Assembly (NCBI GenBank): GCA_032718475.1
Contig: JAUCBJ010008367.1
Coordinates: 43,201 to 107,200 of the forward strand
From: Nemertoderma westbladi
Lineage: Eukaryota > Animalia > Xenacoelomorpha
DNA: 64,000 bases
Reading direction: 5' to 3'
Both the position numbers and the translations under genes were made by a program. Positions 1-64,000 of this stretch are shown here, one piece after another (within the stretch, counting starts at the first letter, position 1; each line of letters opens with the position of its first letter). The notes below the pieces were generated by a model. It ran no database searches and was not told where the DNA came from. It saw nothing but the letters and a program-made list of their open reading frames with translations.

Positions 1-1
1 T

Positions 2-3000
2 AATAGTGAAGGAACCAAGCTTGTGTTGGACGCAATCGATGTGGATATGAGAGCTGCGAACCAAGCTAGATTTGATGAACGCCTCCGCATCACTAGAGTC
101 CAAGAAGAACAAGTGAAGAAAAAACGTATAGAAGACAGAAAGACAGCGGCAGTGGCAGCAGCAGTGGCAGCGGCAGAAGCAGAAAGAAAAGCGGCAGTGG
201 CAGCGGCAGAGGCAGAGGCAGAAGCGGAAAGAAAAGTGGCAGCGGCAGCAGCCGAAGCGGAAAGAAAGGCGGCAGTGGCAGCGGCAGAGGCAGTAGCAGA
301 AGCGCGGAGAGCTTCTGAAGAAACCACCCAATTAGAATTGGAAAACATTCAGGAGAATCAAGACTGCATAAATAAACAATTAACAGCTAGTAATATGCAG
401 ATGATGAGTCGATCTACTCCCAAAAGACAGGGATATACATCATCTGAGGAAGGCGATACCACCGATACTGAAGGCGGAGGAAATAGATCTCGTCTAAGCA
501 GACGTAGAAGAATGTCCCACCGTCAGAAATTGCCTGATTTGCCCCCAGCTGTTAGAAGGCAACTAACTAACACAAATTTAGGTAGTACAGAACCCACAGA
601 CCAAATAATTAAAATAGAAAGACTCCCTACTATAATAGATGAGCCTGAAATAATTAGGCCTGTTCCCGAAGCCACCCCTTCGGTGGTAGAGACACCTGTA
701 CTCCCTGAACCTACCTCTAAATTCCCTCTGCACAGCACTAAGCTATCTGTGCCCCACAGAACCACCCTTGAAAATGTTCATGTCCTGGACTCCGAGCGAA
801 ATATTAATGATTTGTCGCCCGTTGTCCCTCGTCCGCCCGCTACAACGTTGGCGGCTCCCGCTTCGGCGGTCGAGTGGGTGGATGAGAGACGACGGGGGAT
901 GGATCTTCTGCTCGGGCAAATGCAGGAGACTGTTCAGCAATTCAAGGGCACAGTAAGGGAAAGTAGGTTAGAGTTGCAAGAAGTGCAGCAAAGTATTGCG
1001 TTAGAACGCGATAAATTAGTAAATACACAAAGAGGTATACCACCACCCCCTGTAACAATGTGTCAACCTGTTAGGTCTGAAGTATCTCATGCGCAAGGTG
1101 TGGAGCCTACACGCATATATACTGCTAGCGAAGTAGAAACTCCTATAGTGAACCCTATTAAGGGTAATTATAGACCTGTTGATAATGATATTCCCTATAG
1201 ACCTGATCATAATCCGAGAAATTTATATACCGATAACTCGATATTAAATAACACGATGGCCCAAGAAAGTTTTACGCGTCAAATGGCTAGAACCGAAGCC
1301 CGTCAAGCGGTAAAGGTGGGAGAGATAGTCAAGTTCAATGGAGATGAGATGAAATGGTTACCTTTTAATGAATATTATAAAGATAACATACAGAACTCTG
1401 TACTATCTAATGGAGAGAAACTTAGATTCCTCATCGAGTGCTTGGAAGGATCTCCCAAGTTAATGGCGTTAAAGTTTATTGGACATCCAGACGGATTAAG
1501 ACAAGTTTGGGATACACTAAACATCAGGTATGGTAATAGGAATAACATACCTAAATATTTGTATGCAAAATTAGTAGCGCCCCGAAAGTTCATTAGCAGC
1601 GGGATAATAGAGTTTTCCGATGAGATTCAAGAGATCTGTAGACAATTAGATTGGTTAGGTAAGTCTCATGAATATCAGAGTTCTATGGTTATTGGAGCCG
1701 TGGCTTCTACTTTACCGAAGGGTGGAGTAGGTACACGCTGGGATAAGAAAGTGTTATATATGATGGAACAACAACGACGAGACCCTACCATGGCTGATCT
1801 TATGTCATTCTTAGATGGAGAAGTGAAATTACAGCTCCTAAAACAGTCCAGAGAGAAGACACCGGAAAACAAGGTAAGTGAGAAACCCGTTTCTAGGAGA
1901 AAGGTAACACCAGTGTGTTATACAGACGACGGCGAAAGCCAGACTTCTCAAGGAGAGGATAGCGGGAAAGACACTGAAAGATCTTATTATGTCAATAAAA
2001 TGCCTAAAGAACAGGTAAGTAAATTCAAGTCTCGAACCAATGACAGGAGAGAACAGGTAAGAAAAACTCCTCCTACGTCTCCTAAGAGAATTCAGGTGAG
2101 AAAGCCCGAAGAAAGAATGAGTGTGCACAATGTTATTCAAAATAAGGTAAGTAACATCAAACCGAAATGTGCGCTATGTGATGGGACCCACCGTTTGAAT
2201 ATGTGTGATGAATTCCTGAAGAAATCATTAACGGAGAGACGGGAAGTCATGTGGGATAAGCGGTTGTGTTATAATTGCCTCAGACAAGGACACCAACGGC
2301 GAACCTGTTACTCCGACACAAGGTGTGCAAAGTGCGGTGCGAAACATCATATCTTGTTGCACACTGAATTTGAGCGAAACAGCCAGAGTCAGGTAAGTGA
2401 TTCCGAACTACATGTCCAATTCAGTGATGTGAACGACACTGACCAAAGTTCTGAGATGGAAGGATTCTATACAGATGAATTCTCCGACGAAGATGAATCC
2501 TGTTACATGATAAATACCGCAGTGTATCGAGCACTTACGTATGAAAAAGACACAGACAGCGACCTCACCCTAACTACTTCTGATCGACAACCATCTTGGA
2601 AAGCGCCACCTTCCAATGTAGGAATCCGAGAATTTCCTGTAGTACAGGTAAGGGTCCACGGACCTAAAAGGAGTTATGTAGTGAACGCCCTCCTTGACTC
2701 CGGTAGTACAGGAACATTCATCGACAAAGAACTAGCCGAAGACATCTTTGCTGGACAACCCTGCCGAACTAAGCTAAACATGTCAGGAATTATGCAGGTT
2801 TGGAAATCTACAGTAATAGCGGATTATTATGTAGGTGCGTTGTCCACCCCCCAGGATGAACTAGGAGAACATAGTATAAGGTCAGTAAAAATGGTGGCGA
2901 TAAAGAACTTCGCTACCACCCAAGTGGAACCTTATAATTGGGATGAGGACGATTTCACCCAGCAGCTTGAAATACCTAGATTCAACACCGATTACCCTGG

Positions 3001-6000
3001 AGTGCAAATACTCATCGGTCAAAACGCGCATGAAGCGCTCGAGACATTGGAGAAACGGCCTGCTCAACCGCAACCACTACAAGCTTATGCGGGAAGAACT
3101 AGAGTGGGTTGGTACTTTACTGGCCCTTCCCGTAGAACTCTCATGGAAAGATTACCGAAAGACCAGGTATATCAAGTAAGAGAATGGGAAGTCGAGGGCA
3201 GTGAGTTAGACGATCCAACTGAGGGAACACCATACTCCTCAGATAATGACGATGTCCACCAACTTTTCGACGAGGAGAATACCATCGATCTCCTTAAGGA
3301 AAACGAGACTTGGCAAAACCAAGTGAACTTATGTCAGCTCCTTCTTCCATCAGAACGAGACGACTATAACGACGAGCTTAATGACGTCATTGAACGTTAT
3401 AATGCCAAGACTCGGGATGAACACGCCGTACGATTCTTTACTCAAGAGGCTGTAGAGCCCAATTCCTACGATAAGGCCCTATCGTTAGAGGAAGAAAGAG
3501 CCAAGCAGATCCAAGAGACAACTACACGTTTTCTTAAAGATCAAGGTAGATATGAGATCAGTCTACCTTTCCGAAAGCGAGAACCAAAGTTCGTAAACAA
3601 CAGACCCTTGGCGGAGAAAAGAATTGCTCAACTACATCGACGCCTTACGGCAAATTCTTCAGCTAAAGAAATGTATCAAACGCAGTTGAAGAAATTTATT
3701 AGCAAGGGATATGCGGAGCTAGTACCGGAAGAAACACCTATAACTGAGAGAACGTATTATTTAACTCACCATTACGTTCCCAAACCCGGTAAACCCCATG
3801 AGGTACGAGTGGTGTTTGACGGCTCCGCCCTCTATATGGGCCAATCCCTTAATTCCAAATTGTTACCCGGACCCAACTTACTCCAATCCTTGTTGGGAAT
3901 ACTCTTAAGATTAAGACAATATTCAATTGCTTTCGCCTCAGATATAGAAGGCATGTTCTTACAAGTCAAGGCGCTGGATAGGGATCGAGATAGCCAACGA
4001 TTTCTGTGGTGGCCTGAAGGAGACCTCAACCAGAAACCGGTGGAGTACTGGATGACCATCCAGGCTTTTGGGATAATCTCAAGCCCTTCAAACGCCTGTT
4101 CAGTGGTGCGCACCACTGCGGATGACAACCGAGACGCCTTCTCTAAAGAGGTGATTGACAACATCAAGCGGGATATATACATGGACGACAATCTAAAGTC
4201 CCTTCCATCAGTCGAAGAAGCCATCGATGTCGCTAAAGGAACGGTAGAGTGCTTAAAAAGAGGTGGATTTCGATTAACTAAATTCACCAGCAACTCCCGT
4301 GAGTTTCTGGAGTCGATCCCGGTAGAAGATCGAGGAGCGAAAGACCTGGATCTAATAAAAGATGATCTCCCAGAAACTAAGACCCTTGGTTTGAAATGGG
4401 ACACAGAAAGAGATATCCTGTTTTTCCAACTAAAACAGCGAGATAATCCAGTTCGGACTAAATGGATTTGTTTAAGTATCCTGAGCACTTATTTCGATCC
4501 ATTGGGATTTATTAGCCCAGTTATATTGATTGCTCGGAGTTTAGTACAACAAATGTGGCTTGAAAACCACTCATGGGACGATCCACTTAAGGGAGAATTA
4601 TTAAAGAAGTGGATGAAATGGGAAGATTCTCTACCAGCCATCGAGAACTTTATAATTTCCCGTTCATATTTTGGTCATGTTCTCCCTACGTATTCCTATC
4701 AACTCCATGTGTTTGGAGACGCCAGCGATATGGGAATAGGTATAGTAGCCTACCTAAGGGTGGAAACTCCGGACGGAATCAAAGTCGCCTTGGTTACCTC
4801 TAAGGCATTGATAAACAATAAGTTGAAAGTTCCTCGAGCGGAGTTAAAGGCGGCTCTATACGCTACAGCCATCGGCCGGAATGTAACAGAAAAGATCGAC
4901 TATCCACTGGAGAAAACTGTCTATTGGACCGACGCTTTACTCGTGTTGGAGTATATAACCAATGAAGTCTGTCAGTTCAGCGTCTTCGTTACCAACAGAG
5001 TAGCCATTATACTCAGTCATACAATGATGGATCAATGGAGACATTGCCCCGGAACGATTAATCCAGCAGACATCGCCTCCAGGGGAGCAACTCCACAAGA
5101 ACTGGTAGACACTCCAGACTGGTTAGGTGGACCCGACTTCCTCTACAAAGAAGAAGAAGAATGGCCTCCTCATCTTACTACCACAGAGATTAGACAGGCC
5201 AAGGGAGCAGAGAAAGTCAAACGTAAAACTCGGGCGAGTAAATCGAAGTTATTCAAACCTATGGTAGATCTGTCTGTACTACATACTTCCGGAGACGACG
5301 CTTTGGATCAGAAACCCACAGCCACAAATAAGCTTGTTGTGGAAATCCGTGAGAAGGATTGGAAATCTGGAATACCAGACGTCTCGCAAGGACTCTCACC
5401 TCTTCTGCAGAGAGCGATACATCACTACAGTTCCTGGAATCGGCTCTGTAAGGCCATTACATATTTAAAGAGATGTTTTCACCATCACTACTCCGGGATG
5501 AAGACCAAAGGTGATACCGCTCCAATAACATCAGTGCAGGTCCATGTTATTAAAGATCTTCCCAAATATAAGATACCCGACAGGTTTCTGAAGGAGAAGA
5601 TCAGTTATCAGGAACATGAAGAAACCAACAAGCAGATGCTGAGACTCCTGCAATGCTATGAGGATTCCGATAAGTATTTCCTGTTGTTGAGAAATCCGCA
5701 GATACGCTTAAGGGATCGTTTCTCTAGCACAATGATAGATGGGTTGATATGTGTTGGAGGAAGATTAACGAATGCTCCATTATCCTTTGACACTAAGTTT
5801 CCCATACTCATTAGAAATCTTGAGATACCAGTCAAGATGATTGTAGATGTTCACAGCAAACTTTATCATGCTGGTAGAGAACGAGTTCTTAGCGAAATTC
5901 GAACTCGCTATTATTTTTATAAACCCCGTAGAGCTCTGAACCAAGTTCTTAGGAACTGCATACCCTGTAGGAAAGCATTCAGTAGGCCTTTAACACAGCG

Positions 6001-7063
6001 AGAGGCAGAATTACCTAGGGAACGAGTAAGCTTCTATGAACCACCCTTTACTAATACCGGTGTAGATTTATTTGGCCCTATTGAAGTATATCGTGCTAGG
6101 ACTATAGTCAAGAGATGGTGTGTCATCTTTGTTTGTATGACTTGTAGAGCTATCCATCTCGATATGGTGAACGATTTATCTACCAACAGCTTTCTATTAA
6201 GCTTACGACGACAGATCGCTCGCTTTGGCACTAGTAACACGATGAGATCTGATAAGGGAACAAACTTCATTGGTGCCAATAATGAAATCAAAGCTTACGT
6301 CAAAGATTGGAACCAAAGACAGGTGGACGATCAGCTACGAGTAACAGCGTCTAGCTGGACCTTCAACGCCGCCGACGCCCCTTGGTGGGGAGGAAGTTGG
6401 GAGAGATTAATAAGAAGTGTGAAGACCGCATTTCACTTTATAGTGCCTTGCCGCGCGTATCTCACCGACGAACTTTTGCGGACGTTAATGGAGGAAATCG
6501 CCGCCTATCTCAATGAGAGACCGCTTATGCCAGTCTCATCGAGTCCCGATTCCCTGGAAGCGCTAACACCCGCGCACTTCCTACTGAAGAAACCTGTAGC
6601 CATGCTCCCACAATCGGAAATCACAGACGGAGACGAATACTGCCGGCAAACTTGGCAACTCATGCAGTTGTTATCCCGTCGTTTCGCTGACCATTTTGAA
6701 AAACATTATCTGCCCACGCTACAACTTCGAACTAAGTGGTTTGCGCAGCAAGAAAACGTCAGCGCTGGAGACATGGTTCTTATTGTGGATGTAGATCTTC
6801 CACGTAAGCGGTGGCAGACAGGTCGTATCATCGAGACTCACATCTCGGATGATGGTTTGGTGTGATCGGTAGAACTCGTCGTCATGCGACGTAACTTCAA
6901 GAAACCGGGAATTGTCTTCGAGACACAGCAGCTCAATCGCCCAGTTGGTCGCTTATGTTTACTGGAAAGAGACAGAGAACTCTCCGGAAACTATGGGAGG
7001 CAAGATACTCTTCCCACGACCACCTCCCTAATCCAACAAACATCTAGGGACTCCCCAACTTAA
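2..7063 (+). CDS. BEL/Pao Gag-Pol polyprotein (Gag, triple Cys/His box, protease, RT, RNase H, integrase); premature TGA at 6863-6865
   Basis: Frame is open from the window start. Motifs: KFNGD..W..F (BEL gag core), CALCDGTHRLNMC/CYNCLRQGHQRRTC/CAKCGAKHHILLH, ALLDSGS, YMDD, FGDAS/WTDA/NPADIASRG, H-H-CIPC, GVDLFGP/SDKGTNF/GGSWER. Copy 2 has CGA at the 6863 stop and continues to a stop matching 7061-7063. Confidence 0.93.
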
Positions 7064-8323
7064 CAACGGCTGGAGTGGGTGTATGACTATATTTTATATT
7101 TGTTTTTATTCTTTTATATTTATGTATGTATTATTATGTAATTTTATTATAATCGTTTTCTTTAATTTTATTTAGTAGATTGTTATTTTAGCGATTATTT
7201 AGTAGATTAGTGCAATATATATTCGCCGTTTATTACTTAATTACTTACATATTATATATTTAGTGCGACGGCGAGAAATAATCCTTTTCTCCTTCCTTAC
7301 TGTCCGTATTACCTTACAAATACGTAACTACAGTAAGATGAAATGTCCGTACTTATTAAAGTACAATAAAGCTCCTACTATATTTAAGTATTATTGGTAA
7401 GCAGAGTATTAGGAATGCAAAATTCAGATCCTCGTGTCTCGGCTAAACCAAGCTCTGGGTAGACCTTGGAAACAACTTGCCTCTTCTCACTGACATTGCT
7501 TCGTGCGATATTGCTCTCATACCGTATATTAAATAATACATATAGTAGCGTGATGTCCTTTTAACAGTAGCGTACAACGCAAAATAAATCTGTTAAACTC
7601 TTTGAGCATCTGTAATTCTAGTCGATTAAGATATCGCGGCACCCACCGATATACTTGAAAGACAAAATTTTAGAATCAGTGGTTAACGTCCCCAGACAAG
7701 TTCTGGAATAAACTGGTGCCCATCCTAAATATTAATTATTAATATTTACAAAATCTGTCAAATTTTAGATCCTTTAAAATTCTAGTCGATTAAGATATCG
7801 TAGCACTTACCGATACTCTTAAAAAGACAAAATTCCTAGAATCAAGCATCCCAGTCCCCAGACACGTTCTGGAATAAAATTACGTCTATTTAACATTAAA
7901 TAATAAAATTTACGGGAATAAATTTAAATTCATATATTTCAATGAATTTAATAAATTGTCATTTTTATACAATTTATAACATTCCCAAAATTCCATTAAT
8001 TAATAGATCATGGGAGCGGAGATTCACTCTATTAAGTGTATTTGTGTGCGAGAATCTCCAATATATAGTCAATAGCCGATAAAATTCATAAAATCACGTA
8101 TAGAGAGGATATTGACCATTAAAGAATTACTATTAAATAGCATCCCAGATCTGTATGCATGAGAATTACCCTAATTCTACCGCTAGCTTTCCATAATGTC
8201 ACCATGGCAACAACCACGCTAGAATTAGAAGTGAGTTAAAAGAACAATAGAAAGCTTGCCCCATTGAATAGCATAGGGAATAAATAGCGCACTGCTAGTA
8301 TCCAAGGATACATAATAAATAAA

Positions 8324-8658
8324 GTGACATTCTGGAAGGTACTGACTAATGGACAAATGGCCCGAATGTGTACAGTTTGTGGCAGTTGTGTTGAATTTGT
8401 GCGTTCATAGGTGAATGTTACTGCTAAAGTGTGTTTACAGTAGCTAGTCGCAATTGTGAAAGTAGCCCTAACTCTCCAGAAAGAACCTGAAGTACATCTA
8501 AGCCTTTGGGACGGACAGTGGAGTGACTTGTGCCGGTTATCGTTGTCGTTGTGTAGCTACATCGTTGGCGAAAGCACAGCGACGACGGTACATCGGCGCT
8601 GAGGATCTTGCACTGTCCGGGGGCAAAAGAGGGGTAGGCAGCGACGCCCGCTAGCCTA
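8324..8658 (+). ncRNA. Structured cis-RNA (IRES-like candidate) upstream of accessory ORF, copy 1
   Basis: GC-richer island in an AT-rich spacer. Nested stems 8512-8520/8611-8619, 8530-8537/8592-8599 and 8539-8554/8574-8589; hairpin 8635-8658; stem 8324-8332/8413-8421. Differences from copy 2 within these stems keep pairing. Confidence 0.6.
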
Positions 8659-8699
8659 ATATATAAACTCATTATAATATTGATAAACTCATAGCAGAT

Positions 8700-11600
8700 A
8701 TGACTGAGTTGATAGAAGATGATCTTGGTATCAGAGAGCGATATACTCTACCTATACAAGCGTTTGTCGATAGCTTGATACGCGGCGACGCTGGTCCAAC
8801 TACTACGGAGGATGATGGTCGTTATATCGAACCGCCAATGTCCCAGGAGCAACTTACGCGTGAATTGGACTATCGAAAGTTCACCGCTCGCTATACGCAT
8901 CGTAATGGTACGTATATGGACTTCTTAACTACTGGCCATCCTATCGATTTACACGATACGGACGATGTAGATACCGAAAGGGAAATGGTTTTATTTAAAT
9001 ATCATACCCAGCGGAGTCGGAACGATAAACCGAGAATAGAACACGAGAACTCTATTCGAAACAGACTCGAAAGGGAAGACGTTGAAGAGCCAGATAAACG
9101 CAGTGACTTCAACGATTATCTGGAATTCCTGAGAGAGACATATCTCAATATTGCCAGCCAACAAAATCTCGAAACTCGATATCCTCAAGGTAAACATCAT
9201 GATCCTATGATAGAACTCAAACGACTCTATTTCACTATGATGTATCTTACCGCCGATCGACCGGTACCTGTCATCCCAGATAGCTTCGAACAGATGGAGG
9301 AATATTGTAAAACTGGAGAACGATCACCCGCGTTTCCCCTGCAGGACGTGCGTCTTTGGTATTACTGCGATGAATGCCCTAGACCCAATCAGCAAACGGA
9401 AAGACATAAACATCCGCGGAGACGTTGCGCTAAACACAGTTTTACCCGATATACTTATGGGAGTTTCGAGCGAAACCTGTTCGACGTATCCCCTACGGTC
9501 GCTCGACTCAAACGATCCTTGAATAAACCGATGATCAGAGTTCCGGAATACTCGGTCAGACCTCCTCATTCCTCAGTTAGACCTCAGACTCTTGATCCTA
9601 ATAGTATCACGGATCCTCCCGAACTGTACTCACTGTTCAAAGATCTAGTGTTACCCGAACAGTTGATCGGTGGCACTCCGGTAGTGGGCTCGCTAGATAT
9701 TCGCCAACCCTACCTAGCCGGATTAGGACGCGGTCATCTAATATCGCCGTTTAACCCATACAACCATCCCGGCTTCACCCTCGATCCAACCCGTTACGGA
9801 AGTCGAAGAGAGCGTCGTACGAAATGAGTTAGACGCTATTCAGCAGAAAATCGGAAAGGGAACTTACGATTGTTTGGAGAAACGTAAATTGCAACAACAA
9901 GTCCAAGCGGTGAAGGAATTAGCTTTACCTCAGTTCGATAGAGAAATACAAAATCTCGAGGAGGACATCGAACGTGGACGAACCTACTCTTTACAAGAGT
10001 TCCTAGATGAGCGTCTACAACAACAAGCGGAGGAAAATCAGCTCGAGGAGAGACATATAGAACTAGATGAGAGAGAAGAAGCAGCTTTAGTCCAACCCGA
10101 AGCTCAAATCCTTATGACGGATCTCTACTCTAAAACCATCCTTCATCCCTCGATGGTTCCCCATTTCGGAGACAAACTCTTTGCGACGGTACAACCCCAA
10201 CCGGTTGATATCAACCTAAGATCTCGAGATCTTATCGCTGACGCTCCCATGTTGCAGCATCCGCCCATCGAAGCCGCTCGTGTCGATGGTATACTCGTTG
10301 AACCTCCGGACAATAGAGCGGATCTTGTCCGTCGCATGGTACACGATGTTAACATACGCGCTAGACCTTTACCGGACTCGTTTTATGGGATCAAAGATCA
10401 CCCTTATTACGTCAATCTAACACAATATTACATGGTAAAACCGGAAGATCCTACACATAGTTTGAGGTTTCTACCACTAATAAATCCTCTCGATCTTGTC
10501 GAACTCGAACAACTGCAGAAACATCTGGATCAGTTAGTTAAAGTAAACTCATTTCGAAAACCATATAATGTTTCCAGAATAGAGAAAGAAACAATACCTC
10601 CGTATAATCTTGATGGATTCATCAAAACTCGTTTAGTACACTGGAATCTTGACGTGTTATTCGAGGAGGAAAGAATACAACGATATGGAGATGTGGAAAC
10701 ATATACTACGCAATATTTAAAGTATAGAGACCTACCTAATGCTAGCGAATGCGCTACCTTGTGGCATCCAGTGGGAATGACCCTCGAAAACGCCACTAAA
10801 GAGTGGAACAAGACTCTTAACGTTATCGAGATGTATGGAGTTGTCACTTACGACAACGAAGGTAGCGTTCCGGTTGGAGAACTGGGAACTACGCGGATGA
10901 TACACATACGAGGACTCACTGGTTCTACCCACGTATTTACTCGAGCGTGTTCCGATGTGATTGATTATTCTTTTGAAACTCTTACTGAGACACAAAAGAA
11001 ACTCCGACATGGACAATTCGAACTCGCGCAGCGTTACGTCATCGACACCGAGCGCAAACCGGCCATGTGTATCGATGGATCGATGTTACCCCAGCCCGTG
11101 CTCGAGATGTTGTTTAACGAAAGAATCCTTAAAATCGGCTCCACTGTTTATGGAGACCTACAAAACGACTTTCGGAATATGGAGAACATTCCATACCCTT
11201 TCGTTGATACTCAGCTGATTGCTCCCTGGGCAGAAGGCTGAGATTTCTTCCGCACTATGTATGCCAATACACCCAGCGGCATTACTAAAGTACAACGAAC
11301 CTCCATCGGACATCTTGCCTTTCAAGAATACGGATGGAATTTCAAGGTTGGAAATCCTATAAATTACCAACAAGTATATGGAGACCATTATTCTCGTTTA
11401 TACTTTGATGGACCATTGACCGCACCTGGCGCCGTGTATAGCTTTATGAGTGTTCCACTTCGTCCCTCCTTAGCTATATACACGATCTTTGAAAACGCAG
11501 CACTTGCCGGTTGGCTAGCCGATGTGTGCAGTCGTACCATACGCGCCCATCCCTTAATACTTGGAACCAAACTCGCCAAGTTAGATGAACACAATAAATT

Positions 11601-12954
11601 CATCCGCTTCGAATGTTTCAGGCGCTTTCTGACTCCGTTCCGTAACGTTGATAGTCAGTTCAAGGACCGCGCTCTGACCAAACTCAGCCTAAGAGACTCA
11701 GCTGCGGAGAAGCTAATCAGCGCGGGATTTGCTCTCTTTCAGGACGTTTGTATACAGAACTTACATTCATCTGTTATACAAAGACCCCGAATACCCACAG
11801 GTTATTCTGTCGTGGAAGTTCAGACAATGGGTCCGCTTGCGGAGACAGCCGCACCTACCTCAGCTATGCAATTGGAAGACGAACCAATATGCTTAGAATC
11901 TGAAGCGATCCAGCCTACAGCGCCCCGGAGCAGCGATAACGATTACGTCTTGGAGTGGTATCAAGGTCCACAATGTCTCACCGCATACGATTATCGACAC
12001 GCCAACTATGTTTCTCGAAAACGTTGTCGATTATGCGCATCGAGAGACCATTTCACCCCTATGGACTCAGACGTACCCTGCTCCTATTTCCACGAACAAC
12101 CGATGATGGAAATCTATTGTGCGTATTGCAGACTTAATAACTCGCATATTTTTGCAGTCTGCCCCCAATTTATGACTCAATGCCACCACTGTCAACTTAA
12201 AGGACATGCCAGTTATAATTGCCCCTTTAACCGCGATTTAGAAAGCGTAGATGAGATGATTACCCTGCGCTACATCCGAGCTTGGGAAGCGAACGTGGAT
12301 TTACATTGTGAGTCCCGCCATCGCTATTACCCTGGACGCTCTTACGAGGGAGTTTACACGTTCCATCCTTATTTATTCGCGTCTGTTGAACAAAAAACAC
12401 GCACACCGAGTTACGAACTAATGAAGCGTGTTGGTGAGTGTATTTCCACCAAATTTGTTCGAAAATATCTCAGGAACGTCAATCCTAACGATATTACTTC
12501 ATACCATTTGATCAATTTCATCCGTCAAGACTCTGAGTATGGCGATTTATTTATCAACTCGCACCCTGAGTTACAGGAAGTATCTCGACGGCCCTACGAA
12601 TATCGAGCCCGAGAACGCGAGCTGGAAAGAACCATTAAACCGAGGAAGTTTCTCACCACTCACGGTCCACCTACCGCCATTGTCCAGACGACCCGTCAAG
12701 GACCCGTAGGAGCTGCTGTCCTAAGACGCGCCCTAAAGGCCGTTAGACATCGCTCCACTGAAGTTGATATCGATCAACCAGGTACCTCGACCGGCGGATA
12801 CACCGATCGTAATCCTAAACCTTCTGATGCAATTGTATTGCACCCTTCACCCAGGAGTTACAGCCCTCCTAGTAAAGTGTCTCGCCCCAAAGAGAAAAGG
12901 ACTCTTGCTAGCCTCAAAAAACTGCGTAAACGCCGTCCGCGTAAGAAAGACTAA
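8700..12954 (+). pseudogene. Accessory ORF of the BEL element (~1,417 aa reconstructed): DEDDy 3'-5' exonuclease-like domain, three CCHC knuckles, basic C-terminal tail; one frameshift (~9780) and one in-frame TGA (11239-11241)
   Basis: ORFs 9874-11241 and 11257-12954 share a frame across a single TGA. Copy 2 reads through the 9780 junction (IQPVTEVEE.VVRN.LD), and the third-position substitution pattern switches frame there. Motifs: VVTYDNEG (10840-10863), LPQPVLEMLFNERILKIG...GD...FVDTQLIA, PLRPSLAIYTIFE; knuckles at 12025-12222; KKLRKRRPRKKD. Confidence 0.75.
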
Positions 12955-13032
12955 CTGTTTAGAGTATTTTTATATTTTAGAAACTGTGATTTGTTATATT
13001 TTATAGACTTAAATCCCATTTTCTGGGAGCGG

Positions 13033-14212
13033 TGTAAAGGCTTTTGCGGAATTAGCCGGTTATTTTCCCCGTAAAGTACTCTGTAGTTGGTTTAACAGGC
13101 ATAAAAGGCCGTGTCCTTACTGTACTGGTGTTTTAGAGGACATAAAAGCCATTTCTTCTGTATGTGTACTTTAGCGGACATAATTAGCAATTCTATGACG
13201 CAATGCGCCGGATCCTCTTGAAACAGTGTAGCTACCATGACGACGGCTAACAGCTGATGCTGTACACGTGGAGCTTTTTCTTTGTTCTCTGTTCCTTCTT
13301 TGTTCGGTCGACCAATCAGAGCGTTTTTTGCCTCTGCGTTAGAGATTGTATATAGAAACTCGTGGAGTTGAGTCAGTATGTGATTTTGTCCACAGCCTAG
13401 AACACCGGCTTTGGAACCTCCGTGTTTCAGTCTTTAGCCCAACATTAGTAGGCTTAATTATAGAACGTATATCTGTTATCATATCAATTCATAACATAAA
13501 AAACGAACCATAACTCACATATCATATCAATTTATACCTTAACACTTGTACTGCTATTTACTGTCGGTTATTCATTATATTTGTTGATGGAATATTATAT
13601 TTGGAATACTGATAAATAATCAGACACCCCGATCTTCTTGATATACTAAAGGTTAGAGAGACCGGTTACATATAACGATTGCGACTTACATTAAGTGGTT
13701 TGAAGTGAATCTAATGCTATTTCATAGGCCCTACATGTATTGTCTGTTGTTCTCTTTATATGTGACTAAAATTAGTGAAGGTCGGCAGATCAGTGTGCAG
13801 CATTGTGCAGTATTGTGTATGATTGTGACTGATAACAAAGCATCTCCTAAAGAATGCGCCATATACGTGAATCTATAGCCATCCCGTTGTGTCTAGTTTA
13901 AGTCATAACTCTGTTTACATATTTAGAGCGCCACGTCCTAAAGGAACTGTTAATATTTCCCGAAAGTGAATAATATTTGTCAGAGATTATATATATTACG
14001 ATCAGTCGAATAATACAGTAGGCCTACCCCGCAATACGGTTAGGCTTCCGAATCCAGTCTCCCGGGTATATCCAGCGGGTGAATGATCGCGCATAGACTG
14101 GCTTCGGCTAATGTAGTGTATCAAATACTTGTCATAGGCTAAAGACGATCTATTATCTAGAAGACATCCCAATTTGGCAGGTTAAACTGCTAAAGGTCTG
14201 AAAGCGCGAACA
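13033..14212 (+). repeat. 3' LTR of BEL copy 1 (1180 bp)
   Basis: Starts TGTAAAGGC after the PPT and ends GCGCGAACA; homologous to 16262-17465 and 30916-32119 but clearly diverged from them. Confidence 0.92.
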
Positions 14213-14806
14213 CCAGGCCTGAAGTTCAGTATTCTACTTTTGCTTATAGCAGAACGACATATTTTGCCATTAACATCTGGTTTAAAATGCGGAAGAATTA
14301 TAGTTAATTACTGTAGTACTGGAGTACACTCAAAGTACTGAAACACCGTGAAACACTGAATTGTACCGATTTACTGATGTCCTTGTATATATTCTTATTT
14401 TTGATGATGATATGGAGATGACGCTATATTAACTACTCTTATATCGCAACCTATCATTATTTATATTGGAAGAGGTAAGCTGTGGTTGGTAAATTAGCAG
14501 TCCCGGTTCACAATTAAGTGGTGTGCATGGGAATATATGTTATTTATTAGCCCCAACGTGCGTCAGCCTACCAAACTCCTTATTCATGTATCAATTTGCC
14601 TCAAGTCAGTAAATCAGTGTATTTCAGTCGGGTCCATAATACCCCGCCCCTAAAGGGTGTGCAGACTATGATTCTTGTTCACAATATGTTGTAATTTCCA
14701 TAAGAGATACGCCTGTTTGTTATCTAGAGCGCAACATCTGAAATGGAACTGTTAATACTATCCTGTATGTGAGCATAGCTGTTAGGAATTATATTCACAC
14801 TTATAT
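14213..14806 (+). mobile_element. Highly diverged remnant of a related BEL LTR
   Basis: Patches align in order to the LTR, e.g. ...ATTAAGTGGT...TATTT.ATAGCCC (~14510-14555) and CTGTTT...TAGAGCGC.AC.TC..AA.GGAACTGTTAATA (~14712-14757). Confidence 0.5.
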
Positions 14807-16195
14807 TTACTACTACTACTAGGTCGAGCGAAATCGGACATTGGAAATGAGATCCTTCCAGGCTTCCCGATTCTCCATAGTTGTCGCAATTTCATTTCTC
14901 CCAAGTTCAGTATCCCTTTCAAGTTGATCTATATATGTTATGGCCGGTCGTCCACGACTACGCTTTCCATGAGTTGGTTGCCAGAGAAGTAGATCTGGTA
15001 TGACCTCGTCTTTACTTCACCAGCAGTGCCCACTGAATCTTAATCTGCGTTCACGGAGGGTGGTTGATACAGGTGGTATTGTACCCTAAAGCTTGGCGTT
15101 TGTCATGTGTTGTCTCCAGCTGATGTTTAGGGCTTCCCTTAGTAGTCTTGTGTAACAACCATCAATTCGTTGTTCAAATGATTTAGTCAGTGTTCAGGGG
15201 TCACCCCCGTATAAAAATACACTTTCCACTGTGGCTCGAAAGAATTAGTCTTCAGGTGCCTGGAGAGATCTGAGTTCCAGATGGTATCCATTTTTGATAG
15301 AGCTACCCAAGCCTTTGCTTTCCTAACTTCTATGTCCTTTTTGCTACTCTCTATCCATGATCCAAGGTACTGGAAGTCATCGACCTTCCTTAGTTGATTA
15401 TTATCAATGGTTGTCAAGTCAAGAATGCTTTCTTGAAGTCAACAAAAGTCATCAATGCGGGGAGATTCTTTGACTTAATTCCTTCAATCAGTCTCCGTAG
15501 TGCAAGTATCTGAGCTATTGTTGATCTACTTGGTCGAAATCCGTTTTGGCTCTTACGCAGTAGTTTCTCTATGTGAGCCCTAATCCTATATAGAATCATT
15601 TTATTGTATATTTTGGCAGCTACCATAAGCAGACAGATCCCACGATAGTTTGTTGGTATGCCGATGTCTCCTTTCTTGGGGAGAGGCTTTAGTTGACCTT
15701 TAGTCCAAATTGGTGGTGGCTCTCTCAAAAGGCGCAACTTTGCACAACTTTTCCGACCAGATACCTCATTTACAGTTTGCCAGGTAAGTCTTGATTGTTG
15801 CTGTATGTGAGCAGTTGTAATTGCTTCAGTTTTATCCTGTATGTACTTTTCCTGGCTGATGTTGTAGGTCAATTTAAGATCGTCCTTAGATCGTTTCTCA
15901 ACCTTGTTAATGTTTTCGGTTGTTGGTTGTTCGGTTTTAACTTTGTAGGCTATCTCAAGATCTTCTCTCTTACAAGTAACCTCAGAGTTTTGCCATGGCA
16001 CATACTGTTTTCGTTTGGGTTTCTGGGGGATATGCCTCTTAGCTGATTCCTTGTGGGCTGTTATTATATTCTGGTATATTGAATTGGTGGATTGGTCTTC
16101 ATCCATTGACTGAAGTGCTTCAAAGCGGTTTTGAACTTCTGCTGTATAAGCATCCTTTACAGCATTGTCAGTTCTGAGTTTCTCCCACTTATATT
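14807..16195 (-). mobile_element. RTE-like non-LTR retrotransposon fragment, internally deleted
   Basis: LPKKGD..PTNYRGICLL, QNGFRPSRST, FVDFKKAF and FQYLGSWI in minus-strand ORFs; (TAC)n tail at 14808-14821. Confidence 0.85.
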
Positions 16196-16261
16196 TAAAG
16201 GGGCACAATTTTGGTAAGCCGATATATTTCAGGCTCCCTAACGGGTCATATGCCGCACTAT

Positions 16262-17465
16262 TGTAAAGGCTTTTGCGGATATAACTAGTCATTTTCCCCG
16301 CAAAGTACTCTGTAGGTGTTTTAGCGGACATAAAAAGCCGTTTTTCTTACTGTGTAGGTGTTTTAGTGGACATAAAAAGCCATTTTTCTGTATGTGTACT
16401 TTAGCGGATATAACAAGCCATTTTATGCCGCAATACGCCAAAATACTCTTAATACAGTGTGGCTTAGATGACGAAATCTATCAGCTGATTTTGATGTCGA
16501 TGTGGAGCTTTCTTAACTCTCTTTGTTCAGCTCACTCGATCAATCAGAGCGATTTTCATTTTATTTGCACAGAAGCCTCCGGGAAATCGCGCAATGCATG
16601 ATGGTCTTTGTTTACCTTTTCCTGAGCCCAGAACATCGGCTTTGGAATTATTCTTAGTTTCAGACTTTAGCCAAACATTCGACGGCTTTGATTATAGGAA
16701 CGTATAACTGTTATCAGCAAACCACTCAAGTTACGCAAAACAGCCCATATCATACTATACATACCTTTCACCGCATTATTTTACTGCTATTTACTGTCGG
16801 TTATTAATTGTTATAAGTTGGTGGATATGTTGTTATATTTGGAGAATATCGATAAATAATCATAAAACCCCAATCTTCTTGATATACTGAAGGTAAGAGG
16901 GACCAGTTACCTGTAGCAACTGCGACTTACATTTATAGTGGTTTTGGAGTGAATTGAATGCTATTTCATAATCCCTACATGTGTCAGTTGCTATTCTCCT
17001 TATATATGATCAAATTTAGTGAAGGTCGGCAGATCAGTGTGCAGCAGTGTGCGGTAGTGTACATGAGTGTGACAGATAACAAAGCATTTCCTAAAGAATG
17101 CGCTTTATACGAAAATCATTAGCCATCCCGTTGTGTTTAGTGTAAGTCATAACTCTGTTTACATACTTAGAGCGCCACGTCCTAAAGGAACTGTTAATAT
17201 TTCCCGAAAGTAAATAATATTTGTCAGAGATTATATATTAACGATCAATCGAATAGTACAGTAAGTCTACACCGCAATAAGTTCAGAGCCTCCGAATCCA
17301 GTCTCCCTTAACTGTGGGTGAATGGTCGCGCATAGGCTGGCTTCGGCTAATGTAACTTTATATCTTATATGCAACAAATACTTGTTATAGGCTAAAGTCG
17401 ATTTATAAACTAGAAGACACCTAAAATTAGCGGGTTAAACTGCTAAAGGTCTAAAAGCGCGAACA
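16262..17465 (+). repeat. 5' LTR of BEL copy 2
   Basis: Direct repeat of 30916-32119; four ~40-50-bp-spaced GCGGAYATAA-type subrepeats in the first 160 bp. Confidence 0.96.
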
Positions 17466-17476
17466 ATAACAGTTAT
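17466..17476 (+). promoter_or_regulatory. Non-tRNA primer-binding-site candidate (ATAACAGTTAT), complementary to LTR 16704-16714
   Basis: No TGG-starting tRNA PBS follows the LTR; the exact reverse complement ATAACTGTTAT is present within the LTR. Confidence 0.5.
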
Positions 17477-19068
17477 TGATTTTTTTCCTTTATTGCACAG
17501 TAGACAATAAATACAGTTTACTATTGTTCTGGTAAGAACAATAACAGTTATTCAGGTTTCTTTATTGAAACGTAGGCAATAAAGTCGAAAGTACCGGTCT
17601 ACCGGTAACCTGTAGGCCTGACTGCCTAACCACCCGAACCGGTACTTACAGCAGTATAGGTACAGCAGTATTATTAGATTTTGATAATTATATACCGGTA
17701 GGTCTTGATATTTAATCAGGGACGGCCGCCCTGGTTTTTTATTGGGATTTTACTTATTTCTGTCAGTTTTATTTATCTGTAAGTTAATATTGAGCAGAAG
17801 GCATGTAAGCCTGCTCAGATTGTACAAATAGTTTGTAGGCTGGATTGTTGTCTGGCTGTTGTCAGGTCCGAAGAGATTGCAGTGTGTGTAGAGTGTATGT
17901 CCGATAAAATACTAGTTAGGAAGGTAGGGGCATCCAGTGTTGTAAGGTAAATCCCCTCCGAAAGAATAAGTCGTACTACTCGGTTAGAACGCATACTAAC
18001 TAACCATTTCGGAGTCTGCATATACTGTAGTTTATTTAGGCTTGATAGTAGTCTGTCAGCATTTGGTTTGTATTTTGTTTGTGTAGTCTGTACGGGTAGC
18101 GTAATATTTATTATTCAGAGTTTATGCGATTATTCGCAACATACACCACCCCAAGTTTATTCCTACAGTAATTGTGCTTGTTATACATACCGTTATAGTT
18201 AAATTAACCCCGGTACTACATCAAGGCTGTTTGGCGTAAGTAAAGACTGGTGATTTTATGCTCTAGTCACTCCAGCAGATACCGTGGTTCTTTTAGCTGT
18301 ACAAGTATTTTTAACTGCTGGTTATTTGTTGTATAAGTACTTGTACCTAATTTAGGGTTTAGTGTACAGTGCTTTCCGAAGGAAATTAGTGTGTAGGCAG
18401 TATATTTGTGTTGTAAAGTGGTTAATAGGCACGTTAGCTATGGTAGGCTGCGGTAATTAACTTCTAGGTAGGGACATTCCGGGTACATAATGTAGTACTT
18501 ATAGAGCTGTAAAGCTAGAGACTATAAGTCGTCAGACGGTGGTATTTTCTTATCTAGACAATGCAATATATTTACTACTGCTTTATTATTTTCAAATACC
18601 GTAGTTTCCTGTCCGTTTGTAATAACCAGAAATTTCTAACCCCTTGTTAGGCTGGTTTGTAGATTTCCTGTAAAATTACCCTAAAATTTGTACGTGTGAT
18701 TTTTTTTGTGTTTATTTAGAGATTGTAATCTCACCCCTTAATTGTACGTAATTTGTAGTAATAAGTAACTTAGTAAATTAGAATTATTTGTTTTAGTGTC
18801 CAATAAGTAGCACTCCACTGAGAGCGTTCAGCTTCTGTGAAGTGACTCCTTACCTAGAAATAATAACATTTATTTCAAATATTGTAACAAAACCCATTAA
18901 ACGGGTATATATATATTATAAATCAACTCAAACCGATTTATAAAATAGTAGGCCTGTCATCCATCAATTAGGTCTTAATATCAGTTGGACTACTGCTTAA
19001 ATAACGGTAATAAAGTAACGTAAAGTAACCCTAAAATTCAGAAATTCAGTTATTCTAAAATAATTGAC

Positions 19069-19370
19069 ATACCGGTATTTACGATAGGCTTATTATATTT
19101 ATTTCTATAAATTTAAGCTGAAATTATATACCGGTATTCTGTAATTAATTCTAGTCTATAATTATACTTATATATGCTATAATGTAAGCTGTATACCGGT
19201 ATTCACGGTAGGCTTATTATATATTTATATATATTTGCGCTGAAATTATATACCGGTATTCTGTGACAAGCCCTAGTCTGTAATAATACATATATATATA
19301 CTATAAGTGTATACCGGTATTCTAATATATTGTATATATATCACATTACACTGAGTAACGATATCGGTAA
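19069..19370. repeat. ~60-bp-period array with palindromic ATACCGGTAT core in the BEL 5' leader
   Basis: Cores at 19069, 19128, 19193, 19250 and 19311, plus a degenerate one at 19361; spacers alternate A/B, giving a ~122-bp dimer. Confidence 0.85.
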
Positions 19371-19458
19371 TTAATTACTAGGCTTATAGTTGATACTGAA
19401 TTACTAGACTTGCTTTAACTGTAGTTCTAGCAGTAGGCATTCAACTGTACAAACAAAC

Positions 19459-22400
19459 ATGGCTGACATAAAGCAAAACCTGTCAGACAGTCTCCTAGAT
19501 ACAACAATCTGTGATCCAGATAGGAGTGCGGAACGTTTGAGACCGAAGTTCAACTCCCCTCCTACTGTAAGAAAGGTCATCCCTCCAGTAGTAGTATCAG
19601 ACCCTAGGCTAGTCAAACACCGTAGGTCCATCATAGGCACTCGGCCTCAAGTCAAGCGGGACCAAGAGGCAGCTGTTAAACAACAGCAACACTCGAGCTG
19701 ATAACTTATTTCTCAGCAGCCCGATAGCTCCAGTAGTTCACATACTGTAGAGTTGACACCCGAGCGTGGAGCAAAGATGGCAGAAGCAGTTTATTCGGAT
19801 CCACTTCTCATTCTTCCTGAAGCTGTACTTACTAGAGTATTAATTGTGATGGAGGAACATCAAATGGATTGGGCGAGAAGTAAGCGATCGACCAAGGACA
19901 GTTATGCGGGATACACGAAGGAGGAACTGAAGTCTATTGTTGAGACGCAATGGAATTTCCCCGTCCCGGACTCCCGTTTAACTTATCGGAAGCTGCCTGG
20001 GAGGACTTATACAGGATGGGAGTGGTAAGGGACACTAGAGTTCCAGCTGTGTGGAAGAGGTCGGCAGCAGGATATGTACAGGGATTCTTCAGCTCTTTGG
20101 AGCGATTAGAGGAACAACTGTTTCAACAACCCCAAGGACCTCAAGAGCAGGGAGAGCTGCTTTATCAAGTTCGAGAACGTATCCTAAGAATCAGACTAAT
20201 CCTATCGGCCTTTGAGGAAGCCTCGAAAAGAAGCCAAGACACGTCGTTGCAAGTTGCCGTAAAGACTTGGTTCCAGCGGGTGGGTCTCAAAGTTCAAGGA
20301 ACGGCCCAGTGGAAAATTCAGCTGGCTGAGCGCTCAACCCACGGAGAATCAACAGACGCTACCTTTTCTCAAGTGGAAAGCGAAGCGACATTGGAGAAAC
20401 CTCAGAAGAAGGACGCTATTGACATCTATCTGTTGGACTATCAACGATTTATTGGTGACAAAGAGTTGAGGAGACGGCTGGCTGGACTTCACCCTACTAG
20501 TGAAGGAGCCAAATTTGTGTTAGACGCATTAGATGCGGAAATGTTAGTCGCAGAGCAGGCTAAATTTGATGAAAGCATCCTCCTCGCTAGGGAACAGGAA
20601 GAACAATTAAAGAAAAAACGGATAGAAGACAGAAAGGTAGCAACAGCGGCAGTGGCAGAAGTTCAAAGAAAGGCGGCAGCTGCAGCGGCAGCGGCAGAAG
20701 CTGAAAGAAAAGTGGCAGCGGCAGAGGCAGAGGCTGAGGCAGCGGCAGCGGCTGAGGCAGCGGAAAGAAAAGCGGCAGCTGCAACGGCAGAAGCTGAAAG
20801 AAAGGTAGCAGCGGCAGAAGCGGAAAGAAAGGCGGCAGAGGCAGTGGTAGAAGCAGAACGGAAAGCATCTGAAGAGACAATCCAACTAGAGTTGGAAAAT
20901 CTTCAAGAGAAGCAAGATTACATCAATAAACAAAGAACAGCTAAGTATATGCAGATGATAAGTCGATCTACTCCCAAGAGACAGGGATTTACATCATCTG
21001 TTGAAGGTGATACCACAGATCCTGAAGGCGGAGGAAATAGATCTCGTTCCAGCGGACGTAGAAGAACGCCTCACCATCAGAAATTGCCTAATTTGCCCCC
21101 AGCTGTGAGAAGGCAACTAGCTAGTGCAGACTTAGGTAGTACAGAACCCACAGACCAAATTATTAGAATAGAAAGACTCCCTACTATAGTGGATGAGCCT
21201 GAAATAATTAGGCCTGTTCTCGAAACCACCCCCTCTGTGATGGAGACCCCTGTCCTTCCAGAACCTAACTCTAAATTCCCTTTGCACAGTACTAAACTAC
21301 CTGTATCCAGTAGGACAGTTCCTCAGACAACTCCGGTCCTGGACGCCGAGCGAGACATTAACAATTTGTCACCCGTCGTCCCTCGTCTACCCGCTACTAT
21401 GTTGGCGGCTCCCGCTTCGGCGGTAGAGTGGGTGGATGAGCGACGGCGGGGGATGGATATTCTCCTCAGGCAGATGGAGGAGAATCAGGCACGCTCCTCC
21501 CAGCAGGTCTGAGAGTTGGAGGGGACTGTTCAACAGTTAAGGGGAACAGTAAGAGAGAGTAGGTTAGAATTGCAGGAAGTGCAGCAGAGTATCGCGTTAG
21601 AACGCGATAAGTTAGTAAATCTACAAAAGGGTATACCACCACCCTCTGTAATAATGTGTCCACCTGTTATGTCTGTAATATTTCATGCGCAAGTTGTGGA
21701 GCCTACACGCATCTATACTGCTAGCGAAGTAGAAACTCCTATAATAAACCCCATTAAGGGTAACGATAAACCTGTTGATAATGATATTCCATATAGACCT
21801 GATAATAATCCGAGAAATTTATATACCGATAACTCGATATTAAATAATACGATGGCCCAAGAAAGTTTTACGTGTCAAATGGCTAGAACCGAAGCCCGTC
21901 AAGCGGTAAAGGTGGGAGAGATCGTCAAGTTCAATGGAGATGAGATGAAATGGTTACCTTTTAATGAATATTATAAAGATAACATACAGAACTCTGTGCT
22001 ATCTAACGGAGAGAAACTTAGATTCCTCATCGAGTGCTTGGAAGGATCTCCCAAGTTAATGGCGTTAAAGTTTATTGGACATCCAGATGGATTAAGACAA
22101 GTTTGGGATACACTAAACATCAGGTATGGTAATTGGAATAACATAGCTAGGTATTTGTATGCGAAATTGGTAGCGCCCCGAAAGTTTCTTAGCAGTGGGA
22201 TTATAGAATTTTCCGATGAGATCCAGGAGATTTGTAGACAATTAGATTGGCTAGGTAAGTCTCATGAATATCAGAGTTCTATGGTTATTGGAGCTGTAGC
22301 ATCTACCTTGCCAAAGGGTGGAGTGGGTACTCGTTGGGACAAAAGAGTTCTATATATGATGGAACAACAACGAAGAGACCCTACCATGGCTGATCTCATG

Positions 22401-25400
22401 TCATTCTTGGATGGAGAGGTAAAATTACAGCTCCTAAAGCAGTCCAGAAAGAAGACACCGGAAAATAAGGTAAGTGAGATACCCGTTTCTAGGAGAAAGG
22501 TAACACCAGTGTGTTATACAGACGACGGCGAAAGCCAGACCTCTCAAGAGGAGAGCAACGGGAAAGACACCGAAAGATCTTACTATGTCAACAAAACACC
22601 AAAGGATGTAAGTAAATTTAAGTCTCGAACCAGTGACAGGAGAGAACAGACAACAAAAACTCCCCCCACGTCTCCTAAGAGAATTCATGAAAGAAAGCCT
22701 GAGGAGAGAACAAGTGTGCACAACACTACCCAAGGTAAAGTAAGTAACATCAAACCAAAATGTGCGTTGTGCGACGGGCCCCACCGTTTAAGTGTGTGTG
22801 ATGAATTCTTAAAGAAATCCCTAAAAGATAGACGTGAAGTCATGTGGGATAAGCGGTTGTGTTATAATTGCCTCAGACAAGGACACCAACGGCGAACCTG
22901 TTACTCCGACGCAAGGTGTGCTAAGTGCGGCGCGAAACATCATATCTTGTTGCATACCGAATTCGAAAGAAACAGCCCGAGTCAGGTAAGTGAGTCCGAA
23001 CTACATGTCCAATTCAGTGATGTGAACGACACTGACCACAGTTCTGAGATGGAAGGATTCTACACGGATGAATTCTCCGACGAAAACGAATCCTGTTATC
23101 TAATAAACACTGCAGTGTATCGAGCACTTACGTATGAGACTGAAACCGAGAGTGAGCTTCCCCTAACTATTCCTGACCGACACCCATCTTGGAAAGCGCC
23201 AACTTCCAACGTAGGAATCCGAGAATTTCCCGTAGTGCAGTTGAGAGTCCATGGGTTAAAAAGGAGCTATATAGTGAATGCCCTCCTCGACTCCGGCAGC
23301 ACAGGAACATTCATCGACAAAGAACTAGCCGAAGACATCTTTGCTGGACAACCCAAGTTCGGAACTAAGTTGAACCTTTCAGGAATTATGCAGGTTTGGA
23401 AATCTACAGTAGCTACCGACTACTATGTAGGCGCGTTGTCCACCCCCCAGGATGAACTAGGAGAACACAGTATAAGGTCAGTAAAAATGGTGGTGATAAA
23501 GAACTTCGCTACCAGCCAAGTGGAACCTTATAACTGGGATGAAGACGATTTCACCCAGCAGCATGAGATACCTAGATTCAACACCGACTACCCAGGGGTA
23601 CAAATACTCATCGGCCAAAATGCGCATGAGGCGCTTGAGACATTAGAGAAACGGCCTGCTCAACCGCAACCATTGCAAACCTATGCGGGAAGAACTAGAG
23701 TAGGTTGGTACTTTACCGGACCTTCCCGTAGAACTCTCATGGAAAGGCTACCTAAAGAACAGGTCTACCAGGTGAGTGAATGGGAAGAGGAAATCAGTGA
23801 GGGAGACGACACACCTGAGGGAACACCATACTCCTCAGATAATGACGATATACATCAACTATTCGACGAGGAGAATACCATCGACCTCCTTACGGAAAAT
23901 GAAACTTGGCAAAACCAAGTGAACCTGTGTCACCTCATCCATCCAGCGGGACAAGTCGATTACAACGACGAACTGAATGAAGTGATAGATTGTTACAATG
24001 CGAAGACTCGCGATGAACACGCCGTATGATTCTTTACTCAAGAGGCTGTAGAGCCCAATTCCTACGATAAGGCCCTATCGGTAGAAGAGGAAAGAGCCAA
24101 GCAGATACAGGAAACGACTACCCGTTTTCTTAAAGATCAAGGTAGGTATGAGATTGGTCTGCCTTTCCGACGGCGAGAACCCAATTTTATAAACAACAGA
24201 CCCTTGGCGGAGAAGAGAATTGCGCAACTACATCGACGCCTTATGGCAAATGCTTCAGCTAAGGAGATGTACAAGACCCAGCTGAAGAAATTCATTGACA
24301 AGGGATATGCGGAGCGAGTACCGGAAGAAACACCCATAACTGAGAGAACGTACTATTTAACACATCATTACGTTCCCAAACCCAGTAAACCCAACGAAGT
24401 CCGGGTAGTATTTGACGGCTCCGCCCTCTCACATGGGCCAATCCCTTAACTCCGAGTTGTTGCCAGGACCCAACTTACTCCAATCCTTGTTGGGAATACT
24501 CTTAAGATTACGGCAATATTCGATCGCTTTCGCCTCCGATATAGAAGGCATGTTCTTACAAGTTAAGGCGCTGGATAAGGATCGGGACAGCCTACGATTT
24601 CTGTGGTGGCCTGAAGGAGACCTCAACCAGAAACCGGTGGAGTACTGGATGACCATCCAGGCTTTTGGGATCATCTCGAGCCCTTCAAACGCCTGCTCAG
24701 TAGTGCGCACCACTGCTGATGACAACCGGGACGCCTTCTCCAAAGAGGTTATCGACAACATCAAACGGGATATATACATGGACGACAATTTAAAGTCCCT
24801 CCCATCGGTGGAAGAAGCCATTGATGTCGCCAAAGGAACGGTAGAGTGCTTGAAAAGAGGTGGATTTCGATTAACTAAATTCACCAGTAACTCCCGTGAA
24901 TTTCTGGAATCGATCCCGGTAGAAGACCGAGGAGTTAAAGATCTAGACCTTATCAAGGACGATCTTCCAGAAACTAAGACGCTTGGTTTGAAATGGGACA
25001 CAGAGAGAGATATCCTGTTTTTCCAGCTAAAACAGCGAGATAATCCAGTTCGGACTAAACGGATTTGTCTAAGTATCCTGAGCACTTATTTCGATCCATT
25101 GGGATTTATTAGCCCAGTTATATTGATTGCTCGGAGTTTAGTACAACAAATGTGGCTTGAAAACCACTCATGGGACGATCCGCTTAAGGGAGAACTATTA
25201 AAGAAGTGGATGAAATGGGAAGATTCTCTACCATCCATCGAGAACTTTATAATTTCCCGTTCATATTTTGGTCATGTTCTCCCCACGTATTCCTATCAAC
25301 TCCATGTGTTTGGAGACGCCAGCGATATGGGAATAGGTATAGTAGCCTACCTGAGAGTTGAAACTCCGGATGGAATTATGGTCGCCTTGGTTACCTCTAA

Positions 25401-27660
25401 GGCCTTGATAAACAACAAGTTGAAAGTTCCTCGAGCGGAGTTCAAAGCGGCTCTATACGCTACAGCCATCGGCCGGAATGTAACAGAACAGATCGACTAT
25501 CCACTGGAGAAAACTGTCTATTGGACCGATGCTTTACTCGTGTTGGAGTATATAACCAATGAAGTCTGTCAGTTCAGCGTCTTCGTTACCAACAGAGTAG
25601 CCATTATACTTAGTCGCACGAAGATAGATCAATGGAGACATTGCCCTGGGACGATTAATCCAGCCGACATCGCCTCCAGGGGAGCAACTCCACAAGAACT
25701 GATAGATACTCCAGACTGGTTAGGTGGACCCGACTTCCTAAGCAAGGAAGAGGATGAATGGCCTCCTCATCTTACTACAGCGGAGATTAGACAAGCCAAG
25801 GGAGCGGAGAAAGTCAAACCTAAAACCCGGGCGAGTAAATCGAAGTTATTTAAACCCGTGATAGATCTGTCTGTACTACACACTTCCGGAGACGACGCTT
25901 TGGATCCAAAATCCCCAGCCACAAATAAGTCTGTTGTGGAAATCAGAGAGAGAGATTGGAAATCTGGAACACCAGAAGTCTCACAAGGACTCTCACCTCT
26001 CCTGCAGAGAGCGATACATCACTATAGCTCCTGGAATCGGCTTTGTAAGGCCGTTGCTTATTTAAAGCGATGTTTTCATCATCACTACTCCAGGATGAAG
26101 ATCGCTAGTGATACCGCCCCACTGACATCTGCGCAGGTCCATGTTGTTAAAGATCTTCCCAAATACAAGATATCAGACAGATTTCTGAAGGAGAGGATCA
26201 GTTACCAGGAGCATGAAGAAATAAATAAGCAGATACTGAGACTCCTGCAATGCTATGAGGATTCCGATAAGTATTTCCTGTTGTTGAGAAATCCACAGAT
26301 GCGCTTAAGGGATCGTTTCTCTAGCACAATGATAGATGGGTTAATACGCATTGGAGGAAGACTAACTAATGCTCCATTATCCTTTGACACTAAGTTTCCC
26401 ATACTCATTAGAAATCTTGAAATACAAATCAAGATGATTGTAGATGTTCACAGTAAGCTTTACCATGCTGGTAGAGAACGAGTTCTTAGCGAAATTCGAA
26501 CTCGCTATTATTTTCATAAACCCCGTAGAGCTCTGAACCAAGTTCTTAGGAACTGCATACCCTGTAGGAAAGCATTCAGTAGGCCTTTAACACAGCGAGA
26601 GGCAGAATTACCTAGGGAACGAGTAAGCTTCTATGAACCACCCTTCACAAATACCGGTGTGGATTTATTTGGCCCTATTGAAGTATATCGTGCTAAGACT
26701 ATAGTCAAGAGATGGTGTGTCATCTTTGTCTGTATGACTTGTAGAGCTATCCATCTCGATATGGTGAACGATCTATCTACCAACAGCTTCATACTGAGCT
26801 TACGCCGACAGATCGCTCGCTTTGGAACTAGTAACACGATGAGATCTGATAAGGGAACGAACTTCATTGGTGCCAACAATGAAATCAAGGCTTACGTCAA
26901 AGATTGGAACCAAAGACAGGTGGACGATCAGCTAAGGGTAACAGCGTCTAGCTGGACCTTCAACGCCACCGATGCCCCTTGGTGGGGAGGAAGTTGGGAG
27001 AGATTAATCAGAAGCGTGAAGACCGCATTTCACTTTATAGTGCCGTGCTGTGCGTATCTCACCGACGAACTTTTGCGGACGTTAATGGAGGAAATCGCCG
27101 CCTATCTCAACGAGAGACCGCTTATGCCAGTCTCATCGAGTCCCGATTCCCTGGAAGCGCTAACACCCGCGCACTTCCTACTGAAGAAACCTGTAGCCAT
27201 GCTCCCACGATCGGAAATCACGGACGGAGACGAATACTGCCGGCAAACTTGGCAACTTATGCAGTTGTTATCCCGTCGTTTCGCTGACCATTTCGAAAAA
27301 CATTATCTGCCTACACTACAACTTCGAACTAAGTGGTTTGCGCAGCAAGAAAACGTCAGCGCCGGAGACATGGTCCTTATCGTGGAGTCAGATCTTCCAC
27401 GTAAGCGGTGGCAGACAGGTCGTATCATCGAGACTCATATCTCAGATGACGGTTTGGTGCGATCGGTAGAACTCGTCGTCATGCGACGTAACTTTAAGAA
27501 ACCTGGAATTGTGTTCGAAACACAACAACTCAATCGCCCAGTTGGTCGTTTATGTTTACTGGAAAGAGACAGAGAACTCTCCGGAAACTATGGAAGGCAA
27601 GATACTCTTCCCACGACCACCTCCCTAATCCAACCAACATCCAGGGACTCCCCAACGTAA
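19459..27660 (+). pseudogene. BEL/Pao gag-pol of copy 2, disrupted
   Basis: Fragments 19459-19701, 19753-20028, 19950-21512, 21516-24029, 24204-24449 and 24412-27660; from ~20500 on they are colinear with copy 1. Stops at 19699/19702, 21510 and 24027; frameshifts at ~19950 and ~24430. Confidence 0.93.
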
Positions 27661-28986
27661 CAGCGTCTGGAGTGGGTGTGTGACTATATTATTTTATATA
27701 TTTTTATTATTTTTATATTTATGTGTGTATTATTATGTACTCTTATTATAATCGTTTTCTTTAATTTTATTTAGTAGAATGTTGTTCTAGCAATTATCTA
27801 GTAGATTAGTGCAATATATATTAGTCTTATTACTTAATTACTTATATATTATATATTTAGTGCGACGGCGAGAAATAATTATTTTTCTCTTTCCTTACTG
27901 TACGTATTACATTATAAATGCGTGACTACAGTAAGATGAAATATCCGTACTTATTAAAGTACAATAAAGCTCCTACTATACTCTAGTATTATTGGTAAGT
28001 AGAGTATTAGGAATGCAAAATTCAGATCCTCGTGTCTCGGCTAAACCAAGCTCTGGGTAGACCTTGGAAACGACTTGCCTCTTCTCACTGACATTGCTTC
28101 TTGCAATATTGCTCTCATACCGTATATTAAATAATACATATAGTAGCGTGATGTCCCTTTAACAGTAGCGTAAAACACAAAATAAATCTGTTAAACCCTT
28201 TGACCATCTATAATTCTAGTCGATTAAGATATCGCGGCACCCACCGATATACTTGAAAGACAAAATTATAGAATCAATGGTTAACGTCCCCAGACATGTT
28301 CTGGAATAAACCGGTGCCCATCTTAAATATTAACTATTAATATTTATAAAATCTGTCAAACAAATACAATAGATTAAATACTTAAAAGTTAACTCTAGAA
28401 AATCTATAAATTAAAATCTGTTGAATTTTAGATCCTTTAAAATTCTAGTCGATTAAGATATCGTAGCACTTACTGATACTCTTAAAAAGACAAATTTCCT
28501 AGAATCAAGGATCACAGTTCCCAGGCATGCTCTGGAATAAAATTGTGCTTATTCCAACATTAAATAATAAAATTTACGGGAATAAATTTAAATTCATCTC
28601 TTTTAATGAATTTGATAAATTGTCATTTTTATACAATTTATAACATTCCCAAAATTCCATTAATTAATAGATCATGGGAGCGGAGATTCACCCTATTAAG
28701 TATATTAGTGTGCGACAATCTCCAATATATAGTCAATAGCCGATAAAATTCATAAAATCATGTATAAAGAGGAATATTGACAATTAAAGAATTACTATTA
28801 AATAGCATCCCAGATCTGTATGCATGAGAATTACCCTAATTCTACTGCTAGCTTTCCATAATGTCACCATGGCAACAACCACGCTAGAATTAGAAGTGAG
28901 TTAAAAGAACAATAAAGCTTATCCCATTGAATAGCATAAGGAATAAAATAGCACACTGCTAGTATCCAAGGATACATAATAATAAC

Positions 28987-29322
28987 GTGGCATTCTGGAA
29001 GGCACTTGACTAAAGGACAAATGGCCCGAATGTGTGCGGTTTGTGACAGATGTGTGGAATTTGTGCGTTTATAGGTGAATGTTACTACTAAAGTGTGTTT
29101 ACAGTAGCGAGTCGCAGTTGTGAAAGTAGCCCTACCTCTGCAGTAAGAACCTGAAGTAAATCTAAGCCCTTGGGACGGACAGTGGAGTGACTCGCGCTGG
29201 TTGTTGTTGTCGTTGTGCAGCTACTATGTTGGCGATAGGCACAGCGGCGACAGTACATCAGCGCTGAGGATCTTGCGCTGTCTGGGGGCCGTGAGGGGTA
29301 GGCAGCGACGCCCGCTAGCCTA
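28987..29322 (+). ncRNA. Structured cis-RNA (IRES-like candidate), copy 2
   Basis: Homologue of 8324-8658; T29198-A29260 and T29205-A29252 replace C-G pairs, with further G-U/G-C switches. Confidence 0.6.
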
Positions 29323-29363
29323 ATTATAACTAATTATAATATTGATAAACTCATATAGCAGCT

Positions 29364-30837
29364 ATGACTGAGTTGATAGAAGATGATCTTGGTATCAAGG
29401 AGCGATATACTCTACCGTTGCAAGCGTTTGTTGATAGCTTAATTCGCGGCGACGCTAGTCAACCTACTACGGAGGACGAAGGCCGTTATATCGAACCGCC
29501 AATGTCAAAGGAACAACTCACGCGTGAATTGGACTATAGAAAATTCACCGCTCGCTATACGCATCGTAATGGTACGCATATAGACTTCTTAACTACTGGT
29601 CATCCTATCGATTTACACGATACGGATGATGTCGACACCGAAAGGGAAATGGTCCTATTTAAATATCATACCCAGCGGAGTCGGAACGATAAACTGAGAA
29701 TCGAATGCGAAAATTCTATTCGAAATCGACTCGAAAGAGAAGACGTTAAAGAACCGGATAAACGCAGTGACTCCAACGTATATTTGGAATTCTTGAGAGA
29801 AACATTATAAAACTGAAGAAAGATCACCCGCGTTTCCCCTACAAGACGTGCGTCTTTGGTATTATCGCGATGAATGCCCAAGACCCAACCAACAAACGGA
29901 AAGACGTAAACATCCGCGGAGACGTTGCTCTAAACACAGTTTTACTCGCTATATTTACGAGAGTTTCGAGCGAAACTTGTCCGATGTATCACCTACGCTC
30001 GCTCGACTCAAACGATCCTTAAATAAACCTATGATCAGAGTTCCGGAATACTCGGTCAGGCCTCCTCACTCCCTGGTGAGACCTCAGACTCTTGATCCTA
30101 ATAGTATGACGGATCCTCCCGAACTGTACTCACTGTTTAAAGATCTAGTGTTACCCGAACTTTTAGTCGGTGGCACTCCGGTTGTGGGCTCCCTAAATAT
30201 TCGCCCATCTTACCTCGCCGGATTGGGACGCGGACATATATATCGCCATTCAACCGTATCATCGTCCCGGTTTAACCCGATACAACCTGTCACCGAGGTG
30301 GAGGAGAGAGTTGTACGAAACGCGTTGGACACTATTCGTCAAAAGATCGGAAAAGGAACCTACAATTGTTTAGCGAAACGTAAATTGCAGCAGCAAGTCC
30401 AAGCGGTAAACGAATTAGCTTTATCACAGTTCGATCAGGAAATCCAGAATCTCTAAGAAGATATCGAACTTGGACGACTCTACTTTCTGCAAGAGTTTTG
30501 GACGAATGCTTTCAACAACAAGCGGAGGAAAATCAGCTCGAGGAGAAGCATATCGATTCCGATAGAGCCCGAGAACCCGTCAGGGACCAGTAAGAGCTGC
30601 TGTCTTAAAACGCGCTCTCAAGGTTGTTCGACCTCGTTCCACTGAGGTTGATACCGATCAACGGATACCTCGACTGGCGGATACACCGACCATAATCCTA
30701 AACCTTCCAATGCAATTGTATTGCACCCTTCACCCAGGAGTTATAGCCCTCCTAGTAAAGTGGCTCGCCCCAAAGAGAAAAGGACTCTTGCTAGCCTCAA
30801 AAAACTGCGTAAATGCCGTCCACGCAAGAAAGACTAA
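29364..30837 (+). pseudogene. Internally deleted accessory ORF of copy 2 (lacks exonuclease and knuckles)
   Basis: Matches copy 1 at 8700-~9140, ~9303-~10060, ~12601-12615 and ~12691-12954; about 2.8 kb is missing. Confidence 0.9.
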
Positions 30838-30915
30838 CTGTTTAGAGTATTTTTATATTTTAGAAACTGTGATTTTTTATATTTTATAGAATTAAATCCC
30901 ATTTTCTGGGAGCGG

Positions 30916-32119
30916 TGTAAAGGCTTTTGCGGATATAACTAGTCATTTTCCCCACAAAGTACTCTGTAGGTATTTTAGCGGACATAAAAAGCCGTTTTTC
31001 TTACTGTGTAGGTGTTTTAGTGGACATAAAAAGCCATTTTTCTGTATGTGTACTTTAGCGGACATAACAAGCCATTTTATGCCGCAATACGCCAAAATAC
31101 TCTTAATACAGTGTGGCTTAGATGACGAAATCTATCAGCTGATTTTGATGTCGATGTGGAGCTTTCGTAACTCTCTTTGTTCAGCTCACTTGACCAATCA
31201 GAGCGATTTTCATTTTATTTGCACAGAAGCCTCCGGGAAATCGCGCAATGCATGACGGTCTTTGTTTACCTTTTCCTGAGCCCAGAACATCGGCTTTGGA
31301 ATTATTCTTAGTTTCAGACTTTAGCCAAACATTCGACGGCTTTGATTATAGGAACGTATAACTGTTATCAGCAAACCACTAAAGTTACGCAAAACAGCCC
31401 ATATCATACTATACATACCTTTCACCGCATTATTTTACTGCTATTTACTGTCGGTTATTAATTGTTATAAGTTGGTGGATATGTTGTTATATTTGGAGAA
31501 TATCGATAAATAATCATAAAACCCCAATCTTCTTGATATACTGAAGGTAAGAGGGACCAGTTACCTGTAGCAACTGCGACTTACATTTATAGTGGTTTTG
31601 GAGTGAATTGAATGCTATTTCATAATCCCTACATGTGTCAGTTACTATTCTCCTTATATATGATCAAATTTAGTGAAGGTCGGCAGATCAGTGTGCAGCA
31701 GTGTGCGGAAGTGTACATGAGTGTGACAGATAACAAAGCATTTCCTAAAGAATGCGCTTTATACGAAAATCATTAGCCATCCCGTTGTGTTTAGTGTAAG
31801 TCATAACTCTGTTTACATACTTAGAGCGCCACGTCCTAAAGGAACTGTTAATATTTCCCGAAAGTAAATAATATTTGTCAGAGATTATATATTAACGATC
31901 AATCGAATAGTACAGTAAGTCTACACCGCAATAAGGTCAGAGCCTCCGAATCCAGTCTCCCTTAACTGTGGGTGAATGGTCGCGCATAGGCTGGCTTCGG
32001 CTAATGTTACTTTATATCTTATATGCATCAAATACTTGTTATAGGCTAAAGTCGATTTATAAACTAGAAGACACCTAAAATTAGCGGGTTAAACTGCTAA
32101 AGGTCTAAAAGTGCGAACA
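30916..32119 (+). repeat. 3' LTR of BEL copy 2
   Basis: TG...CA, follows PPT CTGGGAGCGG, ~99% identical to the 5' LTR. Confidence 0.96.
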
Positions 32120-32279
32120 ACTACTGTAGCTGATTTCTCATTTATATCTGATGTTAACACGTTTGGCAAAATTAAGCAAGATTTCTGTGATAAAAAATAG
32201 ATGTGAAAATTATCGAAGTCTTAAAAGCGCAAACAGTTGCCTAATTAAAAAATGGACTTTAGTTCATTGTTTTTCATCA

Positions 32280-33170
32280 CGATTAAAGGTTCGATTATTT
32301 AGAGCAGCAGTAGTTCCAGTACTCCTCTATGGGAGTCCATGCTGGGCTCTAACTGCTGTGGACACTAGATCTCTGGATGGCATACTCACAAGAATTCTAC
32401 GTCGGGTTCACTGTGTCAAGTACAATGAAGACATCTCCAATCAGCCTCTATACAACATTGAAGGTGTTCAATTAATCTCCCATAGCTTGACACTTTAACG
32501 GAACCGCCTTCCTTTGCAGGACATTGCTTTCGCCGTGAGGACCAGCCAGTTCATAATCTTGTACTTTGGCGTCCTCATGGAGTGAGTAAGCATGGTGGGC
32601 AGTCCATGACTCCCTTGAGACGCCTCTTTAAAGGTGACTGGCCTTGAAAATGCGGATAATTACGCGCGAGAGACATAGGGGATAGGGAGTTGTGGTGGTG
32701 CAACTTTCTTGATTAGCCGGCATAGCCTTCGTAATGCACGCTGCACGATGCCAATTGTGGATTACAGGGTGGTGGCAAAAATATTTTTGTTGAAGCATAG
32801 CATCTCAATGTACAGCTTCAATGAAGAAGGCCGATTATTATAGTAAGTAGTGGTAGTAGTAATATCCTAAGCGAAACCGGAAACAGACTTGGCTTTGTAT
32901 CTGAGGAGACCAAATCTCTGGATGGGACTTATACAAGAATGCTACGTCGGGTTCACTGTGTGGAGTTCAATCCGATCCTCCAATCAGATACTATATAACA
33001 TTAAAGGTGTTACATTCGTCCCTCAAGCTTTGATAGTTGAACAGAGCCGCCTCCACTTCACAGGACATTACTTTCGCCGTGAGGACCAGCTTATGCGGAT
33101 CTTGTATTTTGGTAGTTTCAGGTCGGCTAGAGTAAGCATGGTGAGCAGCCCTTGACATTCTTGAGACGCT
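32280..33170 (+). mobile_element. Two adjacent RTE-like 3' fragments (same family as 57690-59151)
   Basis: KVRLFRAAVVPVLLYGSPCWAL motif; AGT/TAG-rich tail at ~32841-32861; a second degenerate copy at ~32895-33170. Confidence 0.8.
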
Positions 33171-35887
33171 GTTGATGTGTATTTCTGGTAATGCAAATCC
33201 AATTTTGGTGCCATTCTGGTGCCACAAAACGAAAAGTACAAGTAGCAAAAAAATGTATACTGTAAAATTTAGCCTTTGGTTTGGTAATTCTGAAGCTATA
33301 CTAGGTCGCTCGCTGATCACGATACAACACATTAAAAATCATTCGTGGTGACGCAACTTTCGTTTTTGGTGCATGTCTAGTGGGATGAAAAATACAAGTA
33401 GCCTTAAAATCAGTTTGATTTGGAAATGATTATTGATTATCAAATTTGAGCTACTTGTATTTTTCATACCGCGCTTTGACACATAACCAAAAATGCCCCA
33501 ATCATCAAGGTACGATATATTTCAGTGTCATATTCTTGATAAGCATCCCATATTGTCATAAAATCAATTTGATTTTGTGGTGATTTTTCATTATCATATT
33601 TTAACTATTTGTTTCTTTTAGTGCCCCCGCCAGGAGGCACATTCAAAATTACCAAAAAATTTTCTCGAATGTTATATTGAGTTTCATAATCGTGATAAGC
33701 ATCCGAAAATCCGCTATATACCACAAATAAATTAATTTTAGTGGTACAACGTTTTTAAAATTTTAGCACGAAAAATACTGGAGATGGGTGCTAGCTGCTA
33801 GGACCACAGCACGAAAACTAATATAGCCATGTAAATTTCGTCTACTTTGTTGGATAGCCCATTAATTTTAAGGAAATGTCACGAAATCTCGGTTTTACAA
33901 ACAAACCTGACTCAGGATACAGATGAATTACAAAAAAATTCAAAAATGTTTCCCCCCGGGCCAAATAAGGTTAAACTAATGCCAATGCTATCGGTGGATT
34001 GTTGGATTTCTGTAGAAAAACAAATCGATCTCCCAAGTGAAACAAATGGAATAAAACCCCTCTGATATTAAATTTCAATACTAAGCTAACATTTCATCTA
34101 TATATCCTATATTTGATCTTTCTGTAATGCATTCCTCACATATAATTGATTTTCGGTTATTATCTAACAAGGCCTGCCTGGCCTTTTTATCTGCCTAAAT
34201 TACTCTGCCTCTTCTCTATCCCTAGAAATACTTCCATCCATGGCCTATATCCTACATAATAAGGAAAATACATTATACTGTATATTATATTAAAGTGTAT
34301 AAAATAGCGCATTATATGATTAAGATACAAGTTTTGCGCCACTTTAAGGTAATTAAATACGAGACTTTAATTCCGATGGGATTTTGGATGTTTAATCCCG
34401 ATGGATTCTATTCCTCTGTTGCAACAGAGAGGACCAGTCATGCCATGGCAAGGCAGAGATTTCCTAGTTCTGCTAGCGCGAAGACTAAGTCTTAACTTGA
34501 CCACAATTAGGTGGTCAGTACCGGAGAAGGGTCGAAGTGTAAATGCACAACAGTCTTGTACAGAACTTCTATACAGAGCTCCTGTTCTATCTGGGAATTG
34601 TGGCTACTGGGTCCAGTAGGAGTCCATAGCTTTCCAGTTCGCTTCTTGAACTGGGTTCTAGCCGAAACCAATCCATTTCCAGAGATGAAATCCTGAAGAT
34701 GGACGGAATTTCGGTTAAGACTATAGATGTGGTGTAGATGCGGTGTAGATGAGTGATGTAGACATGCATTAAAGTTGCAAAAAATTATTATTTTCAGTGT
34801 ACTTAGCTTGACTCAGTTGAGGAGGCTGCTCGTAAGCTTGCAGTAGTGGTTCGGAAACCGAGGTTACAGATCGTCTAATTCATCGTCTAAATCAATCGTC
34901 TAAATCATCTAATTGGCGATGTAATATAATCGAAACCTTCTTGAAGATGGGATGTTTTGAAGTTGATTTTTCTCAGGTAATGTTTACTAAGTTACCATTC
35001 AGCCAATTCCCTCCAATTAATATCCTCCACATTATTACTAACTCTTTGTCGAAGGACACTAAGAGCTACTGGGAGAGACTTCCAAGAGAGACCTCCAATG
35101 TCGTCCGTAGCAATTTTGAACCCCCTTATATGGTTCTCAAAAACTCATTCCAATTTTTGCAACAAGCTGCGCAGTAAATATGATTTCTTCACAATGCTGT
35201 ATTATCCGTTCAATCCAGGCATGAACTCTCCTCCATCCCCCTCTGTCTGTCCATGATAGGGGACCAATATTATCATTTTAACAACCATCATATATTCATA
35301 GATTTATTAGCAAGAAACGATCTAAACATGGTTGGAATGATAGAGTTGTTGTTTTGACCTGAACAACTCTCACAAATAATATGAACTATCTTCTCTCTTG
35401 CTCCTTTCTTGTCCCCTCCTTGCAACCATTTAAACAGTCTCAATTCAATTTAAGCAATCTCATTCGATCCAGGCCTGCTTCCAGTACCGGTCGAGGAACA
35501 CTTGGCGTTTTCGTATAACTTCCATGTCTATCGTATAACTTTTCGCTTAGAGTAACAACTATAATATAATATATTAGTTATAGACTCAGATAGAGGGTGG
35601 GGGGGAAATTACTGTCGCTGGGACTTCAGGACTGATGTTACCGGTAGTACTGGACTGCAGTACTAGACTGAATTGAGTACTGCAACCGCAGCACTGCATA
35701 CCGGTACTGCGATAAGCAATACTGCATACGGTCAGACTGTCTACTCTGTTTGTGCTTTATAATTACTGTATTGCAGTTATACTTGAATAATACTTAACGT
35801 CGAGTTGTTTCGCCTTGTGTTTATCTTATAAGCTAACCGGGCTTTGGCTGTATCAACACTACGAATACGACAACTGAAGAATATAGG

Positions 35888-36730
35888 ATGGCTCCTAAGC
35901 TCTCAGACTACGTCAAGAAATACAGTGGTAGTGAAGACCCGTATCCATGGCTGCAGATGTTTGAAGACACATTCGAAATTCTAAAACTCGAAGCCAAGTT
36001 GATGGAAGAATCAAGGCCGACGTATCTGCGGTTATCCTTGGAGGGCCTGGCGTTCGCTGTTATTAATCGACTACCGACTGACGAGAAAAACGATTATGAA
36101 ACGGTCAAACGTGCTTTAATCAAAGCTTTTGCAGTTAATCCATACACTGCGTATGACCAGTTCAAACAAAGGTGTTTGAGTGAAGGAGAGTGTGCGGATA
36201 CATTCCTCGCCGATCTTCGTCGACTGTTATCATTGGTTACGGGTGGCGCTATGGAAACTCATGCAGTGACGTCAATTTTGGCAGGGCAATTTGTTAGTGG
36301 ACTTCCAGATTCAATTCGGAGCGAAACTAAAGCATTGGTCTCTGATGAAATGGATCTCGATCAATTACTCGTTCAAGCGAGGAGATTACTTTCGGAGAAA
36401 CAAGCGGATGACTCTTCGACGACGATGAATGTTGTGGGTGCAGTGGGCGGTTTTGGACCAAGGAATCGTGTGCGAAACAATTATCAGGGTGGAAGACGTG
36501 GTTACTCGCAGGGGTGCTATCGTTGTGGCGATAAGTCCCATTTTGCTCGAGAATGCAGGAAGAATATGACTACTTTCAATGATGATGGGTCGAGCAGGGG
36601 TAATAGCGATGGTCGCAGCACAGTGGTTAATCGGGCAGACACAAATAAAGCATCGGAGATGAGATGTTATCGGTGTGGGGGAACCGACCACTTGGCGCGG
36701 GGGTGTATTGCTCCTTCGGGAAACGAATAG
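35888..36730 (+). CDS. Gag with two CCHC zinc knuckles
   Basis: CYRCGDKSHFAREC and CYRCGGTDHLARGC; intact 280-aa ORF. Confidence 0.9.
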   Translation: MAPKLSDYVKKYSGSEDPYPWLQMFEDTFEILKLEAKLMEESRPTYLRLSLEGLAFAVINRLPTDEKNDYETVKRALIKAFAVNPYTAYDQFKQRCLSEGECADTFLADLRRLLSLVTGGAMETHAVTSILAGQFVSGLPDSIRSETKALVSDEMDLDQLLVQARRLLSEKQADDSSTTMNVVGAVGGFGPRNRVRNNYQGGRRGYSQGCYRCGDKSHFARECRKNMTTFNDDGSSRGNSDGRSTVVNRADTNKASEMRCYRCGGTDHLARGCIAPSGNE

Positions 36731-36775
36731 GGGGAAACGGTTTGTGTGCCAGTGGACGTTTCCCCAATGGTATAA
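36718..36775 (+). promoter_or_regulatory. -1 programmed ribosomal frameshift signal (G GGA AAC plus H-type pseudoknot)
   Basis: Slippery heptamer 36718-36724 in gag phase; 6-nt spacer; stem 36731-36739/36757-36765; loop TGTGCCA can pair with downstream TGGTATA; pol is in the -1 frame. Confidence 0.85.
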
Positions 36776-39773
36776 AAACTGGTGATTTACCAATGGTTGA
36801 AATAATGTGTGGGGGTTTGAAGAAAATTGCATTATTGGACACGGGGTGTTCGGGGAGTCTCATAACAAAGAAACTGGCTGATCGCAGTGAAGGAGAATGG
36901 AGCACCGAAAATGAAAGAAAGGACATCACAATGCTGAACGGAGAAAAAACCTATACAATTGGTGTATTTACAACACAAATAAAAATACAGGAATTAGGTG
37001 AAGTTAAATGGAGTTTCACAGTTGTTGACTATATTGTAGGAGGTATGGAAATAATAATTGGTTGGGATGTCATAAAAAATATGAGTTGTATCCAAATATG
37101 TCACGGTCATGGGGATGAGCGCAACACAGAATTGTCACCTAGGCAACAGACAATACAATGTGTAGCGGCTGAGATTGAAGAACGTAAATTATTAAGAATC
37201 GATAAAGATGATTTTTCAGCATGGTTTAATGGAAGTTACTGGACCGTTGAGTATAAATTTAAGAATGGTAAAGGTCCTGAAGTGTTACACAATACCGTAC
37301 ATGAGTATAATATTTCTACAAAAAATAGACAAAAATACAGAGAGGCGGTGCAGGAGTGGATCGACAACAGTTGGCTGATGGAGCACCCCGGTGAAACAAA
37401 GGGAACTATTCCGCTTATGGGCAAATATGAAGAAAAGAAAGATCGTGTTAGGCCGATTATGGATTTTAGGGAGTTGAATAAGTATATTATTGATCAACCG
37501 GGAACTGAAGCCGCCGCTAGTATTGAGAAGCTTCGAAAGTGGTCAAAAATGGGAAGTAACACTGCCGTAATAGATCTTAAATGGGCTTACATGCAGATTT
37601 GAGTTAAAGAAACTTTGTATCCTTATCAGGCGGTTGTGTATGATGGAAAGAAATATGCAATGACACGGTTGGGATTTGGATTAGGCCCCACATGTCACAT
37701 AATGGATTCGATCGTAGAAACTGTACTCCAACAAGATGCTAGAATTGAAAAGGCGACTGATTCGTTTAGAGATGATGTGTATGTAGATTTAAGTTCAGGC
37801 CTTTCAACTGATAATGTCAGTGACCATCTTGAGAAATTTGGACTCCTTAGTAAGCCACCTTCATTTGTGAAAGACGGAGCGCGAGTGTTGGGAGTTCATG
37901 TAAAGGATGGAAAATGGCGAAGGGATTCTACAACTCCTAATGAATTGGATATACCGGAGCAGATTACCCACAGGCAGTTACTATCCTACGTTGGTCAGCT
38001 TAGAGGCAACTACCTTATTGGTGGGTGGATGAGAGTTTCGCTAAGCTGGCTTCAGAGAGAGGCCGCTCGTGTACCAATGGATGTCATAGTATCAGGGTCG
38101 ACTAGAGAAAAACTTATAGAAATAATTAAAAAGGTTGAAGATACTGATCCAGTGTGCGGGAAATGGCCTGTTCCTCAAAAGAAAGTTGGAGAAGTTTGGG
38201 CTGATGCTTCCCAAATCGCACTCGGGGCAATGGTTCGGATAAATAGCCAAACAGTAGAAGACGGTTGTTGGCTGAGAAAAGAATCTGACCCTGATCACAT
38301 AAATTCAGCTGAACTATCTGCAATGATACATGGCATAAATATGGCGATCGAATGGGACTTGCAGGAAATTACGATTTATACAGATTCTGCAACTGTCTAT
38401 GGCTGGGTGAAGTCGTTAATTAATGACGAGCACAGGATCAGGACGAAGGGACTATCCAAGATGCTAATCAAAAGACGCCTGCAAATAATAAAGAGGACAA
38501 TCGAGGAATATAAATTAGACGTCTCAATTAAGCTTATTTCTACAACAAAGAATTTAGCTGATGTTTTGACGCGTGTTCCTAAAAAGTGGTTAGAGGAAAG
38601 TTCACGAATTCAAGTTCAAACTCATGACAACGTTTGCATTGGTGTACAGGATACAGACGAGACTGAGATAGAGGATTCAAATCAGAGTCATCTAATACTA
38701 GGCGATGAAGTCAAAATAAAGGCCCGTATAAAAGAGCTGCAATGAATATCGCTCATGTTGGATCGAGAAGACTGAAAGAATTGTGCGATTCAGATAGATT
38801 TTTGCGAAATCGAAATGTAAAGGCCACACTCGTTAAGGAAGTCTGCTCAGATTGCTTAGAATGTGCAAGTATTGATCCATCACCGATAAGATTAGAAAAG
38901 GGTAGTTGCAAAACTGAACATTCATGGCAACGACTGTCTGTAGACTTTGTTGAGTACAAGACAAAGATCTATCTTTCAATTGTCGACTGTTGCAGTAACT
39001 TTACAATTTGGCTTCCAGCAAGAAGTAAAACTGCAGAAGAAGCAATACTGAGGCTACAACAGGTGTTTATTCAATGGGGTCCTCCAGCAGAGTTAATTGC
39101 CGACAATAATCCGTTCAACAGTAAGAGGTTTATCGCTTTTTTGAATAAGTGGGAAGTCGGATTTATACCCTCATGCGCATATCGACCGAAAGGAAACTTA
39201 GTGGAGCGTACTCACAGAACTATTAAATGCTGGGCTGCGAGATCCAATAAGAATTGTGAACAAATTGCCTTCTGGTATAATTGCACCAAATCTGAAGATG
39301 GTAAAACCCCACTAGAGAAAGTTATGGAGAGTTTTACAACCAAACTTCCAGGCATATCAGAGATGAACCCTGCTAACGTAACGAAAACCAAGCTAAAAAT
39401 TGGAGATCGCGTTTTTATTAAACCTCGTCAACATTGGAGGTGTACAGAACGTTGGAATGGCCCTGTTGAAGTAGAAGATGTGGTCGATGATCGATCTGTC
39501 GTGATAAAAGGCGTGAGACGACACCTACAGGATGTGAGATCAGTACCAGCAACGTTGAAATGTGAAGAAAAGAAAATTCCCATCGCGGCATTGCCACTGA
39601 GATCAAATTCGGATACGGACTCTGAATGCGAAAGTGATGATAATGAGGAACATTTGCCACAAGTCAGAGATGAAACTGAGACTGATAGAGAAACTGAAAC
39701 TTCTTCTCATATTACTGTAACGCGCTCCGGAAGAATGGTGAAACCTCCAGTGCGATATGGTTACAATGATTAA
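36718..39773 (+). pseudogene. Gypsy Pol (PR, RT, RNase H, integrase) with in-frame TGA at 37600-37602 and a frame break at ~38743
   Basis: ALLDTGC, RPIMDFRELNKYI, IDLKWAYMQI, FRDD, WADAS..HINSAEL..TDS..NLAD, H..CSDC..C, SVDF..ADN..VER. Confidence 0.88.
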
Positions 39774-40424
39774 GTTCCTTATAGAACTGGGGGAGATATA
39801 ATATAATATATTAGTTATAGACTCAGATAGAGGGTGGGGGGGAAATTACTGTCGCTGGGACTTCAGGACTGATGTTACCGGTAGTACTGGACTGCAGTAC
39901 TAGACTGAATTGAGTACTGCAACCGCAGCACTGCATACCGGTACTGCGATAAGCAATACTGCATACGGTCAGACTGTCTACTCTGTTTGTGCTTTATAAT
40001 TACTGTATTGCAGTTATACTTGAATAATACTTAACGTCGAGTTGTTTCGCCTTGTGTTTATCTTATAACAACAAACATTCGTGGGGCGCCAGCTGCAATT
40101 TAGTATGGTACCATTAAGAGTTCCCGGTAGGAAGTCCACTACTACTACTATAATCGGCCTGCTGCATTGCAGCTGCACAATGAGATGCTATGCTGGCTCA
40201 ACAAAAATATTTTTGCCACCACCATGTATGGCGCCCTATCAACAAAGTTGCACTGCCCATGTCCTTCATGACTTTCACGACATTATCCGCATCTTCAAGC
40301 CCTTTAAGAGGCGTCTCAAGAAAGTCAGGGGCTGTCCACCATGTTTATTTTCTCCATAGGGGCTGCCAATGCACAATATTATGCACAGGCTGGTCCTAAC
40401 GGTGAAAGCAATGGTCTGCAAAGC

Positions 40425-42743
40425 TGTCACGGTAACCGGCTGGGTCTTGGAGTGTTGCTAGGGCTGGATACCGAGCGGGGGTGATACAGTGCCACTGAGA
40501 TAAGGGGTCTGTATTTACTAGTGCTGAGCTGGACTTTGGGGAAAACTAGCTTCTTGTCTTTCCTTCCATGTATTAATAAAATATAACATAGGTAATAAAC
40601 AGTCACCAGTAATAGCACAAGGTCTGAGCCCAGTGTGATTGCACAAAGAACTCTGGGTCAATGATATAATACTATTTGTAATACAACTACCATAAAACTA
40701 ATGCTGCATCTAAGTATATGAGATAACACAACACTAAATATATTTTACTGTGATATTAGGTATATGCAAGTTACGGAGAGAGGAAGACCTTGGCTCTATC
40801 CTGATTGGTCAGGATAGATATTTCCTATTGTTCGTGATATTGGATAGGTTTGCTTTGTTGTTTAGCTTATAAGGTGTCTTTCTCCCTCCTCCAGACCTCC
40901 ATGTGGCTACAGAATATTTGGAATGTTGCCACAGTAGTTTATCTATACAATACAATATTGGGGGTGGGCTAGTGCCATCATCCCGTTGTACAGTCAACCA
41001 ATAATATAATAGTGAACACAATGACTTACTGTAATTACTGGTAGATTGCGCAGTCATGTGACTTAAATTTCGTTCCAGCGGCAAGGCTCCCTGTTTATAA
41101 GCTTAACCTTTCTAGCTGACAAACTGGGGTGTTAATTGTTTCCCACTTTTGGCTAATAACTGTTTAAAGGTGACTTATTGGTTTTGATTGCGAAGTGCTT
41201 CTCAGGGATGACTCCCTTAACCCTATTAGTACCGGGCTATAAAATGTTGTACAAATACCGGAGGGGGGTCATATTGACCCCCACCCCCTCTAAAATCTAC
41301 AAATTTTTACGAAAGCGTATGATTTTTTGTTTGTACGTAGGTATCACTATTCTGGATCCGACCGATTGCAACACCAAAATTACAAGTAGTGCACAATTTT
41401 CACAAAATTTGAAAGTTACATTTTTCGGCTAATTGTTTTTCAATACAGGTTTTCTGGGGCGCAAAATACACTGGAAAATATTTAAAAATAATATGATTAA
41501 TATACATGGCTGTTTAGTCCTCTCTGCGTAGGAAAAAAATGAAAAAAACAAGTAACCAGCACTTTGCAGTTAGAACACAAAATTTTTAATTCATTTATAC
41601 GACGCTATAAATTCACATTTTCAGGTTTTCTGGGGCGCTGATTCAAATGGAATACATTTCTAATATGCCAGATCATTGCTACTTGTATTTTTCGGCTTAA
41701 TTTGGCAAATTTTGGTGCTAGCACCAAATTTCGTTGCCAGCACCAAAAAGTACAAGTTTGCGAGGTCCGGTGCTGTTTTTATTGATTCCATCGGATTCAG
41801 GACCCTCATAAACCCGTATAACGCAAGAAACAAGATGATACTATCTACTGATCAATTTGCTTATTTTCAAAAATTTGGTGCTGGCACAACAATTTTCACC
41901 CAACGGCGAAAAATACAAGTTTGAAAACTCGTATGAAATTTTTACTGATTCCATTGAATTCAGAACCCTCACAAACCCGTATAACGCAAGAAACAAGGTG
42001 ACACAATCAATTGATATATTTGATTGTTTTCATAATTTGGTGCCAGCACCACATTTTGCACCCACTTCCGAAAAATATAAGTTTGAGATAATTTCGATAA
42101 TAAGTTCGATAATTGTATATTCCATTGAATTTAGAACAGCCATAAACCTCCAAAACACTAGAAATAAATTGTCACAAGCAATTTTATCTCTTGAATGTAT
42201 TTTTCAAAATTTCGTGCTAGCACCAAAATTTACACCCAGCACCGGAAAATACAAGTTTGATACGCTTGGTGCAACTCGTATATATTCCATCGAATCCAGA
42301 ACCACAAAAAACCCCAATTGCGTAAAATACAAGTTTCAAATAATCAATTGACAAAATTGACATATTTAAAAATTTGGTGCTGGCACCAAAATTTGGCACC
42401 CGTCGAAAAAAACAAGTTTGAAATTTCTAAATTAATTTATATGAATTCCATCCAATTGCTAACACCAAAAAACCGGTATAAATCCAAAATAGAGATGTTA
42501 CAAATCATATTTAATGAAATGTAAATTTCTAAAAACGTCTCAAAAAAAGTGCCAAAAGTAGGGTTAAAAAATGGTGCTATAACTCGAAAACTACCCAATA
42601 TTTTTGAAAACGGTTTTCACTACTAGGAAGACAATAGATTTTTAGGAAAAGTCATAAAATTTCAGATTCTCAACTGCGTTTGTTTCAGAATTATAACAAA
42701 AAAACCACGGGAGGGGTCATATTGACCCACTATTGGGTTAACA
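40425..42743. mobile_element. Solo LTR (~800 bp: 40425-41220 plus terminal CA) interrupted by a TTAA element
   Basis: Termini TGTCAC...TTAACA; 5-bp TSD AAAGC on both sides. Confidence 0.7.
41221..42737. mobile_element. Non-autonomous TTAA-flanked (piggyBac-like) DNA transposon with internal ~165-bp tandem repeats
   Basis: TTAA|CCCTATT...TATTGGG|TTAA; subterminal GGGGTCATATTGACCC palindromes at both ends; five units with TTTGGTGCTAGCACCAAA-type cores at ~41707, 41871, 42034, 42206 and 42369. Confidence 0.75.
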
Positions 42744-45709
42744 AAAGCAGAGGTGGCTTTGTTCAACTGTCAAGCTTGGGGAACCAATAAGACAGGTCCA
42801 ATGTTATATAGTGAGAGTCTCATTGGAGATGCGGTATTGTACTTGACACCTTGCACCAGATGTAGAATTCTTGTGAATGTGCCATCCATAGATTTGGTGT
42901 CCTCAGTAGTTAGAGCCCAGCAAATGATTATAATGAAGTCCAAGTCGTGTGTAAGGTTTGGTAGTTTAAGTTTGGTTTTATGTTTAGGGCTTGTTGGTCA
43001 AGCACAAATCTTAATTAACATTCTCATGTAATTCCGCTACTCCTGTAATGTTTGAATAACTTCTACTGGGATCTAAAGTCCAATTGGGAGGCCACCAGGA
43101 TATAAAGGACAGGATAAGCGACTCGTCCCAACAACGGGTGCAGTTTTACAATCATTCATCGTAACCGTGCGCACAAAGTGAATAATAATAAAATATAATG
43201 CGATATCGAATGACGCCCGCTTTTATTAATTCATTGTTTATTTATTTATAAGGTTTTGATTGGTATTTGATTGGATTCAAATTAGGTGTATAACTCAATA
43301 ACTTCTTCTGGGACCGCAGTACAGCACGAGAGCATATATGGGGAATAATAATTTATAATAACTCGAAAGCCAGCAAGCTGGCTTTAAACGAACCTGCCCC
43401 TCAAACCAATACCCCGAGTGAGCGAAAATGAAAACACGAAAATTACCATCAACTCAACGATAGAAACACCAGCTGTAGGTACTCATGTGGGCCTAGTAAG
43501 CTACTACTATTTATTGAATGGATAGCCCAAACTGCAGAGAAGTACATTACTTGCCAAATTTATTACTCTCTCACTTAATCCCAGACAGTTATCAAACATC
43601 AACTGTTAGTTTGTATAATGTATTACCCCGACAGCTGTAATAGCTCTTCCCAGTGAATCCTATGGGAATATCTATAAGGTTACTACTCCCTTCTATGTTA
43701 GGTGGGAGGCCAGCTGATTGAATTGTAAGCACTGGGCCGTTCAAATGTTTTATAGGTTGATGATAATGAATGAAAAGGGACCCTTGCTAGCTTTTCTAGT
43801 TGAATCATATTATTCTGCAACCAATAATTTACTCTTTTAGACGAATTATTGCGTTTTTTTGCCGGACTAACAAATTTTGGCGAAGTTCTGTGCGAGATTG
43901 GCGATATTTGAAAAGATTCTGAGGTTCAAATATATTGCTCAAATGACTGAATAGCCAAAATAAAAAAGGTGGTGCATAACTCGACGAGTTTGAATCGGTG
44001 AAATTTGACTTTAAATTTAAAAAAATACCGCTATTTTTAAGTGACCCCGTGATCGAAAAGCAACAAAAAATTTACAGTTTTGTGCGCAACCAAAATTTAC
44101 GTACAGTTTGTTATTAAAATGTTTGCATACCTGCTTGAGTTTTTGAGATACTTGATGGTTATAAATACATACACATATATAATATATGTAATTTATATAT
44201 AATAATATATAAATATACATAACCACATCGTGCTTTTGAACGGCTCAACTCTTGACAAGAACTACCCTGGCATATTTATAGGCAGGTTCGTTATTAGTCA
44301 CATAAAAACTTAACAGGTATTTACTTCATAATTTACTTTCTCCAATAATTGATTTTAAATACTGCAGGGCTACCAAATTGGGCTGTTTATTAAACAGTTG
44401 GCTTATATTTCTTACTCATTATTGTTTACGAAACTATTCCATACAAATTTAGGTGTCGTCGCGGTTTATGTTTTGTGAAGGCTGACTCCACTGGGGATAG
44501 ATTTTAGATTTAGGTAAATTTATGTCCAGATCAAAAATTTAAGTGTTTGTTGCTAATGAGAATTTAGACTGATTTTATCATAAATAAATGAATCATTTGT
44601 GTGTGGCAACTTTGTAAAGTTGAATGGCTGAACAATCGTCACTAGCGATTTTGTGACAGTTGTACTGACCGGTGTGTATTTAATGCTCATTAGCAGCGCG
44701 CTGGTCAGGTTAAATGTTGAGTTCAATGGGACGGGATGGATTTAATGGTATGTATGTTGTACACATGCACATCCAACTAAATGTAATCCACTACTACAAT
44801 GTAGCAGATGCGTCCATAAGAGCAAATGGGAAATCACACAAAAAGAAGTCAGTTCCAATAAGTTTTAACTCATGTGTGATGAGCTTTAGCTTATTTGTCC
44901 ATATGCATTAATCCTTTGAATGAATGCCTTGCGTTGTTGGGAACTAACTTCATTGGCTGATTGGCTATCAAAGTAAGCAAGGATAAAATATTGTGCGTTT
45001 GTTGGAATATAATGAATTCTTTGGTTGCGCAATTGTAATAATATTCTTCATTGACAATTACAGAAAACTATTAAATGTTTATAGAATTTATTGAAGTCCC
45101 AGTAGGGTAACGTAGTCGTAGTGAAATTATTACAAGTACGAATGAAAAATAGTAAATATATGTAAATAAATCTTCTCTTTTTTTCCCTTTGGATTTGTTA
45201 ACTTTCCGTTGAATTCTTACAACATACCTTGTTCTACATTACCGCGTGAATGTTTTCGTTTTTACTTTTTACTGTACAATTTGGGTTGTGAGTGTATGCC
45301 TAACTCGAAATATTCCATATAATTATTAAGTATGGCATTTTTTCGTTTTACTTACTTGTTGAGATTTGATAGTCGTAGGTTAAAGTTTTTTTAAATAAAT
45401 ATTACGTATTTAAGCGTAGGTGATAGTTGCCGTACTTCCAATCCGTTGGAAAAGTAACTGTTTTTTCTAATCTAAAATATACCCAGTAGATAAAGTTAGT
45501 TAGATAAAAGTTAGTTTTAGTTATAAAGTGCAGTTAGCACTAGTGTTATTATCTGTTTCCATATAAAAAATTAAGTATAGTATTATGATGACTGGGGTTT
45601 CACCCATAAAAAACAAACGTATTTTAAAATAATAATTCAAGTCAATAATTAAAGTCAATAATAAGTAAATAATTAAAGTACATTAAAAATATCGAATTAA
45701 AATGGAGGA

Positions 45710-48700
45710 GGGGGGGGGGGGGGGTGTTGTCATATTGACTCCACACTCTAAAATCTACAAATTTTAACAAAAACGTCAGAATTTTGGTTTATATGTAGAT
45801 TTCATTATTCTGAATCTCAACGAAGAATAATCTGCTAAAAATTTTACTGGGGTGGTTTTTTTGCAGCAAAAAATTTCAAGTAGTGAACAATTTTCAAAAA
45901 AATATGAAAGTTACAATTTTCACCTAACCTTTTTCCTATAGGTTTTCTGGAGCTCGGAATCCATTGGAGGATATTTAAAAATCATCTTATAAATGACAGT
46001 TTTAGTGCTCTATGTAGGCAATAATGAAAAAAAAAGCAACCAGCACTTTTCATTGTGAACACAAAACATTAAATGCACTTATACGATGCTATAAATTCAT
46101 ATTTTCAGGTTTTTTTGAGGAAACTAGAGATTCTAGAGAGGATTCCTCTTGAGGGTTCTATGGAATACATTTATAATGCTCCAGATCAATATAACTCGTA
46201 TTTTTTGGCGTAATATGGAAAATTTTTGTGATAGCACCAAATTTCGCACCCCTTCCGAAAAATACAAGTTTGAGATGTACAGTGCTGTTTTTATTAATTC
46301 CATCGGATTCAGCACCCTCATAAACCCGTAGCGAAAGAAACAAGATGATACCATTTATTTATCAATTTGGTTATTTTCCAAAATTTGGTCCTGGCTCAAA
46401 CAATTTCACCCACCCCGAAAAATACAAGTTTGATAACTTTTATGCAATTTGTACTTATTCCATTGAATTCAGAACCCTCACAAACCCTTATGACGCAAGT
46501 AACAAGATGACACAATCAATTGATATATTTGATGGTTTTCAAAATTTGGTACTAGCACCAAATTTTGCACCCACTTCTGAAAAATACAAGTTAGAGATTT
46601 CTAATTAGATTTTCATGTGTTAAAATGAATAAAATGGCACATAGATAAAAATCAGGATTAAAGAGATTAAAGATTAAAAGGATTAAAGATAACAAACAGA
46701 AACATAATTATACAAAGACAGTTCGACCTAGATAAAAACAATTAAATCATAGTCCGAATCTCAGATAATGCAATCAAGCTTGGACAAAACTATTCTTTTT
46801 TTACGATTAATTTTCCGGCTAAACGGTATATCGCACGAAAAATAATTACTAATAAAATTTGTATTACTAATAATATCATTAATGGTCAGCGCACCCGTTT
46901 TTGTTCGTTCACGAAGTTTGCGTGAACATACTTGATTACGTGAACTCTTGATCATATGATCAAGAGTAAGTTAGTGAAGATACCCTAGGCAGACTAAATA
47001 GAGTGCTACACAATCTTTGTATTAGGACAGCCCTTGATGTTTGTAACGTGAGTTGGGTGGCCTGTTGATTAATGAAGACAGTGCTGTTGCAAAGCTGAGA
47101 GGTACACTTGAGCTAAAGGCTGCGCGTTGTATGCATGAAATACAAGCTCAGATGCAATTTCAGATGAAATAGAGATTAAATTGTAAGTCACTACATTAGA
47201 CAGATATGGGCCCAGGTGGAGCAGACCACGCAAACCCAGTGATAGGACCTATCCGGTTCCAACATTTCTGTGGCATTGAAAAGTCCTACAATGAATCTCA
47301 TTTAATAAATAAGTGTTTGTATGGTTCTCGGTGTTGGCTATGGTTCTCCACAGAAAGGATAATGTCTCCAAATTGAGATGTTTGACAGTACATCCCTTTC
47401 TCTGAAATGATTCCGTCATGACAATACGTGTACGCTTACACTCCCGCAGGGCTTCACATCTCTACTGCATCCCCTTCCAGGTAGATGTGACCATTCTGTT
47501 TTCGATAGTTCAACTATTAAGTTCATTGATGTAAGTTTTTTCGTTATCTTATATACTCGATTTGATAAGGAGTTTTTGAGATTAAAAGTATGTCATCCGC
47601 ATAGCAGAAAATTTCAAAATTCAATTCGGCCACAACAAAGCTTTCTGGTGTAACACTATTGGGGACTTCCCTCACATAAAAGATAAACAGGAGAGGAGCA
47701 CATGATCGAATGCTGATGTAATGTCAAGCTTACAGATGTAAGAAGTATGCCCCTATCGTCTATTAGCCTTAAGTGTCTCCAGTAATGCATTTTTTAATAC
47801 ACACTCTATGCCGATTTTCTACCTGATAAAGTTGTTAGACTTTGTTATTTCCCCATTTTTGTCCCCCCCCCCCCCCTAAAATTGATGAGGTCCGGATCTG
47901 AAATATAGAGAAGGTAGCTCCACCTTCCCTCTATTGATTACGAAATGGGCTCAAATTGTCCGAAATTGGCGCTGTAATGTCTATGACTTGCCTATAGGCC
48001 CGTTTGTGGTATAAGAGTCAAGCCCATAGGCCTAATGGTATATGAGCTAGGGACCGCGGAACATCGAAAAATAGCGATTTTTGAAAAATATTCCGGGAAA
48101 AATAGATTCATTTGAAAATGGCCAATTTTTGGAATCTGAAAATTTGTTAGAATGTGCATCATTTATTTAGCTAGAAAAAACCCACACTATATTTCAGGAT
48201 TTGTATTTGATTTTTTTGAGATAATTGAGTACGAATACAAAAAACGTGATTTTTCCAAAATGAGGTATGACCTTTGACCCTTAAAGGTATATTTTTTTAG
48301 AAAACGAAGATCACCGATTCTAACGGGCGGGATGTCTGTCCGCATGCAAAATTTCAGCTTCTGAGGTTTATCACTTCTGGGTGGTAGTACGAACTCCGCA
48401 GGTTTTCCTATAAGTTAGGATGTGTACACGTGCTGGTCGGCTGACTCAGGGTCGGCCTCCATGGTTATTTGTTTTTCTATTTTCCGAGGGGCGCGAATCC
48501 GACAAGATTCGACAAGACAAGATTTCCCTGTAGAGATTGCTGGTAAAACTCTTCGTGTAATCGACAGTGAGATGGTGAGTGGAGAAACACCATTACATGC
48601 AGCATCAAATTTCTGCAGTAGTTCTTGGGAATCATGTGCTGTGTCAACTGCATTGTCTTTCAAATATTTACCTTTAATTTCCTCTTTCTTCCAAAATCTA

Positions 48701-49173
48701 TGTGGACTTGAATGTTTTGATTGTATTTAAAATATAGTTAGTTGAAGTAGAATAGTAGTTAAGTTAGTTCGTTGATGACATTCGAGATAAATAATTTATC
48801 AGATGACGAAGATTTTATTTCGATTCCTTATATGCTTACTATGCTAGTTCACATTCATTTCCCTGGCCACTTTCGTTCCACAATTTGTGTAGCTGCTTTG
48901 TTTTCTTTGATCTCTCTGCCAAAGCTGTGGATCTTATTCGATGGCTTTTGGTTTTCCTACTAATTTTGACTCTAGGAATATTAGTGCTGGCTGCTTTGAT
49001 CAATAAATCCTCAAACTTCCTGGTCATAATTCTGGTCATATATTAGGAAGACAATAGATTTTTAGGAAAAGTCATAATATTTCAGATTCCCAACTGCGTT
49101 TTTACAGAGTTATAACTAAACAAACCACGGGGGTTTGAGGGGTCAAATTGACCCCATTCCGTGTTTAATAGGG
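45710..49173. mobile_element. Fragmented second copy of the TTAA element (~45710-46606 and ~49043-49173), with other remnants in between
   Basis: Homology to 41270-42090 and 42624-42737; right end ...TAATAGGG|TTAA is the reverse complement of the left end of the 41221 copy. Confidence 0.65.
47520..47710 (-). pseudogene. CR1/L2-like reverse transcriptase remnant
   Basis: Minus-strand translation gives APLLFIFYV... and CYADDILLI. Confidence 0.55.
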
Positions 49174-50992
49174 TTAAAGGGGCCAACCTAATTAATTATG
49201 AGATAAAGTGAATAGGTAATAGGGTAAGACTGGATGTCATATGAAATGAGATATAATATATGCGAATTAAAAAGATATAAAATATTTGTTTATTAGAAGG
49301 GTCAGAGGGGATTTGAAGTGAAATAAAATATGTTTTAATAAGAGCATTATACGTTGTTATCTAGTGGTATAAATCATGGAGATAAAGAGTTATTGTTTCT
49401 ACTGTCCATTAAGACCCAGCTGCGGCACACTGACCATCTACAGGGAATATCAATTGAATAATGTTTAATGAAATACAGTATCTCCAAAATAAATTGATCA
49501 AACGAGATTTAAATTGATCAAACGAAATTAAGCCCTACATGGTCGTGAATTTGATTCGCTTTGGTGGTAAATTTGCAATGTAAGGGACAACCAGATCCTT
49601 TTCCGCCGTGGTTCGTTCTATGGGATGGCTGTTTATAAATTTTACGTTGGACTGCCCTTGAAAGATAAGTTGTTTGCATTTGCTTTTTATGTTAAATACA
49701 AGACCGTTCCGTTACGTTACTTTGTCCCCAGATTGGTAATTTATTTAAATCGTATTGTATACGATTTATATTGGCTGTCGGATAAATAAATTATTCATAA
49801 TTTATTTACGATATTATGTTGATTCTGGCGGTGCTGCTTTATTTTTATAATATGATTTTTAGATTATGCCTTGTTTTATAAATGGGCCATACTTAGGTGA
49901 TTCTTAATGTAATTAGCAGAATAGTAACATGGAGTAAGTAACACATTTACATACCTACATGATCTGCCGCATTTTGCGATGTTCTTAAGTTCAATGTCCT
50001 TTGATTAAACGGCGAAGGTAAATTTTTAGCTGGCAACCAAGCAAGGCAATATGTTTAAACAACGGGGTTGATATGGGTGATTCACCCAGCAATATCAATA
50101 CTGACTGGATATATTTTGGATCACCTAACTGCCCAAGTGCTCTTTGGAAAATCCTTGTTGGCGGAGTCAAGGCCTTCATTAGAATCTTTACATTGTCTTT
50201 GGAGTTTGTGTATCGGGGGAATATAATTTTATCTGGGACACCAATAGTTTATTCTCTCTTTATCCAGAATAGACCAGGTTCCTCTAACTAGTCATTGGGT
50301 TTGCTAAACTTCTTGGCGACTGTAAAATTAAGGTTTTTTTTCATGTTTTAAGCACACTTGGGCTCAACACGGGTGAGTGAATATCTCAACAATAATTTAT
50401 TTGACATGTCCATCAATGAACTATCCATAAAATCTTTCTTGAAATGTAATTGTGAAATGGAATGTAATTAATGAGGGTGCGGTGAATTATGAGTTTTATT
50501 TTCGCAGAACCGCGGTTTTACATTAACACAATAACCTATCTAACACGACTGGGAATTACCTGAAGTACATTTCAAAACACCTGATTAGCAATAATGTAAA
50601 TTCCCAATAATTATAGGTAACATTCAAAAATACGAATTAAAAATAATTCTCAAACACTCACTTGGAAACACAAAGGAATTTATTTTACATAAACATATAT
50701 AAAAACATAATTTGAGCCATGGTGTTGTGGTAGTTAGTGGTGGATTAATTATTTCTCTCTCATCCTGTCTTGAATGTATATATCTGGATTATTTTCAGGC
50801 AAAGTGGGACGAGCCCTGAATTTTGTGTTCGCAATTACTGTTTCAGGGTTTTCACATTTGACAATGGGTATTATTGACCATACTATAAACTGTATGAATT
50901 GGAGTTGAGCTGTTAATGCAACTGTAATTAATAATGTAAAATTATGGTTTTGTTCAGAAATGGAAAAAAAATGAGGAAGCACGTCACCTGGG

Positions 50993-51808
50993 GTTACTAC
51001 TAGGATCGGCATCAGCATCGGCATTTGCTAGATCATCCGCATCTTCAAGGCCAGTGTCCTTTAAGATGCGTCTCACGAATGTCATGGGCTGTCCACCATG
51101 CTTATTCACTCCATGAGGCTGCCAAAGCACAAAATTATGCACTGGCTGGTCCTCACGGCGAAAGCAATGTGTTGCAAAGCGGAGGCGACTTTGTTCTAGT
51201 GTCAAGCATGGGGGAACCAATGAGACACCTCCAATGTTATATAGTGTCTGGTTGGAGATGTGTGCATTGTACTTGACACTGTGAACCCGGCTTAACATTA
51301 TTGTGAATGTACCATTCAGAGATTTGGTGTCCTCAGCAGTTAGAGCCCAGTATGCACTCCCATAGAGAAGTACTGGAACTATTGCTGCTCTAAATAATCG
51401 GACCTTATGTTTCCAACTAAACATTTCTATGTGACTTACAATTCCTGGAAAGACTATTCAAGGCTGCGTCATGCCCTTCCCTTGCGTATTAGATTGCCCT
51501 CACCTCACTTCCGGATCCATGATCCCAGGTAACTTGCTGAGGATTTTCAAAGTTAACTGCTAAAATTTTGGTCTTTTTGGAGTTAATAAAAAGATCAAAA
51601 CTAGAAGCAGCCTGTTCTAATGAGCTGAGGAGCCGTTGGGCCTCTAGTGATTCTGAGAATACTCCTAAGTCATCAGCAAAGTCTAGATCAGTTAGGTAGG
51701 ATTTCCTCGACTTCTGGAGCCAGTAGGTGGAGTTACCATCACCCCATCGTCATTATGATGATCTGAGGACATGCGTAAAATATAGTCATCCACAATTATG
51801 AACAAGAA
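50993..51808 (-). mobile_element. RTE-like fragment (family of 57690-59151)
   Basis: Translation nearly identical to the C-terminus of 57690-59102; short TAC tail at ~50995-51001. Confidence 0.88.
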
Positions 51809-51850
51809 TTGAGTAGAACCACCTGGCGTTGAATCAGCGCTATACTATAC

Positions 51851-51896
51851 AATATACATACGTTTCGGCCTATCAGGCCTCATCAGTATCGATATC
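51851..51896 (-). ncRNA. Minimal type I hammerhead ribozyme (Penelope-like)
   Basis: Minus strand reads GATATCGATA-CTGATGA-GGCC TGATA GGCC-GAAA-C-GTA-TGTATATT: full core, 4-bp helix II, palindromic ACGT helix III, bulged helix I. Confidence 0.8.
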
Positions 51897-52497
51897 CAGT
51901 TCAGATGTTTACCACGCTCATCGTATCAAACCATCGACCGGAATTTTCCCGTTAGCAGGACCCCTGGCCCTAACCTGGTGTAGGGCTGTTGCGTCTCCTA
52001 GGATGAAAATATGTATTACAGATTTTGAGGCTATTTATTATTTCTATGATTAACCATTGTCAGAATGCCACAATCTTGGTATTTGTGAGGCATCCTTACA
52101 TATATTGAAGCATGTCTTGTCGTTATTACATTGAGGAAGTAAGTTATTTTAACGACGATTTTGTGGGATAAAAGGTACGCGCGATAAAGGACTGAGGTAT
52201 TTTTGATCCCATGGGAAGAAAATACCTATTAGGATGAAAGTTCAGCAGGATCAAAGGATCCTTATAGGGCCATATAATCGGTTTTATGTACCTCTTCTAA
52301 TCTATCTATACATAGCTACAAACTAACTATATGTCATATAATATAGTACTGCATATAGTACTGCATTGGTGTAGGTAGAAATAAATAAATAAATAAATTA
52401 ATCATTATGTGCTAATATTATTATTGTTAATTTACTAATATACTATATTAGATGTATAAAGATGATGACGTGAACTTGTGCGAATTATATTATGTAA

Positions 52498-53739
52498 ATG
52501 ATCACGATGGTAGTAATTGAATTATTCGTCAGTATGCTAATCACAATTAGTGCTGGAGAGGATAAAGCTGTTAATGCGAGCATAGAAGATAATATAATAA
52601 ACCATTTAACACATATTGTGCATTATAGTGGAGATTATAATAAGTTATCCAGACCACATATTGGCAATAAACCAATTCAAATTGACGTCAATGTTGGTAT
52701 AGTTTCAGTAGGTGAAATTAATGATGAGGACATGTCTTTCACCACTGATATTTATTTTCGACTGTGGTGGAATGATCCCCGACTTATATACAATAAGTCA
52801 TATTCAATAGGAGATGACTCTGTTACTCTTGGGTCATATATCCTAGACCACATTTGGAAACCTGATTTATTTTTCAGCAACAGTCTGTCAACAATTGTGT
52901 TCAAGGATCCAATGCCAAACTCATTCATAATGGTGTCACCAAATGGCGATATATTTATGTCCGAACGTGTCAGCATTCGAACTAGATGTACTTTCGATTT
53001 TAGTAATTACCCAATGGATTCTCAAACATGTGGAATAGATATAGAGAGTTACGGGTTTGATACTAGAGATCTAGTGTTGAAATTTAAGGAAGTAAATGAT
53101 GACAATAAAGGGGCTGAAATAATTAATGGAAAAGTGGAGTTTACTCAGTACGACCCCCTATTCACCAGTACTCTTAAATTAGAAGAGAATTTAGCAATGT
53201 ATGTAGAAAGATCCTTTTCATACCTTTCAATAAAAGTTATGTTCAAAAGACGTACGAGTGCATATATTGTTACTGTTTACTTTCCATTGACGTTGGCAGT
53301 TGTGATGTCTTGGATTGCATTCTGGGTGGATCGTAAAGCTCTTCCAGCTCGGGCAGCTCTTGCCATAACCACCATTCTCATTGTCATCACTATAGCTCTA
53401 AACACATATACTAGACTCCCTAATGTTGCTTATATTAATGCGTTGGATATAACCTTTGCAATTGCTTTTATATTTGTATTTTGTAGCCTAGTTGAATTTT
53501 TATTGGTGTGTCACTTTGGTAAGAAGTATGATGATAAATTTGCAATCAATGGCACACAACAAAATACTGAAAACAACAAAAATAGCCACCATGTTACAAC
53601 ATCAAGAAACGGATGTTGTGAAATTAATAGAGATATAGCTACTTACATTGATAATGTTTCTAAGTATTTGTTCCCATCAACATACGCAATTGTAACTGCA
53701 ATTTATTTCTGCTTGTATCAATTTATTTTACCAAAATAA
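52498..53739 (+). CDS. Cys-loop ligand-gated ion channel subunit, anion-selective (GABA-A/GlyR/GluCl-like), single coding exon
   Basis: Signal peptide, IWKPDLFF, Cys-loop CTFDFSNYPMDSQTC, four TM segments, PAR motif before M2 (ALPARAALAITT), intact 413-aa ORF. Confidence 0.95.
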   Translation: MITMVVIELFVSMLITISAGEDKAVNASIEDNIINHLTHIVHYSGDYNKLSRPHIGNKPIQIDVNVGIVSVGEINDEDMSFTTDIYFRLWWNDPRLIYNKSYSIGDDSVTLGSYILDHIWKPDLFFSNSLSTIVFKDPMPNSFIMVSPNGDIFMSERVSIRTRCTFDFSNYPMDSQTCGIDIESYGFDTRDLVLKFKEVNDDNKGAEIINGKVEFTQYDPLFTSTLKLEENLAMYVERSFSYLSIKVMFKRRTSAYIVTVYFPLTLAVVMSWIAFWVDRKALPARAALAITTILIVITIALNTYTRLPNVAYINALDITFAIAFIFVFCSLVEFLLVCHFGKKYDDKFAINGTQQNTENNKNSHHVTTSRNGCCEINRDIATYIDNVSKYLFPSTYAIVTAIYFCLYQFILPK

Positions 53740-55159
53740 CTTATTTGAATTTGTTAATTTATATGTTAATTTATATATTTAATTTGTATTGGTTGTTTTA
53801 TAAGTTTTGTGATGGGATCCTGGTTTGCTTGGGATCCCAACTGTTCGTCTTGGTGATGTTTCCTATGCATCGCCGCTTGGGGAATACTGGGTGGCCGTAG
53901 GCCTGATAAAACTATGAACTTATCGTCGATATTATTAATAGTCTCCTAAGAATAGTACAGTTTACCAGAATAATGATTACAGCATGGTACAGCAGTATTA
54001 GTGTGTGGCTTATGGTGAAAACTATTCACCTTTCTACACTGGATAAATTGCCAACTGATTTACACAATGCATGTGACCGTTAATATAAAGGGGGATACAT
54101 TGCCTGTTAGGCTAAAACATCTCATTTGGCCTGTCATGGTCGATGCAGCATAATCTAAGAGATGGAACCATCCCATTGGTTGCCTTACTGTATCACCCCA
54201 TAAACATCCCTCCATTGGCCTTGCTGGACTCACCGAAGTGGATTGTAAGTCCACTTCCTGGTTAGCCCGATTGCTTAATCGCTTGGTTGGTATGCCTTAT
54301 TGGATATACCTCAGTTGCCAACTTGTTAAATTGGCTCCCCCTCCATTTTATTGGTTGGAAGTGCTGAGCAGACTGGGTCCACTAACACTCCTCCCATGCT
54401 ATATTCCCGGTTGGAAGATAGCATATACTACAAAGTGTGCTCCATTCTGGGGAATCCGATCTAGTATTGGACGTGTGGTGGGACTATCTTCTCTGGGACC
54501 AGTCTCCCAATCTGGCCCCACTGGGTCTGATCTCACTACCCATCCTTGACACTCCTGCAAGCTAAGTCACACCAAGGCATGTGGCGTCTCTATTCAGATG
54601 ATCGCCTCTTCCTCATTCAATTTTAAATTGGGTACCATTGGATCCAATCTGTTGGGTTGGGCCCCAATTTCCTCACTTCTTACACCTCTCATTAGTCACA
54701 TAGGATTCATCCTCTTCCGATGAACTTGCTCCCTAGACTTTCTGGATGTTGCACCCCTTTATCACTCAACCCCTCATATTTTCCCAGATATTGCATCCCT
54801 CGCCACTCAACTCTACTATGTTTCCTCACTCTCCTTGGGTTCTCACAGTCTCACATATGAGTCACACAGTCTCGTCCTCCCATTTCAGTCAGTGAGTAAT
54901 GAGTCAGTGGCCATCCCAGTAGCTAATTGAGAAAGGTTGTATCTGACTTTCATAGTATGTACTTTAATTATTTCTCATTTAATCCGAATATTAATATTAA
55001 AATATCCATAGAGCACATTACACTATATTTACAAATTAAAACTATACTAAAAAAAGACAATAAAAAGAGAGGGTACAAGTTAATTTAAATTCGGCATCTC
55101 AGGTAACTATCGTATACCTGAGATACATTAAAACATATACAGTGCTAATATGAATTAAA

Positions 55160-55370
55160 TATAATTTTGCGAGTTGGCTACAGGATTAAATAAACTAAAT
55201 AGTGAAAAGCGTCGGATATGTACAATTGATTTAAGGCCAAGGGAGATCAGCATACCACTAGCACTGTCATCGCGTTTAAAACCAAATAAACGTCGCACTG
55301 TGTTGTTATACGCTACATTTAATCGATTAAGAGTTGACTCACAAAAATAGCTGTCAGCCCAAAGATATAG
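55160..55370 (-). mobile_element. Non-LTR retrotransposon ORF2 3' fragment (RTE-X/L2-like) inserted in the LTR element
   Basis: Translation LW...LNRLNVAYNNTVRRLFGFKRDDSASGM resembles LINE C-termini. Confidence 0.5.
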
Positions 55371-55579
55371 ATACTTTATACTTCTATTATATTGAGTATA
55401 TAAATTATGATTTAAATTCTATTTATTGCACTCTTTGATTGCATTATGTAATTAATTAAGTTTAAGTTTGAGTAAGAATGTTCTAGAAATCTGTCTATTG
55501 TCTTGGCAGTGCCTTCTAGGCACACTGATGTTATCACCCATCAGCATCCCTGACATTTCCTCCAGTACCCTTCAACTGG

Positions 55580-55890
55580 TGATGTATATATTTATTGAGG
55601 TTGAAGAATCCCCAGTGAAACTCCTGGGCCTTCATCCTCTGCATTGTCATTGTGACCAGGTTCACGGAGTCCTCAAATCGACAGAACTTCTCCTCATCGC
55701 TCATCGCTTCGCAGTGACCCTCATAATGCCCATGGAACATACACTTCTCACACCTGTGATATAATTCCAGGCAGGTGCCCAGGATGTGGCTTGTCTCGCG
55801 GCATTATGTACATCTTGCCCCATAGTCGAATTGGTAGAGACAATTTTTCCTCTGGTGGTTGTGTTGCCCACAATAGTCGCAGCCATTTAT
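55580..55890 (-). pseudogene. Triple CCHC knuckle domain homologous to the BEL accessory-protein knuckles
   Basis: Translation CDYCGQHNHQRKNC-LYQFDYGAR-CT*CRETSHILGTC-LELYHR-CEKCMFHGHYEGHC...FEDSVNL...WGFF. Confidence 0.7.
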
Positions 55891-57689
55891 CCTTGTCTAC
55901 CTCTTGAACTTGCCTGTCTTGGTAATCATCCGTTTGGGTCTCTGGAGTTTCTGATACGAGAACATCTCCACAGCCTTGTCGAGACCCAAATTGATCTTGG
56001 CCACCACCCTTGGTAGTACTTCTCCAAATACTATAAGCAGCTCCATCCTGGGTTGCTCTTGTAACCTGATCGCTGCTCCTGGGAAGTGGGTAACTGGTTC
56101 CTCATGTTCCCAGGCCCGTTTGCCTGGGGTATTCCAGAAACCTCTCGCCACACTGGCCATCATGACTCTCCCATCTACCCAGTATGTATCCACCCATCCT
56201 ATCCTCATCAGCGGCACCTCCCTGAACTCATCCTCTTCCATCCTCTACTGCGGGTGGTTCTAGGCCTGGCATCACTGTTCCTGTCTCCTTGTGTCCCTCT
56301 CCAGGCCAGTTCCCACCCAAGACCCCCGTCACCCAGCATTTCTCTCGGTTTCTTCCTCCTGTAATCGCCCTTGGACCCTCCTGGTATCGGCGTACCTCTC
56401 TGCGCCCCAGACCTCAATTAGATCAGCGTCCCTTCCGGATATCTCACCATCCACCCTTCTCCCTCCTCGTACCGATACTCGCTGGAGATGCCCGATTTCC
56501 ACCCCAACTCGTCCTGGTCCTGCTAGCCGAATTTGTACTCCTTCACCCACTCCCTTGCTGTTGGTTCTATTCCTGCTGCTTCCCGTCTTTCCCTTCTGGC
56601 CACCTGTTCTTCTCTCCATTCTTCCCCCCACCCCGCCTCTTCTTTGCCCATTTTTGGCGCAGTCTTTCTGCACTTCTATCCAGAAGATGTCACATAGGTG
56701 TCATAGTTCACCACTATCACGTCTCGCCTTTCTGTCCTGGGTGGTCTACTAGACCCTCGATAGCTACCTTGAAGGCTCTCTTGTGGTTCAATGGTGATCC
56801 TTGAAATAGGAATGCTGTCATCTTATAGGAATTAATAGGAATGCTAAAACATCTCATTTGGAATGTCATGGTCGATACAGCTTAATATAACAGATGGAGC
56901 CCTCACATTGGTTGCCTTACTGTATCACCCAATAAACCTGCCTCCTTTTGGCCTTGGTGGCCTTAACTCACCGGGGTGGATTGTCAGTTCACTTCCTCGC
57001 TAGCCCTTGCTTCCACCCTTGGTCGGTATGCCTTATTGGATATACCTCGGTTGCCAACTTGTTAAATGGGCTCCCCCCCCCCCCCCCCATTTTATTGGTT
57101 GGAAGTGTATAGCAGACTGGATCCTGCTAACAAGTTTATATGTTCATTTATATATTTAATTGGGTGTATTTTATTTTCTCTTGTGATTTTATTTGAAATT
57201 ATTTACAATTTTCATTTGAACCATTTGCAGATATTTTTCATCCACGAATTGTGAGCGTTTATCAAATCACAGTGCACATACTAAATACAAACCGTATTTA
57301 AAAAGCATAGTGCACTTGGGCACAGTGAGCGCGTGCACATGGATAATGTGCATTCTAAAACAAGCCACCAACCCACGACATAATGGGGTGTGAACTTAAG
57401 AGGATTCTTTGTGGGGGTTGAGGGGGAAGGGTGAGGTTTATAGAGCCACACTTTGGTTGGGATGGGGACATGGGACTACAGAGGCGCCAGCGAGATCGGC
57501 TGACAACAAAGGTAAGGCTGTTAGCTGACAGTGTCTGACTGAGCGGTAGAATTGTGGGTAAAATAAATAATGGAATAAAATAATGCAATAAAATAAAGTT
57601 ATAAAATAATCATACAAAGTTCTGTATATTTAGGTACTTAAGTTTCATCATGGTTTACAATACGTATCATCTATCCCATCATAGTAGAC

Positions 57690-59151
57690 ATGTACCGAAC
57701 AACAAGAGTGCCACAAGAAATGAAAACAAATAAGTTGGTGCCAGTTCCCAAGAAGGGCAACCTAACACTCTATGGTTCTTTTCGGGGAATCTCATTGATC
57801 TCTATTGCTGCAAAGCTATACAATAGAATTATATTAAATCGCATCAGGGATCCCATTGAGAGACTGCTCCGTGGAAATCAGAATGGGTTCTGTAAAGGTC
57901 GTGGGACCATGGAGCCCATTTTGGCACTTAGAAGGATAATTGAAGAGTTATCAAAAAAGAAAGACAGGCATCTGGTTGTTATATTTGTTGACTTCTTCAA
58001 GGCCTTTGATTCAGTCTTTCGCTCACGTATGTTCAGCATACTTTCATTATATGGGATTCCTGATGAAATTATTGCAGCAATCAGCTCAGTATACGATGGT
58101 TCGACAACATTTGTGTCTACTGTTGACGGTGACACAGAACCATTTGAAGTGTTATGGGGCGTCCTCCAAGGAGACACACTTGCACCATTCTTGTTCATAA
58201 TTGTTGTTGACTATGTTCTACGCATGTCCTTAGATCATCATAATGATGATGGGGTGATGATAACTCCACCTACTGGCTCCAGAAGTCGAGGAAATCCTGC
58301 CAAGTACCTAACTGATTTAGACTTTGCTGATGACTTAGGAGTACTCTTAGAATCACTAGAGGGAGCCCAAAGGCTCCTCAGCTCATTAGAACATGCTGCT
58401 TCTAGTGTTGTTCTTTTTATTAACTCTAGAAAGACCAAAATTTTGACAGTTAACTTTGAAAGTCCTCAGCAAGTCTCTGATCGGATGAGCATAAGCTCAA
58501 AAGATGGTATGCTTGAGCATGTGGATGACTTCTGTTACCTGGGATCATGGATCCGGAAGTCAGGTGAGGACCTTCGAATACGTAAGGGAAAGGCATGGGC
58601 AGCCTTGAATAGGCTTTCCAGGATTTGGAAGTCACCGAGAATTAATCGGACACTTAAGGTCCGAATATTTAGAGCAGCAGTAGTTCCAGTACTCCTCTAT
58701 GGGAGTCCTTGCTGGGCTCTACCTGCTGAGGTCACCAAATCTCTGGATGGCACATTCACAAGAATGCTCCGCCGGGTTCATTGTGTCAAGTACAATGCAC
58801 ACATCTCCAAACAGACACTATATAACATTGGAGGTGTTTCATTGGTTCCCCCAAGCTTGACACTAGAACAAAATCGCCTCCGCTTTGCAGGACATTGCTT
58901 TCGCCGTGGTGACCAGCCAGTGCATAATCTTGTACTTTGGCAGCCTCATGCAGTGAATAAGCATGGTGGACAGCCCATGACTTTCTTGAGACGCATCTTA
59001 AAGGACACTGGCCTTGAAGATGCGGATGAACTAGCAAATGTCATGGGTGATAGGGAGTTGTGGTGGTGCAATTTTGTCGATAAGCCGGCACAGCATTCTT
59101 AAAAATGCAGCTGCAATGCAGCATGCCGATCCTAGTAGTAGTAGTAGTAGT
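57690..59151 (+). mobile_element. 5'-truncated RTE-like LINE; open RT-domain ORF 57690-59102
   Basis: PKKGNL..FRGISL, QNGF, FVDFFKAFDSV, GVLQGDTLAPFLF, FADD, FCYLGS; (TAG)n tail at 59133-59152. Confidence 0.92.
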
Positions 59152-59798
59152 AGGTTGGACTTGTAGGCACTTGGCTGCATATGGTTAACTATATAATGGC
59201 CCCGAAACATCGAAAGTAAAGGTATAGGCCTATTACTGTACATGTATTATATGTTAATAAATTCACAAAGAAGGACAGACAGATTGAAAACCTGACGGTT
59301 TTCAATATCTGTGCGAATAGTTTAGGCTATTCCCTTAGCATGTTGGTTAGTTAGGTTATGGTTGGTTAGTTTTCCAAGCGGAGTCAAGAAGAGTTAACTG
59401 GTTAATACAGTAGGTACTGCACTGCTGGCGCATCCCGGGGCTGGCGGACACCGGCTGTCACTCATCCTGGACCTGTCCTGCATAATGCAGGACAGGTAAA
59501 CAATGCTGAACAACGCAGGCTGCATTGTTTATTTGACATAAGGTAGTGGCAGCCACACTCTTTAAATCACTTAGCTTTAAGTAGGCCTACCTGTCTTCAG
59601 TCTGCATGCGTGCTGTGCACTTCTTGCTGGTCCGCAATGCCTAATCTCTAAAATCACATACGGATTATTCTCCATAGGAATCCATTACATACGCACATAC
59701 GCGTAAGTACATACGGATACGGCAAATGCATACGGATACGGATACGGTGAAAAGTTATACCCAGGCAGTAGTACAATATTACAAGTACAAGATTAGTG

Positions 59799-62282
59799 GG
59801 GTGTAAATGCTACGCCAATAACCGACAACCAAATCCGACAACCATTATTAACGGTAATTAAATAACAACAATAAAAAGAGCAATTTGGTGAAGAAAAATA
59901 TTCATAAACTGTTCGTAATAATTTATAAACGAATTTGAGCCTCGTGTTCTTATAATAAACTCTATACTTATAAAATAAATTAAGTGTACATTATTTAAGA
60001 TAATGAACTACCTTTATAACACCGAAATAAGATTGATACTTGAAGAATACTGACTATCCATAACACAGCAGCAGTGTTAGAGTGTCAGAGTTTATTGGAA
60101 GGTCATGTTGTTTGATGATTACTGGCTATCCATAATATAGCAGTGATATTAGTAAGTAACCTTATTTACACTTCCAATATAATTGAAAGATCGATTTACT
60201 TAATAGCACTAGCTGCCTAACGAAAGAGGCTGGCATGGTAATCATTGGATTACTTTGCTTGTTAACAAATATGCTCCTGTTACTATGGTTACTAAAACAC
60301 CACAACCCGCCAATGAAGTTAACTTTTCAATTGGGCCCTTATGGGACTACTCAATGAATGTATTGCATTCAATTGTACTGCATAAGAAGGATAGCGATCT
60401 AAAAAAATGTCACACAGTACAACATGTCCCGGAATATAGTGTCGTAATACAGTGACGCCCCCCCCCCCCCTAATTTTTCTACAAATCTTAATGAGATTTC
60501 ATTTCATTTGAAACAGAGATAGTTTCACCTCCCGACCATTTTTATTTTTGCTTTCAATCTTTAGCTACAAGCGTTTAAAAAAAGTGTCTCGGTTGATATT
60601 GCACCAGGCCCACCGCAGTTATTATTCTACCTTATAGCTGTTTGTTGGTACTGCTAGAAAGGATTTCAGGTTAAAATGTCGAAAGAGTCAAATTGTCGAA
60701 CAGGTCAAAATGTCGAAAGAGTCAAGTTGTCGAACAGCCATGTCAAATTATCGAAAAAGCTTTCGACACAGACATGCCAAATTGTCGAAAGAGACATGCC
60801 AAATTGTTAGAAATAGCCGGAAGCGTCCAAGAGAAGCGTTCGATAGAGCCCTGCAATCTGTCGATATTAAGTACCAGGAGTATGGAGGACAGGTCGCTGC
60901 CGAAATTAAGGGGAAACCATCTGCTGGGTACGGCTTCGACTCAAAACGCCGGTCATTAAGCAGAAACCGAGCGCATGGTGTGGTGGGTGGAGAGCCCCAT
61001 GTTTTAGGATACGCTCTCATGAAGGGACAATCGGAAGGAAGCTACATCAGGACGTTTACTGCTTTAAGATATAACATTTATCATCTTTGCGGTGAAGGTG
61101 GCAGAATTAATACAGCTAAGTGGCTTTTCGATTTCGAACTTGCAGCAATGAATGCTTGCAATATAGTTTTCCCAATGGTGACCATGTTAGGTTGCGCTTT
61201 TCATTTCGCTAAGGCCATAAACGAGAAGCGAGACAGCCTTGGCCTCAAAGGTGTTTGTGTTGAAGATACAGCAGAGGGTAAAACTGTAGTAAAGTATTGG
61301 TTCAAAGAGATTCGTTCTTTACCATTCCTTCCTGATGGGTATCGCTATCGGGTTGCCTATACTCTGATCAATGAACAGCTACCAAACCTGTCCGCTTTAA
61401 CAGCCAATAAAGTTTTCCAATTTCGACAATATTTCATTGGATTTTAGCTTCGGCAGGATGTATTCATCAGATGGGGACAGTTCGGAAATACCGGCCCTAG
61501 GACCAGCAACTGTGCTGAAGGTTTCCACAATGGGCTTCATTCCCGGCTCACCAGCCTCCATCCGTGCCTTGGAGAGATCCTGGAATTTTTCCAGTTAAAT
61601 CAACATACTTCCCAGCAGCGCATGAAGGCCTTGCTAGAACCGAATACTATTGCTGTTCCCAAACCAAAGTCTCCACATATCCAGATACGGGACCAACGCT
61701 TGGTTGAGGAGATGGTGCGATTCGCAAACTACATGGATGCATGGCCTAATAACATTTATTATAATGACTGTAAGATGTACATGCGTTGTTTGATGGTCAT
61801 TGGACAGGTACCCCAGGCTTTAGAGGGGTAATGCCCAATGGTCAGCTAGTCAAGATAACTCTTACTTAATAGGCCTATATTGCCCATTGCTATTGAGATA
61901 TTATACACAATTCGTTAGCCATATCAATTATCACGTTTCCAATTTCTCAGGTTCAACAATTTAGTATCAAAATTCAAAAGTATCTAAAAAAGGATAAACG
62001 CCATATTGTCGAAAGGGGTGCGCCATATTGTCGAAAAAAAATTCGACATTTTGACATGCCCAAAAACTTTTTCGACAATTTTACTCTACTTTTCGACAAT
62101 TTGTCTCTTTCGACATTTTGGCTCTTTCGACATTTTGACCATAAGCCCTAGAAAGCTGGCCATGCAAGGATTCCAAATATGTAGCACAATCTGAATTTCG
62201 TTGAAAAATAGCTGAGGCGGGCGTTCAAAAGTTACTGGTTGTCGGCTGTCGGTTGTCGGGTTTCGGCGTAACGTTTACACCC
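59799..62282. mobile_element. Outer TIR pair (GGGTGTAAA...CCGACAACC) of a non-autonomous DNA element enclosing the MULE
   Basis: 59799-59845 is an imperfect inverted repeat of 62236-62282; no TSD resolved. Confidence 0.55.
60662..62147 (+). mobile_element. Internally deleted Mutator-like (MULE) DNA transposon
   Basis: TIRs made of TGTCGAAA subrepeats; 8-bp TSD CTAGAAAG (60654-60661, 62148-62155); transposase remnant YALM...DFE...GCAFHF and, past TAG 61445, RTSNCAEGFHN. Confidence 0.85.
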
Positions 62283-62418
62283 GAATATCAGCTTATATAC
62301 TAAAAATCCAACCCAATATTAACGGCAGAAATGTATTAATTGATTAACCGAACAAAATACATGTTACTTCTACGGACAAACATTCAGGCTAGCTATAACC
62401 AGTTTGACCTTTAGGTTA

Positions 62419-62999
62419 ACTGTCAGATGCCCAATAGGGACACTTCCCCAATGACACTTTTGCCCAATAATATTTACCTTAAGACACCTTCCCTACGAGT
62501 CACTTCCCCAATAACTAGATCTGGTATGGTCACTTTCACAATAGGCCAGTTTTCGAATAGGAAGGACACCTTGCGCAATATTTTGAGATTTAGATTTATT
62601 TAATTAAGAATATTAATGGAAAGGTGCAGGTTAGGTTAAAGTGGCGGTGTTTTCTAACCAAAACAATAAACTATAAATTATTTCACTTGCGGTAAATTTG
62701 CGTTGATGATCACTATTTTCACTTGCGCTCAATGTGCACCACTATGTGATGATGTCATATAAGTAGTTGGCCTAGCAAAAGGCAAAATTCGTAGTGGATG
62801 GAATTTATGGTCTCAAAAAATCGTACTGTATTGGGCAAGTGACTTATTCTGTAAGTCGACTATTGGGCAAGTGACCTATTGCTATTGGTAAAGTGACCTA
62901 CTTTCGGTTAAAAATGAAATATATTGGGCAAGTGACCTAAAATACTTTTTTTATGGGCAAGTAACCTTTGGGGAAGTGTCCTATTGGGCAAGTGTCAGT
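62419..62999. mobile_element. Foldback/MITE-like element with TATTGGGCAAGTGAC subrepeats
   Basis: Inverted ends ACTG.CA..TGCCCAATAGG.ACACTTCCCCAA and TTGGGGAAGTGTCCTATTGGGCAAGTGTCAGT. Confidence 0.65.
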
Positions 63000-64000
63000 C
63001 TTTACAACAATAGAGTAATACAACTTCAACAACCATCTACATAATTAGCTATAGTTTCAAAGAGAAAGCCATATACTGCAAAGCAACACCTACTCTCCAA
63101 TCACCCCCCCTCCCCCCCCCCCCCCCCCCCGGCCAGCTCTACAAGAAATATATTGGCCCCCAGATTATTCCTCTACAACCTTACGGAAACTAAACATGAT
63201 TAAATTCAAAATAACACAACAAATAATCAAAGACGTAAGAAGCCCTCTATTTTTTTATTTATTTATTTATTCACCTGTATTATTGATAGGTACAATCATA
63301 ACATAACATTACTCAATAATAACGAACCTGTCTTTAGACTGGGTAGTTTTTGTCTAAAGCTGAGGCCGGCAAAAACACGATGGATATATATATTTACCTA
63401 TATCACTATATATGTCACTATGTATGTTCACCAAATGGCTTGAAACCACTTGCATGCATTGTAAAATTGTAAACGCAAGTATTTATCAATTGTTGTCTAG
63501 TTGTTGAATAAAAAAGTTGGGAACGATTCGAAGTGCGATATTCGAAATATTTGCATATTTTCAACATTATTGAACGCGAAATTAAATACCCACAACTCCC
63601 TTGCTTGAAATGTTTTTCAGGTGATTGATATTTAGCAATTACTAGAACGCCATCAAGATGGCTTTAAACGAACCTGTCTTACACAGACTCCAAGAAACAG
63701 ATGGGATTGGAAGATGCAAACCAAGAATGACTTGCATCAACCAAAAAACTGCCTCCCATCTAATGTAATACACATTCGCCTAGGCAAACAAATCATAATC
63801 ACAATTACTACGATGATGTGTGAAATGGTATCCATATCCGCAACCTGAGAAACGGCCCAAAAGAGCAGTTTATTCTGCGGAGGGGTCTTTTCTGTATTAG
63901 ATAAATAAAATAAAGAACACTATAATTACAGTATTTATACCTGATACATTCTCAGTTAGCCTAATAAAAACATCGGAGCAACCAATATAATGTACATGTA

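Follow-up and report, generated by a model that had tools for sequence, protein, structure and literature searches.

Twin G-U-rich RNA stem-loops with a shared 15-nt motif in a Nemertoderma westbladi BEL/Pao retrotransposon: a candidate duplicated docking signal

A BEL/Pao LTR retrotransposon occurs twice, as copies ~89-91% alike, in the 64,000-nucleotide stretch of Nemertoderma westbladi DNA analyzed here (the window); in each copy a long, unbranched, G-U-rich stem-loop (arm B) stands just upstream of the accessory ORF, and a second G-U-rich stem-loop (arm A) lies inside gag (Table 1). Both arms fold preferentially as sense-strand RNA and share a 15-nt motif, and the pairing of arm B has been kept between the copies. 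The original prediction had described a conserved, ~335-nt multi-stem RNA at this site, which could serve either as an IRES or as a packaging or export signal; the supported core of that finding is the arm at 8512-8619, which is smaller than claimed. The twin arm inside gag favors the second of the two options, and the leading interpretation, to which we give somewhat less than an even chance, is that arms A and B form a duplicated protein-docking signal for the packaging or transport of the element RNA.

Table 1. Positions of the described features within the window.
Feature	Position	Strand	Remarks
gag-pol, copy 1	23..7063	+	5' part precedes the window
Arm A, copy 1	808..906	+	G-U-rich stem-loop, 40 pairs, in gag frame; motif 839-853
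X-box, copy 1	8198..8211	.	exact RFX X-box-like palindrome, candidate promoter element
5' domain	8324..8421	+	weakly supported; AUGs 8357, 8366 and 8415 common to both copies
Closing helix GCCTT/GGGGC	8502-8506/8620-8624	+	unstable in copy 1
Arm B, copy 1	8512..8619	+	unbranched G-U-rich RNA stem-loop, 44 pairs
15-nt motif in arm B, copy 1	8556..8570	+	apical 4-bp stem and 6-nt loop
Terminal hairpin	8635..8658	+	identical in both copies; stable over folding windows
Spacer before AUG	8659..8699	+	41 nt, AU-rich, GC 0.2, weak tandem 3' splice-site-like end
Accessory ORF, copy 1	8700..12954	+	open pieces 8700-9827, 9874-11241, 11257-12954
3' LTR, copy 1	13033..14212	+	
Copy 2, whole element	16262..32120	+	
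Copy 2 LTRs	16262-17466 and 30916-32120		14 differences in 1205
Arm A, copy 2	21362..21460	+	motif 21393-21407
X-box, copy 2	28863..28876	.	same sequence as copy 1
Arm B, copy 2	29176..29284	+	motif 29220-29234

The host element and its family

Membership of BEL/Pao is shown by the gag-pol region, a single frame with the Pao-type domains DUF1759, protease, Peptidase_A17, integrase zinc finger and DUF5641, together with LTRs that end in TG...CA and a short target-site duplication of 5 bp (with one mismatch in copy 2). The RT-RNase H is ~40-44% identical to its best BEL/Pao relatives, of which the named ones are mostly from marine animals. The copy 1 frame has a stop at 6865, before the end point known from copy 2, and its pol end was placed by alignment. 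Behind pol follow a 1.6-kb AT-rich spacer and then the accessory ORF, which has large deletions in copy 2. The element differs from BEL/Pao elements in its size (~18 kb), in this spacer and in an accessory ORF of ~1400 codons without detected homologues. LTR divergence between the copies amounts to 16% of aligned sites, versus 1.2% within copy 2, and neither AATAAA nor ATTAAA occurs in any of the three LTRs.

The family is polymorphic and present at high copy number, the 751 nt around the finding being matched by 9027 contigs in run X1 and 2279 in run X3, so that covariation could be tested properly on the copies from a single assembly; scans of viral, metagenome and genome contig collections returned no further loci of the feature. 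Joints that remove the RT (23851 to 25625) and the RNase H-integrase (25814 to 27519) occur in X4, where they are abundant, and in X5, and are non-autonomous deletion derivatives of the family. Both joints lie outside arms A and B, and the contigs do not phase the arms to the derivatives. The summed depth in X4 is 183 in the arm A bin versus 1204 in the next, a depth that is not interpretable.

Several further features of the element were recorded. A sense-strand folding signal sits right behind pol at 7215-7340 and 27812-27938 (z -4.9 and -2.5), and a hairpin near 7298-7337, just past pol, folds in both copies. Upstream of the X-box, the spacer contains two diverged ~165-bp tandem units, 75% alike (7586-7913; copy 2, 28184-28577), which are possible enhancer repeats. 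The 2-kb leader of copy 2 (17467-19458) holds nine ACCGGT hexamers, versus three in the following 11.5 kb, as well as a 136-bp tandem repeat (19069-19322), a hairpin cluster (17515-17645) and strong acceptor-like sites at 17500, 17766, 18604 and 18719.

Fold of arm B and the remainder of the island

The nested arm that had been predicted is real and forms on the sense strand only, with z scores of -7.2 on the + strand versus -1.9 on the - strand in copy 1, and of -4.7 versus -1.1 in copy 2; none of 200 shuffles of the + strand folds as well. Its lower part and the 16-bp helix 8539-8554/8574-8589 have pair probabilities of 0.94-1.0 in both copies and in 6/6 folding windows, and all 16 pairs of this helix are canonical, four of them G-U. 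The hairpin is worth about -65 kcal/mol (with its flanks, -67 in copy 1 and -66 in copy 2, on the sense strand), and among 355 windows along the element arm A ranks lowest in energy and arm B second. Since 17 of these 355 windows reach z < -3, a folding signal by itself is common in the element.

The idea that the whole island (in copy 2, 28987-29322) is one conserved multi-stem structure found little backing, in that only arm B and the terminal hairpin are robust, holding in 6/6 folding windows. The GC content is 0.42 at 8324-8500 and 0.58 at 8501-8660, versus 0.32 upstream. The 5' domain folds no better than its shuffles (z -1.75 in copy 1 and -1.0 in copy 2), and the adjoining 8422-8500 gives z +0.5; the outer helices of this domain keep 3/3 changed pairs, and its inner stem is broken in copy 2 and also by variant 8382 (83% of depth, X1). 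The helix proposed to close the arm was not upheld, its pair probabilities being 0.01-0.06 for copy 1 versus 0.34-0.89 for copy 2. The terminal hairpin is present as described, 41 nt before the AUG, although its stability is ordinary relative to shuffles (z -1.0). A long-range helix 8431-8441/8679-8690 was rejected, being lost in 4/6 windows in copy 1 and in 5/6 in copy 2.

Expression of the accessory ORF

Between pol and the accessory ORF there are 18 and 22 AUGs in the two copies, which makes scanning from the LTR implausible and bears out the original premise that either a subgenomic RNA or cap-independent initiation is needed for the downstream ORF. A candidate source of such an RNA is the X-box, which matches GTNRCC-N0-3-RGYAAC exactly in both copies and lies 489 nt before the accessory AUG in each; the consensus is that given in the available portion of PMC10530576, where such motifs are placed close to start sites. 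A match arises by chance in 23 of 20000 shuffles. Variant 8206, which makes up 56-79% of depth in three runs, affects a degenerate position, leaves the consensus intact and, together with the exact match in both copies, points to an internal promoter, with which an IRES would not be required for the accessory ORF. The X-box was picked by eye among many possible motifs and is for that reason a lead only, and the 67-nt identical block that contains it is not the longest of the spacer. As judged from these sequence features, the accessory ORF is likely to be transcribed from its own RFX-type internal promoter, and not reached via an IRES on the genomic RNA. The X-box would then drive an internal transcript, with a start downstream of arm B, splicing or a shunt as the options by which its ribosomes might get past the arm. 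A TATA-like stretch at 8660-8667 was discarded, as it is absent from copy 2. A third exact X-box occurs elsewhere in the window, at 60279-60292, ~420 bp before an ORF (60710-61447) with a weak MULE transposase match.

Arrangements of this kind have been described in other LTR elements. In the parts of PMC4402516 that were available, env of the Oikopleura elements Tor3b/4b is expressed from an internal promoter behind pol; the shared feature is a downstream ORF with a promoter (here a candidate) in the post-pol spacer, whereas Tor3b/4b belong to the Ty3/gypsy type, their env is a true one and the Penv start has been mapped, and the present element is of BEL/Pao type, with a non-env ORF and a motif only. 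Similarly, the excerpts of PMC5408684 describe ORF3 of the bdelloid LTR elements Juno and Vesta as a DEDDy exonuclease. They share with the present element an extra post-pol ORF and a DEDDy-like domain (a lead only here), but belong to other LTR lineages, and the domain here is weakly indicated and lies within a much longer ORF. The lead comes from the middle open piece of the accessory ORF, which scores 0.89 in the atlas for a DEDDy 3'-5' exonuclease, below the tool's mark of 0.9, and the last piece has a weak zinc-knuckle match. No relatives of the accessory ORF were found by HMMER, and its structure model (pLDDT 36) is unusable and matches no fold, so that a role of the accessory protein as reader of the arms is speculation.

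The strongest competitor of the docking interpretation, which we nevertheless consider rather unlikely, is that arm B and the terminal hairpin serve as an IRES or a shunt stem for the accessory ORF, on genomic or on X-box-started RNA. The structured part ends 41 nt before the AUG and is followed by an AU-rich, unstructured spacer, the intervening AUGs speak against scanning from the LTR, and a start near the X-box would give a leader with three shared AUGs and the arm. An internal transcript that begins upstream of arm B and remains unspliced would force ribosomes past the -65 kcal/mol hairpin. Moreover, leaders of LINE-1, gypsy and VL30 are reported to have IRES activity (as cited in the accessible part of PMC10974842). 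It is this leader, together with these retroelement precedents, that keeps an IRES a real rival.

The details of the island argue against such a role. Comparison with Rfam, one of the checks proposed with the original prediction, yielded no match to curated covariance models, known IRES families included: there were none in 8300-8720 at E up to 10, and the three weak matches obtained in 6800-8800 at E up to 5 all lie away from the island. Viral IRESs of types I-IV have a conserved, branched, multi-domain fold, which is not seen in the island, where one unbranched arm is the sole robust domain. In types I-II the AUG is preceded at 20-25 nt by a pyrimidine tract, and the longest pyrimidine run in 8660-8699 is 3 nt; types III-IV have a pseudoknot adjoining the start codon, and a crude scan for loop pairings of at least 7 bp kept in both copies gave none near the AUG. 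With respect to a shunt, the available text of PMC5902531 has the short ORF of RTBV and RTSV ending 7-8 nt before the stem, whereas the nearest AUG-started short ORF here stops at 8447, leaving 65 nt between it and the basal helix of the arm. A UA-rich landing stretch does follow the stem (GC 0.205 in 8661-8699), and long-range pairing of this stretch is not robust. Furthermore, an initiation element leaves the twin arm in gag unexplained, since an entry site for the accessory ORF would be useless in mid-frame, where arm A sits.

Less probable still, and in our estimate decidedly unlikely, is that expression of the accessory ORF depends on splicing, or on leader trans-splicing, to the AG pair 8694/8697, with the arm lying at the 3' end of the removed part and either controlling splicing or, in the manner of a CTE or RTE, marking unspliced RNA for nuclear export. 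Both copies have a tandem YAG, 2-5 nt ahead of the AUG, and a CTAAT resembling a branch point, ~35 nt upstream, strong donor-like sites exist in the LTR and leader, and splicing is the usual source of messages for the extra ORFs of LTR elements according to the consulted sections of PMC5408684, and for that of Tor3a in those of PMC4402516. The acceptor is weak, however, with a pyrimidine share of 0.48-0.52 versus 0.67-0.81 at the four leader acceptor-like sites; a YAG within 8 nt precedes 205 of the 1112 ATGs in the window, as a measure of chance, and an AG-free zone of comparable class occurs at 11-12 sites per spacer. In run X5, which spans 30/30 copy 2 bins and shares deletion joints with the DNA run X4, the candidate acceptor joint is absent among the 15 joints listed of 47, and pieces cross the acceptor unspliced; as X5 may itself be DNA, this carries no information on splicing.

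Pairing of arm B is kept between the copies

That arm B is maintained for pairing on the sense RNA is supported by the comparison of the two aligned copies, in which all P values are post hoc because the arm was picked once both copies had been seen. As predicted, C8534-G8595 and C8541-G8587 are U-A pairs in copy 2, the remaining seven changed arm pairs toggle between G-U and Watson-Crick, and three of the six letters of the apical loop differ. Thus, 9/9 changed arm B pairs are still paired. Among confidently predicted control pairs in the flanks, 27 of 47 changed ones are broken (11/23 are kept in the spacer and 9/24 in coding sequence); when the closing pair is added to arm B, the comparison is 10 kept and none broken versus 20 kept and 27 broken (Fisher p 0.0009).

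The original prediction had cautioned that both double changes (8534/8595 and 8541/8587) lie in CpG context, which is the case. In the spacer, CpG transitions are ~4x faster (0.134 vs 0.035), and of the 11 substitutions that affect paired positions in arm B, 8 are in CpG context. A null model of random transitions with CpG weighted 1-10x was run. Runs without a broken pair made up 0.7-2.6% when copy 1 was the starting point and 0.8-3.4% when it was copy 2, so the kept pairing survives the CpG check (P 0.01-0.03). The two double changes do not: at least two occur in 7-33% of the CpG-weighted runs (P 0.07-0.33), and on their own they prove nothing. Support for selection comes instead from the lack of broken pairs and from a G-U bias. 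In 49 arm B pairs of each copy there are 11 G-U pairs and no 1x1 mismatches, and the excess of G-U over A-C (11 to 0) has a binomial p of 0.001, with the reservation that the folding program itself favors G-U.

Both strands of arm B vary, with six substitutions on one and five on the other, which indicates that the shape and not the sequence has been kept. Indeed, the island is no better conserved in sequence than its flanks, the bin 8500-8599 being the most diverged of 28 between the copies (14 substitutions per 100). Among the 40 rows listed of 212 population variants, three fall on paired positions of arm B: those at 8574 and 8584 turn U-G into U-A and retain pairing, and that at 8578 breaks its pair unless the partner changes too. 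Contigs read by eye, with the two sides on different contigs, suggest a subfamily in which both partners of pair 8550/8578 carry transversions and one pair is lost.

These results leave very little room for the view that the arm represents an inverted repeat of DNA undergoing decay, in which CpG decay imitates covariation and no RNA function exists. The CpG context of most substitutions, the speed of CpG transitions and the frequency of double changes under the null model would all suit such a repeat, but 97-99% of the runs of the same model contain one or more broken pairs, the three non-CpG changes keep their pairs too, and neither the G-U to A-C imbalance nor folding on one strand is expected of a DNA repeat.

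A twin arm in gag and a shared 15-nt motif

Arm A, 7.7 kb from arm B, has 40-42 pairs, 9-10 of them G-U, and a z score of -5.5. Its energy is -66/-60 kcal/mol on the + strand and -43/-37 kcal/mol on the - strand, the sense strand being favored by ~23 kcal/mol, and 5/6 of its changed pairs are kept, the broken one being basal. In-frame Met codons also follow arm A, at residues 293 and 300. The possibility that arm A marks the usual start of gag was abandoned, as the distance ranges from 10 to 580 residues among 47 homologues and is uninformative.

The arms are linked by the 15-nt motif, which is identical at 15/15 positions in copy 2 and at 14/15 in copy 1. As a degenerate 15-mer it has four exact matches in the window, one per arm in each copy, and none elsewhere; allowing two mismatches adds a single match (0.31 expected). 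None of 20000 shuffles of arm A reaches 15-nt identity to the arm B motif, and when the element is block-shuffled 2000 times, a repeat of any island 15-mer turns up in 0.6% of cases. Alignments of arm A with arm B beat 500/500 shuffles within a copy, whereas cross-copy alignments do not, and motif positions 6 and 8 show a parallel difference between the copies at both sites. Position 8 is a CpG change, however, and position 6 is polymorphic (A>G at 8561, 42% of depth, X1), so that, with the 14/15 match in copy 1, chance could account for the parallel change. The predicted place of the motif in arm A is within the stem and not as a cap, the capped form costing 5.6-5.8 kcal/mol. Kissing or strand exchange between the arms was considered and rejected: co-folding gains no energy over the two arms folded separately, and cognate motif duplexes are no better than cross ones.

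It is highly improbable that the arms are small-RNA precursors processed by Drosha or Dicer, since their pri-miRNA-like size and shape, and the 31 bits that arm A scores on a plant miRNA model (far under its cut-off of 93), stand against an arm B that lacks an Rfam match and in which the variation of both strands leaves no mature small-RNA sequence, and no one arm, constant.

A duplicated docking signal

In the favored interpretation, arms A and B would serve as repeated docking sites for one protein, which would package or transport the element RNA; the Gag zinc knuckle, the accessory protein or a host adaptor are candidate binding factors. Arm B provides the selection-held sense-strand structure that is characteristic of packaging or localization signals. 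Its position immediately before a start codon, as would befit an initiation element, counts against docking, as do the in-frame Met codons that follow arm A.

Two known systems offer parallels. In the available part of PMC5902531, the packaging signal of pararetroviruses (CaMV, RTBV) sits atop a long leader hairpin which, like arm B, is a long stem-loop before an ORF, with variable stem sequence, an AU-rich stretch behind it and a specific apical motif. Unlike that hairpin, arm B has no short ORF directly before the stem and is not 5'-terminal on the genomic RNA, and unlike the pararetroviruses covered there, the present element has a second copy of the stem-loop within gag. The second parallel is Egalitarian, which, in the portion of PMC13186709 consulted, reads two stem-loops per RNA by shape via an exonuclease-like domain. 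The Egalitarian-BicD signals described in that portion (K10 TLS, I-factor ILS, hairy SL1/SL2) resemble the arms in being paired and shape-read, with an exonuclease-like partner. They differ in being Drosophila signals read by a host adaptor, whereas the arms here are GC/GU-rich, ~100 nt long and have a common sequence motif. By analogy, the arms would act in the manner of a pararetroviral packaging signal or of Egalitarian-bound signals, which is a proposed likeness.

A bolder version, which we regard as a long shot, is that the element addresses its own RNA by means of two stem-loops whose 15-nt tag changes in step between subfamilies, read by its own exonuclease-like zinc-knuckle protein and expressed under RFX control in ciliated or sperm-forming cells; if true, this would be a self-encoded counterpart of the Egalitarian localization system. 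In search listings of the open-access literature, neither such arms nor an RFX-type internal promoter is described for BEL/Pao. For Ty1, Ty3, gypsy and retroviruses, by contrast, it has been mapped which RNA signals act in cis and how extra ORFs are expressed. The shared tag of the twin arms and the candidate promoter of cilia or sperm type would provide handles on RNA selection and on the site of activity of the element.

Other features of the window

Another LTR-type element occupies 35888-39773 (zinc knuckle, protease, RNase H, integrase and DUF7047) and is flanked by identical 272-bp repeats at 35560-35831 and 39797-40068; an RT domain had no match in the four ORFs scanned. An intronless gene for a Cys-loop ligand-gated ion channel, ~30% identical to glycine-receptor-like proteins, lies at 52498-53739. 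LINE-type RT fragments are found at 15414-16331 and 57690-59102, with related pieces at 32286-33169, 40138-40424, 42744-42923 and 51022-51809.

Follow-up and report, generated by a model that had tools for sequence, protein, structure and literature searches.

The window, a 64,000-nucleotide stretch of Nemertoderma westbladi DNA, holds two copies of one BEL/Pao retrotransposon family with a third, accessory gene between pol and the 3′ LTR. The gene is real, is conserved in the family and is under purifying selection, and it is broken in copy 1. Its product has three zinc knuckles, lacks a membrane helix and probably contains a domain with the fold of DEDDy exonucleases. The element also carries an 11-base match between its primer site and its own LTR, and the function that we tentatively rank first for the accessory protein is the trimming of the element's RNA into a primer for reverse transcription.

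The host element and its accessory gene

The gag-pol sequences of the two copies are 89% identical, and the Pfam matches of the copy 1 ORF (DUF1759, Peptidase_A17 with E 1.4e-34, Integrase_H2C2 and DUF5641) support, at the sequence level, the assignment of the host element to BEL/Pao. Matches to pol were found in 115 of the 117 loci that were fetched by a BEL integrase motif, the best being about 28% identical. The family resembles Belpaoviridae in having Gag followed by PR-RT-RH-IN in that order with BEL/Pao-specific domains, an RNase H of the Pao family, TG...CA LTRs of 1.2 kb and a purine tract (PMC8742986; available part of PMC3118150). Belpaoviridae have genomes of 4.2-10 kb, LTRs of 0.2-1.2 kb and a third gene that, if present, is env-like (PMC8742986). 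The window family is within this LTR range but departs from the description in size, in having a third gene that is not env, and in the absence of a tRNA-type primer site from copy 2. That copy spans 16262-32119 (15.9 kb), its two LTRs differ by 14 mismatches in 1,200 bases, and its target duplication is 5 bases long with one mismatch; with the 2.8 kb that it is missing, the full element comes to about 18.6 kb. The family is abundant, being found on 58,615 contigs of a single sequencing run, where contig depths were not taken as copy numbers. No Rfam match was obtained in 6800-20000. At the downstream end of the spacer that follows pol (Table 1), TATA-like letters near 8660 and an AG just 5′ of the accessory ATG are candidates for an internal promoter or a splice acceptor.

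Table 1. Positions of the elements, the accessory gene and the candidate priming sequences in the window.
Feature	Positions	Strand	Remarks
Copy 1 gag-pol ORF	2..6865	+	5′ end outside window; stop earlier than that of copy 2
Spacer, 1,834 bases	6866..8699	+	no + strand ORF >65 codons; 91% alike in copy 2
Accessory gene, N-terminal part	8700..9779	+	no known family; frameshift near 9780
Accessory gene, main part	9781..12954	+	one in-frame stop, 11239-11241
Exo I-like block: helix, strand, D-x-E at 10852-10860	10804..10863	+	top of 1,051 windows, PF01612-type profile
Exo II-like block, LP..(L)..N..I.KIG...D	11086..11163	+	D at 11155; EXD2 6k17 E 1.5; profile scan
Putative Exo III, PL-x6-Y-x3-E	11455..11493	+	common to P0004; outside top 3 profile windows
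Three CCHC-type zinc knuckles	12025..12222	+	Pfam zf-CCHC_3 E 3e-4; Air2 E 0.8
Basic C-terminal tail	12916..12951	+	
Purine-rich tract 5′ of copy 1 3′ LTR	13025..13032	+	
Copy 1 3′ LTR, 1,180 bases	13033..14212	+	TG...CA
Copy 2 5′ LTR, 1,204 bases	16262..17465	+	TG...CA
LTR segment complementary to primer site, candidate self-primer	16704..16714 (also 31358-31368)	+	
Primer-site 11-mer directly 3′ of copy 2 5′ LTR	17466..17476	+	no TGG start; perfect complement of 16704-16714
Copy 2 accessory remnant	29364..30840	+	without exonuclease-like part and knuckles
Copy 2 3′ LTR	30916..32119	+	

Three sense-strand ORFs of copy 1 lie between pol and the 3′ LTR (8667-9827, with an ATG at 8700, 9742-11241 and 11242-12954). 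As the initial annotation had proposed, they join, through a frameshift near 9780 and one stop codon, into a single protein of the expected size, which that annotation put at about 1,400 residues; the joined reading has about 1,417 codons (about 360 + 1,057) and ends 78 bases before the LTR. Copy 2 keeps one frame where copy 1 is shifted, though it has its own three small gaps, and the three contigs of run X4 listed over this site have one gap each somewhere in their alignment to the window. The in-frame stop is private to copy 1, because almost all of the contig depth differs from the window at that position. Contigs from four sequencing runs fill all 29 bins of 10780-11560, and no indel is found among the listed differences. 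The N-terminal part could be placed in no family by domain searches, and its recognition by the Atlas was below threshold.

The initial annotation also placed the coding region in both copies, which is true of its two ends but not of the exonuclease-like part and the knuckles. Copy 2 lacks the equivalents of copy 1 bases 9142-9296 and 10062-12690, and the second of these deletions removes the exonuclease-like part and the knuckles entirely. Contigs are joined across the exonuclease-like domain in five listed ways, some of which perhaps represent one old deletion.

Selection on the gene was examined in two ways. A comparison of copy 1 with copy 2, of the kind suggested in the initial annotation, gave dN/dS values well under 1 for three accessory segments that flank the domain (0.11, 0.19 and 0.20, the first two in the N-terminal part), with gag (0.09), RT/RH (0.055) and IN (0.09) for comparison; the value for 9790-10061 (0.06, with a dS of 1.4) is unreliable and was kept out of the range. 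For the exonuclease-like stretch (10780-11560), the 40 best-supported of 162 contig differences were taken, and 39 were classified after the row for the stop codon was dropped. Thirty of the 39 listed differences are synonymous, against an expected 30% (p 3e-9), a ratio that is rough because the listed rows were not randomly sampled and the runs have rows in common. When five changes private to copy 1 were removed, the count was 30 of 34; in a list drawn from the whole stretch, it was 16 of 29. None of the listed rows changes the D/E/D/Y/E residues of the motifs described below, and in two rows an Asp codon is changed silently.

The exonuclease-like domain and the zinc knuckles

The motif positions, knuckle spacings and basic tail that had been reported for copy 1 were all verified. 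The codons of the putative catalytic residues are at 10852 (D), 10858 (E), 11155 (D), 11479 (Y) and 11491 (E), and the knuckles read CX2CX4HX9C from 12025, CX2CX5HX4C from 12118 and CX2CX4HX4C from 12181. The earlier statement that the protein is not env was likewise borne out: it is supported by the absence of any 19-residue window with a hydropathy above 1.6 (the maximum is 1.19), and hence of a membrane helix.

Searches with the window protein alone gave no exonuclease family match in Pfam or NCBIfam, and the Atlas gave no answer for its exonuclease-like part. When 1.84 billion proteins were searched exhaustively, there was a single match (E 1.5e-5, 30% identity), P0004, an unnamed singleton protein of 648 aa on a 9,449-base ENA contig. 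P0004 has the same order of D-x-E, an LP...K.G...D block, a following D, PL...Y-x3-E and three knuckles, and PF01612 is the only Pfam match on its domain (E 0.042). When the profile of the two homologs was compared with the PDB, human EXD2 (6k17) was one of two matches, with E 1.5. The top three Atlas clusters, which serve as leads, are all PF01612 (0.86, 0.77 and 0.77); CCHC knuckles occur in 61% of the members of the first cluster, and the second is EXD1-like, a type connected with piRNA biogenesis. The combination of exonuclease and knuckles has a cellular counterpart, in a mostly euglenozoan PF01612 plus zf-CCHC cluster of 57 members (Atlas).

Comparison was also made with a reference set of 88 bacterial exonucleases picked by the Exo II motif, of which all six that were checked are PF01612. 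In hhalign alignments to this set the values were 94% and 92%. None of 25 shuffles went above 3.5%, and three control regions stayed under 1%; with the Exo II block that had served for selection masked, the value was 1.7%. The Exo I block was not used for selection. Scored over 20 columns, it ranks first of 1,051 windows in the window protein and first of 629 in P0004, and over nine columns, second and first, respectively. The Exo II block ranks first in both proteins, a result that is partly circular, given that the set was chosen by that motif. The Exo III block falls outside the top three windows in the window protein and is third in P0004, and in place of the canonical Y-x3-D both proteins have Y-x3-E, with E at a fourth acidic position that is D in 88 of the 88 references. 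Because of the Y-x3-E and the low Exo III score, we file the domain as DEDDy-like and not as a canonical member. The initial annotation had regarded activity as uncertain for the reason that the last acidic residue is E; the E is present, but it is conserved and does not reflect decay of copy 1, since the remote homolog P0004 has it too. AlphaFold2 runs on two-sequence alignments gave pLDDT values of 29 and 34. An ordered-motif shuffle test (0 of 5,000) was post hoc and was not counted as evidence.

We conclude that the domain probably has a DEDDy/PF01612-like (EXD2/WRN-type) fold, as judged from its sequence. The DEDDy assignment of the initial annotation is therefore retained on the strength of the PF01612 leads and the layout of P0004, and is tempered by the low-scoring Exo III block, the lack of a significant unbiased family match and the low pLDDT. 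The cellular PF01612 exonucleases EXD2, WRN, mut-7 and EXD1 share the Exo I and II blocks and the LP...L.D..I.K.G...D signature, whereas the window protein has roughly 45 additional residues ahead of Exo II, a longer stretch between Exo II and III, the Y-x3-E, and no significant direct match to them. Further relatives were sought in several collections. Word-indexed protein searches yielded nothing for the window domain or the homolog pair, and P0004 found only itself; related-locus scans of viral, metagenome and prokaryote genomes gave no relatives, and tblastn against phages and plasmids gave only matches with E 6-10. A PHROGs "exonuclease" match with E 0.25 was set aside. No relative of the third gene was seen among the 117 loci with the BEL integrase motif, a comparison that is uninformative, as 2.5 kb of downstream sequence is present in no more than 8 of the 115 loci in which the integrase matched.

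A resemblance of the knuckles to those of Air1/2-ZCCHC7 had also been suggested in the initial annotation. The shared CX2CX5H/CX2CX4H spacing is real, but the similarity to Air2 is weak (E 0.8 for the window protein and 0.064 for P0004), and the P0004 knuckles match HIV nucleocapsid better (E 1e-4).

The primer site and the possible functions of the protein

Belpaoviridae typically, though not by strict definition, have an 18-base primer site for tRNA-Arg or tRNA-Gly (PMC8742986). In copy 2, the one copy looked at, no TGG-type tRNA primer site directly follows the 5′ LTR, and the first 11 bases there pair at 11 of 11 positions with a segment of the LTR, a match reached by 3 of 3,000 dinucleotide shuffles, or by 8 if the start is allowed to slip by three. 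The polarity of the pairing is such that the LTR segment could act as primer when the LTR end is copied; the pairing is known from one copy. The 11-mer, itself close to a palindrome, occurs again at 17541. The copy 1 LTR differs at one place in the corresponding segment, and the leader of copy 1 lies outside the window.

A primer site that is complementary to the element's own RNA in priming polarity is what characterizes self-primed LTR elements of the Tf1/sushi group, and the window family resembles them in having an 11-base complement between its primer site and its own LTR. Tf1 is a gypsy element, and its primer is freed by RNase H, with no accessory nuclease known to take part. The 11-base pairing suggests that the window family is self-primed and that the duplex is a candidate substrate for the nuclease.

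One hypothesis, possible and the best placed of those that we considered, is that the third gene product is an RNA-binding 3′-5′ exonuclease of EXD2/WRN type, active in spite of the E at its fourth acidic position, that trims the element's own RNA into the primer for RT. Structured 3′ ends of RNA are processed by DEDDy enzymes of the RNase D class (available part of PMC5408684). The accessory protein would be expressed from a separate or spliced transcript, and its knuckles would grip the element RNA; provided that the LTR segment lies near an RNA 3′ end, the nuclease would then chew the single-stranded 3′ end back until it stalled at the 11-base-pair duplex, and the stalled RNA end would leave a 3′-OH for RT. 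Copies without the exonuclease domain might be served in trans. Two observations count against primer trimming, namely that copy 2 is without the domain and yet has young LTRs, and that contigs are joined in several ways across the domain. A fuller version of this scheme, which we hold to be rather doubtful, is that a BEL/Pao lineage of about 18 kb dropped the tRNA primer and came to rely on a knuckle-tethered DEDE exonuclease to mature a self-primer and, as a service shared within the family, to allow deleted copies to spread, a route that is undescribed for LTR elements in the literature searched.

Alternatively, the protein might be an active nuclease that counters silencing by binding, degrading or mis-trimming host piRNAs, siRNAs or their precursors. 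We consider this somewhat less likely than primer trimming. The abundance of the family would be in keeping with such a role, a trans-acting product would fit the repeated loss of the domain, and the EXD1-like Atlas cluster offers a lead, but only a lead, towards piRNA biogenesis. A part in silencing has been entertained for the rotifer genes described below, although the exonuclease gene there did not clearly track copy number (available part of PMC5408684), and the window protein has no sequence tie to PIWI proteins.

If catalysis is weak or lost, as the change of the fourth acidic residue to E and the low-scoring Exo III block might mean, then the domain could be an RNA-binding scaffold or decoy like EXD1 and Maelstrom, and dead DEDD derivatives do occur in piRNA biogenesis (available part of PMC5408684). 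We think that this is unlikely: the Tyr and all four acidic residues are retained between two proteins of 30% identity and among copies, as is expected of a metal site, and the rotifer versions, with their DEED motif, carry a D-to-E change too (ibid.).

Less probable still is that the protein, though conserved, has a different fold and that its motifs resemble those of exonucleases by chance. The lack of an exonuclease match for the window protein, the fall of the hhalign value upon masking and the low pLDDT would all be accounted for in this way, but for the homolog pair the leads from Pfam, the PDB and the Atlas are all of PF01612 type, and in two proteins that are only 30% identical the blocks for Exo I and Exo II take first rank and lie in order.

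CCHC knuckles indicate RNA as the ligand. They make it highly improbable that the protein acts on DNA to proofread or trim the cDNA ends of an element of about 18.6 kb, as do its separation from RT and the differences of 10% and more between copies, even though single-stranded DNA is also a substrate of DEDDy enzymes (available part of PMC5408684), the DEDDy domains of Dada DNA transposases have been proposed to process 3′ ends (available part of PMC3706591), and the basic tail suggests nuclear import.

Transposon-borne exonucleases in other lineages

DEDDy third genes of retroelements are already known. In bdelloid rotifers, the Juno and Vesta LTR retrotransposons and the Athena/Terminon retroelements carry a DEDDy ORF3, which has the motif DEED and whose activity is unproven (Rodriguez et al. 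2017, available part of PMC5408684). According to that description, ORF3 and the window gene have much in common: each is a non-env gene after pol on the same strand, with a DEDDy-type 3′-5′ exonuclease, no TM helix and one D-to-E change. They differ, on the same comparison by description, in that the window gene has a BEL/Pao host, about 1,400 aa, a long N-terminal part of unknown nature and three knuckles, and in the site of the D-to-E change, which is the fourth acidic position in the window family (DEDE). Word-indexed and exhaustive protein searches with the window domain, P0004 and the pair returned no rotifer sequences. The window gene is clearly under purifying selection, whereas the rotifer ORF3 variation that was tested (env, GDSL) looked neutral (available part of PMC5408684). 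The Dada DNA transposons likewise bear a DEDDy domain, but it lies inside the DDE transposase and keeps all four DEDD residues (available part of PMC3706591).

A BEL/Pao element with an exonuclease third gene was not found in the literature searched, and a Repbase entry may exist. The available portions of PMC6431247, PMC3706591, PMC6338049 and PMC3118150 contain no such case, and in that of the last (de la Chaux and Wagner) neither "exonuclease" nor "self-priming" occurs. What is added to the rotifer case is the BEL/Pao host and the clear purifying selection.

The finding adds BEL/Pao elements to the rotifer retrotransposons as carriers of DEDDy-type exonucleases, and nearly doubles the size range quoted for the BEL/Pao family. 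The presence of a candidate self-primer in the same element would give these enigmatic genes a concrete, testable job. Whether that job is primer maturation or counter-silencing, the answer would bear on retrotransposon replication in the one case or on small-RNA evasion in the other.

Candidate primer site and leader of copy 2

Sequence comparison within copy 2 of the BEL/Pao family showed that the 11 bases that follow the 5' LTR are perfectly complementary to a segment inside that LTR, and we regard them as a candidate self-priming site. A tRNA-type primer site is absent at this position. The same 11-mer occurs once more downstream. The AT-rich 5' leader extends for approximately 2 kb upstream of the apparent gag start and contains a duplication of approximately 125 bases; the gag gene of this copy is broken.

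Other elements and genes in the window

The gypsy-type element, which is bounded by two identical 272-base LTRs, also has no TGG after its 5' LTR, as in copy 2, and its pol carries stops and frame changes. An intronless ORF of 413 aa, surrounded by repeats, encodes a Cys-loop ligand-gated ion channel (Pfam Neur_chan_LBD, E 2e-38).

Coordinates of the features in the window
Feature	Position
Candidate self-priming site, copy 2	17466-17476
Complementary LTR segment	16704-16714
Further 11-mer	17541
5' leader, copy 2	17466-19460
Leader duplication	19069-19322
Spacer repeats 3' of pol	7586-7913
C-x2-C-x16-C-x2-H pattern	9366-9440
Gypsy-type element	35560-40068
Cys-loop channel ORF	52498-53739
Non-LTR RT fragment (and several short copies), remnant of a MULE transposase, and tandem repeats with a unit of ~163 bases, jointly	57642-59102, 60638-61831, 41700-42440, 46220-46610

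The accessory gene, its upstream spacer and its relatives

The spacer that follows pol contains two repeat copies of approximately 164 bases, 75% alike, which are kept in copy 2. The N-terminal part of the accessory gene, which has no known family, contains a single C-x2-C-x16-C-x2-H pattern. The remote homolog P0004 (648 aa, encoded on an ENA contig of 9,449 bases) has an exonuclease-like domain as in the accessory protein, with Y-x3-E and three knuckles. Contigs of sequencing run X5, from an organism with a different label (organism B), together cover the entire accessory gene at low depth and are mostly 83-95% alike to it.

Follow-up and report, generated by a model that had tools for sequence, protein, structure and literature searches.

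The question raised by this locus is how a BEL/Pao element that lacks a recognizable tRNA site primes its reverse transcription. A TGG at the start of a primer-binding site (PBS) is the complement of the CCA end of a tRNA, and this trinucleotide is missing directly after the 5' LTR of the complete element in the window, the whole stretch of 64,000 nucleotides analysed here. The ICTV profile describes BEL/Pao replication as poorly understood and as primed by host tRNA (PMC8742986). A preliminary description of the window proposed instead that the primer is supplied by the LTR, as in the retrotransposon Tf1, in which the RNA's first 11 bases anneal to the PBS and RNase H cleaves between bases 11 and 12 (passages of PMC7175516). 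Judged from the sequence, it is quite probable that the element primes reverse transcription with its own RNA, although most related families appear to obtain the primer by a route different from that of Tf1.

Architecture of the element and its primer-binding site

Two copies of one BEL/Pao family lie in the window, of which copy 2 is complete and spans 15.9 kb; copy 1 extends beyond the left edge. Their main features are the following.

13033..14212, + strand: 3' LTR of copy 1, 78% identical to the copy 2 LTR, with the primer variant ATATCTGTTAT at 13469-13479
16257..16261, + strand: left target-site duplication ACTAT (5 bp; right counterpart ACTAC at 32120-32124, one mismatch)
16262..17465, + strand: 5' LTR of copy 2, 1204 bp, TG..CA
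16704..16714, + strand: candidate self-primer, exact complement of the PBS (3' LTR counterpart at 31358-31368)
17466..17476, + strand: PBS ATAACAGTTAT, abutting the 5' LTR, without TGG
19944..27660, + strand: copy 2 Gag-Pol, spread over three stop-bounded frames (DUF1759, Peptidase_A17, Integrase_H2C2, DUF5641)
30908..30915, + strand: polypurine tract (PPT) GGGAGCGG, abutting the 3' LTR
30916..32119, + strand: 3' LTR of copy 2

The element is a BEL/Pao retrotransposon (Belpaoviridae), filed as such by its proteins and not by its PBS. Pfam identifies Pao-type domains in the order Gag-RT/RH-IN in both copies, and the top protein matches, 32-36% identical and all of BEL/Pao type, belong to elements of marine invertebrates and fish. 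Two LTRs, a target duplication and a PPT, as expected of BEL/Pao, are present in copy 2, while the PBS for tRNA-Arg or tRNA-Gly that the ICTV lists as characteristic is absent from it, no TGG being found past the LTR. Copy 2 is young, its two LTRs differing 14 times over 1204 bp. Position 17465 is set as the LTR end by the 3' LTR, which diverges past the same CA, and by the 5-bp target duplication with its single mismatch. ARAGORN detected no tRNA genes in the whole window, Rfam returned only two weak bacterial sRNA matches, far under the cut-off, on 16262-19943, and neither LTR contains an AATAAA or ATTAAA poly(A) signal. The family is abundant, with a summed contig depth of 10^4-10^6 versus about 100-270 at the unique flank, values that do not represent copy number. 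The exact LTR pattern had no match in the metagenome contigs, and the viral contigs scanned held no relatives of the element.

Other features were observed in the window. Three to four tandem repeats of 38-49 nt each occupy 16270-16427 in U3, and copy 2 sits within an RT-bearing repeat of the minus strand (15414-16261). An extra reading frame of ~1,450 codons lies 3' of the integrase in copy 1 (8667-12954, in three stop-bounded pieces); copy 2 is without most of it and keeps remnants at 29349-30556. These extra ORFs matched nothing in Pfam or PDB and have no hydrophobic 19-mer above 1.8, so that they do not encode an obvious envelope protein. A second LTR element (35560-40068) has identical 272-bp LTRs that end in TA..AA and not TG..CA, a 4-bp duplication (CAAC) and a PPT; the site past its LTR also lacks TGG and has no LTR complement longer than 5 nt. 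At 52498-53736 there is an intron-less ORF for a Cys-loop ligand-gated ion channel, 26-37% identical to its matches, and a search for relatives of this host gene yielded no close one.

As the preliminary description reported, the 11 nt following the 5' LTR do not begin with TGG and match the reverse complement of 16704-16714 exactly, without extending to a twelfth nucleotide. Its reading of copy 1, with ATATCTGTTAT at 13469-13479, is borne out as well, together with its caution that the 11-mer is AT-rich and nearly palindromic. The 3' base of the candidate primer pairs with the first base past the terminal CA, so extension would begin precisely at the LTR end. The window element combines a PBS complementary to the LTR with the absence of a tRNA site, one of the traits of Tf1-like self-priming as a mechanism. 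When the LTR was shuffled at the dinucleotide level, the exact 11-mer occurred in 28 of 20,000 cases (59 of 20,000 in either orientation). Among 13,414 internal 11-mers, five have a complement in the LTR, one of them being the second copy of the site, and the AT-rich subset contributes two in 1,416. When offsets were allowed, control sites matched contiguously in 2/300 cases, and in 10/300 or 7/100 once spliced joints were also allowed. Two other candidates were discarded: no splice joint within the window element outdoes the contiguous 11 nt, and the TGG at 17530 lies 64 nt from the LTR end, which excludes it as a PBS.

Leader modules, family variants and the proposed start of the transcript

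The leader contains a duplicated module and several predicted structures.

16663..16672, + strand: helix arm A, which precedes the candidate primer and shows one compensatory change between copies
17326..17331, + strand: weak partner of the U5 end (17457-17462), possibly a second duplex
17390..17399, + strand: helix arm A', complement of 16663-16672
17489..17511, + strand: hairpin of module 1, 7-bp stem, 3' of the PBS (sequence and folding)
17522..17543, + strand: local hairpin TATTGTTC / GAACAATA, occupying the start of module 2 (probability 0.84-0.91)
17536..17584, + strand: module 2, a repeat of LTR end, PBS (17541-17551) and hairpin, with the variant T>A at 17548

The repeat of the PBS noticed in the preliminary description exists, one nucleotide downstream of where it was placed (17541-17551, not 17540-17550), and belongs to a 75-nt tandem module comprising the LTR end, the site and the hairpin. 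The same description proposed that TATTGTTC, which is indeed found at 17522-17529, pairs with the LTR end. This pairing is not sustained by folding, where it has a probability of 0.000 in all six spans; in every one of them TATTGTTC pairs with 17536-43 of module 2. Module 2 may perhaps provide a spare PBS or, acting as a decoy, hold TATTGTTC off the real site, a suggestion that we make tentatively.

Variation within the family was studied by aligning contigs of four runs on 17375-17600 and listing variants of at least 3%, with alleles expressed as summed contig depths. Runs X1 and X3 are two samples of two studies, X1 being possibly the source of the window; X4 does not cover positions past 17470, and X5 is only presumed to be RNA. 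Inside the 11-mer just two variants reach 3%, T>A at 17548 (position 8) and A>T at 17550 (4-5%). The former is carried by 9 contigs in X1 (3,610 of 15,044 depth, 24%) and by 6 in X3 (3,189 of 9,834, 32%), is the larger of the two listed among 33 possible changes, and yields ATAACAGATAT. This is the very sequence that had been predicted, ahead of these data, for the PBS of copy 1 from its LTR variant, an agreement expected by chance about once in 33, and it restores pairing with the copy 1 LTR. The prediction of covariation was therefore realized in its letters, ATAACAGATAT being the largest variant of the 11-mer, but not in its location, since the change is seen at 17548 instead of 17473 and is unlinked to copy 1: nothing in the contigs joins T>A to the LTR change in one molecule.

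Position 8 is likewise A in loose ends behind 17469 in X3 and X5. No variant row was listed at 17473 itself, where few contigs enter the variable T-run; as those that do have a depth of 2,000-3,600 versus a bin of 30,000-40,000, a variant could drop below the threshold there. Single-module forms also occur in the family, as indicated by joints from 17474/17476 to 17557-17559 and by loose ends before 17536 that match the LTR end, and the PBSs of these forms may have been placed on module 2. The change at position 4 expected of a direct repeat has no row among the listed variants of the 11-mer. Family sequence varies directly past 17476, the predicted duplex boundary, and no variant rows fall in 17433-17481 or 17500-17547, versus 15 in 17406-17432.

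The folding calculations are nested, so pseudoknots cannot appear in them. The PBS-primer duplex is part of the minimum-energy fold of RNA 16704-17620 (probability 0.85), and its probability is at most 0.003 in the other five of six spans, in which the RNA starts at 16626 or 16662 or reaches 18300. The duplex is weak (-10.1 kcal/mol); the PBS can pair with itself (-5.0 kcal/mol) and folds as a small hairpin in several spans. The region 17430-17620 folds better than 198 of 200 shuffles. Flanking duplexes of the Tf1 type are weak: a leader duplex was equalled in 35/300 shuffles, and the partner of the U5 end in 20/300 and 19/300. There is also an inverted repeat (14/15) between 16731-16745, right after the primer in the LTR, and 18225-18239 in the leader, with a predicted pairing of 0.90 in RNA 16704-18300.

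A start of transcription at 16704, which would place the primer at the 5' end of the RNA, is favoured by the pyrimidine-purine step at 16703/16704, by a CCAAT box about 160 nt upstream and by the duplex boundary at 17476. The CCAAT box is intact in the 3' LTR and in copy 1 (13312) and altered in the 5' LTR (16540). Two observations speak against this start: no canonical TATA is present 30 nt upstream, and a covarying helix of 10 bp has its 5' arm upstream of 16704. This helix, A/A' (13430-13439 and 14137-14146 in copy 1), is the only perfect helix of at least 8 bp common to both LTRs (6/2,000 column shuffles), and it crosses the primer duplex as a pseudoknot. Arm A begins at a splice-acceptor-like TTTCAG in both copies, and the copy 1 variant of arm A' is not listed at 3% in the family contigs. 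As the 5' arm precedes 16704, the helix requires that the RNA start earlier or, given a long R, that it form at the 3' end of the transcript. A Tf1-style primer at the very 5' end of the RNA is given a little short of an even chance.

Primers probably assembled across introns in related families

A metagenome scan recovered 80 BEL/Pao loci with 37-45% identity, 33 of them with a flanking direct repeat. The LTR end could be set within the locus in nine loci, which represent eight families (L035 and L038 are the same), and in a ninth family, L012, it was set through L011. L016 and L052 were omitted because they diverge at non-CA ends, and in the remaining loci the contig stops inside the repeat. 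The ends of L010 and L074 were shifted by hand by 1-2 nt to CA, and L046 ends in TA.

None of the nine families has TGG directly past the LTR; L062 has one after a single base and also a complement. A Watson-Crick complement of 10-15 nt between PBS and LTR is found in all nine distinct families with a fixed LTR end, contiguous in L044 and formed only across a GT..AG intron in the other eight. With offset 0 the relatives gave no clean complement, and the offsets were widened after that test, to 0-3, 0-4 and, for L012, 0-6. At offsets 0-4, 8/8 families show a complement (seven across GT..AG introns), versus 0-1/100 of controls given the same freedom. For L012 these offsets give only 8 nt (21/100 controls); at offset 5, reached by widening after its sequence had been inspected, 11 nt pair across GTGAGT..TTTCAG (2/200 controls). 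The splice donor is GTAAGT in four families, and the acceptors are pyrimidine-rich. Four families share one primer sequence and the other five differ, so that the pairing is retained although the letters change. In a blind scan of eight loci whose LTR end is not fixed, the control L008 was recovered and L012 missed, with suggestive results for L050 and L007 and unclear ones for four. In L007, whose LTR end is not independently fixed, 806-815 and 1003-1012 form a possible second contiguous zero-offset primer match of 10 nt.

The window element is intron-less and, set beside these nine families, the only one with a site abutting the LTR: the gap between LTR and site is 2-5 nt in 9/9 relatives versus 0, and primer and PBS are separated by about 60-240 nt in the relatives measured versus about 750. 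In a quick tree of 41 rows (19 of the 80 loci, 20 proteins and the window copies, with no named reference elements), both copies lie on a long branch within a clade of 30 rows (SH-aLRT 98); the clade contains all these loci and is separate from the insect elements. This aquatic-animal BEL/Pao clade may perhaps be Sinbad-like. With the caveat that the relatives are about 40% identical and the window branch is long, the window element is likely an intron-less form of a trait of this clade, whose primer appears in most cases to be put together by splicing.

Alternative explanations and comparison with known systems

The facts to be accounted for are the complement and its position, the family variant that matches, and, in relatives, the same pairing with other letters; readings other than self-priming were weighed against them. 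The 11-mer could be a palindromic binding site for a transcription factor (TAACNG/CNGTTA, which we take to be Myb- or Ovo-like) repeated in LTR and leader, with priming by another route. The near-palindrome, its three copies in 850 bp, the occurrence of CNGTTA four times in the LTR and seven in the leader, and the similar flanks of the LTR copy and module 2 in the direct sense all agree with such a site. However, it does not predict a position-8 variant in the inverted sense or the missing position-4 row, the copy 1 LTR variant disrupts one half-site, the relatives hold the pairing with unrelated letters (eight only across an intron), and the element would be left without a primer site; we thus regard it as quite unlikely. 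Chance in AT-rich DNA might be invoked on the grounds that 7/100 random sites match equally well when splicing is allowed and that the duplex is unstable in five of six folds, but it is extremely improbable in view of the 28/20,000 shuffles, the variant found as predicted and the 9/9 relatives.

Priming by a host RNA, such as a tRNA half, a tRNA fragment or another small RNA, with the LTR match incidental or regulatory, would fit a family that the ICTV profile describes as tRNA-primed (PMC8742986), and half-tRNA primers exist in copia lineages, according to passages of PMC6317226. It is nevertheless very unlikely, as TGG is missing up to 4 nt past the LTR end, the single one nearby being that 64 nt off at 17530, ATAAC occurs in no tRNA-end or PBS cell of the accessible part of the PMC13524379 supplement (three matches, all element names), and a fixed primer would not tolerate a variant at 24-32% or the unrelated sites of the relatives. 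A real pairing that serves RNA folding, dimer formation (through the near-palindrome of two RNAs) or packaging, with priming elsewhere, could draw on the self-pairing and small hairpins of the PBS, the one- and two-module forms of the family and the second covarying helix. Such a role is highly improbable, since the pairing is located exactly where priming must begin for this LTR end, and the sites of the relatives are not all palindromic and require a splice joint.

Self-priming thus remains the preferred reading. The stretch 16704-16714 would fold back onto the PBS, and cleavage at the 3' side of the primer, probably by the RNase H of the element as in Tf1, would release an end from which synthesis would proceed into the LTR. 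A cut at the 3' side would provide a usable end whether or not the primer is the 5' end of the RNA, and, as the primer of the relatives is an exon joint, a 5'-terminal primer need not be the rule. The idea of an LTR-derived primer has gained from the predicted variant and the nine families. In most relatives the primer is split by an intron, unlike the arrangement of Tf1. For the clade as a whole, the reading that we favour on balance is that it abandoned tRNA priming, in a third independent origin of self-priming in which host splicing of an LTR intron builds the primer, and that intron-less offshoots such as the window element carry it ready-made, in a blunt Tf1-like form with a duplicated site.

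If true, self-priming would have a further independent origin, in an animal-only superfamily, and the absence of primer sites for which LTR finders discard such elements would be explained. In addition, the elements might escape silencing by tRNA fragments, and relatives with an intron would depend on host splicing to start reverse transcription. Among the titles and abstract openings listed by full-text searches of the open literature, none dealt with self-priming or splice-built primers in BEL/Pao, and neither PBS nor tRNA is treated in the available parts of PMC554778 and PMC3118150.

Self-priming is on record for Tf1/sushi, while for Tcn1 and TAR it is a prediction (passages of PMC6317226, PMC4600332, PMC3601003 and PMC6934838). 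Like the window element, Tf1/Tf2 of S. pombe, Tj1 of S. japonicus and the Tf1/sushi group of Ty3/gypsy chromoviruses have no tRNA site and an 11-nt PBS that adjoins the 5' LTR and is complementary to an LTR stretch (passages of PMC7175516 and PMC4600332). In contrast to Tf1, the window element has BEL/Pao proteins and no chromodomain match, so it was rejected as a member of Tf1/sushi and would work like Tf1 without belonging to it. It also differs in the roughly 750 nt between primer and PBS and in the duplicated PBS module, and its BEL/Pao relatives differ in their intron-split primer. The three duplexes of the Tf1 'pretzel' structure, as given in passages of PMC10085805, are not clearly present in it. 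In the TAR lineage (Houba, Osr-1) of plant Ty1/copia and in the Tcn1 clade, self-priming was likewise predicted from PBS-LTR complementarity (passages of PMC6317226), but these belong to other superfamilies and to plant and fungal hosts. With the aquatic-animal clade of Belpaoviridae the window element shares Peptidase_A17, DUF1759, DUF5641, an H2C2 integrase, TG..CA LTRs and a PPT. It departs from the ICTV profile of the family (PMC8742986), in which the PBS has 18 nt and serves tRNA-Arg or tRNA-Gly and genomes measure 4.2-10 kb, in having no such PBS and in its 15.9 kb. Self-priming in this element would be a variant form of an established mechanism, within a family whose priming is attributed to tRNA.
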